Of a stretch of DNA of 64,000 nt, positions 1 to 64,000 are shown piece after piece. Below the pieces are notes generated by a model. That model searched no databases. It saw nothing but the letters and a program-made list of their open reading frames with translations, and was not told the origin of the DNA. The DNA comes from Negaprion brevirostris (taxonomy: Eukaryota). The stretch's first letter is position 1. Every line of letters begins with the position of its first letter. The position numbers and the translations under genes were made by a program. The DNA lies in NCBI GenBank assembly GCA_030324005.1, contig JARDVH010000097.1:67209578-67273577 (forward strand), read 5' to 3'.

Positions 1-719
1 TACTGTGCTGTCATGTTCGACGCTTCTATAACAAGTGCTGACATTTTGAATAACTTTGCTTTAAAATATATAGTTCACTGTTATGTTAGCTATATTTAGT
101 TTTGATAAGTACTGTATATGTTCTGTTGTTATATTGTGCACAATTTACTTTTTTGTCACATCAATAAATACTAACTTTGTCCCTTTTCCCACATTTCTAC
201 AGTTAAGTTGAAATTAAGTAGAAAATGGTAATAATTAGTGTGACAAGTGTAGTGAACTTCAGATTAAATTACAGCAGCACCTCCCCGTGGTTCATGGCTA
301 AACCGCACTAAAGCGTCAATGACAGGAGGTCCTAAATTTGTCCCCTACAATTAAATTAGTCAATCACATCAAAGTCAGCAGTGATCCCAATTCCTTTTCC
401 ACTTTGTCCCCAGAATTCACCTTTCCTGAAGGTGCTAATAAAGGCTGTGGTGTGGTTCTAGGTAATCAAATGAGTATCAAGACAGTACTCAACAATAAAA
501 GTTGATATTGACACAAATCAAAATCGGGAGCAGGAACTGTGGCTATTGTATTCCCTGTCCAGCTTGAGGTCAAAGCTTAGTATAGCACCTATGCTGAATA
601 GAGAGACTTCCTTCCTTCATTTGTGCTCTGCCTGTAAACAGGTTCTTCCATGGCTCTGTCTGCTTACTGATGCTTCATCCCGAGATATTTTTCTGAACAA
701 TTTTTTTTTGTCTGTGGTG

Positions 720-855
720 GTTTGCAATTACCTTCCACTCTCAGGGGCAAGGGGGGATCCCTGAGTCTATCTCAGTTAGAATGGGAAGCAAACCCATGCC
801 ATTGATGACAATCTGAACCACACGGAAGCCACTCAACTGAGCTACCTGGCCCCTA
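720..855 (-). mobile_element. Degenerate tRNA-derived SINE head
   Basis: Reverse complement starts GGGGCCAGGTAGCTCAGTTG (A-box-like), followed by a decayed B box. Confidence 0.4.
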
Positions 856-1000
856 AAGAGAGACTAACTCAGCATAAATCACAATCTGAGCAAGAGCTTC
901 CAATATCTGAATGGATCAGTGATACACCACATTTACCCACTGAGCCTTTCGGGAAATTCTACACAGTAAAATACAATGGCATCACAACTTGCTTACTTAC

Positions 1001-1195
1001 CTTCACCCATTTAATCCTCTCAATAACATCACTCATATCTCTCTTCAGTGGAACATAGTGTTTCCATGGCTTCAGGGATCTGTAGAAGTGCTCATAATAT
1101 TTAGAATCCTGCTTCAATACAAGGCTGTCACCCAACATAAGGTATGGGAACCTGTAAGCTGCCACAGTACCATCCACATTCACTTGGTATTTATA
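1001..1195 (-). CDS. POGLUT3: POGLUT3 exon 6 ([31 protein letters not shown]...LKPWKHYVP...IKWVK)
   Basis: Acceptor TCCAG|TAT, donor AAG|GTAAGT; 195 nt, phase 0-0. Confidence 0.94.
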
Positions 1196-4100
1196 CTGGA
1201 AAAATGTTCAGAAACATCTCATCTCAATAAAAAAAGTTCACATGAAAATTTTTAATAACTGCATCTAAAAAAAGCCCTTCTATAAGGGTATTTTTTTCAA
1301 TAGTAATAATGAGGATTTACCTGAAAAGATACTTTAAAATTTCAATAATTATAGGACACTTAATATAATGAAAAATATATTGGCCTGATGTAATATTGAT
1401 TTGAAGCTAATGTTTTGTAAGTCTATATTCACAATAGATAATATAAAGCTCGCAAGAAATTTATTGTTTGAACATCTTTCCCAGAAAGATAAATTAACAC
1501 ACACAAGGCATACAGACTGTAGGTACTGCTACTGAGTTTCAGCACACTGACCTGTCTTTACCTCAAAGACCAATTCTGCTTCACATTTTTAAAAAAGGGG
1601 AAAGGAAATAACACTGTCAAATTCAACATTGTTACTCCTGCTTTTCTGGTGTGAAACAGGCAAACGTGAATTGCAGAAACATCTGGTTTCATGCTGACAG
1701 TTGGGGCTTCTTTTTAGATCCTGAATATTTAATTAAAAGTCTCTGGGCCCACTTTTGACCTAGATATCTAAGATTATTTAGACTTACTAATCACAATTTA
1801 TGAATTGTAAGTTGCCTACCTGGCAATTTTGAAAACGACTGTTGCAGGCCGTTCAAGAAAACGGCCTCAAACCTCCACGTAATGTCCTTTTTGTGATTGG
1901 AAGAAGTAGGAGTGCTTCTCCTGACTTCACAAAATAATTGTGGACCACTACTGGCCTGCCAGATTGGCTTCCTCCTCTCTCCCCACCAGATCTGTGTGTG
2001 AGCTTCAGCTCTGGATGAAACTGGTTCAGCTCCTGCACCTCACCAGAATGATAGAGTCCAAGGACAACACTAGGTAACCCTTACTCTGGCACTGATTGTG
2101 TGCCACAGGTATTATGCCCATTTCAGATGTTACCGAATTCAGGATCCTGTGGATTTATGATTTGGAAGGCTACCAATAATTCTTAATCCCTGAAAGCATT
2201 TTTCTGGTAGAAGAGTAAATATCAGTAATATTATATAACAGCAGCTAATACAACATCTGGTTGCAGTGCAGGAGGTAGTGGGAGAAAAGGAAGGGACATA
2301 ATATACATAGCAGATTGTATCACCTCGGCAGTATAAGTCTCTTCCATGCCTGGTGCTCTCCCTGTAGAATGCTTCAGAATCANNNNNNNNNNNNNNNNNC
2401 CCTGGCAATGTTAATGGCTAGGTTTTCTTTCTGTACAGTCTGTCAATTTACCATCTGTGATCAGATCTGTACCAATGAGCTTACAAGCCAAGCAAGGTAT
2501 CCCATTACCCCTACCTCGCCACTACATCATTGAGTGAGATTATGGATTCAGCAGGGCAAGGGAGATTGAAACCATGTCCGCTAGTACATGGAAACGGAAG
2601 CTGATACTCCAATTTTGCATCCTAAATAACATTGTATTTTACAGTAAAATTTGGAAATTAAAATAACCCAAGATTTTAAAATAATTCTTTCATTTGCCTA
2701 TCGAATCATACCTTAAAAAAGTCAAAGAAACTGATTAATTGCGCTTTTCCAAGTTCTTTCTCTTCCTCACGAAAGAAGAAATAGGCAGTTATTCCTGCAT
2801 CCAACAGCTCAGGATTGTTTCTGGAGATTCTCACTAGTTTCAGCCTCTCTTCACGACTGTCCCTGCCTCTCCAAAAAGCTTGCTCTATTTTATCATACCA
2901 GGCAGGACCTTGGATTTTGCAAGAAATAAGAAATAATTTCAGCAATTTTAAATACAGTATGTTATCAGTTCTTAATTTCAGAAATTCCTCTTCTTCTCCC
3001 CATGTCAACCAACATTGTTAACAGTTCTCAATGCTCCTCCTCTCAAAAAGGAAACCCTTAACCTTCTTCTGACTTATTTAGAATACATTTAAATTCAGAA
3101 ATAAACTTAAAACTGGGGATCAAAAACTAAAATATGAATGAATTAATTAGAATTTGTCCTTATTTCAGGAATATGCAATTCATTTTTGGAGCAGACACTA
3201 AAATAGAGCCAATGACCACATGCTTTTCCATTCACTCTATTTACAAGTTTTGCTGTCATTTATTGACCACCCCTTAATTGCTCAAAAAGTGATGGTGAAC
3301 CACTGTCATCCGAGTACAGTTAGGACTAGTAATCCCAAGGACTGAACTATTGATTCTGCGACACCAAGACAGCAGGGAATAAGCCACCAAAATGAAACTC
3401 AACTAATGCTTGGCTTGATGCTATAACAAGGTATCCCACCACCCTACCTCGTAATAACATTGTGGACTGCAACGATTCAAGAAGGCAGCTCATCACCACC
3501 TTCTCAAGGGCAACTAAGGATGGACAATAATTGCTAGCCATCCAGTGATGCCATGTCCCAAGAATGAATAAAAAAAATGTACATTTTAGCCCGTATTTTA
3601 TGGTTAGCTCTGAATAAACGCCCTTTGCCAGCTGTTACATTTACAGTTGCCCACAGAATTTGTCTAGGCTTTTAGACTGCGATATACAGCTGAGAATTCA
3701 AATTCAGTTAATTAAATACATCTGGAATAATAATCATATATCAGTATTGGTGACCACAAAACTATTGGATTATTGTGAAAATTCATCTGGTTCATAAATG
3801 ATCATTAGAAANNNNNNNNNNTATGTGACTCGAGACCCACAGTGATGTGGCTAACTCTATAATTAGCCTCTGAAATGGCAAGGCTGTCTGTTGTATTCAA
3901 GAAGAGGGCTCACTACCACTTACTCAGAAGTTAGTGATGGGCAATAAAACCTTCAAACATTCCTCCCTCATTTCCTCCAGTTCTCCTTGATTCTATTGAG
4001 GTTTTGCTTCAACCATAGGGGGCATTGGATGAGACCCCACCGGGGCTACTGTACACAGTTTTGCTCTCCTTAATTAAAGGAGGGGTACACTTACATTGGA

Positions 4101-7100
4101 AGCAGATCAGAGAAGGTTCCATGGGAAACACTTGAGCAGCTGGAGCTATATCCACAGGAGTTTAAAAGGATGAGAGATGCACTTATTGAAACATATATAA
4201 TTCTGAATGGGTTTGACAGAGTAGCTGCCGAGATATTTCCTCTTATGCTGGGATCTAAAAATAAGGGACACAGCTTAAAAATAAAGGTCCTCCTATTTTA
4301 GATGGAGATGACGTGGAATTTCTTCTCTCAGAGGGCTATTAATCTTTGGAATTCTCTTCCAGAGAGACTGGGTCATTGAAAATATTCAAGGCACTGTTGG
4401 ACAGGTTTTTGATCAAAGGAATCAAGGGTTATATGGGGGCAGGCAAGAAAATGGAGTTAAGGCTACAATCAAATCAGCCATGAATAATTATTGAATGATG
4501 CAGCAAGCTCCATAAGCCAAATAACATACTCCTATTTCTTATAATTTTATATTCCTATTCAACAATCAGTAAGGAGGCTTATTAACAAAAGTAAATTAAT
4601 AACGATTTGCATTTATGTAGCATTTCTAATATAGACATAGCCCAAGACATATAACTGAAACATGATGAAATAAACAATGGCATCATGGTTAGTAAGAAAC
4701 ATTAAGCAAACAACTAGAAGCTAGATCAGAGAAATAATATTAAAAGAGTCTCAAAAAGGAGCACTGAAGTCCAAAGAGGCATTTCAGAGGTTTGGGTCTA
4801 CATGACTGAAGATATTGTCACTTCTGATATGCCAAAGGGAGGGAGAGACGCAGAAGTGTTGGAGCAAGGCAGAGTTCTTGGAAGATGGTAGAAGTGGAGG
4901 TGATTGAGAGATAGGAGAGGCAAGACCATGGAGGGATTTGAACATGAGGATGAGAGGTTTTACATCATTTTAATGCTCCAGGTCAGCAAGTGCAGGGATG
5001 ACACAAGGCATGTGTGGGGTTAGGGTAGAAAGTCATCTAGAACTGTGTTGCCGGTGTTTATGGAGGATGGAAAATTAAGGAAATCAATAGGAAAGTATTG
5101 GAATAGAATCTGGAAGTAACAAATGCACAGGTCAGAGTTGCAGCAGCAGATAAAGTGAAACAGGAGTGCCAGACTTTCCAGGTTTCCGAGGTGGCAGAAA
5201 GCTAAATCTGTAATATGGAGGAAGCAAGTAGATGCTCAATTCAGGGCTAATTGACAGGAAGATTGCAAAAATTCTGGTTCAGCCCAAGATAGTGGCCAAG
5301 GGAAGAGAATGGAATTGGTGACGTGGGAATAAAGTTTGTGGAAGGAGCCAAAGACAACAGCTTCAATCTTGCTAATGTTTAACTCAAACAAATTGTAACC
5401 TATCCAAGACTAAATTCTTTTATATGCAGTCAGACAACACAGAGACAGCGTGCAATGGGGCTGGGTGTCATAAACATATGTGCAAAACTTGATGTCATGT
5501 GTTTGGATAATGTCTCTGATGGTAGTTAGTAGGTAAGGAAGGGGATAAAAAGGATGGATCCTTCAGTGGATGAAGTACGAAGAAAAGACACTGGAAACTT
5601 CCCTTGGCTGCGATTGGATAAGTGAGAGAGGATCTGAGTAAAGACAGTCCTATGCAGCTGGACAGTGGGAGAGAGACAGAGAGACACTGGGGCAGGATGA
5701 TATACCAACTGTGTGAAAAAATGTAACTAATTTACAGATGAGCCATAGAAAGCATTCTTTCTGGTTGTATCGCAGCTTGNNNNNNNNNNNNNNNNNNNNN
5801 NNNNNNNNNNNNNNNNNNNNNNNNNNNNNNNNNNNNNNNNNNNNNNNNNNNNNNNNNNNNNNNNNNNNNNNNNNNNNNNNNNNNNNNNNNNNNNNNNNNN
5901 NNNNNNNNNNNNNNNNNNNNNNNNNNNNNNNNNNNNNNNNNNNNNNNNNNNNNNNNNNNNNNNNNNNNNNNNNNNNNNNNNNNNNNNNNNNNNNNNNNNN
6001 NNNNNNNNNNNNNNNNNNNNNNNNNNNNNNNNNNNNNNNNNNNNNNNNNNNNNNNNNNNNNNNNNNNNNNNNNNNNNNNNNNNNNNNNNNNNNNNNNNNN
6101 NNNNNNNNNNNNNNNNNNNNNNNNNNNNNNNNNNNNNNNNNNNNNNNNNNNNNNNNNNNNNNNNNNNNNNNNNNNNNNNNNNNNNNNNNNNNNNNNNNNN
6201 NNNNNNNNNNNNNNNNNNNNNNNNNNNNNNNNNNNNNNNNNNNNNNNNNNNNNNNNNNNNNNNNNNNNNNNNNNNNNNNNNNNNNNNNNNNNNNNNNNNN
6301 NNNNNNNNNNNNNNNNNNNNNNNNNNNNNNNNNNNNNNNNNNNNNNNNNNNNNNNNNNNNNNNNNNNNNNNNNNNNNNNNNNNNNNNNNNNNNNNNNNNN
6401 NNNNNNNNNNNNNGTTTCCTCCCACAGTCCAAAGATGTGCGGGTTAGGTTGATTGGCCATGCTAAAATTGCCCCTTAGAGTCCTGAGATGTGTAGGTTAG
6501 AAGGATATGGGGGTAGGATCTGGGTGGGATTGTGATCGGTACAGACTCGATGGGCCAAATGGCCTCTTTCTGCACTGTAGGGTTTCTATGACTCTTTATA
6601 TGATTGATTTTAGTTCAGTGCTGTGGCAGGATTGTAGAAGTTCACACAAGAAATTAGAACAATGGGCATGGACTTTTGACGTGGCAACATGTTCAAGAGC
6701 TTGAATGTTTGGAGATGGGGGGAAGTCACCCAAAGGTGGATGAAATTGAGGCTAAAATACATGAGACAGAGTATGGAGCACATGAGAGTAGTAACCACAT
6801 TTAATAAAAAACAGAAAATACTGAAAATGCTCTCCAAGTCAGGCAGCATTTGCGGGAGAAACAAAGTTAATGTTTCACGTCAATGACTTAAAAAAATATC
6901 AGAATTGAACAACCATTGGCCTGAAACGTTAATCTTGTCTCTCTCTGCACAGAAGCTGCTAGAACCTGCTGAGTATTTCCAGAATTTTGTTTTAATTTCA
7001 GATTTCCAATATCTGCAGCTTTGGTGTTGATATCATTTCTCTGATTAAATTTCAACTGCATTCGTCATAACAGAAACTCTCCAGCCTTGACTAATTTGTA

Positions 7101-10100
7101 ACAACAAAGAAAATGAAAAGAAGATGAGAGAAGGGGAATAAAATGGTTGGAGAAATAAGCTCCTGTATGGAAAATTTAACGTTAAATAAATAAAATCCAC
7201 TGCAGCAGTAGGTGTCAGGTGATTGTTTTTATATTAAATTTTATGATGAATTCAAACAGAAAAACACAACCTACCAGTCTGTCCTTGAATGGAGAGAAGA
7301 TCATTTGTCACACCACGGAGTGTTTCCAATGAAGAGCGTGTTATATCATATGTTGGAAGGACAATATCTGCAGTATCCTCAGAACCACACCAAGAAATGA
7401 TGGGCAAGGGGTTATCCTTCATTTTACGGGTTTCCAGTGGCCAATCTCCAACATTTACATAGAATTCAACATCGGGCAATCGAACCTACGGAAAATTAAA
7501 TAATGTATCGTTTTGTAACAGATTACAGTAGAAAGGATATGAATTTTAAACTGTGGTCTTATTGACACTTACTTTCCTTGCTAAAGAAAGCAGCATTTCA
7601 TCTGAAAACATCTTGAAGTCAGTGTACCGCCCCATGGTTCGTCGATAAACCTGGTTATCCAATATAGTGTAGTGAACAATCCCCCGGTCACCAAACCGAT
7701 TTGGTACTTCTTCTAGTAGGAGCGCGAGATCTATACTGGGAAAACTGGTGAAGTCGTGAGAAATCTGTTCCTCTTCTGCGGGACAGGATAGACTATTTGT
7801 TTGTTTTTAATCTGGGCATAACGCAATGTCCTAGAGTTTTATGACCCTTTTGAATTGTTAGGGGGAAGGATTATTGACAGTTCAAGTGGGACTTTTTTTT
7901 AATCACATACATTACCTTTCAAGTCACATTGGAGACGCCTGTTGTCCATTCTTTGATTATTCCTGGGTTCATTCTCCTGCCATCATTACTCAATTCCTAT
8001 CATCTGTTTGTGTTACCAGAAGAGTTTCTTCCTTCATTCCTTTTATTTGTGGTTCTTCTTTCGCTCTGACACACGCACCTCATATCTAAAAAATGTTCCC
8101 ATTATCCACTACTTATATTCTTAATAAAACAAAAAAAAAACAAAAATGAGAAGGGGTGGTATCAAAGAATCATAGAATCATGCAGCACAAAATAAGCCCA
8201 TCAAGTCCATACTGACACATTAGAAACACCTGAACTTCCACCTAACCCCATCTGTCAGGGCATGACCCATAGCTCTGAATGCTATGATGTTCCAAGTGCT
8301 CATCCAGTTTTTTTTAAAGGATGTGAGGCAGCCCACCTCTACCACCCTCTCAGGCAGCACATTCCAGACTATCACCACCCTCTGATAAAAAGGTTTTTCT
8401 CATATCACCCCAACATCTCCTGCCCCTTAACTTGAACCTATGTCCTCTCATGACTGACCCTTCAACTAAGGAGGACAGCTGCTCCCTACCCACTCTGTCT
8501 ATGCCCCTCTTAATCTTGTACACCTCAATCAGGTCACCCTTCAGTCTTCTCTGCCCCAATGAAAAGAAGGGGACTAACCCGAAAGCTTGTGAGTTTACTA
8601 TCAAATACATCAGTTGGACTAAAAACTGGTGTTGTCAGACTTTTTACTGTGTTTACCCCAGTCCAACGCCAGCATATCCACACCAATGAAAACAACCCAA
8701 GCCTATGCAACATAACTTAAATGTTCCATCCCAGGCAGCATCCTGGTGAATCTCCTCTTCACCCCTTCCAGTACAATCATGTCCTTCCTATAATGTGGTG
8801 AACAGAACTGCACACAGTATTCGAGCTGTAGCTTCACCAAAATTCTACACAACTACAANNNNNNNNNNNNNNNNNNNNNNNNNNNNNNNNNNNNNNNNNN
8901 NNNNNNNNNNNNNNNNNNNNNNNNNNNNNNNNNNNNNNNNNNNNNNNNNNNNNNNNNNGACTCGAGGGGCCAGATGGCCTACTCCTGCTCCTATTTCTTA
9001 TGTTCTTATTTCCTTGCACCAATTCACCACAAATATCAAGCTCTATATCAACAAAGTTCAAACAATTTTCATAAATTTGCGAGGTAAGTTGTTCACTACA
9101 TTTTACATATAAATGCCTTTACACGTAATGTTAGAATGACCAACTTGTCAATTTGCAAGTCCTTTTCTTCTACTGTAGCTGGAAAGTAACTTGTTCAGGT
9201 TAGTTGTTGAAGACTATTCCAGCTGCAGTAATTTGGCCACAGGACAGTAAAAAAAAAGTGCAGAAGATTACCTAGATGTCATCCCTATAACTTTACATTT
9301 TTGGGCAAATATATTCCCTGAATTTGAGAAGACAAATAACAATTGAAGTGAATTACTGCAGGTGCTAAAAATAATCAACAGGTCTGACAGCATGTGTGGG
9401 GAGAGAGACAGTTAATGTTTCACATTGAAAATGATGCTTCTTCAGAACAATCATAACTTGCATTTATATAGCATTTTCAATGTAATAATAAATAAAAATC
9501 AATTATTTGGCAACCACTATCTGTCAAGATATCACAATGAGGTAAAGATCAATGTCTAGACAGCAGGGAATTAGAATGCAAGGCTTAATGACTCTGGGGA
9601 GAGATTTCTTTTCAGCGTCCAGAATGAAATGGGCTCGAGAGGGAGAAGGGGAATATGGATAGAGAGCAATACTAGGCAATGATCAGAGATTGCTCATCAA
9701 TGTTGCTTCTTTTCAAAACATTAAAATCAAAGTAAAGCAAGTTAAGAACAAAGTTATAGTTTCAACACCCAACCTCCTACTAATGCCTGGAAGATCTGAG
9801 CCCCTGTAGGCAGTCAGATGGTTACAGCACTTCAGGAGGTCATCTAGCCACAAAGTCCCTCTCAGCAATGTTCAATGTCAAAAACTAGCATCCTTAGGAG
9901 AGATTAAATAAAGACTTGGCTGAAAAGAACTATCAGTGAATAAAAGTCTCACACAATCACTTCCTGTTTGGGAGGGCATATGCTCAGTTTTGTGGCAAAA
10001 TACCCAAACATCAATAGGACAGAAAAAACTCATTAATAAAAGTTCTGTACACTTGAGAAACAAATCAAAAGAAACTCACATGCACTTTCAACGGCGCCTC

Positions 10101-13100
10101 TGGTTCTTTACCAATTACCTTTAACCTTACCTTGGGTTGCCACCCCTTCTACCCTGGAAACAATCACCACTCATTTGATATATCAAAATCATTAATGATT
10201 TTGAAGACCTCCAACAAATCTCCAATTAACCTTCTCTACTCTAAGGAGGACAATTCCACTTTTCCAGTTCCTCATTCCTGGCACTATTCGAGTAAATGTC
10301 TTTTCCTCTCAAAGGTCTTTCCTTTTCCTAACGTGTGATGCCCATAAATGAACTCAGTAATCCAGCTGAGGCCGGATTAGTATTTTACAAAGTTTGGCAT
10401 TATTTCCTTGCTTTTAGTACTCTATGTAGCTTTTAAGTAAATCAAGGATCCCATAGACTTATTTTTATTACAGTCTTCTCAACTTATCCTGCCACCTTCA
10501 AAAGGTTTGTGTACTTGTCCCAGGTCTCTCAGTCCCTGGACATTCTTTAAAATTTTGCCATTCAGTACAAGTTGCCTCTCCTCATTCTTTCTATTGAAAT
10601 GTATCATTCGACACTTTTCTGCATTAAATTTCATCAGTCATCTGTCGGCCTATTTCACTAACTGTACATCCTATTGAAGTCTTACTGTCCTGCTCAATAT
10701 TTACTATATTTCTGAGTTTTGTGTCATGTACAAACATTGACATGCTGCACTTTACTCTCAATGTAGCTGTGGCAGAGGGGCAGACAGCCAGATCGGACAA
10801 ACCCCTCAGTTGCCCACTGCCTGGACCTGTTTATAGTGAGTCTGGCCAGGCCCAGGAGCAGGTTCACGAGGAGGTCCTCCAACTTCCCTGTTCCCTTCCG
10901 CACCGGGTGCCCATAAATCAAGAGTGTGGGGCTGAAGTGCACACAGAACATCAATAAAAGATTTTTTAGGTAACAAGGGAGTGCAGCCTTAGACATTAAC
11001 ATAGAAGTGGTCCACGGACTCCACAAGACCGCAAAAAGGATGCACAGAAAGGAAACACTGTTTGACCAACAGCCTTTTTAAAAATCTATTTATTAATTGC
11101 TCAATGTTTATTTACACAAGATATTGTTTATAGATTCAGCTATTAATGCCTTAATTGATTGACACTTACAGGTTTGTAGTCACAACAGGTTCTAAGAAGT
11201 GATGAATGAAAGGCAGTTTTTTAAAAAACATTGTTACTATAGGGTTCAAAAATAGAAAATGCTGGAAAATCTTGGCAGGAAGGAAGGGACATCCATCCTC
11301 AGAAGTTTGGCTCTATTCTCTCTCCATAGATGCTGTCAGACCTGCTGAGATTTTTCAGCATTTTCTGTTTTTGTTTCAGATTCCAGCATCCACAGTATTT
11401 TACCTTCATCTTACTAGTAGGTAAATTAGTTTTGATCAGCGTGTATATTGGGTGAATGAGCATGGAAGTGCTATGAGTTGATACGGAGGGCAAGGGGGCC
11501 ATTGGCTATGGGTGGAGGAGCATGTTTTGGCATGGAGGATACAATGAGACATTGGGGATGGGGGATATGGATTGGAGTGGAGGATATGAGGGGGCATTGT
11601 GGGTGTTTGGGAGCCCAACTTGGCATAGATGAGGTTGGGGAATGGGTGGGGATGTGAAGGGTAAGGACTAGAGGACCTGATTTTGAATATAATAACTGGG
11701 ACAACGTCCCAGAGAACTTTTAAACATATCATCGCATCAGTCAGCAGCCCCCATGGCTGGCTCTGAACTGTTCCCACAAGTATGGCCATGATTCCAGCAA
11801 ACCCACTCCCCCACCACCACTCAGCAAAAAAAAATCACACCTTTCCAGCCTCTTTTTCCGAGGCAAGTGCATCAAACCAGCAAATTTCCAGACTCCTGCT
11901 ACCAGCCATCAACAGGAAAATCCAGCTCATGAAATTGTGGCTACACCAGAGATCTGGCTAAAAGGAGGGCAGGGCTGGATATTAAATATTCCCGGATACA
12001 AGGTGTTCAGAAAAGCTTGAAAAGAAAGGAAAAGAACAGGAGTGGCAGTGATCATGAGGATGCACCAGTGTGGTCAAGGACAAAATTGACTTGGCTAGAG
12101 CTAAAGATCAAAAAAGGTGCAATTCTATTGGTCAGCATAGTCTGTAGGCCACCAACTAGAGTGAAAGGTGTAGGGGAACAAATCTGCAAGGAAATTACAG
12201 AGAAGTGTAAGAATTATAAAGTAGTTATAATGGCGGATAATTGTATATGTCAAATAGAGACTAGGACAATAATAGTGTAAAGGACAATGAGGGGCAAGAA
12301 TTCATAGGTATGTTCAGGAGAATTTTCTACAACTGTATGCTTCCAACCCAATATGAAAGGAGACTATTAGACCCAATTTTTGGAATAAGGTGAGCAAAGT
12401 GGATCACAGTCATAGTGAAGATGCCTGCGTTGGACTGGGTTGGGCATTGTAAGAAGTCTCACAACGCCATGTTGAAGTCTAACAGGTTTATTTGGAATCA
12501 TGAGTTTTCAAAACACTGCTCCTTCATCAGATGAATCATCACCTGATGAAGGAGCAGAGCTCCGAAAGCTCGTGATTCCAAATAAGCCTGTTGGACTTCA
12601 GCCTGGTGTTGTGAGACTTCTTAAAGCGAATCAAGTGGCAGTAGAAGAACATTTAGGAGACAATGTCATGGTATCACATACTTTAGGCTGACTATGGAAA
12701 AGGATAAGGAATAGTCCAGAGTAAGAATAATTAACTGGGGGAAAGCCAACTTCAATGGGGTAAGAATGAATCTGAACCAGATAAGCTGATTCAAAGATTA
12801 GCAGGCAAAACTGCAACTGAAAAATAGGATGTTTTTAAAGAGGAAGTTCAAGTATAATCAAGGTATATTCCCACAAAGCAGAAAGGTAAGGCAAACAAAT
12901 CCAGAGCAATTTGGATGACAAATGAGATTGAGAGTAGAAAAGGTGTGCTTATGTCAGTTAGGTAATTGAGAACCAGGCCAAATATAGAAGGTTCAGAGGA
13001 GAATTGAGAAAGCAAATAAGAGAAGCAAAGAGAATAAGAAGAGACTGGCAGCTGACATTAAAGGAAATCCAAAAGTCTCCTGTAGGCAAATAAATAGTGT

Positions 13101-15762
13101 AAGGATAGCAAGAGGAATGGGGCTGTTTGGGGACCAAAAAAGGCATGGAGACAATGGATATGGCTGACGTATTAAATTAATACTTTGAACCTGTCTTTAC
13201 CAAGGAATATGCTATCCAGGTCACGGTGAGAGAGGAGTAGTTCAAAAACTTGAAGGATTTAAAATTAATAAGGAGGCGGTATTGAATAGGCTGCTTATAC
13301 TTAAAAGTTGATAATTCCAGCAACTACTGACCAGTTTAACATCAGTGGTGGGGAAACTTTTAGAAATAACAATTCAGGACAAAGTTAATAGTCATTTGAG
13401 GGAAACATAGGTTAATTAAGAGAGCAGGCACAGATTTGTCAAGGGAAAATCATGTTTAACTAACTTGTTGGAGTTTTTTGATGAGATAGTGGGGAGACTT
13501 GATGAGGTTAATGCTGCTGATGTACATCAACCTCCAAAGGCATTGGGTAAAGTTCAACGTGACAGACTGGTGGGCAAAGGTAAAGTTAATGAAATAAAAG
13601 GGCAGAGGAGCAACATGCATACAATATTGGCTGAATGGCAGGAAATAAGAGTGATGGTGAATGGTTGTTTTTCAGATTAGAGGAAGGATTATAGTAGAGT
13701 TTCCCAAAGGTAGTATTAGAACCTCTGATCTTCCTGGAATATATTAGTTACTTAGATCTTGATATGTAAGGCATCTTTTTGAAAGTTACAGTTAATATAA
13801 AACGTGGAAGTACTGAAAACTATAGAATTTCAAAAAGACAGACAGATCTGTGGAATGGAGGGGTGGCATTACAAGTGACAGATGAAATTTAATGCAAAGT
13901 AGTGCAAAATGATTTATCTAGGTAGGAAGAACATGGAGATACAATTTAAAGGGCACAAATCTAAAAGGGTCTATATGTGCATAAATCATTGAAGGTGACA
14001 GGACAAATTGAGAAAATAGCGAATAAAATATGGTATCCTGGGCTTTATCAACTGGGGCAAAGAGTACAAAAGCAATCATGTTAAACCTGTATAAAACACT
14101 GGTTTGGCCTCAATTGGAGTATTGTGCCCAGTTCTGAGATTAGAAGAAGGTCAGAGGGTGCAGAAAAGATTCACAAAAATGATTCCTGGAATGAGGAACT
14201 TCACCGTTTTCCATGAGAGGAGATTTGGTTGATGCATGCAAAATCATGAGTCTGGACAGAGTAGATAGGCTGAATCTGTTCTCATTGATGGAAGGTCAAT
14301 TTGAGTCATTGGTAAAAGTAGTAATACTGCCATGAAAAAAATCTTTCATCGAGTAAGTTGTTAGAACCTGAAACGCATTGCGAGTGAGATGGTGGCAGGT
14401 CGAATCCGGGGATTCAAAGGGGAATTGGATCAACATCTGAAAAGGAAAAAAATGGATGACTATGGGAAAAAGCTACAGGTGTGACAGTAGGTGGACTACT
14501 CCTTCAGAAGGCAAGTACAGTCACAACAGGCCAAATGGTCTCCCTTTGTGCTGTAACTATTCTAAGATTGTACGATTCCTGTGGCACTTCCTCTTGCCCC
14601 AAGGCACCTCTGGAACATATATTCCTGACTCCTATATTTACAGAGTTTCCTTCAATTACCTCTGGAGCTAAATAACTGACCCATGGTTTCCAGTACTGCC
14701 TTATCATGTGGTCACACTATCCTATTGTACTAAATAACATTGTTGTAACAATGTACAGTCAAACCAATTAGATCTTAGTGCTGAGCTCAAGTTCAGGCCA
14801 ACTCCACTCATTAAAATATTTTCTCACAACTCCTCCATCCCAATGTTTTTTTTAATCTGAATTTACCTTTCAAAATATATGGAGACTGGCCTACATGTTG
14901 ACCTTGATGGAATATTTCAATCTTGAGCCCCTCACTGGCAGTTCCATACAGTCGGTACCTCATAAGAAATGTTCCATCATTTCGATCCAAGGGTGCAGGT
15001 ACATAACGCCGAACATGTTCTCTGGAGGACAGCACTATGATCACCACGTTGAAGGTGTTACTTCCTGAATTAAAAAGGGCAAAATGAATGACTTTACTTT
15101 TCAGTTTCACTCACTATACTATATTTATTAATTTAAGAACACAGGTTTTTTTAAAAAGTCTCCAAAGTTACAATTGGCTGGAGAGGAATCTCAACAGAAA
15201 ATCCACATTAGAGTGGCTTTTAATTTGCACAAACATGTGAGCACAGAAATTTGATTATAACCTTTAAATGACTCCCAGATGTCTGGTAGTGGTCATGATT
15301 CCATTATAATTCAATGTGGGGAATTTTAATTTACTGTTGCACTGCAAGATGCAGAACAATACTGACAAAAATGCTTAGCCATTAGGACTGCATTGCTGGA
15401 CTTCAATAAAGTTAAGCTAAACCTGGCTGCAATGAAATATTGCAATCAATATAGTTTTAAGAGTGAATTACAGCAACAAATCCAGAACTGATGACCATGT
15501 TGTTTCACTGGGAGTGAACAAAATGGTCCAGATTCCCAGGAGGAATTTACATACCGGGAGAAGAGGTGACATTTTCTCCTGTGGAGTTAACTGCCTGGAT
15601 ATAGAAATATCGAACCGGCAGCACAACATCAGCCCTCAGACCCGGCCCCCAGACCAAACTTTTTGCAGCACTCACTTCCTCTTTCCCTGTTTCACATTTA
15701 CCAACACAAACCATTAAAAACAACTCCACCGAAAACACCCAGAGCCATTGCTGCCGCTGCAT
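1001..15762 (-). CDS. POGLUT3: POGLUT3/KDELC2 protein O-glucosyltransferase 3, gene span of coding exons 1-6 (3' exons lie outside the window)
   Basis: Six GT-AG bounded exons with compatible phases, except the broken 5' end of exon 3. They encode a signal peptide, a filamin-like domain and a CAP10/GT90 glycosyltransferase domain. Adjacency to EXPH5 favours POGLUT3 over POGLUT2. Confidence 0.93.
2712..2908 (-). CDS. POGLUT3: POGLUT3 exon 5 ([23 protein letters not shown]...[16 protein letters not shown]...FFDFFK)
   Basis: Acceptor CCAAG|GT, donor AAG|GTATGA; 197 nt, phase 1-0; GT90 WRGRDS motif. Confidence 0.93.
3440..3577 (+). mobile_element. Common shark LINE/SINE 3' tail (TTCAAGAAGGCAGCTCA...GGATGGGCAATAAA...A-rich end); related copies at ~3750-3950, 20505-20680, 35430-35545, 42860-43000, 56965-57140
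   Basis: Recurrent dispersed motif seen several times in this window in both orientations; family not assigned. Confidence 0.6.
4050..4550 (+). mobile_element. CR1 LINE 3' fragment
   Basis: Decayed LEA.QRRF / LIETY.IL.G.DRV / FFSQR..NLWNSLP and a CR1-type 3' tail. Confidence 0.75.
4600..5740 (-). mobile_element. Old L2-like LINE fragment
   Basis: Purine-rich + strand typical of antisense L2 ORF2; shares motifs with 16960-17310 and 46590-46820. Confidence 0.5.
5780..6413. other. Assembly gap (634 N)
   Basis: N run; ORFs spanning it are artefacts. Confidence 0.99.
6414..6592 (+). mobile_element. HE1-type elasmobranch SINE (3' half, abutting a gap)
   Basis: TTCCTCCCACAGTCCAAAGATGTGCGGGTTAGG...GGCCATGCTAAAATTGCCCC core, and CR1-derived tail GATGGGCCAAATGGCCT...CTGCACTGTAGGGTTTCTATG. 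Confidence 0.85.
6800..7025. mobile_element. Penelope-type terminal-repeat inverted pair; related copies at ~9345-9450, 11245-11405, 16245-16380, 18830-18945, 54600-54690, 55665-55745, 56685-56825
   Basis: The motif CAGATGCTG.CAGACCTGCTGAG..TTTCCAGCATTTTCTGTTTT is present on both arms in inverted orientation. Confidence 0.65.
7275..7485 (-). CDS. POGLUT3: POGLUT3 exon 4 ([16 protein letters not shown]...PIISWCGS...LPTYDIT...[10 protein letters not shown])
   Basis: Acceptor CGTAG|GTT after an 87-nt intron, donor CTG|GTAGGT; 211 nt, phase 0-1. Confidence 0.93.
7573..7797 (-). CDS. POGLUT3: POGLUT3 exon 3, 3' portion only ([23 protein letters not shown]...[35 protein letters not shown])
   Basis: Translated by hand (not in the ORF track). 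Donor AAA|GTAAGT at 7572. Homology stops at ~7797, with an in-frame TAA at 7809-7807 and no usable acceptor. Confidence 0.88.
8164..8858 (-). mobile_element. CR1 LINE 3' fragment
   Basis: ORF remnant [21 protein letters not shown]...[10 protein letters not shown] and a CR1 tail repeat. Confidence 0.85.
8566..8682 (+). mobile_element. 117-bp Penelope-type insertion with a 10-bp target-site duplication, nested in CR1
   Basis: CCAATGAAAA at 8556-8565 and 8683-8692; the body is homologous to the arms at 12410-12623. Confidence 0.75.
10080..10720 (-). mobile_element. Degenerate CR1 RT fragment
   Basis: Antisense remnants of W.MKFNAEKC..., LE.RRLIGDL.EVFKI. Confidence 0.6.
10723..11010 (-). mobile_element. 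L1/Tx1-like LINE 3' fragment
   Basis: [36 protein letters not shown] resembles the Tx1-type ORF2 C-terminus. Confidence 0.65.
12410..12623. mobile_element. Penelope-type palindromic insertion nested in CR1
   Basis: 12450-12534 and 12538-12623 are ~85-bp inverted repeats; flanked by diverged direct repeats AAGTGGATCA / AAGCGAATCA. Confidence 0.75.
12538..12576 (+). ncRNA. Minimal type I hammerhead ribozyme motif
   Basis: ATCAC-CTGATGA-A-GGAGC(AGA)GCTCC-GAAA-GC-TC-GTGAT: stem I, intact catalytic core, 5-bp stem II, palindromic AGCT stem III. Confidence 0.7.
14867..15064 (-). CDS. POGLUT3: POGLUT3 exon 2 (filamin-like domain, [16 protein letters not shown]...[11 protein letters not shown])
   Basis: Acceptor TTCAG|GA, donor AAG|GTAAAT; 198 nt, phase 1-1. 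Confidence 0.93.
15555..15762 (-). CDS. POGLUT3: POGLUT3 exon 1 ([21 protein letters not shown]...[35 protein letters not shown])
   Basis: ATG at 15762, hydrophobic signal peptide, conserved VWGPGL...[12 protein letters not shown] motif, donor CCG|GTATGT; 208 nt, ends phase 1. Confidence 0.9.
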
Positions 15763-15970
15763 TATTTTTGATCTGCTCCGATTCACCCCCTATACATTTG
15801 CAAACTTCCCACCATACCACCACCCACCCCCCCCCCCAAATAAACCTTCAATGCCACCCGGGGAGACTCCACATCATTAGCCGCCTTTGACTGGAGTGCG
15901 GAAACCCCGATGGCTGCGTCGGAATGAAAAGAAAACCTGGAACGGATCCCTGGTGGAGCCGAACCGAATA
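15763..15970 (-). promoter_or_regulatory. Probable POGLUT3 5' UTR/proximal promoter (small CpG-retaining patch)
   Basis: Local CpG enrichment and a G-rich tract (C-run on +) immediately upstream of the ATG, in an otherwise CpG-depleted background. Confidence 0.45.
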
Positions 15971-17989
15971 ACGATTAGCTTGCATTTATATAGCACCTTT
16001 AATCCAGTACGATGTCCCAATGTTATCAAAAAAGATTTGTCATTCCCCCCGATGTGGAAAGGTCTTGATGTTCCATCCTGCTATCCAGTGGAAATGAGGG
16101 TCTGCACTGGAGATCTCTTTATTCTGGAGTTGTCCCCTGTTCCATTGGAGATCTGGGTTTGGAGAGTGTTGCACCATGCAATCCCTTCAAATATGTTTAA
16201 AAGTCAATTCACAGAGTCCAGGGCTACCTGTAATTTTTGCAATTACAGAACATAAAATGCTGGAAAGACTCAGTAGGTCTGGCAGCATCCATGGAGAGAG
16301 AAACAGAGTTAACATTTTGAGTCCATATGACCCTTCAGATTTCAGATCCCAGCATTTGCAGTTTTCTTTTTGCTTTTACTGTAAATTTTTGTGGCCAAGG
16401 TGACTCTGTGTTTCATGATTACACTGAGCCTGAGGGAGTTGCTCCTCTACCAATGGCCAGTCTTTAGTTCCATGCACTTGATCTTTAGCCACCTGATCAA
16501 GAGAGGAACAGGCAATTCCAATAACTCCTTATACATTAGCTCTTGGGCCTCTCTAATTAGGTGATCTTTAACAGATCCAAATATGGTGTAGTTGATGGGA
16601 TGGTCACTTGACATACCTGCCTTTCTTAGACAGGTATGTCCAAATCTGACTGTGCCTGGAAAGGAAGCATATTATCCACTGTTATACTTGAGAATTTTTG
16701 CAAATGGTGGACAACTGAGGAATTGAAGTACAATAAAAGGAATTAAAATTATAATTTAATAAGTTGGTAGTTTTGTCCTAATTTCAAACTTAGATCTGTG
16801 TACCTCTAACAAGGGAGTAATTATTGGTTATGTGTTCCTGTTCAATGCTTTAATGATTTTAACTTATCTAAAAGTGTCAAGTAAGATTTGACATTGATAC
16901 AAACAGGAGATGAGTGATATTCTAATTGGGAGATGTGCAAGAGGCTAGTATTGGATGAGCACAAGTGATCTCAGAGGGTTGTAGGGATGGAGGAGGTTAC
17001 CGCAATAGCGAGGAGTAAGCCAATAGAGGGATTTGAAACAAGGATAAGAATTTTAAAATTGAGATGTTGCCAAACTGGGAGCCAAAGTAACTAAACCAGC
17101 ACAGGATTAAAAAGTGAATGGACTTGATGTGTTTGGATATGGGGAAAAGAATTTTGGATCAGTTACAGTTTTGAAGGGTGGAAGATGGCAGGCTGACCAG
17201 AAGAGCATTGTAAAAGTGACAAAGGAATGGATGAAGTTTCCAGCAACAGATGAGCTGAGGCAGTTGGGGGGAAATAGGTTTTGAGATGGATGTAGACACA
17301 GATCAAGTACATTGGAAACAGGATTTCTCATCAGCTCCCCACACTAGCAGAAAGAGTGGGGCACAGAAAAGAATAAAGAAAATACAATAGGTAACATGTT
17401 TCTTCAATGAATACACTGGGCAAATGCCCTGACATGGAGTTTTGAGAAGGTCTGAGGAAACATACATTTGCCAAGTTCCATTTTGAAATTTTAAATTATA
17501 ATTATATATCATTCAGACTTCAACTCATTACATGTCTATGATTTTAATGCATTTCACATGAAAAGTTCACATTGCTCCATATATTTATAAGTGAGTTTCT
17601 AATTGGACTTCTATTTATTTGTTTTATGCAGAATGACAATGTAGAATGGAGGGCTTCACATTCTCAGGGCATTGAAAGAGGTCATGGGGCCAGTAGACCC
17701 TTAACAGGTAGAACAGGTTTCTTTCAAACCAGAGGCATGTCAATGTATTAACAAAAAAAAGATTAATGAGGAATCACTAAAGTGGATGATGGCCAAAATA
17801 ATTAATAAATGAGTGATGGAATGTTATTGGGTAGGTTGGACATCAGTTAAGAAGAATAGTTAAAGGAAAATTATGAAAATGGCAAATGATTCCGAAGGGT
17901 ATGACTACATTTATACGTGAATACACAAAGCATTGGAAATAATGTCAAATGCATAGAAAAAGATCCAGGCTTGATCAAAATCTGACTTC

Positions 17990-18450
17990 AATACCACCCT
18001 GCACCAACCAATCGAACACCTGCTCGCTTCACTTGCTTGTTTCTGGCAAGAGAGAACTAAATGTAGTTAGTTTTCTTTGAGTAGAGAGCATCAATGATCT
18101 CCCTTGTGCAACACCGGGTACAAAACTGCAAGAAAACACTCATATCTTTACCTCCAAACTGGAAGGAACCAGAGACATTAATGTTTATCGTAGTAATTAA
18201 CACTGCATCTTGTCCTGCTGAGTTTAAAGTTGTGGTTGAAGCAGATGCCAAATTTCAATGACGACCTCCTTAGTGAAATGCAGATGTCTCACAGATTGTT
18301 CTTTGCTAGCCCCAGTAGGAGGACTGTTTTCTGAATACACAGGGCAGATATGGTCTCTGATCAATCTTCACCCCTTCCTCCTTCTCCTCCCTCTTTTAGC
18401 AGCTTGTCCTACTCTTTTTGGTCTCTGCTCTTTCTCCCAGCCACTCCCTG
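17990..18450 (-). mobile_element. PIF/Harbinger DNA transposon, decayed transposase fragment
   Basis: Remnants VRHLHFTKEVV.EI..LLQP and SGSFQ...CCTREIIDALYSKK.NYI resemble the HARBI1-like N-terminus. Confidence 0.65.
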
Positions 18451-19559
18451 CCACTGCAGCTATATCAGAGAGCAACTGGTTTGTGAGAAAGCAGGAAGCA
18501 CTTCAGCATGTGTCACAGCACTCCCTGTATACTTCTGAAATTTGGAACAATAATGCAAAACACCAAAAATATGTAGAATTGTAGCAAAATCCGGATAAAA
18601 TAAGTCCTTCCTACATTTAACGTGTATTCAGTTGGGTGGCCTTAAGAGAGGGGATACTGATTGATGTCACGATCTGCATAATCGACACTACCTAATTTCA
18701 ACAGACATTCACTGCATGCGCATTAATGCCTGCACCAAGATGGCAATTGTTGCAGTTTATCTGTACACCTTGAATGCCATTTTGTTGCCTTTCTGTCTAT
18801 CTACCATCACTGGCCAAAAACAATAATCTTTGCTCTTGTTTCTGACGAAGGGTCATCCAGACTCGAAATGTTGGTTCTATTCTCTCTCCACAGATGCTAT
18901 CAGACCTGCTGAGATTTTCCAGCATTTTCTGTTTTTGTTGCCTTCTAACCAGGCCATCTTGACATCCGTTCCCTTCTAATGCTGCCTCAGGCCTGTCTAG
19001 AGATTTTGCCCACCCACTTCTCTAGAAGATGAAAATTTGGTGGTGATGGGGAGAGGTGATGGGTTCAGGTCAACGAAGTTGGGAACTGCCCCAACTTGTG
19101 TTTCCCTTATTCAGAGATGAAAATCCAGTCCAAGTAGTTACACTTAAAGTGCGATAAGATTGTCAAAACATTAATCTGCAGCTTCATCACTTGTGCTGCA
19201 GGAAAATATTATAAATATGTAAATGCAGATTTAGAACTTTATGAAGGGGACTGCAAATATGGTTTGCCCTGGTATGGTCCCCATCTTCACTTCCATGAAC
19301 CAAATGGCAGAGACACAAGTCAATAAATTATTCTTTACATCTGTTTTGAATTTATTATTCATTCATTTTAATTATGTCTTCTGGGGGAATTTTCCTTCTG
19401 AATTTTAAAGTAATATTCTGCATCTTTCTATGTGCTACTTAATATCTGTGCCATGGTTACCCTTAACATGTTTTACAGGCTGCAGGACTTTGAAACAGGG
19501 CATGTTTCTTTCTCATGGCTTATTTCTTTTATAGTTGTGATTGTTTAATTCAAGCAAAA

Positions 19560-19930
19560 GTCAAGCAACATCTTTACCTAAATTGCTCAGTCTTGTTTCC
19601 AGATCCCTCCATCGTCTTGCCCCTCCTCATTTCTATAATCCCTCCCACACCATAAATCTCTGAGATATCTGCACCCCTCTAATTCTGGCCTCAAGTTATA
19701 ATTTGTTCCACTTTAGGTGGCCTATGTGGTCAGTTGCCTAGACCCCAAGCTCTGCAATTTCCTCTCTACATCTATACTTCACTTTTCTCCTTTAAAACAC
19801 TCTTAATATCTATCTCTTTGACTAAGCTTTTGGTCATACTTCTGCTTACGTGGCTCAGTGTCATCCTTTGTTTTGTAATGCTCCTGTAAAGCTCTTAGGG
19901 CTGTTTAATCACATTAAAAGTGCTACACAA
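19560..19930 (+). mobile_element. L2 LINE 3' end
   Basis: FKTLL..YLFD.AFG remnant, and tail GCTCCTGTAAAG...AAAAGTGCTA...TTATTGTTGTT. Confidence 0.7.
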
Positions 19931-20234
19931 ATATAATTTATTGTTGTTATGCCTTCTCCTTGTCCTGTCTCTGATTCTTCCATGTGTTTCTTTTTGTGGT
20001 ATGGTGAACAAACAATCCAAGGATGGTCTAACTAGTCTGTTGTTAAAAACTCAGTTTCATATCTGGAACTTTATTAACTACTGATTCCAGTACCTTAACT
20101 TGTTTCCAAGGGCTTTGCCATATTTCAAGGTATGTAATGTAATCAATAGATAGGCACTATCAGATACTTGGCTCAGTTGCCATCTAGCAAATCAATTTAA
20201 AGACAGAGAATATGTTGCTAACTCGCTTCCATGT

Positions 20235-20835
20235 GCAGTGAGAGAATAAGACATTAAACCAAAGCCTNNNNNNNNNNNNNNNNNNNNNNNNNNNNNNNNN
20301 NNNNNNNNNNNNNNNNNNNNNNNNNNNNNNNNNNNNNNNNNNNNNNNNNNNNNNNNNNNNNNNNNNNGAGAGAATAAGACATTAAACCAAAGCCTAGTTG
20401 ACCATAAAAGATCCTATAGCATTATTCAAAGAAGCACAAGAGAATTCTTCTGGTGCCCAGGCCAACGTACATCCCGCAACTAACATATTAGCTGGTCACT
20501 TATCTTTTTTTATTCATTCATGGGATATGGGCATTGCTGGATAGGCCTGGACTTGTTCCCTAACTGACCTTGATGAGGTGATGGTGAGCTGTCTTCTTGA
20601 ACCGCTACAATTTATGTTATGAAAGTGCACCCACAGGGCTGTTAGGTAGGAAGTTCCAGGATTTTGATCTTGTGATATCATTGCTATTTTTAGAACATTG
20701 CTGCACAAAATTGGCTGCCAAGTTTGCTTGCATTCCAACATTGATTATACCTCAAAAGTAGCTATTTGGCTGTGAAAGAGTGTGTGAGGTTAAAGTTGCT
20801 ATATCAGTGCAGATTTTTCCTTTGTTATTATTCAG
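20235..20835 (+). mobile_element. Deu-domain (SacSINE1-like) SINE interrupted by another repeat; related antisense copies at ~37160-37430 and ~57740-58530
   Basis: TAAAAGATCC.AT.GCA.TATT..AAGAAG...GGCCAA...ATCCC.CAAC central domain. Confidence 0.55.
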
Positions 20836-22015
20836 CTAGTTTAGGAGGCAAGTCCTTTTCCAAAAGAATCTAAATTTGCATTTCTCGAATACAAATAAAA
20901 ATCTCCCAAACTTGGGGCGAGATTTTCTGGGCCTTCCTGTTGGCAGGATCCCTTGGTATTGTAGAAGGAGACCCCCGCAGTGGGTTCCCTGATGGCGTGA
21001 TTGGTGAGCCACACATGATGCCATAGGCATTGGCAGGACTGGAAGATCACACTGAAAGCCAATGATAACCTGCCTCCATGGCTGTAAAACATGAGGGGGC
21101 GGGGGAGGGGGTGGAATTTTGCTCTTGCACTTACATTTATAGCCTCAACATACAATAAAAGCTTTGTTTTCTGTTTTTATTTTATGTATAGTTCATAGAT
21201 TGGAAAATACACAAAGAAGTACACACTTTTTATACAATCACTTTGTTCAAGGCCCAAACATCTGGAAGTTAACTGCAAATGCAAAAATACAGATACTATT
21301 ATTAGCACCATAATTTCTTATCTATTTTAACATTTAGTTAACAGTATTATTTATAGGTATTGTGCAGAATCTATGAGCAAACAAATAGTATGCTCTATTG
21401 CAAAATATTTTGCCTTGCCCCTTAAGTATATTTTTGATGATCAAAGAATTTTTAGCAATAAAAACTTTCAATCAAATAAGATAAAAAACAGAAGCTCGCA
21501 GCAGCTGAAAACATGAGTACAGAAAAGACTTGAACTGCACAACAGGTCCATCACTATATGAGACATAATAATGTTTCAGGTGAAATCCCGCATTACAAAT
21601 CTTACACAAAGTATTAATCTATCATGTTTTAAATCAAAACCGATATGTTTATGCTTTTAGAGTGGATGGTCCTTTTTGTGCACATTAATATAAATATACA
21701 CAACTTCATCCAAATATGCATTGTCCATTGCTACGAGTAAAGTCCACCTAAAGGATGTTAAAGTGAAATATAAATGGTTCCAGCAATAAAGAGCTTGTTC
21801 CCTGTTAAAGTGCCAAAGAGAACTGAAAATGACAACTATATTATACATTTTGAAAATACAAATATTGATACTCCGAAGTATTTTAGTGTCATACTCGAGA
21901 GTATATTGACACATATTGGAATGACTATGACTGCCAACAACAAAGATCATAAAAGATGATTTGATACAAATCAATAAAATACACTACCAATCAAACTTAT
22001 ATACAGTGATTAGTA

Positions 22016-25000
22016 TTATAATGCAGATTCCTTTACAGTTCCATTGCCATCCAAAAAGTACTCGTCATCAGTAGTGGTGTCTGAGTTTGTATCTGAGTAA
22101 CAAGGAAAATTCTGTTTGTCAATCACAGCTGGTGTATGGTGTTGCTGTGGCGAAAGACTGTCCTCTGATATTTTGCTCCCCGTGGATGAAGAACTTAGGA
22201 GTCTCATTATATCAGAGGGATTTTCCTTGGGCCAGAATATTTTAATGTCTACAGGAAAATATTCATCATTCTGTCCTGCATTATCATTTACCCCTGGATC
22301 CTGATTTACTTTAGTGATGTGTGGATTAAAAACATCTTCACTTCTTGGAGATGAGGCTTTGTTGCGCAGATATCCAGGTTTCCACAATTTGTCCTCTACC
22401 AATACTCTTTTCAGGTTCTTAAGGTGTGTTTCTTTCTTTTTCTCCTCTTTGGAAACATTTCCAATCAAAATCTCACTAAATTTACTGCTATCGTATGAAG
22501 TCCAATTGTTATAGTCAGGCTCATTCTCATTAGAGAAAGGGAAATCAAAAGATGATTGAGAAAGTCTACGAGATTTTATACAATTTGAAACCTGGAGACT
22601 GGGGCGAGATTGCCTGTTGCGAACAGTTCGTTTAGGATTATGCAAACTGCCGGTGGAAAATACATTTTCATGATCTTGGAAGGGAGATTGGTTATAATCT
22701 GAATTAATGTCTTTCAAACTTTTTGCCTTATACATACCATCACACATATGTGAAATATTCTGTGGATTGGACCTTGGAGAACGTGTAAACCTGCAGTGTT
22801 TTTTCGAAAATCTGGATGTCCCTGTCTGTAAGTTATTGTTGACTGTATCATCTTCATCAATACTAGAGGAACTTGCTCTGAGTTGATAAAAATCATTGTA
22901 GGCGTTCAATCTATTGCGAAAATTATTAAGCTCTGTGATATCTGAATCAATTTGATCCTCATTTGAAGAGCTTTGCTGCGGCGAGGTAGAAATATTTGCA
23001 TTTTTCGTTCCCTTTGTCCGGTTCTGAAATGTTTCTCCACAGAACACTTTCCTTCTGCGTCTGAATATTTTGCCATCTCTTTTTGCATTGTCAAAGTCTT
23101 GTGCAGGGAAATCAACACGATTTGGTGAATGATCACATGTTACATTCCTGTTGTTATGTATAATATCAATGGGAGACAGAAGAGTGGGTGACAAATCATG
23201 TGGCGAAGAAATATCATTGATTAAATCCTTATTAAGTTGTTCACAACTGCCATAGTATCTTCTGGCCAAAGTGATACCACCACTTTTTGTCGTCTCTCTC
23301 AAATACTTACTTTTCTTGCTGCACGTGACACTTAAAAAAGAGTCTTGATCAATCAACAGATCCCGTGATGAAACAGTATTGTCAGTTTCTGATTTATAGC
23401 GCTTCATTTTAACATCACATCGTTTATTCAAAGACTGATCACTGGTTGGAAACCAATTCTGAAACTTTGTATTTTTGTCCCATGCAATGTCTGTATCAGG
23501 CAATAAGAAAGTTCCTCTATTGTTTTTANNNNNNNNNNNNNNNNNNNNNNNNNNNNNNNNNNNNNNNNNNNNNNNNNNNNNNNNNNNNNNNNNNNNNNNN
23601 NNNNNNNNNNNNNNNNNNNNNNNNNNNNTTAGATTTACAGTTTTCTAGATTCTTGATAGTTGCTGTGTCCATTACAAAGTCACTTCTATTTGGAGACTGA
23701 ACAGGTGATTTGCCTTGTTTACTTTTTCTGATATTTAAAGGGGACTGTTGTTCAACCAAAGAAAATTCATTGCCGGTTTCAAGTTTGTACTTCTGTAAAC
23801 AGCTATTATTTTTTCTGTTCATTATAAATTCCCCACTCAATGTGCATTGAGTTGATGATTTGTCTTGGGTGTTGCGAATGGTATCAGTGGTGAGCCAATG
23901 TCCGGTCATCTTAGATGGTGATGAGGGCGCACTATTAGTTTTATGTAAATCTTTAAAGTTTAACTTTTTGTAAGGTATTTTATCATGATAGGTTTCAGTA
24001 AAGTGTGATGAATAACTCAGCCTGAGATTTTTCGTGATATCTGTGATAGTGGTTGTGGACTGTGCGTCATTTAGTGAACCTAATGCTGGAATTGTGTTAG
24101 TTTCTAATGAGTTCACTTTTAAATGTTCATTGACACAAATATCTGCACTGACAGTAGCACAGTTCAGTGAACAATTCACTGTCTCACATTTGTTGCTATG
24201 TGTCTGAGGAGAACAGTGGCTGGACACTGAATAGAGTGATGGAATGATATGACTTGTCTTAAATTTGTCCTGATCATAATCCTGATTAATCACATCAACA
24301 TCAGTCCTAGCTGGCAAATAATTCAGTGGCATGTCCTTATAACCGTGTGTTGTCCTGGTAGGAGATTTTTGTTGAGTAACTTTATCTCCTGACAGCAGTG
24401 CACTTTTAGTTTCATGTTTGCAATTTTCCAAATAATCAGGTCTTTCTTGGTGTACATTGATGGCCACACTGTTTACCGAATGACGTGGTGACTTGTCTTC
24501 ATTGCTATGCACAATGTCTGTAGGAGACAACTGGCTGGATACCTGGTTCAGTGTTGAAGGCATAGACTCGGTCTCAAATGTATTCACTGCATCACAAGTA
24601 TTATTAGCTTCTCTGTCCACATTGATACCATCAATACTTAGGGAACGATCCTGCAATATATTTCTCCTGCCTTGTGTGATATTTTTACGGGTCCATTGTC
24701 TATTCAGTTTATCAGATGAAAGTGCACTGTTTTTGTCGGACTGGCATGTCGCTATAATTTCGTTACCTACTATCAAACTGATGTCATCTCTGACCAGGGA
24801 AAGTGTCTTTGATTTGTCTTCATTGCTGCTTTGAAGAGTNNNNNNNNNNNNNNNNNNNNNNNNNNNNNNNNNNNNNNNNNNNNNNNNNNNNNNNNNNNNN
24901 NNNNNNNNNNNNNNNNNNNNNNNNNNNNNNNNNNNNNNNNNNNNNNNNNNNNNNNNNNNNNNNNNNNNNNNNNNNNNNNNNNNNNNNNNNNNNNNNNNNN

Positions 25001-28000
25001 NNNNNNNNNNNNNNNNNNNNNNNNNNNNNNNNNNNNNNNNNNNNNNNNNNNNNNNNNNNNNNNNNNNNNNNNNNNNNNNNNNNNNNNNNNNNNNNNNNNN
25101 NNNNNNNNNNNNNNNNNNNNNNNNNNNNNNNNNNNNNNNNNNNNNNNNNNNNNNNNNNNNNNNNNNNNNNNNNNNNNNNNNNNNNNNNNNNNNNNNNNNN
25201 NNNNNNNNNNNNNNNNNNNNNNNNNNNNNNNNNNNNNNNNNNNNNNNNNNNNNNNNNNNNNNNNNNNNNNNNNNNNNNNNNNNNNNNNNNNNNNNNNNNN
25301 NNNNNNNNNNNNNNNNNNNNNNNNNNNNNNNNNNNNNNNNNNNNNNNNNNNNNNNNNNNNNNNNNNNNNNNNNNNNNNNNNNNNNNNNNNNNNNNNNNNN
25401 NNNNNNNNNNNNNNNNNNNNNNNNNNNNNNNNNNNNNNNNNNNNNNNNNNNNNNNNNNNNNNNNNNNNNNNNNNNNNNTGAATCCATTGCTGACGATACG
25501 TGGGCAATCTCCGATTTGTTTTGCTGTATATTATCTTTATTCAATCTTCTTTCCAATGTGATGTCACCAATATTCGGGGTCAAATTCTGTTGAATTTCTT
25601 TCCCTGTTGGTGTGACATTTGTTGGAGTTCGCTGGTCAGTCCCTCTGTCCTGTGAAATTGTACCACGGTTTCCCGATTGGTAATTTTGTAAATTAATGAC
25701 ACTTCCTGGACGCCTGAATGGAGAATGAGTGGCTGACTCGTTCACGCTGTTAGTTGTGCTAGTTGTAGGAAACTGTCGGTCGGTCGATGAACCTGGTGTT
25801 GTTGAAAGATCATGGATATCCTTTTGCAAATATTCATCACGTCCCCTGTCCATTGTGGCATTTCCACTAAGAGGGGAATGAGGCTGTGAATGGCTTTTGT
25901 TGTTATGAGAGAGAATTGAAGGAAACCACTCACTGGTGACTGGAGTTAGTGATAAGGATGTACTGTTTGCTTCGTCTGATATTTTAAACAGATCCAAAGA
26001 CTCCTTATCAGGAACAATTTCAGTTACCTCAGGTTCATTGCAGAATCGTTTATCATTCTTGATATCTGTGATAGTCAGAGTGGACTTTATATCATATAAT
26101 GAATCTATTGCTGGAATTGTGTTAGTTTCTTGTGAGTCCTTTTGTAAATGCTCATTGACTCCAATATCTGCAGTTACCGTGTCACAGTTTAGTGAACAAT
26201 TCAATGTTTTACATGTACTGCTTTCTGTGACATTACTAGAAGAATGGTAGCTGGACATTGGATCAAGTGTTGGAAGTATGTGACGTGAGTAAAATTCATC
26301 CTGATTAATCAAACTGACATCAGTCCTGGCTGATGAATAACTCAGTAGCTTGTCCTTACAGCTATGTATTGTACTTGTAAGAGATTTTTGATAAGTAACT
26401 TTATCTCCTGACAACAGTGCACTTTTAGTTTCATGTTTGCATTTTTCCAAATAATCAGGACTTTCTCGGTGTGCATCGACAGCAACAGTGTTTACCAAAT
26501 GACTTAGTGGCTTGTCTTCATTGCTATGCACAATGTTTGTAGGAGGCAACTGGCTGGATATCTGGTTCAGTGTTGAAAGCATAGACTTGGTCTCAAATGT
26601 GTCCACTGCATCACAAGTATCATTAGCTTCTCTGTCCACACTGATGCCACCAATATGTAGGAAACAATTCTGTAATACATTTCTCCTGTTTGGTGACATA
26701 TTTTTATGCCCATTCAGTTTATCTGTTGATGAAAGTGCACTGCTTTTGTCAGATTGGTATGTCTCTATAGTTTCATTACCTACTATCAAACTGATGTCAT
26801 CTCTGACCAGGGAAAGTGTCTTTGATTTGTCTTCATTGCTGCTTTGAAGAGTATTTTCAGGGAGCCACTGGCTGGTCACTGCAGTTGATGGTGAGGGCGC
26901 ACTCTTTGTTTTATGCAAAACATTTAATTTGAATTTGCCAGTTGGTCTCTTACGATGATAAATGTCAGTTACCTTTGTTACAGAATGCTGCAGTGTATTT
27001 TTCTTCACATTGGTAGCACCCACAGCAAAATGAGGAGGAGTGAAGGAATATACTGGTGAAGTGACAGGGCTGATTATAGATTTGTGCTGTTGTAAATTCT
27101 CATTTGTTTCTATGTCACCGCTCTCCAAGGAACGAGTCAGTGGTTTGTCAAAGTTACTTTGTGAATTAGGAGGAGGAGACTTTTGATCACTTAGTGCACC
27201 TGGTGATGGAATCGAACTGCTTTCCCCAGGCTGAGCATTTCCAGCATTCTTGGTAACTTCTGCACCCAGACTGTTGTCATCATTGAGTGGGAAGTGGGTC
27301 AATAGTTTGTGTGGATTTGTAGGAGTTGGTTGGTCAGACAGTGAATCAGACCGTGTAGGTCCAGTATCGTCCTTCTGGAAATGTTCATTGCTTCCTCTGT
27401 CCACGGTGACAGTTGGGCTGTTTGGTGAATAATTCAGTGACTGATATTTATTTCTGTGTGGAATAGTTGTTGAAAACTGTTGCCCAACCATTGAATCTGC
27501 CGCTGATGATAAGTGGGCAATCTCCGATTTGTTTTGCTGTATATTACCTTTATTCAATCTTCTTTCCAATGTGATGTCGCCATTATTTGGGGTCAAATGC
27601 TGTTGAGATTCTTCCCCTCCTGTTCTCTGGCCAGTCACTCTGCCATGGGAAATTGCACCATGATTTTCTGATTGGTAAGTTTCCACATTTTTGTCGGAAG
27701 ATTTCTCATCATGAGCAACTTCAGTTACCTTTGATGGATCAATGTGCATAGCACCTTTCTTGACATCAGTGACAGTGGACTGTAAAGCTGTTAATATTTC
27801 TGGTGATGGGTCTGTACCATGGTTTTCAGATTTGTTCTTTTGGAAAAAATGATTGCTTTCTCTCTCTGCATAGATATCATTGCTGTGTAAAGGATGAATC
27901 AATGATTTGTTCTGGTTGTTAGGTATGATATTTGAAGTCAGCCACAGCGCAGTCATCCCAGGTGGTGATGAAAGTGCTTGATCTGTTTTACCCAAATGCT

Positions 28001-31000
28001 TGGATTTGTATTGATCACAGGGCCCTTCATCACAACAGGTATCAGTTACATTTCTTGAATAATGCCCAAGTCCATTTTTCCTTATATTGGTGATTGCCGT
28101 AGGAGATTCTGGCAGATATTCCATAGCAGTACTTTGCAGTGGATCTGCTGAAAGATCCACACCACTGATTTCTGAGTTATCCTTCTGCAAATGCTTACTA
28201 AATTCAGTATCCACAGTGAAAGTAGAATTGTTAAATGAACAATTCAGTGACTTGCCTCCATATTTGGGTGTGATAATTGCAGTAGATGGATTGCTGATCG
28301 CTGGACCCAGGCATGAAGATGGNNNNNNNNNNNNNNNNNNNNNNNNNNNNNNNNNNNNNNNNNNNNNNNNNNNNNNNNNNNNNNNNNNNNNNNNNNNNNN
28401 NNNNNNNNNNNNNNNNNNNNNNGATGGATAAGTAGCTTTAGCTTTGTCCTGCTCTGTTTCTCTTGATATTTCAGCACTGTTTGGCAAATAATTCAGTTGA
28501 TCTCCGTTGGATGTGGTACTTTTAGGAGAAAATTGATGAGCCCCTTTATTTGACACAACTGCAGTGTTGCTTTCAGATTTGCTATTTTTCAAACAATCAC
28601 GACTATTCCTGTTCCTTGTGACATCAACACTGCTGAGAGAATGACAGAGTGGTTTGTGTTCATTGCAATGTTTGTCATCCATGAGAGACAACTGGTTAAA
28701 AACTGCATCCAGTGTAGAAAGAGCATTATCCATCTTAGATTTATCTGTTTTTTTGCCATCTTTAATAATTCCTCTCAGCATAATGATGTCAGCACCGTTC
28801 CGTTCCCAATTTTGAAGTGTACTTTTTGTACCATGTATAATACCTGAAGGTGTTTTCAAGTCAGTTGCTGTGTCTGATAACAAAATGACTTTGTAGTTTT
28901 CAGATTGGCCATTTTCTAAATTCTTCATAACATCTGATCTCACTGGGGAATTAATCAGTAATTTGTCTGTATTATCACGAGTATTTGTAGGGGACTGCTG
29001 GTCACTCATTATGTCTTCTGGTGAAATTGGAATATTTTTTTCAGATTGGTAATTTTCTGCATTCTTAATGGTTCCTGGGCTCATGTTGGTATTATCACTG
29101 AGTAGGAAATTAGTCAATGATTTACCTTGGCTGTCTATGAAATTTGTACGAGGCTCTTGGCCACTCAGTGAATCTTGTACTGACAGTTTATTGATGTTGT
29201 TAGATTTATCCTTTGGTAAGTATTCGTTGCTTCCATTAAGGGAGGAATATGTCAATAAAGTATTTTGCTTCAAATGGGATGTGACAGGTCCAGATGACAG
29301 TTCCTCATTTACTGTCTCAGATATGTTTTTCTGTGCATCGTTGCTGTTTTCATTGTTTGGGTAATACTTCAATGAGTTACCTTTGTTGGTGATTGTAAAT
29401 GAACATTGCATTACAACTGATGGTAATGTGGCCTTTTCACATTTATAATTTTGGACATCACGAACACTACATATTTCAGGCAAATTGCTATCGACAGTGT
29501 GAGATGGCCAATGCTGTGAAGTATTTTTCATACTGATATCTGAAGGCAATGTTTCATTTGTGTCTGATAACGATAGGACACAGTTTGAATCAGATTTATG
29601 CTCATTAACTGTTGCATCTGCAGTTATGTCAGTACTCTTGACTGAATCATCCAGTAAAAGGTACTCGTAGGTGGAACGTACAGGAAACGTATAGCTGAGC
29701 ACTTGATCTGTTGATAGTGTTATGCCAGCTGTTGATCTGTAGTTTTGTTTAGAATTTATATTCAAAAGGGTATTGTTGGTTGGTGACAGACTTTGGGAAC
29801 TAAATGCTTTGTGGTTTGGAGATTGTGTTATAGCCAGTTCTGTTGCATTACTCATTTCTGATTCATCATTTTGTGAAGCAGTACCTATACTGTCTAAGGC
29901 GACATCATCAGTTTTTGATTGATTGCTCAGTAATGCACTATGATGAAGAATTATATTTGTTACACATTTTGGATCTGCTGAAAGTTCATGAATGGTTTCA
30001 TGTTTAATTTTTTGTGAGCAACCATTACTAATTAGCTCAGTTGGTAATAAGGATGTGCTTCTTCCCTCATTTTCACAACTGTCTTTCCAACTGTTATTTT
30101 CGCTTTCTGGCATAGGGGCAGCTGCATCTCTTAATGTGACAGGTTCCACTCTGGTCTCACTTGCTATGAGATTATCTACTGAAGATTTTTCTTTCTCTGT
30201 GTATGTAAACAAAGGGATTCTTTCTCTACTGTCCATATTGCTTTGTAAATGATTACATGTACTTTGTACAGTAATATTAGTGTTATCTGACCCAGAATAT
30301 TGATGCCTAGTTTTGCTGCTGATCATGATAAATGAAGTAGCCATTGATTGGCACACTGGTTCTGATAGGGAAGGGGGACTAAGGGGTCTATTGTTACTGG
30401 TTTGCAAAGAATCATTGTTACTGTCTCTTTGGAAAGTGGCATCATCACAATTTTGCAAATCAGTATTCCACCTACTGTGAGTATATATGGAAAACAGAGG
30501 AGTGTGTGGAATATGTACTGAAACATGTGATGATTCTGATTTGTTATCATTTAAATAATCAGCCCCATCCTTTTTTTGTGAAGTACTGAGTGAACTATTT
30601 GACAAATTCTGTTGTTGCACATCTCTGTTGCCAAGGCTAAGACTACTTGGGCTTGTAATTGAGTTTAACGATGATGAAAATTCACTGTCTCTTTGTGAAT
30701 GGACATAAATATTGTTTGATAACTGGCTTTGCTGACTATTTCTGTTGCTATCAGCAACAACTGGAAGAGATTGCGATTTGGTTAGTAGGTCCAGTAATGA
30801 CGTTCTGATGATTTCATGCTTGCTGATTGACAAACAACTTCCAGTATCTGTTTTCAGAATGTCATTAGTATGGTTTATTGGCTGATTTTGAAACATATTT
30901 TGAGGCTCAGTAATAGAAGTCTGTGAGCCAGATGCTGAATTTGGTAACATTGCATTGTCAGTTTTGTATTGACCTATTTCAACAGAAGCATGAATGTTTC

Positions 31001-31228
31001 TTGACAGATGACTATGCTTCACATTTGCAATGTTGCATTGAACTGGCACTGACTGTAGTTCAGCATTTTCGCTTAACTCTGAAGAATTCAGCAAAATGTT
31101 GGTTTGATTGTCATTTCCATATTGTTTTGTGAGGTGGTCATAATTTTGAACACCTTCTTCTGTGGCAGTGTTTTTCAACTTGGAATTTCTTGAATCTTCA
31201 GTTCCCAAGATCTTTTCATGTTCATGCA
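22016..31228 (-). CDS. EXPH5: EXPH5 giant last coding exon (~9 kb, contains three N gaps)
   Basis: Acceptor TTTGCAG|TG at 31228. ORFs 23526..31262 and 22016..23503 join in frame if the 100-N gap at 23529-23628 is collapsed on its 3-nt overlap. Ends KESAL-TAA. Confidence 0.88.
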
Positions 31229-34200
31229 CTGCAAACACATAAATGATCAAGAAAATTAACAAATAATAATTTTCCCTCTGGCCTTACTGCACTACATTCT
31301 CTCAGGTCAAATCCTACAGTGATATTGTTGTTATCTGTCATACTGAACTCTGCCTCGCAACGGATGAGCGACATCTCTCAGATACTTCCTTCTACCTCAC
31401 CCTGGACCATGACCACACCACCAAACATCAAGCCATTGTTTCCAAGCTAGTTACTGACCCCACTGCTTCTGAAGACTTTCCCTCCACAGCCTCTGACCCT
31501 ATATAGCCCACTTCTACCTCCTTCCCAAAATCCACAAACAGGACTGCCCTGGTAGACCCATTGTATTGCCTGCCTCTGCCCCACAGAACTCAATTCTTCC
31601 TATCTTGATTCCATCCTCTTTTTCCCTTGTCCAGTCTCTTCCCACCTACACATGATTCCTCTGATGCCCTATGTCATAATCAACAATTTCCATTTCTCTA
31701 TTCCTAACTACCACCTCTTCACAATGGATGTCAGATCCTTCTACACCTCTAATGCTGCACTTTGAGACTCCATTGTTAAATCTTTTTTGTGTTTACTAAG
31801 AATTGTACAGCAGCTGCACCTAGCTCAAAGTGTCTCTATGCCCAAGAGGGCTTCAATCACTGGGGTAATTCCCCCTATGAGTCCCAGTAGATCCTCCATG
31901 TCAGGTGACCATTAATCTGCTGTCTTGCTCTTAAATGGACAAATCAACACAACTACCATCCCCAGTGAAGGGTTCTCGGTTTCTTCCTTTAGCAGAGGCC
32001 TGAACAATCCCAGTCCACCACCACTTTAGTGCCTTGCTGAACTTTGTGTCACTAAATAATTTCTCCTTTAACTTATCTTACTTCCTGCAAAGAAAAGGGT
32101 GGGGCTATGGGTACCTGCACGGCCCCAGTTTCTCAGTACCAACCACAATTCTTTCTCTGTTACATCGATAATTCTATCAGTGCCACTTCATGCTCTTGTC
32201 TGGATTTGGAAAAGTTTAATTGATTTTGCTCCCAATTTCCACCCCTCTCGCCTCCACATTGTTTGTCTCCAACACTGTCCATCTCCCTTGACCTGTGTGT
32301 TTTTGGTGATATACTGGCCACCAAAGTTCGTTGCAAACCCACCAACTCTCCAGCTTCTTTGACTATAGCTCCTCACAACCTGCTTCCTGCAAGGACTCCA
32401 TCCAATTGTACCACTTTTTTTGCCTGTTACATTTATTCTGATTATGCCACTTTCAAAAATGGCACTTCTGAAATGTCTGCCTTTTTCCCTTAACTGAGGT
32501 TCCCCCAGTTCATCTCCCCCTCCCAGAACCATGACAGGGTTCCCCTTGTCAACACACTTTCCACCCCAGCAGCCTCTGCATTTAAAANNNNNNNNNNNNN
32601 NNNNNNNNNNNNNNCATGTTGTTACCATGAAACACATTTCCCCCCACCCCCATCAGCATTCTGCAAGGACCACTCCCTACATAACACCCTAGATCACTCC
32701 TCCATCATACTCAATTCCCCATCCCCGTCCCATAGTACTTTCCCTTGCAATCACAGAAGGTGCGACATCTGCTCCTTTGCCTCCTCAGTATTCAAGGCCT
32801 CAAACACTCCTTTGGTTAAGCAGTGTTTCACTTGCACTTCTTTCAATTTGGTCTATTGCATTTGCTGCTCCCAATATGGTCTCCTCTACATTGGGAAGAC
32901 TAAATACAGACTGTATGACCGCTTTACTGACATNNNNNNNNNNNNNNNNNNNNNNNNNNNNACTACAAGCACTTCCTGACACTAGCCATTTCAGTTCAGC
33001 ACCTTGCTTTCATGCCCTCATGTCCATCCTTGGCTTGTTCCAATGAAGCCCAACACAAACAGGAAGAGCAGCATCTCATCTTTCAATTAGGCAAGTTACA
33101 ACCCCCAAGATACAAGATTGAGTTCAACAACTCAAAGCTGGTACTAACAAATGCCTCCTATAGATGTTTTGTTCATCTTCTTGGTTGTTCAAACCATTCA
33201 TAATTTTAAAAATATCATGACTGCTTTAACTTACCAATGATGGTCTTTGTTTCCAAGTCTTGGCAATGGATTTCAGAATGTGTCTGTCTACCAAAGTCAC
33301 AACACACATTTATTTTTCTTTCAGCATGGGGGGCTGTCACTGCCTTCAACCGTACCTAAGATAGATTGCATTCTCTTAATTAAATGATGTCTATTCATAA
33401 AATTTAATTCATTCGTGGGACATGGGCATCGCTGGCTAGTTAGCATTTATTGCCCATCCCTAGATACCCCAGGGCAGTTGAGAATCAACCACATTTCTGT
33501 GGCTCTGAAGTCACACGTAGGCCAGACCAGGTAAGGAGAGCAGATTTCCTTCCCTAAAATGGACATTAGTGAACCAGATGGGTTTTTTCTGACCAAAGGT
33601 TTCATGGTCATCAGTAAATTCTTAATTCCAGATTTTTTTTTATTGAATTCAAATTCTACCATCTACCATGGCAGGATTTGAACCCAGTTCCACAGAACGT
33701 TAACTGAGTTTGCAGATTAATAGTCCAGCAATAATACCACTAGGCCATTATGAATTATGAAGGGAGACTACACAGACTGTATAAAATACAGCACAGACAT
33801 TTTAAAATACAGAATATGTCCCTCAGTTTCTAAACTTTGTTCTTTCATTCTAAGTCACAGCTAAATCACTGAAAGTTTCCTCTTTAGTAAGAGATATGGG
33901 ATGGGAAATTGGATTACATTGTGCATTCATTTTTGAGTGCAAAGTGGATGCAACAAACCGCTATTTCAGGGTCCCTAGGAAAGCTGAAAAACATTCAACC
34001 CAAAATTGGGTAGGGTCATTTTCCAAGTGTCCCTGGTAGTTACCTAAACCTGTCATTTGGTCCCCTAAATATATGAATGACGTAACACCTGTTTAATCCC
34101 CTCAGAATTTTGATACTGATGAGTGTTGGAACTTGAGATAAACAAGTTAGCCTAAGTTATTTAGGTAGTATTAGATTGTTAGGTTGGAAAAGGGCCATTG

Positions 34201-37200
34201 AAACCCAGGTAACAAGCTAAGGATGCATACTAGACACAGGCAAAGACAGATGTACTGAATGTACTAGGTCCCTTTACTAGAATAAGATAGACACAAAGAA
34301 AACTTTTTGCAGGTAGGATTTTACATGGCTTCTAATGATTATCACCATCACCAGTGTACTACATACAAGATTCACCGCAGCAACTCAGTAAAGCTCTTCC
34401 AACAGCACCTACCAATCCACAACTTCTACCACCAGGAAGGACAAGGGCAGTAAACATGCGGAAACTCCACTGCCTTGGTGAGAATACATGTATTCTGAAT
34501 TAATCACAGCCAGTCAGAAAACAACTACTCATTAAATGTGATGATCTAAGAGGCTCATAGGATTCAAATCCAATCAATTTTAGACCATGCAAATGTGGAG
34601 TCTTTATAAATGGATCCACCCTGGTTCAATAAAAAGTGCAGGAGGGCATGTCAGGCATCTCTATGCAAACCAATGGTTGCAGGCTAGTGATTGGTTTAGT
34701 GAATTTTGATCCACAGTGACAGTATAAAGAAGGGGTTGTTGAGTGAACATGTGTGTGGTTTTGCAGTTGCTTAGTATGAATAGGCTTATGCAAAGGCTAT
34801 GTCAATTCTGAACCCTGAAGAAATAAAGAACTTTGCTTCATAAAATTGTTTACATCATTACTTCAACAGGCTTATCCCAGCTTTTGAAGGGGTTATCTAT
34901 AGACATTAAAGGAGCAGGACAGGTATTAGGCTAGTCCCATTCAAAGTTCTCAGCAGTCATTGTGACAAACAGCTAGCATTTAGTTTTTTTTGTGAGTACT
35001 TTTTAAATGGTAAAAATACTCCCATTTGGGGACTCAGTCCAATTTTGGCTCCATGCTGTTCCAAAAAACTTAATTTGTTAAGTTTTTGCAATTAAGTTTC
35101 AAGAATTCCCAAATGCTTTCTCTTTTAATGTGCTTGATGTCAAAAATGAGTATATTTCACCTAACTGAAAGGCTTATTTTATGTTCCCCTCCAAAAAAGT
35201 ATGCATGTGTTCCTTCAAAAACTCACAAATTGCATAGATCTCTTGCTGTGCCAACTTTTAAAGGTTCTAGTGATTGAATAAGCATAGAGAAGCAAATAAT
35301 TGATGGGATACAAGACTGCAGTCCCAATCTTGTCATATGAATGTTATTTGGGGAACCTTGAGCTGAATAATTTATACTGACTTCCTGGAACATTCTACTC
35401 AATTGGCTTTAGGGTTCACAACTGTTTTAAAAAATTCTTTCATGTGGGTATCACTGGCCAGACTAGCATTTTTTGCCCATGAGTAGGTTGTGGCGAGCCT
35501 TGTGCTTGATCCTTTGCAGTGTGCTTGATATAGATGCTGTTGGGAAGGGACATAGAATCCATACAGTGCAGGAGGCAGCCATTCGGCCCATCAAGTCTGC
35601 ACTGACTCTCTGAAAGAGCATCTTACCAAAGACCACCCCTCTCTCCCCGCCCCACCCCCCCNNNNNNNNNNTTAGCATGGCTAATCCACCTAACCTCTAC
35701 ATCTTTGGACATTGTGAAGCCTCCGCTGCTAGATGCTGGACAATAATTCATCTAGCCATGAATTATTGTCCACCATAATTCATGGCTAGATGTGACTGCA
35801 GAGCTTTGATCTGATCTGTTGATTGTGGGATCACTTAGCACTGTCTATCATACGTTGCTTCTGCTGTTGGCATGCAAGTGTTCCTATGTTGTAATTTTCC
35901 CACATTGACAAGTCACTTTAGGTATGCATGGAGATGCCTGACATGCCCTCCTGCACTTTTTATTGAACCAGGGTGGATTCTCTGCCTCAAATGGTAGAAG
36001 GGGATGGTTTACCAGAACATAGGTTAGAGATTGTGATTGAACATCATTCTGCTCTGCTGAAAGCTTACAGCCTTTCAAGGATGCCCAGTTTGGAGTTGTT
36101 CTGAACCTATTTAGCACAGTGGTTGGGCCACACCAAGCGATTGAAAGTATGCTCATTGTTAGGACAAGACTTCATTTTCACAAGGACTGTGCTGACCACT
36201 CAAAGTGAAACCTCATCAAAACTGAAATCATGCGTCTGAAATCAATGCCTAATGTTGTTCCGCATTCATATCCTCAGCTATCCGTTTACAAGTAGGAGAA
36301 TTTCTTTATCTTCAAAAGAAATCAAATTAGAATAAGGAAACAAATTTTCTTCCTTTCTTTTGGCTTAATTGGGTTTTATCTTTCTCCCTTACCCTTTAGG
36401 GATTAGAACTTTTATCGTGGGTGTAAGTGATCAGCATTAACATGTCAATAGTACTGAGTTGCAGACAACTTATAGACTTCAACTGGTGTGTTTTGAAAAT
36501 GAAAGCAATATTAAACAAAGATACTTTTTCACCATCTCTCCTTGCCCTTGTCAAACTGTAATGTTTATGGAACACAAAGAAAGTAAAGGAGAAAACTACA
36601 GGCCTGCAATTTGATTACAGACACTCAAAACTGAGAGCTATGAATTCAGGACTTAAATTGTTCAGTGTTTAGTAGAAGGCCAGTGGAAATGTTTAATTGT
36701 GTGTGTGGTGATTGTAAACAATGGGTTTTACCAAGATGAAATTTAAATAATGTTCCCTGTGCTCTGCAGTTTTTCCCACATATTTAAAATTAACAAAACT
36801 CTTACCCTTAGTTGCGAAAACATGTTTGTGGATTCCGGTTGCAATGAATTGTAGTTACTGCATCTACCAGAATAAATATTAAACATTAAGAACAAATTTA
36901 CATTAGAAATAGGAGCAGGAGTAGGCCATCTAGCCCTTCGAGCCTGCCCCGCCATTCAATAAGATCATGGCTGATCTGTCNNNNNNNNNNNNNNNNNNNN
37001 NNNNNNNNNNNNNNNNNNNNNNNNNNNNNNNNNNNNNNNNNNNNNNNNNNNNNNNNNNNNNNNNNNNNNNNNNNNNNNNNTCCGGTATCAGCCTAGTAAA
37101 CCTCCTCTGCACTCCCTCCAAGGTCAAAATATCCTTGCGTAAGTGCGGCGACCAAAAAACACAAAACTTGTGTTTACATAATATCTTTCATATCCTCAAG

Positions 37201-40200
37201 ATATCCCAAAACACTTTGCACCCAGTGAATTACTTTTTGAAGATTGGTCATTGTTGTTAGAGACAAATGTGACACAACTTGCAAAAAGCAGGGTCCACAA
37301 ACAACAAATTGCATACCCAATTAATCTATCCTGTTTTAGTCTGGTAAGGGATAAATTTTGGTCAGGATCCAGTGATAACTCTCCTGCTATTCTTCAAATA
37401 GTGCCATAGGATCTCTTACATCTACCCATTGAATTCTTGTGATGTAGAGATATTGGCTCTCAGGTACCTCAGAACATATTCATTGATACCCATCGGAATT
37501 CCAATGCAAGCATATTTCTGATACTTATGTGGGAAGTTTAAGCTTCTAATTCCCAGCTTTTCCCTGCATGGATTGCTCTGTGATTGGCCAGAACTACGCA
37601 AACTTGGGCTCGTTAACCTATACGCACCCAGATTTTTACAGATTTAATTTGATTGTATACCTTCAGCAGTGAGGTCTATGAGTGCCATTTGTGGGTGAGG
37701 CTTTGGTGGTCAGAAAAGGAATGGCGAAGAAGTGTTAGGAATCTCCTCTCTGCATAGGACAATAAGTAGGACATGCCATCTCCATTACAGTATCATTAAA
37801 GGCAGGAATCACTACAGTCCCATGATTTCTGACACTCCCATAGTTACCTTTCTTGGACTGTACTTGTCTGACCCATGGTTTGCAATCACTGAGGCTTGCT
37901 GGGAGAAACCTGAACACCTGCTAACTCCTAGCTTGGATGCAATGCCCGATAGAGGCTGGAAGTGGAGGTTTGGCTGTTCTCAGAGAGGAACAGCTCCTCA
38001 GGATGTGGTTCTAGACTGGTGTGCGACGGTGGGGGGGAATGTTCAGGAAGTGTTTACAATGGTGCAATCCAGCAGCAGAAAGGTTGGCTTTTGAGTCAAT
38101 CTGTGACTGGGAAAGCTCTGTAGTTTAGTTGGTATCTGGAAAATAAAGATGGCTTACACATGAAACATTAATTTTTCTCTTTCAAACGAGGATTCATTTG
38201 TTGGGTATTCCTAATATTTTCAGATTTTAGGTACCAACAATTATTTATTTGTAAGTTACAGCCCTATTTTAAATGACAAATGTAGAAACAGCACATCAGT
38301 TAAGCTTACTGGTTTTGTTCCGAATGAGACTCTGTGTTTTGGCTTGAAGATTCAGAAGAAGTGGAGAGCCTGGAAGCAGGATCAAGACAGTCATCTCCCC
38401 GGGAATGACCTGAAAATTTTAAAAGATTGATCCCATTTTTTCTCTGCGGAGAGCTTTTTGATTGTGGAAGCTTCAAGTCACTTAAAGCTGGAAGAGAAAC
38501 AGGCAGGTGGAAATTGCATTGATGGATTACAAAACTGTCTTCATGATTCACTGTGAATGTAAAGTGTTCTTCCCCTCATGGAATTGGGCATAAAAATTCT
38601 ATTAAATTGTAGTTTAAACAGTGACTAAACACAGCTATTAGCAAAAATGCATGATCTTCAGATAACAATTGTATAATAGGTAACATCCATTAAGAATTAT
38701 ACATTACTAATCAGAATTACATAACATACCTATTATATATAAAATGGTATGATGTCAGCATTTTAAAAAGGTACTGCAGCAGAGGATGATTCTGGGAGCT
38801 GAACATCATATTGAACAATGGTAACCAATTGCATTGGGGTACCTCCTAAAGTTGTGACAACTTCAACTGGATCCTCTCATCATAGGACAACCCTCTCATC
38901 CCAGGGACCAATCGACTGAGCCTTTTACTGTACTACCCAATGTAAACCGATCTTTTGTTAAGAGGAAAGGAACCTGGGTATCGTTGCTCTTAAGTCATTG
39001 AAAGCTAATATGCATGTGCAGTGAGTAATTAACATGTTGACTTTTATTGCAAGAGGAATTGGGAGTTTTGATGTCTTGTCTCATTTGTAGAGAAACTTGT
39101 TTGGATGCACTTGGAGTTGTGTGTACAGTTTTCGTCCCCTTACCCAAGGAAGGATATACACGTGATGAGTAAGTGCAGTGGAGGTTTAACAGACTAATTC
39201 TTGGAATGGGAGAGATTGAGGAGAGTTTAGAAGAAAGAGACCTTTCCACTCCCCCAAATCTTTAACGAAAAGATTACTAATTAGGCCTGTCATATTGCGC
39301 AATCATCAATTTAAGAATGAGAGGTGATCTCAATTAAACACACAAAATTCTCAAAGGATTTGAAAGGGTAGATGCCAAAAGAATGTTTGACTGAACTCAA
39401 TCTAGAACTAGGACTGAGACACAGGAATTTCTTCACTCAGAAGATGGGGATTTTTTGGAATTAGGACTAGGGGGGTGTGTGGGCTCAGTCATTACATATG
39501 TTCAAAACAGAAATTGAGAGAATTCTAGATACTAAAAATATTGAAGGATAAGGGGATGGTGTGGGGAAAATAGCATTGAGGTGGAAGATCAGCCGTAATC
39601 TAGTTGAACAGCAGAGCAGGCTTGAGGGGCCGAATGGCTTTCTCCTGCTCCTATGTTTGTGTACTGTGAAGAAGATGCATAATATTGCCAAATTGCCCAG
39701 CATAATTTATTCTGTTGATGCCTTTAAGGGACTAGGGTTTACTTTAGCTACTCTCCTTCATTTTATATTTAGTAAAAACTCTTGCAATCTGTTTTTATAT
39801 TATTGGCTTATTTCTTCTCATTCTATTTTTTACCCTTTTTAGGGGCTTTTTCTGTCCCCCTTTGGTGGTTTCTACAACACTCCCAATCCTCAGGCTTTGA
39901 GTTATTATAAGCCTCTTATATAATACTACCTGTAATTTCCGCACTAAAATTACAAATGTGTTCTTGTCGACTTTGTGTCTTAATGGAATGCAATTTTGTT
40001 GAACATATTGAATTGTTTCTTTATTTACTACCACACCTTTCACCCTATTTACCCAATGTTAACCATCTCTCCCCTCATCCCTATCCAATTGGTTTTGTTT
40101 GGGTTTAAGATGCTTCCAGGACACTTTTAAACTTAATATGCAACTCAGTTGTATTACACAGTTACTCACACTGCCCTTGCACCCCCCCCAAAATTCTTTA

Positions 40201-43200
40201 ATGAAAAGGTTACTAAATAGACCTGTCTCATTGCACGGTAAGAAATCTAAATTACCTTTATTCCTACAATAATCCAGTCGTAAAATATGGCAGATGCTGA
40301 AAATCTGAAATATGAAAAACTTCTGGAGATATTTGTGCAGGTAGCATAGAATAGAATAGAATCCCTACAGTGCAGAAGTTGGCCATTTGGCCCATCATGT
40401 CTGCACCAACAACAATCTCACCCAGGTCCTATCCCTATCACCCCACTGCTAATCCTACACATTCCAGGACACTAAGGGGCAATTTAGCATGGCCAATCCA
40501 CCTAACTTGCACATCTTTGGACTGTGTGAAGAAACCAGGGTCCCTGGCGGAAACCCCCACAGACATGGGGAGAACGTGCAAACTCCACACAGACAGTGAC
40601 CTAAGCCGGAACTGAGAGGCACAATGCTAACCACTGTGCCACCCCATCTATAAAACAGAGATAATGTTTCAGATATGTGACATTTTATCAGAACTGAATT
40701 AAGTTAGAAATGCAACAAGTTTTGAGCAAATAAAAGCAGGGTTAGGTAGGGGTGACTTTTATTTCTAGTTGGTTCCACAACATGTTGTTCATAATGTATA
40801 CAGCCCTTAATCCTAGACTTCCCAATCAGCAGAAATATTTTCTCCCCATGGATCCTATTTAGTCCCCCTTAATATCTTGAAAACTTTAATCTGTGCTTAT
40901 TTAAATTCCAGGAAATACAATCCTAGCCTGTGTAATCTCTCCTTGGGGTTGTTGGCACTGTTTTTGTGTTCTAATTTGTTTAATTGCTATAAAACAGAGT
41001 AAATAGGCACAACCACATTATTATGCCTTTTATGGAGGTATTAACTACATGATCCATTATGAATAGTCAGGTTTTTAGTGAGCTCATATTACAAGATCCA
41101 ACACTTGGGGTATATCATATTCTACAAGCCAGCATGAATACAACATACCAATGGTTCGTTCACAACTCTTATACTTAGTCTGCCATTGATTTCTGCATTC
41201 CACTCATATTACCATTAAATTATAGTACAAAGATAGATAAAAGTATCAAAATAACAATTTGGAGACAAGATGCAATTAGGCTCTCGCAATCTATTCTAAT
41301 CATTCAATAGTCTACTGAAGCTCTTCCGATAGCTTTATTGCTATGAACATAGTGACCATATCAACATCTCCCAGATCGTTAGGCACACATCAGCCTTCTG
41401 ATCTGCAGAGATACCATTGTATAAGTGGGCCAATGTTCAACCGAGTGCAGTTTTAATTCCTTCCATCACACCCTGCTCCCAGCCACTGAACAGGAACCTA
41501 GCTACTAACATCGGAAATTTGGCTAAACCTACCAGCAAATGTAAGATTAACTTTTCCCATCCCCTAACCAAATAAGGACAAACCTTGCCTTCCATCAATA
41601 CTCCTGAGGACATTAATCACTACACCATCAAGAGAGAGAAAAAAAATTCAGCCTTCGTCTCCACAAACTAAGCAACAAGCCCCCTGGGATTAATCAGGAG
41701 GTCACTGGAGTAGCCAGGTGTTCGGGTTGGTTGGTCACTGTGGTGATGGGGGAGGAGGGCAAAAAAAAAAATCACTTGCAGATTTACCCAGCTGTTTACT
41801 ATGCTTTAAAACTGTCTAACATTCCCAGTATAAGTCCTGTCCATTTAGCCCAAGCCTCCAAGCTCAGAGTCCGAGACATTCTTAGGCAGCCTCAGGAAAT
41901 CAGCCCTTTGGGAGTTTAAACTTCCCAGGAATTCCCACATACATCCATCTGTCATGACTTCTGCATGGACCTGAGGCGCATCTCTCAATGTACGTCTGGT
42001 CACCAGTTCAGTTTGGGCCTCTATTTTGTATTTCACTGTCTCATCAACTATATAGCATAAAATCCTTCAGTTCCCCCAAAATTCCCCCAATTGCACTGTA
42101 CCCTGCAATTATTTTACAGCAAAAATTCTCCCCATTGACAATGAAGCAAAATAAATCCTTAAGATTGTGATCTTGACAGTTCTTTACCCATAAAGCCACC
42201 AATTCTATCATCCACTACACATCCCGACAATCCTTGAAGCGATCAATATTCTCAACTCCAAAGTATGCAATCCACTTGTCTACATAGGCTGTTCAGCTGT
42301 GGCCTGCATCTCAAACCAAATGTAAACATTGAATATGCATGTATAACAGAATGCAACAATACCCCTAATCCCAAACTTTGCTCTTAACTCTATTCCATAT
42401 AGAAAATAAAATTAACCATTTTCTTCCATCTGCTTTGAAGATTTCCATGTGTGATTAAAGGTTCTGTTTAGAATAAAGCTCCTATCTTAAAGTAGGAAAG
42501 TTTCCCTGTTAGAAAACAACTTTCCAAATAAGCTTTGTACATTAATCAAATGAAATAGTGTCCAGTCAAGTCTGTCCTTAAAGTATTTAAGTAACACCTA
42601 GACATTTAGTTGTCTAGGATTTTGGTTTGGTTTAGGGAGGTCAGACACTATTGGATGGAGTTGGTCAGGCTGACAGAGGCTGACCCATTGGTTATAGAAT
42701 CAATGGGGAACCCATGGGTTCTCTTTCACTCCCGTCAGTCCCATGGGCGAGGTCCAAAGGTGTTAGGTTTTCCTGTTGAGGACCTTACAGCTGTTTGTTC
42801 AGAGGCTGGCAGCTCCTTATCACTGTGAGCAATGCCAAGGGAATAGTAGTAACTTTTTATTTATTTGTATATGGAATGTGCACATTGCTGGCTTGGCCAG
42901 CATTTATTGCCCATCCCCAACCGCTCTTGAGAAAGTGGGGGCGAGCTGCCTTCTTGAAACACTGTTGAAGGTACACCCAGCACTGTTGTTAGGTATAGAA
43001 AGCCTTCTGAACCTTAGACTACACTGAGAAAANNNNNNNNNNNNNNNNNNNNNNNNNNNNNNNNNNNNNNNNNNNNNNNNNNNNNNNNNNNNNNNNNNNN
43101 NNNNNNNNNNNNNNNNNNNNNNNNNNNNNNNNACACCCAGGAGGTCTGAATCTTTGTGTATGACTGCATTTGATTAGGTTAATGTTTTATTAGCTATACA

Positions 43201-46200
43201 AAACAAAAAGTGACCTTGATGAAATCTATACTTAAAAAGAGGTACTGTCCTAAAAAAGCCAACTGGTTTGATATGAAATAAACTAATGAATTCAAGTGAT
43301 TGCAATAAAAGATTTAAATAATAATTCATACCACAAAGAAATTTCAAGCAAAGTGATTCAGCTAAGAACTCGGACATTTTCTAACACATTTGAATCAGAA
43401 GATCAAATTACTACCACTTAAAGCCAGTTCTGGGAAGTGAGGTGGCTGCAACAGATAGTGGAAATGGCTGAGAAAGGGTCACTGGTAAGAAGAACATTGA
43501 ATAAATGTTCAGCAAGTGGGCTCCTGATGCAGGATGCAGACAGGAGCAATGATCCACACACAACCAGAGGGCCTTTCCAGACAGACATTGCAAAGTCAGT
43601 GGAATCATTCCACAATCCATGCTAGTCCGAGAACTAGAATGTAGTGCCACATGAATTTTACCCTCGCATAACAGTAAAAGGAATTCATCTTCAAATGCCA
43701 TTACCTTTGAAATAAACTTCACTAGTCTCAGATATTGCTCAAGTCACTGCCTCCTCTCCTTCACTCACCTACCATATCTCACTTCTGTACCTTTATCTCA
43801 TGCCAGCACACTTAACACTGCTGCAAGTCTTAGGAATGTTCTGAGGTTAAGTTGAGATATCAGAGGGGGCACACCAACAAGTCTCCAAACAATCCATCTA
43901 ACTAACCTTTTAAGCACTGCTGGCCCTCACATGTGGCACAGCCAGCAGATTACACACTAAACTTATCAGCCAACTCAGTACCCATCAAACTAAAGTGGAA
44001 GCAAGTCATCTGAAGTCAAGTCATCCTGAATTCCAAGGGACTGCCTAAGGAGAGGGGGTATGCTAAAATTGAGGGACAATGGAGAAGCAGGAACAAGCAG
44101 ATGGGTCAGCAACATCTTGTGATTTGTTAATATCAGATCTGTCAGCATTGTGGAGGCATGAAAGTGACCCCCCCCCAATCACCGTAACCTGCACATTTAG
44201 CACGGCCAAGCCACCTAACCTGCACATCGTTGGACTGTGGGAGGAAACCAGAACATCCCAGAGGAAACCCATGTAGACACTGGGAGAACGTACAAACTCC
44301 ACATAAAGAGTTACCCAAGGCTACAAATCGAACCTGGGTGCCCTGGTATAGCAGCGCTAACCACTATGCTACAAAAAAAAAGCCAAGGTAGACTTTCTTG
44401 ATAAATGTGATAGTTGTGACAAGTTCCTTCATTATGAAATAGGAATTATTACAATTCATTTAAGTATTATGTTAGAGAAAAATGACAATGTGTTTCTGAA
44501 CAAAAAGATGGAAAAGCTTGGTTTTAAATTACTATCGAATATTGAAATTGCTAAATTTCTATTTCTAACCCTTTTAGTTTAACTTTTTNNNNNNNNNNNN
44601 NNNNNNNNNNNNNNNNNNNNNNNNNNNNNNNNNNNNNNNNNNNNNNNNNNNNNNNNNNNNNNNNNNNNNNNNNNNNNNNNNNNNNNNNGCAGAGAATTCC
44701 AGAGATTCACCACCCTTTGAGTGAAGAAGTTCCTCCTCAACTCCGTTCTAAACTGCCCCTCCCTTTATCTTGAGGCTGTGCCCTCTAGTCCTAAACTAAC
44801 TCTAGTCACAAACTATTCTCTGTCTCTACCAAGTTTAGATCATAAAAGATGATTTACTAACCTGTTTTTCTTTCTCAAACTCCAGGTATGGGGCATTTTA
44901 AGTATCTTGGTTAAGTCCGTCTGATCCTTAAATTTTGCATTCCTTATTTCTTCAAACCATTGACCCGTTACACCTTTCAACCATAATTTGTCGTGATTTG
45001 TGTTATAGAGATCCCTAAAAATGAAACCAACCATTATTAATATTACAAAGAAAAAAAATTGCACCAGGCATTTAAGCGATCTTTCCAGAAATGTGAAAAA
45101 TTTCTATCAACCATGTCACCATCATTGTGTTTCAACAATTCTTTGTTTCTGTGGATGTAGGGCATCAGGGAATAACTCCGTTTCACTATTACTAACATCC
45201 AGATAGCATCAGAAAACTGATACGTTGACATTCAAATGACTTTCAGAGCTTTTGTTCCATGCAGTAGTAGACTATATTGAGATAATACTTTGGCGATAGT
45301 TATCACAATGCCATCCAATGTGTGCAGGATATTGTTCATATCAGAATTATGGACAGTTCCTCCAGTATCAGAGGGACACACAAATACTCGAAGGCTAATA
45401 TAAGTGCACTCAAACTATGACAGGAAATTGCATTTGACTGCTCCAGCACAGTCATAACTTACTATACATTTATAGTAATATAAAACAGAACATTCATAAT
45501 ATAAAAGAAAACAATGCCAATGTTTGTTGTCATCTCATTTGTTAAGACTCCCGATGACCTATAAACAAATTTTTCCTTGACTTCATAGTGCAGTCAGAAA
45601 TATTTTACTGTCCCGCCCACCATGTGAATCGTAGCGGGCGAGAGGAGGACCATAGAAAGGTCTGTTGACCTCAGGCATAATTTTCCAGTTTCGGAGCGTG
45701 TGGATGGCAAATCTTGCCCTCTCAATATGATGAGATGTGCTCTCCCAACAGGACACAAAGATGCTGCTGGAAACAAACAAATTCATGGATGACAATCTAG
45801 TTTAACTGAACTCTGTCTAACTCTTACCACCTGCAACTGTATGAAAATTAGTACAATAACTAGATACAAGTCCACCCTACAGTGTGCAATTTGTCAATTA
45901 TTTGTATTCCTCCTTATCTGTATCGCCTTCATTAATCTGATTGATTGTCACACAAGCTCTCTCTGATTAGCTCAGTGGCACATTTACAGCACTGAAAGAT
46001 TAATAGGGAGAATATCCATANNNNNNNNNNNNNNNNNNNNNNNCTAACTTTGAGTTTTGTGTTATGGCCAGCTGGATTGATGTCCTTTTCTCCTTTGTTA
46101 CCATTTTTTAAAAAAAATGCAAACATTGCTTTTTACATAATGTGATTTACAGGGTGTAAATTTGCAAAATGACAATTCTGCTGCATAAAAGTGCTCACTT

Positions 46201-49200
46201 GTTAATTTGCCAGTCAACTTTTTATGCTGAACTTGTATTCTTCATTTCTTAAATCAAGGAAATCACTCATGGAATTCAGTACTCCAGATATTGTAAGGTT
46301 ATACAAATAAAAGTCTACTGGACAGAATATAAAAGGAAATTTGAACTAAATAAGCAAGACAAAACACTAAAGTGAGCATGTCCCCACCCAGTTTCATTAG
46401 ACGAAGGGAAGTGAAAAAGAAAGCAATTCTTCACATGTTCTCCTGAATTTAAATGGATTTTGCTACCAAATTTCACCATAACAAAAGTATACTTTTTCCA
46501 GAAATGACACAAAAGCAATTTAAAAGTTAATGAAGAACAAAATGAGAAAGATTCAAATTTCTCCCTGCCGAGGTAATCGAACAGCAAGAATGACGTTCTT
46601 ATAACATGGCGTTTATAACATGGTGCAATGTCCCAAAGTGCTTCATGGGAGCTTTATCAAAAAATTTGACTCTGAGCCAGTCGGGGTGGGGGGTGTGAAT
46701 ATTAGGACAAATTGCCAAGAGATTGGTCACAGGAGGCAGATTTTAAAACGAAAATTGTAACAGTAGAGACAGTTTGAGGGGTTTAGGGAGACAGAATTCT
46801 AGGTGTTATAGGCTTGGGAACTGATAATTGAAGAATTTAATTGGTGAAATTACATCTGGTGAAGTTCAAAGACAATAACATAACATTATACAGTGTTGAC
46901 AGGTTGTGTTCTGAAAATTATACCTCTTTTATCCCAGTAGCACATGAACTGTAATTTTCCACAGAACATTTGAGTTACCATGCCAAGTTTCATGACTTCA
47001 GAAGGGCTATGTTCCCACAGTCCACACTGCCCATATAAAGATAAATTCAAGACAGATAAACGCTTTTTTGAATCATTCCAGTCAGTTTCTGCTCCTACTA
47101 TAGTTCTGAAATGGTCCTAGTCAAAGTCACAAGTGACATCCTTTGCGCCTGTGACCACGGTAAGCTAACTGTCTATGTTTGGGATTTTTTGGCTCACTTG
47201 CCCCAAATCCAGCCCAAGGTCGACCTTTGCATGATCCATAGTATCCCGCCCACTACAACAAGCTGGACGGAAAAATTCCGCCTAATGCGTTTGGTGCTTT
47301 CCTGAATGAACCTTCTCCATTTTCGTCAGTCACAAATCAGGAGCTCCCATTAGTCAGCATGGATATTTGACTGTTTGACCCTTCAAGGATACTCGTAAAG
47401 CATTTTCATTGTCCTCCTGGGAGTCATCTGCTGCAACTAAGTTCAAAATAGAGCAATTATTGCAGGGGTCTGGTATCAGGCATACAACCAACAACTCCTC
47501 TCAACTCCGTAAACTATTCCACCTGTCCTCCTTTGAGATGTTCTTTGACTGACTATTGGTTACCTGCCTTAATATCTCTTCCTGATAAATGCACTATATT
47601 AATGCAAGTTGTTTTTAAAAATAGCTTTGTCCCATTAGCTATGGCAGATCAATTCACGTGGGGCAAAATCTTAGACTCAGGAAACTTCAGACGTGCCACA
47701 TTTGCTGCATTTACTGTTCAAGGACCTCAGTCAGCCACCTCAGTGAGCTATCACATTGGAGGCAATGATGAATTTCATTGTCTATCTTCATTGAGAAAAA
47801 GCTTCCACAATTTGGAAAACATCTATACGTGATGATGGAGAAGGTTCATTCGAGAACACATTGGGAACATGCAGAAATCAAGGATCACATAAACCTCCAA
47901 CCAACTTGTTGACCAATTCCTTCAGGCACTATCTGCCCCATATGTGACATAGTCTGCAGAACAACCATTGGATGTTTACAAGACTCCATCTTGTATGTGT
48001 CAACAGACTTAACCGAGACAGTGGCTGAGCTGTGTCAACTGTTGTGGATAGATGTCCGGGAAGGTTCTTTACCTCCTTGTGAAGGTTATATGGCATTGTC
48101 TTATGCAATAGCATCCATCTGGGCCACCTGAATGTATACCATACAAATAAACTAATCTGTCCATATAAAACAAAAGATTAAGCCATGCTTACCCTGGGAA
48201 ATACCTTTATCATATTACATCATGGAATCAGCCATTTTGTTTCTTTAGCAGTTGATTATCTACCTTGTAAAAGGATGATGCCAGTTGTTCAATTTACAAG
48301 GAAATACCTTTAAAAGTGTAATTTCAATGGACAAACAGAAATACTTTACAAAGTAGAATTAGTTTCCGTTGCTCTTGAAGAGAAACTTCAAGGAGCATCA
48401 TTTTAAATTGAAATAGTATGTTGAACTATTCTATTCCCCTAGCAAGGGCATGGGGTAGCAGCTGGTTTGCTTTTCTCAATGCCAGGTCCCTCGATGAGGC
48501 AAAGTACCTTTGAATGAGAGAAGCCCCCTGGGAATGCGCAAGCAAACATACCAGGGTTCGCTTGTTGTGCTTTCTGCATGCTGAGCCCCTTGCCCACTAT
48601 TGGGTTAACAGGAGTGGCAGGATGAGGTCATGTGGGCAGTAATTGCCCATTTCAGCACCTCAATTGGCAGCTGGGCAGGAAAGCTATCAATAGGCCTTAG
48701 TACTCTGGACTTAAACTGGGGTCAAGGCAAGAAGGTGGTGTTGCCCCACCCATCATCCTCTCACCCCTGTGACTTATCTCACCACAGGAGAGGGCACAAG
48801 ATTCTGTCCATTGTTTGAAGATTATGTTGTTAAAAACTAGTAGAGTGTATTTTGTACTTGTCAATATCAAACTTACAAGCACAGGACTCTGCACACCCTC
48901 AAGATAAACACTAAGTCAAGATCAACAATTTAAAAAAAAACTCAAGGCGGCTCACACTTGAAACATTCACTGAATCCTTAAACTACACACACGATAGCAC
49001 TTCCGCCAGCAGCTTGGCATCAGCATCAATACCATGAGATCAGTGAGACAGCACTGCAGTCTCCTCAGAATGAAATGGTGTAAATCTGGGAGGTAGGAGC
49101 ATTAAAGTGTAAATAATGCCTTCAACTGTGCAAGCTGTCATTTTCTGACCCCCTACACGAGCAATGCAGCTACCCAATAATTGGCCTGTGTGAATGTTCC

Positions 49201-51860
49201 TTAACATCGAGGACTGAAGGTCAGAAATGAATTAGTAAAGCATTACTGACAAACTGGGCACTGGAAGCCTGGGGTATTTTTTGTCATATGTTCTAGAAAC
49301 AACTCTATAATCAAAACACATCACAAAAGATGCAATTCTGACAAAGCTCATAATCAAAGACACATTTTTGTTTTAAAACAAAAGCGGGGGGGAAAAAAAA
49401 AAGAGGAGAAAAATCAGAAAATGAGTGACTCCACCATCACCAACAATAGCAGGCTACAATAACTCATGTTTCAAATCATGAAGCCAGGCAAACAACATCC
49501 TCATTTGGAGGCACTGATGATGATAATAACTGCACATCCTAAGCACTGTATTGGCTGTAAACTTTGAGATGATCTGGAAAAGCACATGTCTAAATGCAAA
49601 CCTCTCTTTTTTCTCCTGGAAGTGACATTGGATACATAATATCTGTCCAAACATGGGGAGGCACAGTATAACAGGATCCAAATGACAGGATCACAGCATG
49701 TTGTGTATGTGCAACGTTCTGAGCCACTAAACTGCTCGGGATGAACCTCAACAAAAACCACTGCCTTTTCTTCCAGGTCTTTTCTGCAAAGATACATTCC
49801 AGGATGGGCAGACATTAATCTCTTTCTGAGAAGACTGTCAAAGTTATTTGTCAGAATGCCTCATCCTCAGAAGTATCAAGACTGTAGTAAGATGATCCAA
49901 ACCCAAAATGTTAACTCCGTTTTTCAAAGATTTATCTTCAGACCTGCCAAGGGTTTATGCAGCATTTTCTCTTTTTACATCAAGACATGGCTGGACTGGA
50001 GGCAAGAAGGGCCCTCCCTGTCAGATCCTTTTGGAGTCTCACCCTCTCAGCATGTTGCCCTCAAAGGGGCTGCATTGGGGAAGAGACTCTTATCTACCTC
50101 CTTCCGGAATATGTCTTTACCGAGGTGGTCTGGAAAGTGATGCAGTGGTATTTGTCAAAGGTCATCTTGCACAGCTCCATGACGCAGCCCTCTCTGCGCT
50201 AAGGGCTGTTCACATACTGTACAGCTCTCGAGAATCATCAACTTGGTGAAAGACATTCTTTGTTGAATGTGACTGAGCAGTGCAAACTGGCACATTCCAA
50301 GGTCCAGAACTGTGTGTTGAGGGACACAAGTTTGAGGCAGCCAATGCAAAGGCATCTTAGGCCTTTCAGTGATTGTGAAAGGAGGGAGACAGTGAGGTAG
50401 TGGTGTTGTCACTGAACTAGTAACCAGAGGTCCAGGGCAAGATCTGGAGGCCTGCCTCTCCAGAGCCACAGGAATGTGATTGACTCCTAAATGGAGGGTA
50501 GTTATGGATGCTGGTCCAGCCTGTAACACTCATATGCCATAAACATTTTTTTAATTAAACGCTGGAAAATGGGTGAATCTCCTTAGGCTAGGTGTAATGA
50601 TTATTATAAGTTGTAAATGAGTAACGTAGTTTTGAAGGAAACATAGTTGATTAGTTTACAAAATGCCAACTTTGAAAGGTCTTCTAGATATCATAGGAAG
50701 AAAGTATACTTCTGGAAAGAAAATCCCCGATACCCATCGTTATGGACTGCCAGGGAGCAGAAATCCCCTCCCCCCCCCCGAAACGTAGAAGTAATTGATT
50801 TTTTTAGCAATTTACCATAGTAATATCGCTATGAAACAGAACTTAATATGGGGAAGGTATGGTTGGCACAAATCTGCAACCTGTTATTCAGCAGTCCAGA
50901 ATATTATCTCGCTGATATATTGGATAGACGTATATTTCCCTAATTCAAATGTTTATCCACGTAACTGTCTTTTTTTGAGTTGCAAGGTCCGCATTCTGGA
51001 AACAGTGGCTGTAGGAATTAGTGACGCTGCTTCATTGATTTTATGGCGCTCGGATGAGGAGATCAAACACTGGAGGAGTTGGTTAGTGAGCGGAGAGAAT
51101 TGAAAGCACCCAGCAGCAGTCATTCTGGACACGGAAACTTGTCTTGCGTAGGCACACTCATCGGGAAGTATGTGGAGAACAGGCGAAATATCTCCTAACC
51201 CATACTTGACTCAGATGGAAATTGGTCAGAGTGGTGGCACTCTCAATGTTAGTACTTGCTTATTGTTTGTATTCGTATAATTTTTACGATAATGATAGTT
51301 TGCCAAGTCCTCAAGATTAAACATTTCCTTTATAATTTTGCTCTGTAACAGTTCCACCACGCTAACTTTCATGGGTTACGGGTAACTCTATACTTTCGGC
51401 GCTTGTGTTTTGTGCCCTTACCCTTTCCAGTTTGTTAGTATTGTTAAATTTTTTTGTTTCTGCTCGTTTCCGACACCAAAGCAGACAAAAAAAACACTCG
51501 ATTTCGAAATAAGAGACTGAGAATATTAAAATCGGGTAATAAATGTATCGCTGCATTGTTACAGTATTTCTAGCATGCTTTAAAAAAAGTAACCAGTTTA
51601 CTTCACAATCAAAAGCATTTTTGAGACAATCCCTGGCTCCGCATTTCAACAAGGGTCAGATACCGCTGTCAATATCTCCCGAGCAACTCAAGTAATTGAA
51701 CACAGACTAGTTTGGTTACATACTTCAGCCTCTCATTGTTCATCCTCTGAACCGCCTTATCCCGCTCCAGCACATCCAGAATCGCATTCACTTCCTCCTT
51801 GCTCAGGAAACTCAGATCCACCGAGTGCTTTGTTTTGGGCGTCCTTAAACGGCAAGACAT
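22016..51860 (-). CDS. EXPH5: EXPH5 exophilin-5 (Slac2-b), Rab27 effector; gene span of 6 coding exons, ~3200 aa
   Basis: N-terminal Slp-homology domain without a zinc finger (DLSFLSKEE..IL.VLERD / GVTGQWFEEI). Huge Ser/Thr/Asn-rich last exon with EXPH5-type C-terminus SDTTTDDEYFLD...KESAL*. Neighbour of POGLUT3. Confidence 0.9.
23630..29100 (-). repeat. Coding tandem repeat array inside EXPH5 exon 6; two ~2.0-kb copies (about 27690-25690 and 25690-23640) plus an older partial third copy
   Basis: TLQSSNEDKSKTLSLVRDDISLIVGNE and GDITLERRLNK.NIQQNKSEIAH each occur twice, at an offset of 2013 nt; CKHETKSALLSGDKVT also occurs twice. More diverged matches at ~28240 and ~28700. Confidence 0.9.
24840..25478. 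other. Assembly gap (639 N) inside the second EXPH5 repeat copy
   Basis: N run whose length equals that of the paralogous segment 26853-27491. Confidence 0.97.
31295..33135 (+). mobile_element. Decayed Penelope-like element (RT + GIY-YIG endonuclease)
   Basis: Remnants LDHD.TTKHQAIV, FYLLPKIHKQDCPGRPIV, LFTMDVRSFYTS, GAMGT, YIDN, GLLYIGKTK, EEQHLIFQLG. Confidence 0.85.
33235..33355 (-). CDS. EXPH5: EXPH5 exon 5 (VRLKAVTAPHAERKINVCCDFGRQTHSEIHCQDLETKTII)
   Basis: Acceptor TCTTAG|GTA, donor TTG|GTAAGT; 121 nt and open; phase 0-1 matches the exon 6 acceptor. Not in the ORF track. Confidence 0.62.
33405..33750 (-). mobile_element. tRNA-derived SINE, near full length; related copy at ~54890-55225
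   Basis: Reverse complement begins TGGCCTAGTGG (A box) ... GGTTCAAATCC (B box) and ends in the GATGGGCAATAAATGC tail. Confidence 0.75.
35550..35712 (-). mobile_element. HE1-type SINE fragment
   Basis: CATAGAATCC.TACAGTGCAG...TTAGCATGGCTAATCCACCTAACC. Confidence 0.75.
36806..36863 (-). CDS. EXPH5: EXPH5 exon 4 (CSNYNSLQPESTNMFSQLR)
   Basis: Acceptor GGTAG|A, donor AGG|GTAAGA; 58 nt; phase 2-0 links exons 3 and 5. Confidence 0.65.
36895..37160 (-). mobile_element. Young CR1 fragment collapsed around a 100-N gap
   Basis: LEGVQRRFTRLIP on one side of the gap and the CR1 3' tail on the other. Confidence 0.8.
38310..38480 (-). CDS. EXPH5: EXPH5 exon 3 (DLKLPQSKSSPQRKNG...SEQNQ)
   Basis: Open frame between a polypyrimidine tract and donor CCA|GTAAGC. 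The exact acceptor (38480 vs 38487) is ambiguous; only 38480 keeps frame with exon 2. Confidence 0.65.
38955..39660 (+). mobile_element. CR1 LINE 3' fragment
   Basis: QF.SPY..KD, R.RGDL, NFFTQK remnants, and tail GAGGGGCCGAATGGC..TCCTGCTCCTATG. Confidence 0.72.
40346..40645 (-). mobile_element. HE1-type SINE, near full length
   Basis: (ATAGA)n tail, HE1 core, tRNA-like head GGCACAGTGGTTAGCA. Confidence 0.85.
44180..44375 (-). mobile_element. HE1-related SINE
   Basis: CCACCTAACCTGCACATC.TTGGACTGTGGGAGGAAACC core and tRNA-like head. Confidence 0.75.
44862..45014 (-). CDS. EXPH5: EXPH5 exon 2 (SHD2: WLKGVTGQWFEEIRNAKF)
   Basis: Acceptor TTTTAG|G, donor CAG|GTTAGT; Rab27-binding TGxWF motif; 153 nt. 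Confidence 0.87.
47340..48000. mobile_element. RTE LINE fragments (minus ~47340-47460; plus ~47820-48000)
   Basis: PGGQ.K.F...LK remnant and C-terminal PSGTICPICDIVCRTTIG zinc-knuckle remnant. Confidence 0.5.
49690..50360 (+). mobile_element. L1/Tx1-like LINE 3' fragment
   Basis: QDMA...RRALPVRSF...CP.RGC.GEET..LL.E.VF...VWK.MQW.LS zf-RVT region; LAHSKVQ. Confidence 0.75.
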
Positions 51861-52220
51861 CGCCTCTGAATCTCGGCAGCGCTCAAACCCCGGGTGAAAT
51901 TGCTCAGCTTTNNNNNNNNNNNNNNNNNNNNNNNNNNNNNNNNNNNNNNNNNNNNNNNNNNNNNNNNNNNNNNNNNNNNNNNNNNNNNNNNNNNNNNNNN
52001 NNNNNNNNNNNCAGCGGTTTCAACCGGCGGCAACCCAGTGGGAACCGCGCCCAATGAGAGGGAAAGCCGCCCTGATGGACATGCCCCACCGACAAATCAC
52101 CACCGCTCTGAGCCAGCCACCAAATCAGCTCAGGAGGAAGGCTCACCTTCACAAGGTGAGTTCCCTGGAACAGAGCCGGGACTGACACATCGAATAACTT
52201 CGCCTTGTGGGTAGACAGAA
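51400..52220 (-). promoter_or_regulatory. CpG-rich promoter/first-exon region of EXPH5
   Basis: High CpG density around the ATG, CCAAT at ~52051, interrupted by a 100-N gap. Confidence 0.6.
51724..51860 (-). CDS. EXPH5: EXPH5 exon 1 (SHD1: VDLSFLSKEEVNAILDVLERDKAVQRMNNERL)
   Basis: ATG at 51860 in a CpG-rich region, donor GAA|GTATGT; 137 nt, ends phase 2. Confidence 0.88.
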
Positions 52221-53579
52221 TACCAAGTACCTGCTAAATAAAAACAAAGTTTAAACTCCCCTTTCTATTGTTCCCCTCTGTCTGAAAATGGGCACAGATG
52301 CAGCAATGTAATCCTTGATCCCCAAATACACAAAATGAGATGGCATTTTAAGCACAAAAACAGCAACAGATTCCGACCAATGTTCATGCTCTACAGGAAC
52401 CTGCTTTCATCCGACTTCACTTCAACCTCTCAATATGACCGTCTACTTTTTTCTTCCTCAAGCATTTAACTAGTTCCACATTTTTTCTAAGGCTTTCTAA
52501 CATTTTTCGAAGATGTAAAGTTCGGATTTACTAGTGATAATCTATACTCCTAGTTTTGAACAAATTGGAACATTTTCTCCATCCGATCAGATACATTCAC
52601 GTTTGTCAGGTCAGGAAGTAATTCAACGTCTTTGAAATGCGGTGCTCGAGGGGGGTCCTCAGGACAAGCTAATTGGGGAAAATAACAAACAAAGAAGTGC
52701 TGAAATGAGGCGGCCGAAAAAGCAAGTGAGCTCTTAAATAATATCAAAAGGTTTCAAATGGAGTTCTTTGGACGTGCCACCCACGCAGCTGGAAATGACA
52801 AATCACCAGCAGAGGGATTAATGGGAGAAGGGCATGAGGCCAACAGTGAAGGGAACATCTAGGGATTAAGACTGGCTCAGCTCCAACAAGGTGGTCCAGT
52901 AATGCTATGATCGAAAAATTTGAAGTGGCAGCTAAATCACTGTATGACAACTAGATGACGACAATCAGGTCACCTTTCAGTCTGATCTGTCTCTTCAATT
53001 TTATTTGATTTATTAAATTTTGTTACTTTTCATTGTGCTAATTTGGTGATTAAGGACATTTAAAACAAATTGGTGAGCCTTATCTGGCTAATTATGATGC
53101 ATATTATCCAAGTATCAACGAGTCACATCGTTAAACTTAAGTTGCTCACGATGTATAAAATTGATCATACTTAAAAAGGAAGAAGAAAATTTGAACTAAG
53201 GACATTATGGGTAACCAGAATCTTATAAAAATAATCAGAGATACATTCTATTCAAAAGGGAACAAAAGTTCCCTACATTGTGACTATTGATGTTTATTCA
53301 CACTACTAGCTTTAACTTACATAGTTATATGTAGAGTATCACATTTGCACATTTTTGTCAGAACTGGTCATCTATATAGCAATTTGGTGAGTATGTAACC
53401 AGAAACCATTCCAGTCCATAGTGTATATATTTGATGTTTATTACACATTATTTGTATAATTGCTTTATTCAGAGTGTAAATAAAGGAGGAATCACAAATT
53501 ATATCCTTTTGGTTCCAACATATCTTTAGTTAAAAATATTTTCCCATTTCTCTAACTAATTTTAAAGTTTCATCTACTA

Positions 53580-53806
53580 ACCCACCTACTGATGGCTTGG
53601 CATCAAGAACAGTTTCTTCCCTGCTGCCATCAGACTTTTGAATGGACTTAACTCATTAAGTTGATCTTTCTCTACACCCTATGACTGTAATACTACATTC
53701 TGCACTCTCTCCTTTCCTTCTCTATGTATGGTATGCTTTGAATATATAGTGCGTAAAAAATATTTTTCACTGTATATCAATACATGTGACAATAATAAAT
53801 CAAATC
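53580..53806 (+). mobile_element. Rex1/Babar-like LINE 3' end
   Basis: KNSFFPAAIRLLNG remnant and 3' end GTGACAATAATAAATCAAATC. Confidence 0.6.
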
Positions 53807-56800
53807 TGTTAATGGTAGCTGTTTAGGGTGGGAGTAAACCTTCAGTACAACTAGCTCACCCCATCCCTCTAGTGCATTTCTAGTAAAAAACTAAAATTTG
53901 TAACTTCAACTTGTTTTCTTCCCTTCAAAAAAATTTAAATTAGGGATCTTTTATTCAGATTGCTAAAAGTCTCAATTTTCTAATATGTGGATTGGACTTG
54001 CAGTTTGTATTAGTTATTGTTTTCTAAGAGTGTTCTCAACAAACTTCAAAAAATTCATGCTGGTGATGATTAGGAAATAGAGATTGCTAGATAGAAAAAA
54101 GTCCATCCAGTTTGCCTTCTGCATTCCTGCTAGTCACATCCAATATGTTTCAACTTGAACTTGGTGGCTGACATCTGAAAAAACTTTGCAATGTCACACA
54201 CCTTCCCCATGTTGTTGCCAAATGCCAGCTGAAACAACTCAAACTACTTAGTTATATATTAACAAACACTGGGCTATGGAATGCCTTTCTAAATTCTTCA
54301 AAAAGGCTGCACACACCACAGAAACAAGGTAATCTGATGGCAGACACAACCTCTATATTCTGTTTCAGTTTGAGAAATTAATCCTCAAAATCATGACAGT
54401 CAAGACAATGGGACTTGTGGAGCAAGGCGAGATTAATCTCAATTTAAACAAGGATGATATCCTTCTTAATACTTTCTTGTTCCCCCTTGTAAATAAAAAT
54501 TGTGTTCTGTTAGTTCTAGGAAATTAGAATTTCTTTTTATTTTGGGCACCCAACGTCAACATCAGGAACAGTCAATTTATTTACCCAACGTGTTAGTTAT
54601 TTCTGAAGGGGAGTCATATTGAGTTCAAAACATTAACACTCTCTCCACAGATGCTGCCAGATCTGCTGGATATTTTTCTCACTCCCTGTTTTGAAATGCC
54701 AACATATTGATCAGGGTGAACGATTAAGAAATATTTGGGATTAGGAATCAGAAGACACCCATCTGGCAGCCCAAACCAGGTCAGTATGTCACAGCACCTG
54801 AAACTGGGCAAATCATAGAATGATAAATGATTGGGTTAAATCATTACCATTGCTTCTATTGATTTTTATAAATAGGTTATAGGAAAGGATTTTTAAAAAT
54901 TAATTATTGAATGCAGGAGTTGCTGGGCTTTTGAATGGCCTACTAGACCATTTCAGAGGGCAGTTAAGAGTCAACCACATTGCTATAGATCTAGAGTCAC
55001 ATGAAGGCCAGACCAGGTGAAGATGGCCGATTGTGTTCCGTAAAAGGACATTAGTGAATTAGGTAGGTTTTTAAGACAATTGACAAAAGTATTATGGTCA
55101 CCATCAGACTTTTACTAAATTCAAATTCCACCATTTGCCATGATGAGATTTGAACTCAGGACCCTAGAGCATTCACCTGGATTTCTATTCCAATGGCACT
55201 ACAACTACACTGCTACCTCCCACCTNNNNNNNNNNNNNNNNNNNNNNNNNNNNNNNNNNNNNNNNNNNNNNNNNNNNNNNNNNNNNNNNNNNNNNNNNNN
55301 NNNNNNNNNNNNNNNNNNNNNNNNNATTCCAATGGCAATACAACTACACTGCTACCTCCCACCTTTCCCTTCAAAATAGTTTAGTACAGGTGAGATATTT
55401 GGCCTAAGAAAACTTGGAACCATCCCACAAATTAAACTTTCATGGAAGGATGGGTTGATGGGAGGGGCATCTATACATTGTTGCATTGATTGATGTGATG
55501 GTGCTCAGGGCATAAACATAAAATAAAAATATAGTACTTGTGATTATAGGAGTCAAGAGATATGGGGAGAAGGTGGGATCAGGATATTGAATTTGATGAT
55601 CAGCCATGATCAAAATGAATATAGTGGAAAGTCTGGAAGGGCTAATGACCTGCTTCTAGTTTCCATGTTGCTGCCTCACCAGATTATTTGCAGCATTTTC
55701 TATTTTTATTTCTGATTTCCAGCATCTGCAATATTTTGCTTTTGTAATGGTAATGCTGTTGCGTTTTGAAGCTACTTCTCAGACATTTGATTGCTTCCCG
55801 TCTTACTGATCCTCGATAAAATACAAATCACTGTCACCAGTAAGGATAATCATCACAGATCCTTTTGGAACTTGAAAGTGAAATGTTTAAAAGGGTTAAT
55901 TAACAGATATCCCTGAATTCTAATAGCCCTACAGAAAAGGAAATCCATGAAGATATTGGTGCAATATGTCCCTAATGAAAATGGATATTGGCTCTTTTAC
56001 ACATTAATGGTGTATTTGGGTCTGCTGGATACCCATGGGAAGAATCACGTCAGTCACTTCCATAATAGTGGAATGCCCTACTTTAATGGTAATAGACTTG
56101 CACTTCCCTACCACTGTTGTTGGTAGCCCCTCAAAATCAAGGATGACATCCGATAGGCTTGGATGACTGAGGAGCTCAATTTTGTAGCCACAAGTTTTAC
56201 TGTAGTGGGACTTTTGTTGTTGCACACAGGAGTTGATTTCATAGCCTCGGGTTAGCTTCCCAATCCTTTCCTTGTCACCACCATTCTGTCTTGCTATCAA
56301 GTCAATGAGTCTCAAAGCCTTGGGTCTTGATGGGCCAGATGGAACCATGATGAGCCGTTCACAGCCTTCACCTCCCAGTTAGTGGTGCAAATGCCTCCAG
56401 GCTTTAGGGCAGTCTTGTCACCTCCCTATATCAACTTGTAGAATAGTGCAATTCAGGTGCAATGGAAGCATTCACTTGTGATCTGAAACTGATGATTTGT
56501 GTTGTCTACTCACAAATGGACAAAGTTTGCATTAGGCAAGGAAAACTAGACACATCAGTTGTTAATTCCACACTGAGAAATGTGCAGAACAATAGGTTTG
56601 AGCAATGCAATGTTGGTCAGTTGATATAAAAATGTCAAAACCCAATATCAGTTGATCTTACCTTGGAGAATAATTATCATTTCATAAAAGCAAATTACTG
56701 CGGATGCTGGAATCTGAAACCAAAAGAGAAAATGNNNNNNNNNNGTTGGAAAATCTCAGCAAGTCTGGCAGCATCTGTAAGAGTCATCTGGAGTCAAAAC

Positions 56801-57964
56801 ATCAACTTTCTCTCCTTCCTACAGATAATTATTATTTAACCTGGTCAACAGTCCAATAAGCTCTGTCTTTTGCAGATTTTAGCTACCTACCTTTATGTTC
56901 AGTATTTGGTCTTCTGAAGCTCAACTATCAGTTCTGATTTGAAAATAATTCTGTTACAGTATTAAAGTTCCTTCCTGTCACTGGGTCAAAATCCTGAAAC
57001 TCCTTCCCAAACAGCACTGTGGGTGTTCCTACACCACATGGATTGAGCCACATGAAGACCACAGCTTTTGCAAAGGAAATTAGGGATGGGCAATAAATTC
57101 TGGCCTAGTCAACAATGTTTCATTCCATGAATGAATAAAGCAAAGATCTAGCCATTGTCTATCCACTTGTATTGACCAGAGTGCAATGGTGAGACATATT
57201 TTCCCCATGTGCAGACAAATAACTGAATTTTTTATTTGTTTCTGGGATAAGCAATGTGCATACTATATTTTGTCAAGATGTATTGTTTAAATATGTGAAC
57301 ATGTATTTCATTTTTTTTAAAACCTCAGTACTAAATGACTCTTTGCCAAATTCTCTCTTATCAAATAATCCAAAGATATGCGCTGGGCTTCACACTATCC
57401 ACTGATTGTCGAAGATCTGTTTCAACATCTATCTCTAGTCACCTTTAGGGGGTGACCAGCAGCTGCAGCAAGGCACAACAAAGCATCAATGTAACAGCTA
57501 CAGAGGCCCAGCCCAACCAGTCCTCTCAAGGTCAAAAATACTGGACAGGAATAGCCAGTCAGTGCCAGGGATAAAAATTCTAGTAGTTGTTGCTATCACC
57601 TCCTGTTTCAACACAGAGAGATATCATATCATAGCTCTGTCAACAGGCCCCCAGTGAATAACAGCAAACTGCTTCCACAGATATTCCCACTGAAACAAAG
57701 TCTCAAGATGCCACACATACTGGATTGCCCAATGGAATTCCCATTCTGCACATAGTGGTTTCTGCCCATGAGAAAACTCTGGTATTGTGGTAAAAGGTAG
57801 CAGAAAGATACTTTAAGTGCAGTCACTGATGTTACATAGGTAAACATGATAGCTATTTGGAGTATGGCAAGAACCCACAAGCAGCAATAAAGGTCAATCA
57901 CCAGCAAATTTGTTTTGATTGTGTTGGTTGGTGGAGTAAAGATTTGTTTTAGTTCAGTATATTT

Positions 57965-58256
57965 TTTAGCATCACAAGCAGACTTACATTAACACTGCAT
58001 TGAAGTTACTGTGAAAATCCCCTAGTCGCCACACTGCGGCACCTGTTTGGGTACACTGAAGGAGAATTTAGCACGGCCAACGCAGCTAACCAGCACGTCT
58101 TTCCAGCTGTGGTAGGAAACCAGAGCACCCGGGGGAAACCCACGTGGACGCAAGGAGAACATGCAGACTCTACACAGACAATGACTCAAGCCAGGAATTG
58201 AATTCGGGTCCCTGGCACTATGAAGCAGCAGTGCTAACTACTGTGGAACCTTGCCA
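57965..58256 (-). mobile_element. HE1-related SINE nested in a Deu-type SINE
   Basis: GGAAACCAGAGCACCCGG.GGAAACCCACG...GAGAACATGCA.ACTC.ACACAGACA core. Confidence 0.75.
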
Positions 58257-60363
58257 CTCCTAACTAGAATACCTGTAGAAATTACTGTTCTTTGCAATGG
58301 GAACGATGATGTATATTGAACAGGTAGATTGATTTAACATTCCATCTGAGAGACAGCATTTATTACAATTAAACATTTCAGCTGTAATCCACTAAAATGT
58401 CCAGTTAGATTAGTGTGCTTCTTGAGTGTGATTTGAGTGAACAAGTGAGCAATTACATTTAGTAGCACAGAATTGCAGAGCTGACTGCCATTACTGCAGC
58501 TTATAGTTTTAGTTTCAAGCACCAGACTAATGGCAGATCCAGTTTAACTGCGGATGATTCAGTAGCCCCTCCAATCTCCAAATTGTTGGTGTTTTAATCA
58601 GACCTTGGTTTTGATCGACAGTGCCCAATTTAAGGGGAAATTTCTCTCTAAAAATGGATGACAAGAGTGTGCCTGGTGTTAAATGATTAATGGTGACTTC
58701 AATCTGTTTCATCCGTGTTCCAGACAAAAATCACACCATTTAATTTCCATTTGTTACCTTGGCAGTGCCCATGAGATGCTTCCAGTCTCTTTACATCTTG
58801 CTTAGCAACATTNNNNNNNNNNNNNNNNNNNNNNNNNNNNNNNNNNNNNNNNNNNNNNNNNNNNNNNNNNNNNNNNNNNNNNNNNNNNNNNNNNNNNNNN
58901 NNNNNNNNNNNNATCTTGCTTAGCAACATTGATTCAGGTCCACACGAGTACTGCAGTGGTAGTACTTCTGTTTTTGTAGGGATATTTAAATCCTGTATAA
59001 AACCTGACTGAAAAAAAAAACAAATCTCAGTCTGGCAGACTCACTTCTCTCATTTGGTGACAGTTTTTTACCTGAGCAGAATATGCCAAAGAATATCCCA
59101 AACACATTATTTTTTCCAATGAATGTCTGAGATCACATTTTGCCAAAGTGGGTCATCTGCACAATCCAGGCCTATGGAAGACTGCTTGTAGAGCTGTGGT
59201 CTAAGGTTCAATCCATAGACTCACTGAGCAAAATTGGAACCAAGAAGCAGCTGAGACTTTTTTCAGATCTGATGTAGAATCTTTTACACTTGTGGTTCTC
59301 CAGCTGGACAAATAGCCCTGAGTCTGTACAGCAGTGCTTTCCAAATGTTTTCCCACTGGGTGCTGGGTTTTCCCATTTTGAAGCTTGAAAATTGTCACGA
59401 CCCCATAGTGAAAATGGGCTGGGGAGTAAAACTGAGAAGGGTAGGGTGGATTTGATAGAGTGAAGGGAGCTTGGGAGGGGAGGAAAGAGATTTGAGAGTG
59501 GGGTGTAGCAGTTAAGCATGGTGGGAAATTTTAAAATGCAGTTTTTTTAAAACTATGTTTTCATAGACTTTTTTGCAACAAGAATCAGACCTTGAAGATC
59601 TGTCCATTAGGCCACGCCCAACAACTGGAAAGTAGTGAGGATTTAAGAGGGCCTCGGAGATGTTAGCAGTCAATTAAGCTCCATGACAGCCATGGCTGCT
59701 CTGGAGTTCACAATCCCAAAAATCCCATTGCTCAATTCCATGGGGATCACAACCCAAAGTTTGAGAAGTTCTGGTGTAGATATTAAATTAGTCTCAGGAG
59801 AATGTTAAGGAAATGGTCTTGTAATGACAATTCAAAGTGTTTCTGCTGACAATATCAAAGGCTGCCTTGGAGTTCTACATCTGTGACTTCCAGAAGGCAG
59901 TGAGACAATTCAGAGTGAATATGCAATACCTGATCCTGAGACTTACATTGATATACAAGGATGGAAAGTTGGTTAAGCTGCAAAATACACTTATAAAATA
60001 GCCATACTTCTGGATTCAAAATATAACACCCAAACTTCTTAATTGCAACACATCCAAATTTGGAGTTCTGGATTTGTGCCAGTGAAGGAAGGAAGGGGTC
60101 ACACTCTCACTCTGTATGAGTGAAGGTTTACAAATGGCATGTGCCAGTTTATAGACTGGTAACTCTCTCCTTTCAGATACTGGAAATGCTTTTTTTTTAA
60201 AAAAATCTACTTTCTCAGCTTCAGCCACTCCTCACAAAAACTTACAGTGGATACCACGCTTGCTCTGAGATTCATGGTAAAAATTTGAATCCATAGTAGC
60301 TCAAAAATAATGCTGCATATTTGCTGTTTTTGCACCAATTAGTGTAGGATGTTAGCATGTTCT

Positions 60364-62740
60364 TGTTATGTATTTATTCCTAACTGGCTCACCGGAGCTA
60401 TGCTGAATTAATGAATGCACTGAAAATGAGGTAATAGACCTAGTGCAGGAAACAGAGAGAAGCATTCATGGAAGAGGTCATAAACCAGTAATAAAATTCT
60501 GTTCTTTAACCAAAGTTTGTCCTGTGTATCACACCTCCAATACACAACAACAAACTGGTGACAAGGATTATGGATGTGTACTTGCTAGCCACTCACAAAG
60601 AAGGCATTAACCAAGGAAAAGTCAGGATATAAGGAAAACTTACATGTGTACTAAGGGGGTGGAGGAGGAGCAAAGTGTGGGTAAATGATACTCTACAAGC
60701 AGATTATAAATAAGAGGCTGAAGCTCAGTTAGAAACCTCGTGCAAGAAATTTGAGGTAACTGCTGGAAACAGGTGCAAAGTGTGTACACGGGAAACCTGC
60801 TCAAGTGGAAAAATGGTGGGAGTTTTCAACATTGTGTAAAGATTACACAAAAAAAAGGAGCACTGAAGCTCTTATACCAAGCATTTTTTGTGCAGGGAAA
60901 CAAAATAGCTGAAAATATTATGGTGCCCACTTTCCTGAATGTGATGTGGACAAAAACTTTTAACCTGCAAACTAACTAACACTGAATTAAAACATGCACA
61001 CAGATTGTGGACATTCTGCAAGCACATTTTTCACCAAAATCCCTAGTGATTGCACAGCACTTTAGATGCCATAAAATAAGTCATAAGGAGGGGGAGTCAG
61101 TTGTGCAATTTGTGCCAGTACTTGAAAGACTTGCACTATTTAGAGATATGTTCAATGATGATATTCGGGGAAGGTTTGTTTGTGGTCAATGCAGTGAAGT
61201 GATACAAAAATTTGTATTATCTGAGAGTCTCTTTATTTTGCAGGAGGCCATTGAAATCACTGTTTCTATGGAATGGAGTGCAAAGCAAACTGAGAAAATC
61301 GGGTTAGTGTACTTGAATAGACAATATCCATTGAAGAAACACCAAAATTGTCAAAGCTTGTACATGATGCTATTGTGCAAAGCCAGGGCAGTCTGCAGCT
61401 GAATGCTGGTGTAAAAGGTCTGGAATGTTAAATCTGTGGAAAGACACAGAGCATGCCTGTAGGAATAAAAAGTGAGCTATGAACAAAAGAAAAAGCTAAG
61501 ACAACATTTAAACAAAATAAAAGGAGAGATGTCCATACTGTAGAACAGGGTCAAAAAGACCAGAGACTCAGAGTCAGAGGAGGAATTATGACTAAAAACG
61601 TGGACATTGCTGGTACTACACGTATAAACTGGGTCACTCCACTGCTGGATAGGGAGCTAGTAAGGATTGAAGTTGGCACTGGGGCAGCAGACTTGCTGGT
61701 GCCAGAGATTTGATGGCCTTAACAAAATTTGTTGAGTTTATCAATTATAGTGCCGAAGACACGCACAGGTGAAGTGGTTCCTCTGGAAAGCCAGTTTGAA
61801 GTGGCTGAGCAACTCAATGGGCAAATAGATTTGCCTCTACACAGTGAAGAGAAATTATCCAACCTTGATGGGTTGTACGTGACTGGAAAAGACTTGATTG
61901 AACTGAGCTGAAGTCAGTCAACATGACGACTAATGGAGAATAAGGCACATGAAAATTTTAAGAGAAACATACCGTTGTCTTCCATGGAAAATTAGGCAGG
62001 ATGAGGGGCATTATAGTCAAATCAAAAATAAAAGATGGAAGCCAAGTAAAATGCTTGAAAGCAAGTTATGTACCATATGCTATTAGGCCAAAGGTGGAGG
62101 CTGACTTGGAGCGACTGCTGAAGATTAGAGTTCTAGAACTTGTCAACATCAGTGAATGACTCATGTCTACTGTTCTAGAGCATAGAACACTACAGCACAA
62201 ACAGGCCCTTTGGCCCACAAGTTGCACCGTTCACATCTATACTTAACAAGTCATAGAACTATCTGTAACTCCCAATGCCATTAGATCCCATATACTCATC
62301 CAGAAGTCTTTTAAAAGACCCCANNNNNNNNNNNNNNNNNNNNNNNNNNNNNNNNNNNNNNNNNNNNNNNNNNNNNNNNNNNNNNNNNNNNNNNNNNNNN
62401 NNNNNNNNNNNNNNNNNNNNNNNAGCATCTGAATCCCGGCACCTGAAGTACCCAGTCCTGTCCCTGAGACATCCAAGTCTCTGTAATGGCCACCACATCA
62501 CATTCCCAAGCAGCAATCCACACCCTAAGCTCATCTACTTTGTTCACTACACTCCTGGCGTTAAAACAGACACACCTCAGACCCTCGGTCTGGGCACTTC
62601 CCTTCTCCATCACCCGTCTAATCAACGATGGATCTGTAATGATTTGGGGACACTTCAAAGTCACCATAAATCTAGTGTTATGTGCTGAACAGTACCCATT
62701 ACATCACATTGAGATGATTCATAGAAACAATCACCAAAGT
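60364..62740 (+). mobile_element. Decayed Ty3/Gypsy LTR retrotransposon (5' LTR ~60364-60552, PBS, gag, protease, start of RT)
   Basis: TG...CA LTR followed by PBS-like TGGTGACAAGGA (60556). Gag HFSPK.LVIA..F...EGESV..FV..L..LA...RFVCG; protease EVGTGAA; pol VPYAIRPKVEADLERL and DGSV.I.G.FKVTIN.VLCAEQYPL. Confidence 0.85.
62180..62615 (-). mobile_element. Young CR1 LINE, both ends joined by a 100-N gap, inserted in the Gypsy pol
   Basis: GLRCVCFNARSVVNKVDEL...DVVAITETW..GQDWVLQVPGFRC (endonuclease start) and the 3' end FKRLLDEYM plus tail. Confidence 0.85.
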
Positions 62741-64000
62741 TGAGTTGTGATGTGTATTATTGGACACAATGCAACTTGGTGCAATGTCTAGATTTTGTCG
62801 AGCAGTTGGTTTCCATGCAGAATGCTGTTTAGGTCCTGCATACATATGCCACAATGTTTGATCTGTTCATTATTGGATGGGCTTGTTTGTCCTGCTGGCT
62901 TGGAATAGCTGTTGCGCATGATGATAGCTCACCTCTCCATATAATGCTGCTGTGATCTGGTGTTTTCAGTTGTATTTGACGCCGTTTGAACTAATAATTA
63001 ACAAACAGTAATCGAGGTAGTAAAGCACTCATTAGCAACCTGTTTCTTATTTCATAAATTTACCAACACAGAGGTTAAAGTACACATGCATCCACAGAGA
63101 TCAGAGTATTAAAAATCACATTCAGAGCACTGTCTGTTCCTAATTATTTTCCAATCTAAATACAATTATACACATTTGGCTTGTGGTTAATAGAATGTAC
63201 AGCACTGCTATCTAATCAGACAAATTCTTAATTACACATTTCAAACAAGTCCATGATTACATCTGCCAAGGAGCAGCAATAATTGTCAAATTGCCATTCT
63301 GCTCAAATCTCCCCCCAACTCAACACTGCTGAGCTGGCAGAGTGCAGCCTCCCTCAGGGAGCCAAGTTGAAATCAGGTGGAGTTAGGGAAGACAGGACAT
63401 GCCACCTTTTCATGGCACTAGCTGTCGTATGGCAAGTTTAAATATCCAGTTTTTGAATGTCAATGAATGGAAGAGGAAAGAATGAGTAGGGTGGTAGGAT
63501 GGATGAGGTGGATCAGGAGATGAATAAGTAGGTTGATCAGGGGTAGTTGGATCAGGAAGGATAGGCATGTTGGTGACCAGTCAGACTTGGTTGGGGATAG
63601 TTGGGCCAGGATCCACTCTACAGTTATCCAAACTTTTAATCAGTCTAATGTTACAAGCTCAAGACTGTTATCTTTCTAGTGTAATGTGCTTAATGAACCA
63701 TTTATAACAATGGCTGCCCCCAAACATTCCCTTATGGCAGAGGTCACATGACTGGCAAGCCAGGTAAGAGACTTAATAATGATTGCATTTTAAAACCCAA
63801 CTATCCTCCTTTCCATATCAAAAACAGATAACTTTGCATGCACTATCATGTGTAACTGAGTTACCCACAGCATCACAACTATTCTCATGCATTAATAAAT
63901 TGTTATTCTTGTCAGTCTCCACACAAGCATTGCACACAATGGTTAAATTGTGCAAGTCTCTTAATAGTACACATGCGTATTTTCACTGGATAATGTTCCT

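Follow-up and report, generated by a model that had tools for sequence, protein, structure and literature searches.

Exophilin-5 (EXPH5) is a vesicle-transport gene, the loss of which in people leads to skin blistering, and the C-terminal 1900 residues of the human protein have no assigned domain. According to PMC10511049, mammalian EXPH5 is a binding partner of GTP-Rab27 with a role in vesicle secretion. The human disease mutations given in PMC4695416, which range from codon 466 to codon 1929, are all in exon 6, and truncation at Pro1929 causes disease. EXPH5 (Slac2-b) of bony vertebrates carries a Rab-binding domain at its N-terminus, no C2 domain, a giant, fast-evolving last exon and an acidic tail (PMC10511049, PMC4695416, 10.1101/672238); for amniotes, the giant exon has been listed as a phylogenomic marker (10.1101/672238). 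The gene is followed by one with Filamin and GT90 domains.

Homogenisation of repeats within a gene is already known from spidroins and filaggrin. Filaggrin units are processed to structural protein. In primates, the large tandem coding units of filaggrin, a skin-related gene, lie in one exon and vary in copy number by species, and the authors of PMC5225520 favour birth-and-death evolution with purifying selection. Spider MaSp ensemble repeats are coding higher-order units of variant monomers that are homogenised within the gene; they comprise 10-26 units of 3-6 monomers, are under structural selection and are often accompanied by introns (PMC9779670). Connectin/titin of cartilaginous fishes is a giant protein lengthened by duplication of a higher-order unit, the 6-Ig super-repeat, in which folded Ig domains encoded by many exons form a molecular spring (PMC12241362).

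The window analysed here, i.e., the whole stretch of 64,000 nucleotides from Negaprion brevirostris, contains shark EXPH5. The gene shares the features listed above for bony vertebrates. However, the named bony orthologues have 1499-2858 aa and no monomer, whereas the shark protein has about 3200 aa with an array of monomers and a doubled large unit. Like the MaSp and filaggrin genes, it carries large repeated coding units; unlike MaSp, it has two or three units of 13 monomers in one exon, only the middle of which is homogenised while the sequence drifts. It resembles connectin/titin in being lengthened by higher-order units, although its repeats are apparently unstructured and lie in one exon. 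Unlike in solenoid or bead-on-string proteins, no fold is predicted for each repeat, in what is a weak test with a shallow alignment. We found no report of this array in the literature; subscription papers and supplements could mention it.

The identity of the gene, already proposed in the preliminary description, is borne out by the head, the tail, the closest bony relatives and synteny. Exons 1 and 2 (Table 1) are 69-83% identical to the N-termini of shark orthologues, and the N-terminus of skate EXPH5 matches the Rab-binding domain of Slp2-a (3bc1_B, E 7e-5); a Pfam search with the exon segments and orthologues gave no family above the cut-off. C2 domains are absent, with no C2 match in four exon segments or five orthologues. 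The acidic tail, TTTDDEY..KES, is present in 20 of 47 long matches. Word-based protein searches found elasmobranchs only, and bony orthologues were collected with phmmer. Among the closest non-elasmobranch phmmer matches, ten of the 90 new ones were looked up by name: eight belong to clusters named exophilin-5/EXPH5 and two are uncharacterised, in a named set without chimaera, squalomorph shark, coelacanth or human. Exons for Filamin and Glyco_transf_90 (5 of 112 ORFs) lie downstream in the same orientation, at 962-15110. We take this gene to be POGLUT3 (KDELC2), which also follows EXPH5 in human.

Table 1. Features of EXPH5 in the window (positions as in the whole stretch)
Feature	Position	Strand	Evidence and remarks
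Coding exon 1, ATG, first half of Rab-binding domain	51724..51860	-	tblastn with shark orthologues, 69-74%; GT donor
Exon 2, second half of Rab-binding domain, GQWF motif	44862..45014	-	77-83% to orthologues; AG/GT ends
Exon 3	38310..38487	-	tblastn with shark orthologues, splice-site inspection
Exon 4	36806..36863	-	tblastn with shark orthologues, splice-site inspection
Exon 5	33235..33355	-	tblastn with shark orthologues, splice-site inspection
Giant last exon (predicted), ~9.0 kb coding	22016..31228	-	sequenced parts all open; collinear with Mustelus, 86-90% aa
Degenerate ~53-aa monomer array	23700..29230	-	30 profile matches inside, 2 more upstream; ~4 more expected in 639-N gap
Older diverged partial copy of large unit	27825..28973	-	28% aa; 67-70% nt at 28482-28670
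100-N gap, no coding missing	28323..28422	.	flanks overlap 5 nt; both meet at Mustelus aa 1072
Copy A of 13-monomer unit	26056..27682	-	self-BLAST; both shoulders and core alignable as DNA
Homogenised core	26776..27452	-	run X1 has a single contig for the two copies; from 27423-27537 on, two versions of it
Conserved 37-aa basic block inside core	26892..27002	-	sole internal window >0.6 identity, catshark vs two batoids
Junction between two cores	25584..26351	-	orthologous across two-copy sharks, absent in catsharks; 86% to Mustelus
Copy B of 13-monomer unit, N gap included	24031..25687	-	self-BLAST
639-N gap, collapsed core of copy B	24840..25478	.	Mustelus has 215 aa there; contigs of X6, X15 join 27491 to 25479
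100-N gap, about no coding missing	23529..23628	.	flanks apparently overlap 3 nt; sides map to Mustelus aa 2634, 2636
Conserved C-terminal tail, acidic TTTDDEY motif at end	22016..22450	-	stop 22016-22018; AATAAA at 21181

By count, the coding length is 9657 nt, or 3218 aa, assuming an unlocated 5-nt piece after exon 2 and overlaps of 5 and 3 nt at the two 100-N gaps; the earlier size of 9645 nt (~3214 aa) was approximately right. This 5-nt piece, needed to bridge exons 2 and 3, did not turn up, and the intron there contains 200 N. The frame was described before as kept open over ~9 kb, and indeed the sequenced parts contain no stops and the indels preserve the frame.

The last exon is an array of degenerate monomers of ~53 aa, with 32 profile matches in the window and autocorrelation peaks at 53, 107 and 157 aa (z 8-13). 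Conserved monomer columns are E (67%), L (63%), S (62%) and Q (58%) among 314 copies. The monomer HMM finds 28-43 copies in ten sharks and 17-29 in three batoids, and has no match in 20 bony-vertebrate EXPH5 orthologues, so that the same array is not found throughout vertebrate EXPH5. The large unit of 671-686 aa corresponds to 13 monomers of 52-53 aa; in Heterodontus, for example, monomers pair with those 12-13 places on (scores 170-278, most others <100). At the level of sequence, the array is a higher-order repeat, i.e., diverged monomers in a fixed order that are repeated as a larger, more homogeneous unit. The label used before is therefore appropriate, on other grounds: the unit is itself 13 copies of a monomer. 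Tandem Repeats Finder reported only seven short arrays in the window and missed this one because its monomers are too diverged, and self-BLAST of the whole protein was uninformative.

The two long in-frame copies offset by 2013 nt that had been described are recovered by self-BLAST of the DNA, and both lie in one reading frame (ORF 23526-31283). Positions 24031-24839 match 26056-26852 (81% nt, 819 columns), the offset changing from 2013 at the gap edge to 2025, and 25489-25687 match 27502-27682 (79%), with the offset changing from 2013 to 1995. Beside the gap, the copies agree at 60 of 60 nt below it and at 53 of 60 above it. Indels between the copies measure 3, 9, 12 and 18 nt, apart from one 1+7 pair netting 6. 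The diverged third partial copy was also found; over 28482-28670, its nucleotide similarity to the two copies is 67.5-69.8% (E 4e-9 and 8e-11).

Note that the equal offsets on either side are not two independent measurements, because 24840-25478 is a gap of N. However, the gap size is independently backed, since the same anchors span 215 aa in Mustelus and 213 here. In addition, contigs from two other organisms (runs X6 and X15, from two studies) join 27491 to 25479, going back 2013 nt; one contig in each differs from the window at 13-14 sites over 530-540 nt of core. In run X1, which is possibly the source of the window and so is not independent, contig depth is 12.1 over the core compared with 7.7 and 5.4 beside it, which fits two collapsed copies and is not a measure of copy number. 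Run X17 gave short pieces across the stretch, among which no joint between copies was seen. Four chromosome-scale RefSeq models of other sharks, without X, carry both cores. The duplication is real and not an assembly artefact, such as the single copy or haplotype misjoin that had been considered. Short-read shark assemblies break at this array.

Orthologues were available as protein models only, in a set without squalomorph shark or chimaera. Mustelus, Carcharodon, Cetorhinus and Heterodontus each have two cores with an orthologous junction. In carpet sharks there are three cores, and in catsharks a single one without the junction. The Mustelus junction is 62% identical to that of Cetorhinus, 59% to Carcharodon and 48% to Heterodontus, compared with 42% to its own paralogous shoulder. 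Leucoraja has an independent expansion of 285-405-aa units, and axolotl, Discoglossus and bowfin EXPH5 contain unrelated short-period repeats.

Within each of the four two-core genera, cores are 92-95% identical, compared with 62-74% between orders. Informative core columns are of the species type (72, 110 and 95) and never of the position type, whereas the shoulders contain 19, 10 and 12 position-type columns. In trees that exclude Leucoraja, the cores sort by species (Heterodontus 100/100, Mustelus 99/96, Carcharodon 91/93), with 12 of 12 carpet-shark cores in one clade (100/100), while the shoulders sort by position, with 13 inner shoulders in one clade (SH-aLRT 99, from a quick search without bootstrap). 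This combination points to an old duplication under concerted evolution, i.e., to conversion of an old duplicate, unlike filaggrin; the duplication only looks recent because its core has been homogenised. The orthologous junction and position-sorted shoulders indicate that it predates the species compared, and the 13-repeat block was likely doubled before horn sharks split from other galeomorph sharks. The earlier term "lineage-specific" thus applies to galeomorph sharks for the doubling and to elasmobranchs for the monomer array, but not to a recent origin. Near-identity of the cores was likely maintained by gene conversion and unequal crossing-over between copies. The edges of the near-identical tract differ from lineage to lineage, and three runs gave single core contigs; both are compatible with exchange, the latter at the level of contigs. 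Homogenisation appears episodic rather than continuous, because the Cetorhinus cores do not pair (core 1 groups with Carcharodon, 85/81) and, inside their order, the cores of carpet sharks group by position.

Between copies, dN/dS is 0.78 (0.54-1.2) and 0.57 (0.25-1.5), intervals that also admit mild purifying selection. Thirty-nine listed differences to relatives, a selected subset of 142, comprise 26 nonsynonymous and 13 synonymous changes (10.7 synonymous expected if neutral, P 0.25). Compared with Mustelus, there are 360 amino acid differences in 2777 and no stop, where at least 17 stops would be expected. AlphaFold2 with a 13-row alignment gave pLDDT 35, pTM 0.12 and one short helix of 8 residues, a weak test, since low pLDDT is no proof of disorder when the alignment is shallow; the best ESM Atlas match (0.76) gave no lead. 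The amino acids of the array thus appear to drift near-neutrally, and this drift, the lack of a predicted fold and the unbroken frame are best read as a length-tolerant disordered linker. The preliminary description had offered an extensible spacer or a multivalent scaffold. The spacer fits the near-neutral drift, to which the dN/dS values conform, the lack of a fold, the gain and loss of units and the unrelated bony expansions; the scaffold would depend on one basic block, of which catsharks, Narcine and Hypanus have just a single copy.

Other explanations differ in what they take to be selected or in the history they assume. It is very improbable that each shark order duplicated the unit independently and recently, or that the doubling is a misjoin, although cores do cluster by species as recent duplicates would, and the window assembly is gapped with the core of copy B unsequenced: different orders share orthologous inner shoulders and an orthologous junction, and these, with the RefSeq models and joining contigs described above, largely refute both. 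More probable than these, while still improbable, is a function of the ~53-aa monomer itself, e.g., as a phosphorylation-regulated S/T-P spacer or a repeat that takes up its fold on a partner, with array length selected. The regular 53-aa spacing kept across 28-43 copies, the conserved monomer columns and S/T-P pairs at 1.2-1.7-fold over expectation in sharks would agree with this, but S/T-P is as enriched (1.75-1.95) in EXPH5 of gar, bowfin and bichir, which have no monomer, and the near-neutral substitution, the lack of a predicted fold and the lack of monomer matches in bony orthologues argue against it.

The basic block leads to a further alternative. It is the only internal conserved island (conservation 0.72, median 0.33) and contains 13 of 30 invariant columns. 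There is one copy in Narcine, Hypanus and two catsharks, two in four sharks, three in four carpet sharks and five in Leucoraja, each independent unit of which holds the block; all independent expansions include it. A profile of eight bony-vertebrate blocks picks out the shark block at as much as 7.8 bits, where the highest of 84 controls reached 0.8, and hhalign gives P 0.0017. In an alignment of 12 bony rows divided into 93 tiles, the block ranks 8th, behind head and tail tiles only. However, it was the shark profile that supplied the bony seed rows, and without three such rows the score drops to 1.7 bits (0.1 for controls); 8 of the 21 bony rows yielded the block, and the named amphibian or ray-finned EXPH5 rows did not. 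These comparisons weakly suggest a match to a block that is conserved in EXPH5 of birds and mammals. The block could then serve to bind a cytoskeletal element, an acidic membrane or a partner protein, the duplications being kept because they multiply it. We consider this unlikely, and a shade less likely still its fuller form, in which an unrecognised exophilin-5 motif shared with birds and mammals has its valency tuned independently in sharks and skates on the 53-aa scaffold, with conversion keeping the copies interchangeable. The block sits close to the centre of the duplicated span, in a part where conversion would continue in any case, a copy was lost in catsharks, and one Chiloscyllium plagiosum copy has a deletion. 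A PDB search with the block gave no match at E 10; a resemblance to WH2/thymosin actin-binding motifs had no support and was dropped. If the binding reading were true, the shark gene would point to a missing effector module of the human skin-fragility protein, and the short block is directly testable in human EXPH5.

We therefore prefer, with reasonable though not high confidence, the linker reading: the 53-aa array would be a probably disordered, length-tolerant connection from head to tail, and its repeats probably mainly a flexible spacer of variable length, with the doubled 13-repeat block likely homogenised by conversion or crossing-over. It starts from the monomer array, the 13-monomer unit in two copies, the orthologous junction, the species-sorted cores and the position-sorted shoulders. 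Misaligned copies would exchange DNA, so that the core is overwritten while the edges erode, and two reciprocal crossover products, with three cores in carpet sharks and one in catsharks, would apparently have been fixed in living lineages. Selection would mostly maintain an open frame, which allows the tail to be produced, and preserve the 37-aa block, while monomer sequence and copy number would mostly not be selected. By analogy with mammals, the predicted head would bind Rab27 on secretory vesicles. The linker reading is strained by the conserved monomer columns, recognisable since the shark/ray split, which pure drift may not explain.

The array is a clear example from nature of a coding duplication in two copies, the core of which was homogenised separately in several shark orders; near-identity of copies does not date the duplication. 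As a phylogenomic marker, the EXPH5 exon would mislead in sharks. Databases label the repeat region "uncharacterised" in all the shark models retrieved, and the present analysis gives it an architecture.

The gene belongs to EXPH5 on every feature testable here, as the preliminary description had proposed. The orthologous skate N-terminus matches the Rab-binding domain of Slp2-a (3bc1_B, E 7e-5), and its best non-elasmobranch phmmer matches are exophilin-5: eight of the ten clusters looked up are so named, and two are uncharacterised. The same acidic tail occurs in 20 of 47 long phmmer matches, and the neighbour carrying Filamin and Glyco_transf_90 (GT90) domains is, by name, presumably of the POGLUT3/KDELC2 type; in human, POGLUT3 likewise lies downstream of EXPH5. 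The closest protein is a Mustelus asterias model (P0009), which is collinear with all four sequenced exon segments at 86-90% on the amino acid level, so that the DNA probably comes from a carcharhiniform shark. For EXPH5 it is nothing unusual to have one giant last exon, since in human the disease mutations between codons 466 and 1929 all lie in exon 6 (PMC4695416). In mammals the protein binds Rab27 and acts in vesicle secretion (PMC10511049, PMC13205666), and by analogy the shark protein may do the same.

Features of the EXPH5 region in the window
Feature	Position	Strand	Remark
Filamin + GT90 gene exons	962-15110	-	directly downstream of EXPH5, same strand
EXPH5 head exons (five small exons)	51860-33235	-	encode head
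Basic block	26892-27002		37 aa
Older partial copy of large unit	28482-28670		67.5-69.8% nt

The join of exons 2 and 3 is out of register, with phase 2 at the end of the former against phase 1 at the start of the latter; orthologues give R-T-A across it, so that either a 5-nt micro-exon or a piece inside 200 N is needed; intron 2 (38488-44861), which includes these 200 N, yielded no canonical candidate. Assuming one such piece, our count is 3218 aa, close to but not the same as the earlier ~3214 aa.

When the window is compared with itself, the two in-frame copies described previously are recovered: 24031-24839 matches 26056-26852 (81% nt) and 25489-25687 matches 27502-27682 (79% nt), with an offset of 2013 nt at either edge of a 639-N gap and of 2025 and 1995 nt farther out. 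Identity between the copies peaks at the gap edge (60/60 nt on the low side) and is 75% about 200 codons off. The diverged third copy is also present, with 28% amino acid similarity across 28973-27825.

We infer that the 639-N gap is the second core (the near-identical middle of the unit), collapsed in the short-read assembly because of its near-identity to the first. Mustelus has 215 aa between the flanking anchors, where the gap size permits 213. In sequencing run X1, possibly the source of the window, one contig spans 26776-27452 and two versions start at 27423-27537. In X6 and X15, from other organisms and two studies, a contig links 27491 to 25479, 2013 nt back, and the core is again a single contig, with 13-14 differences from the window per 530-540 nt. 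The comparison covered four of 24 listed runs, and the fourth, X17, gave no contig joint between copies. The duplication is thus real and no misjoin of a single copy. Both 100-N gaps in the exon conceal approximately no sequence, judging from Mustelus. Elsewhere, identical stretches of 26-28 nt flank 100-N gaps at 20240-20395 and 55200-55360 (offsets 128 and 139); these are unmerged contig overlaps, and the gaps are therefore placeholders. In addition, X6, X15 and X17 show two contig versions over ~27240-27450 (sites 27341 and 27253-27448; one in X6 with a 12-nt deletion), so the homogenised tract in those organisms stops ~150 nt earlier than in X1.

The 671-686-aa unit consists of 13 degenerate ~53-aa monomers in fixed order. 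In the window, autocorrelation shows maxima at lags of 53, 107 and 157 aa, with z of 8-13. Mustelus, Carcharodon, Cetorhinus and Heterodontus share this series (z up to 29), which is weaker in carpet sharks and catsharks and was not detected in Narcine. With an iterated profile of 41 positions, the window yields 32 copies, ten sharks yield 28-43 each and three batoids 17-29 each, against four matches in all (best 11.6 bits) from 28 reversed or shuffled sequences. A shark-only profile still finds 14-23 copies in batoids, so the monomer array is older than the shark-ray split. The shark-only profile gives no match in 20 bony-vertebrate EXPH5 proteins, which argues against an array throughout vertebrates, and the monomer profile gives none in the 47 long phmmer matches.

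There are two cores each in Mustelus, Carcharodon, Cetorhinus and Heterodontus, three in four carpet sharks, and one in two catsharks, Narcine and Hypanus. Leucoraja has five, in its own shorter units; its protein (P0007, 4044 aa) has a segment at aa ~1500-3300 that was singled out. Cores are 92-95% identical within species versus 62-74% between orders. Trees group cores by species or order and shoulders, the flanking alignable parts, by position (a quick search for the shoulders; both trees exclude Leucoraja). Correspondingly, species-type to position-type columns number 72:0, 110:0 and 95:0 in cores and 9:19, 13:10 and 19:12 in the shoulder that follows the core. Different orders share an orthologous junction between cores, which catsharks lack. 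A single duplication that preceded the divergence of horn sharks, roughly 200 million years ago, followed by lineage-by-lineage homogenisation, would explain this pattern. The supposed lineage specificity therefore applies to galeomorph sharks as a whole for the doubling and to elasmobranchs for the monomer array; the duplication is old and common to several orders. The homogenised tract measures ~400 aa in Mustelus, ~560 in lamniforms, ~600 in Heterodontus and ~230 in the window. Unequal crossing-over between cores may have produced the three-core carpet sharks, in which both inner shoulders cluster as a single clade (SH-aLRT 100), and the one-core catsharks. Continuous exchange is disfavoured by the Cetorhinus cores, which are unpaired in the tree, and by carpet-shark cores, which sort by position inside the order.

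Amino acid change between the copies is near neutral: dN/dS is 0.78 (0.54-1.2) for a stretch of 263 codons and 0.57 (0.25-1.5) for one of 63. Differences to relatives, 39 of 142, comprise 26 nonsynonymous and 13 synonymous, with 10.7 synonymous expected. Nevertheless the frame is intact, since indels between copies preserve it and the 360 amino acid differences to Mustelus include no stops versus at least 17 expected. Ser, Asn and Thr make up 32% of the exon, and AlphaFold2 gives a pLDDT of 35. Axolotl, Discoglossus and bowfin EXPH5 have their own unrelated tandem repeats in the long region, with periods judged by eye at ~14, 25 and 10 aa; for amniotes, 10.1101/672238 describes the exon as fast-evolving. 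From these observations, the array is probably a length-tolerant disordered linker, constrained mainly to deliver the tail.

It seems unlikely that the duplications instead tune valency by multiplying the basic block as a putative binding motif. Every expanded unit includes this block. Between catshark and two batoids its identity is 0.72, against a median of 0.33, and no other internal segment exceeds 0.6. Of 21 bony rows, 8 (two birds, a marsupial and a rodent are named) hold a conserved block with a weak reciprocal match to it, and the block tile ranks 8 of 93 in a 12-row alignment with taxa named for four rows. A bony-block profile scores the shark block at 7.8 bits versus 0.8 across 84 controls, but just 1.7 versus 0.1 after removal of three seed-like rows, and in the profile comparison the block is absent from the named amphibian and ray-finned rows. 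Moreover, catsharks lost a unit, so that extra copies look dispensable. Of the spacer or multivalent scaffold suggested earlier, the spacer is thus the part that fits.

A search of literature listings found no description of a shark EXPH5 array, and the architecture is apparently undescribed. The homogenising process is already known: comparable coding arrays are spidroin ensemble repeats (PMC9779670), filaggrin, for which the authors favour birth-and-death (PMC5225520), and the super-repeats by which titin has expanded in cartilaginous fishes (PMC12241362). The function of the array is likely modest.

Intron 5 also contains, on the + strand at 32494-32979, an interrupted ORF that has Cys pairs and a YIGKT motif and that we take to resemble the GIY-YIG terminus of Penelope-type retroelements.
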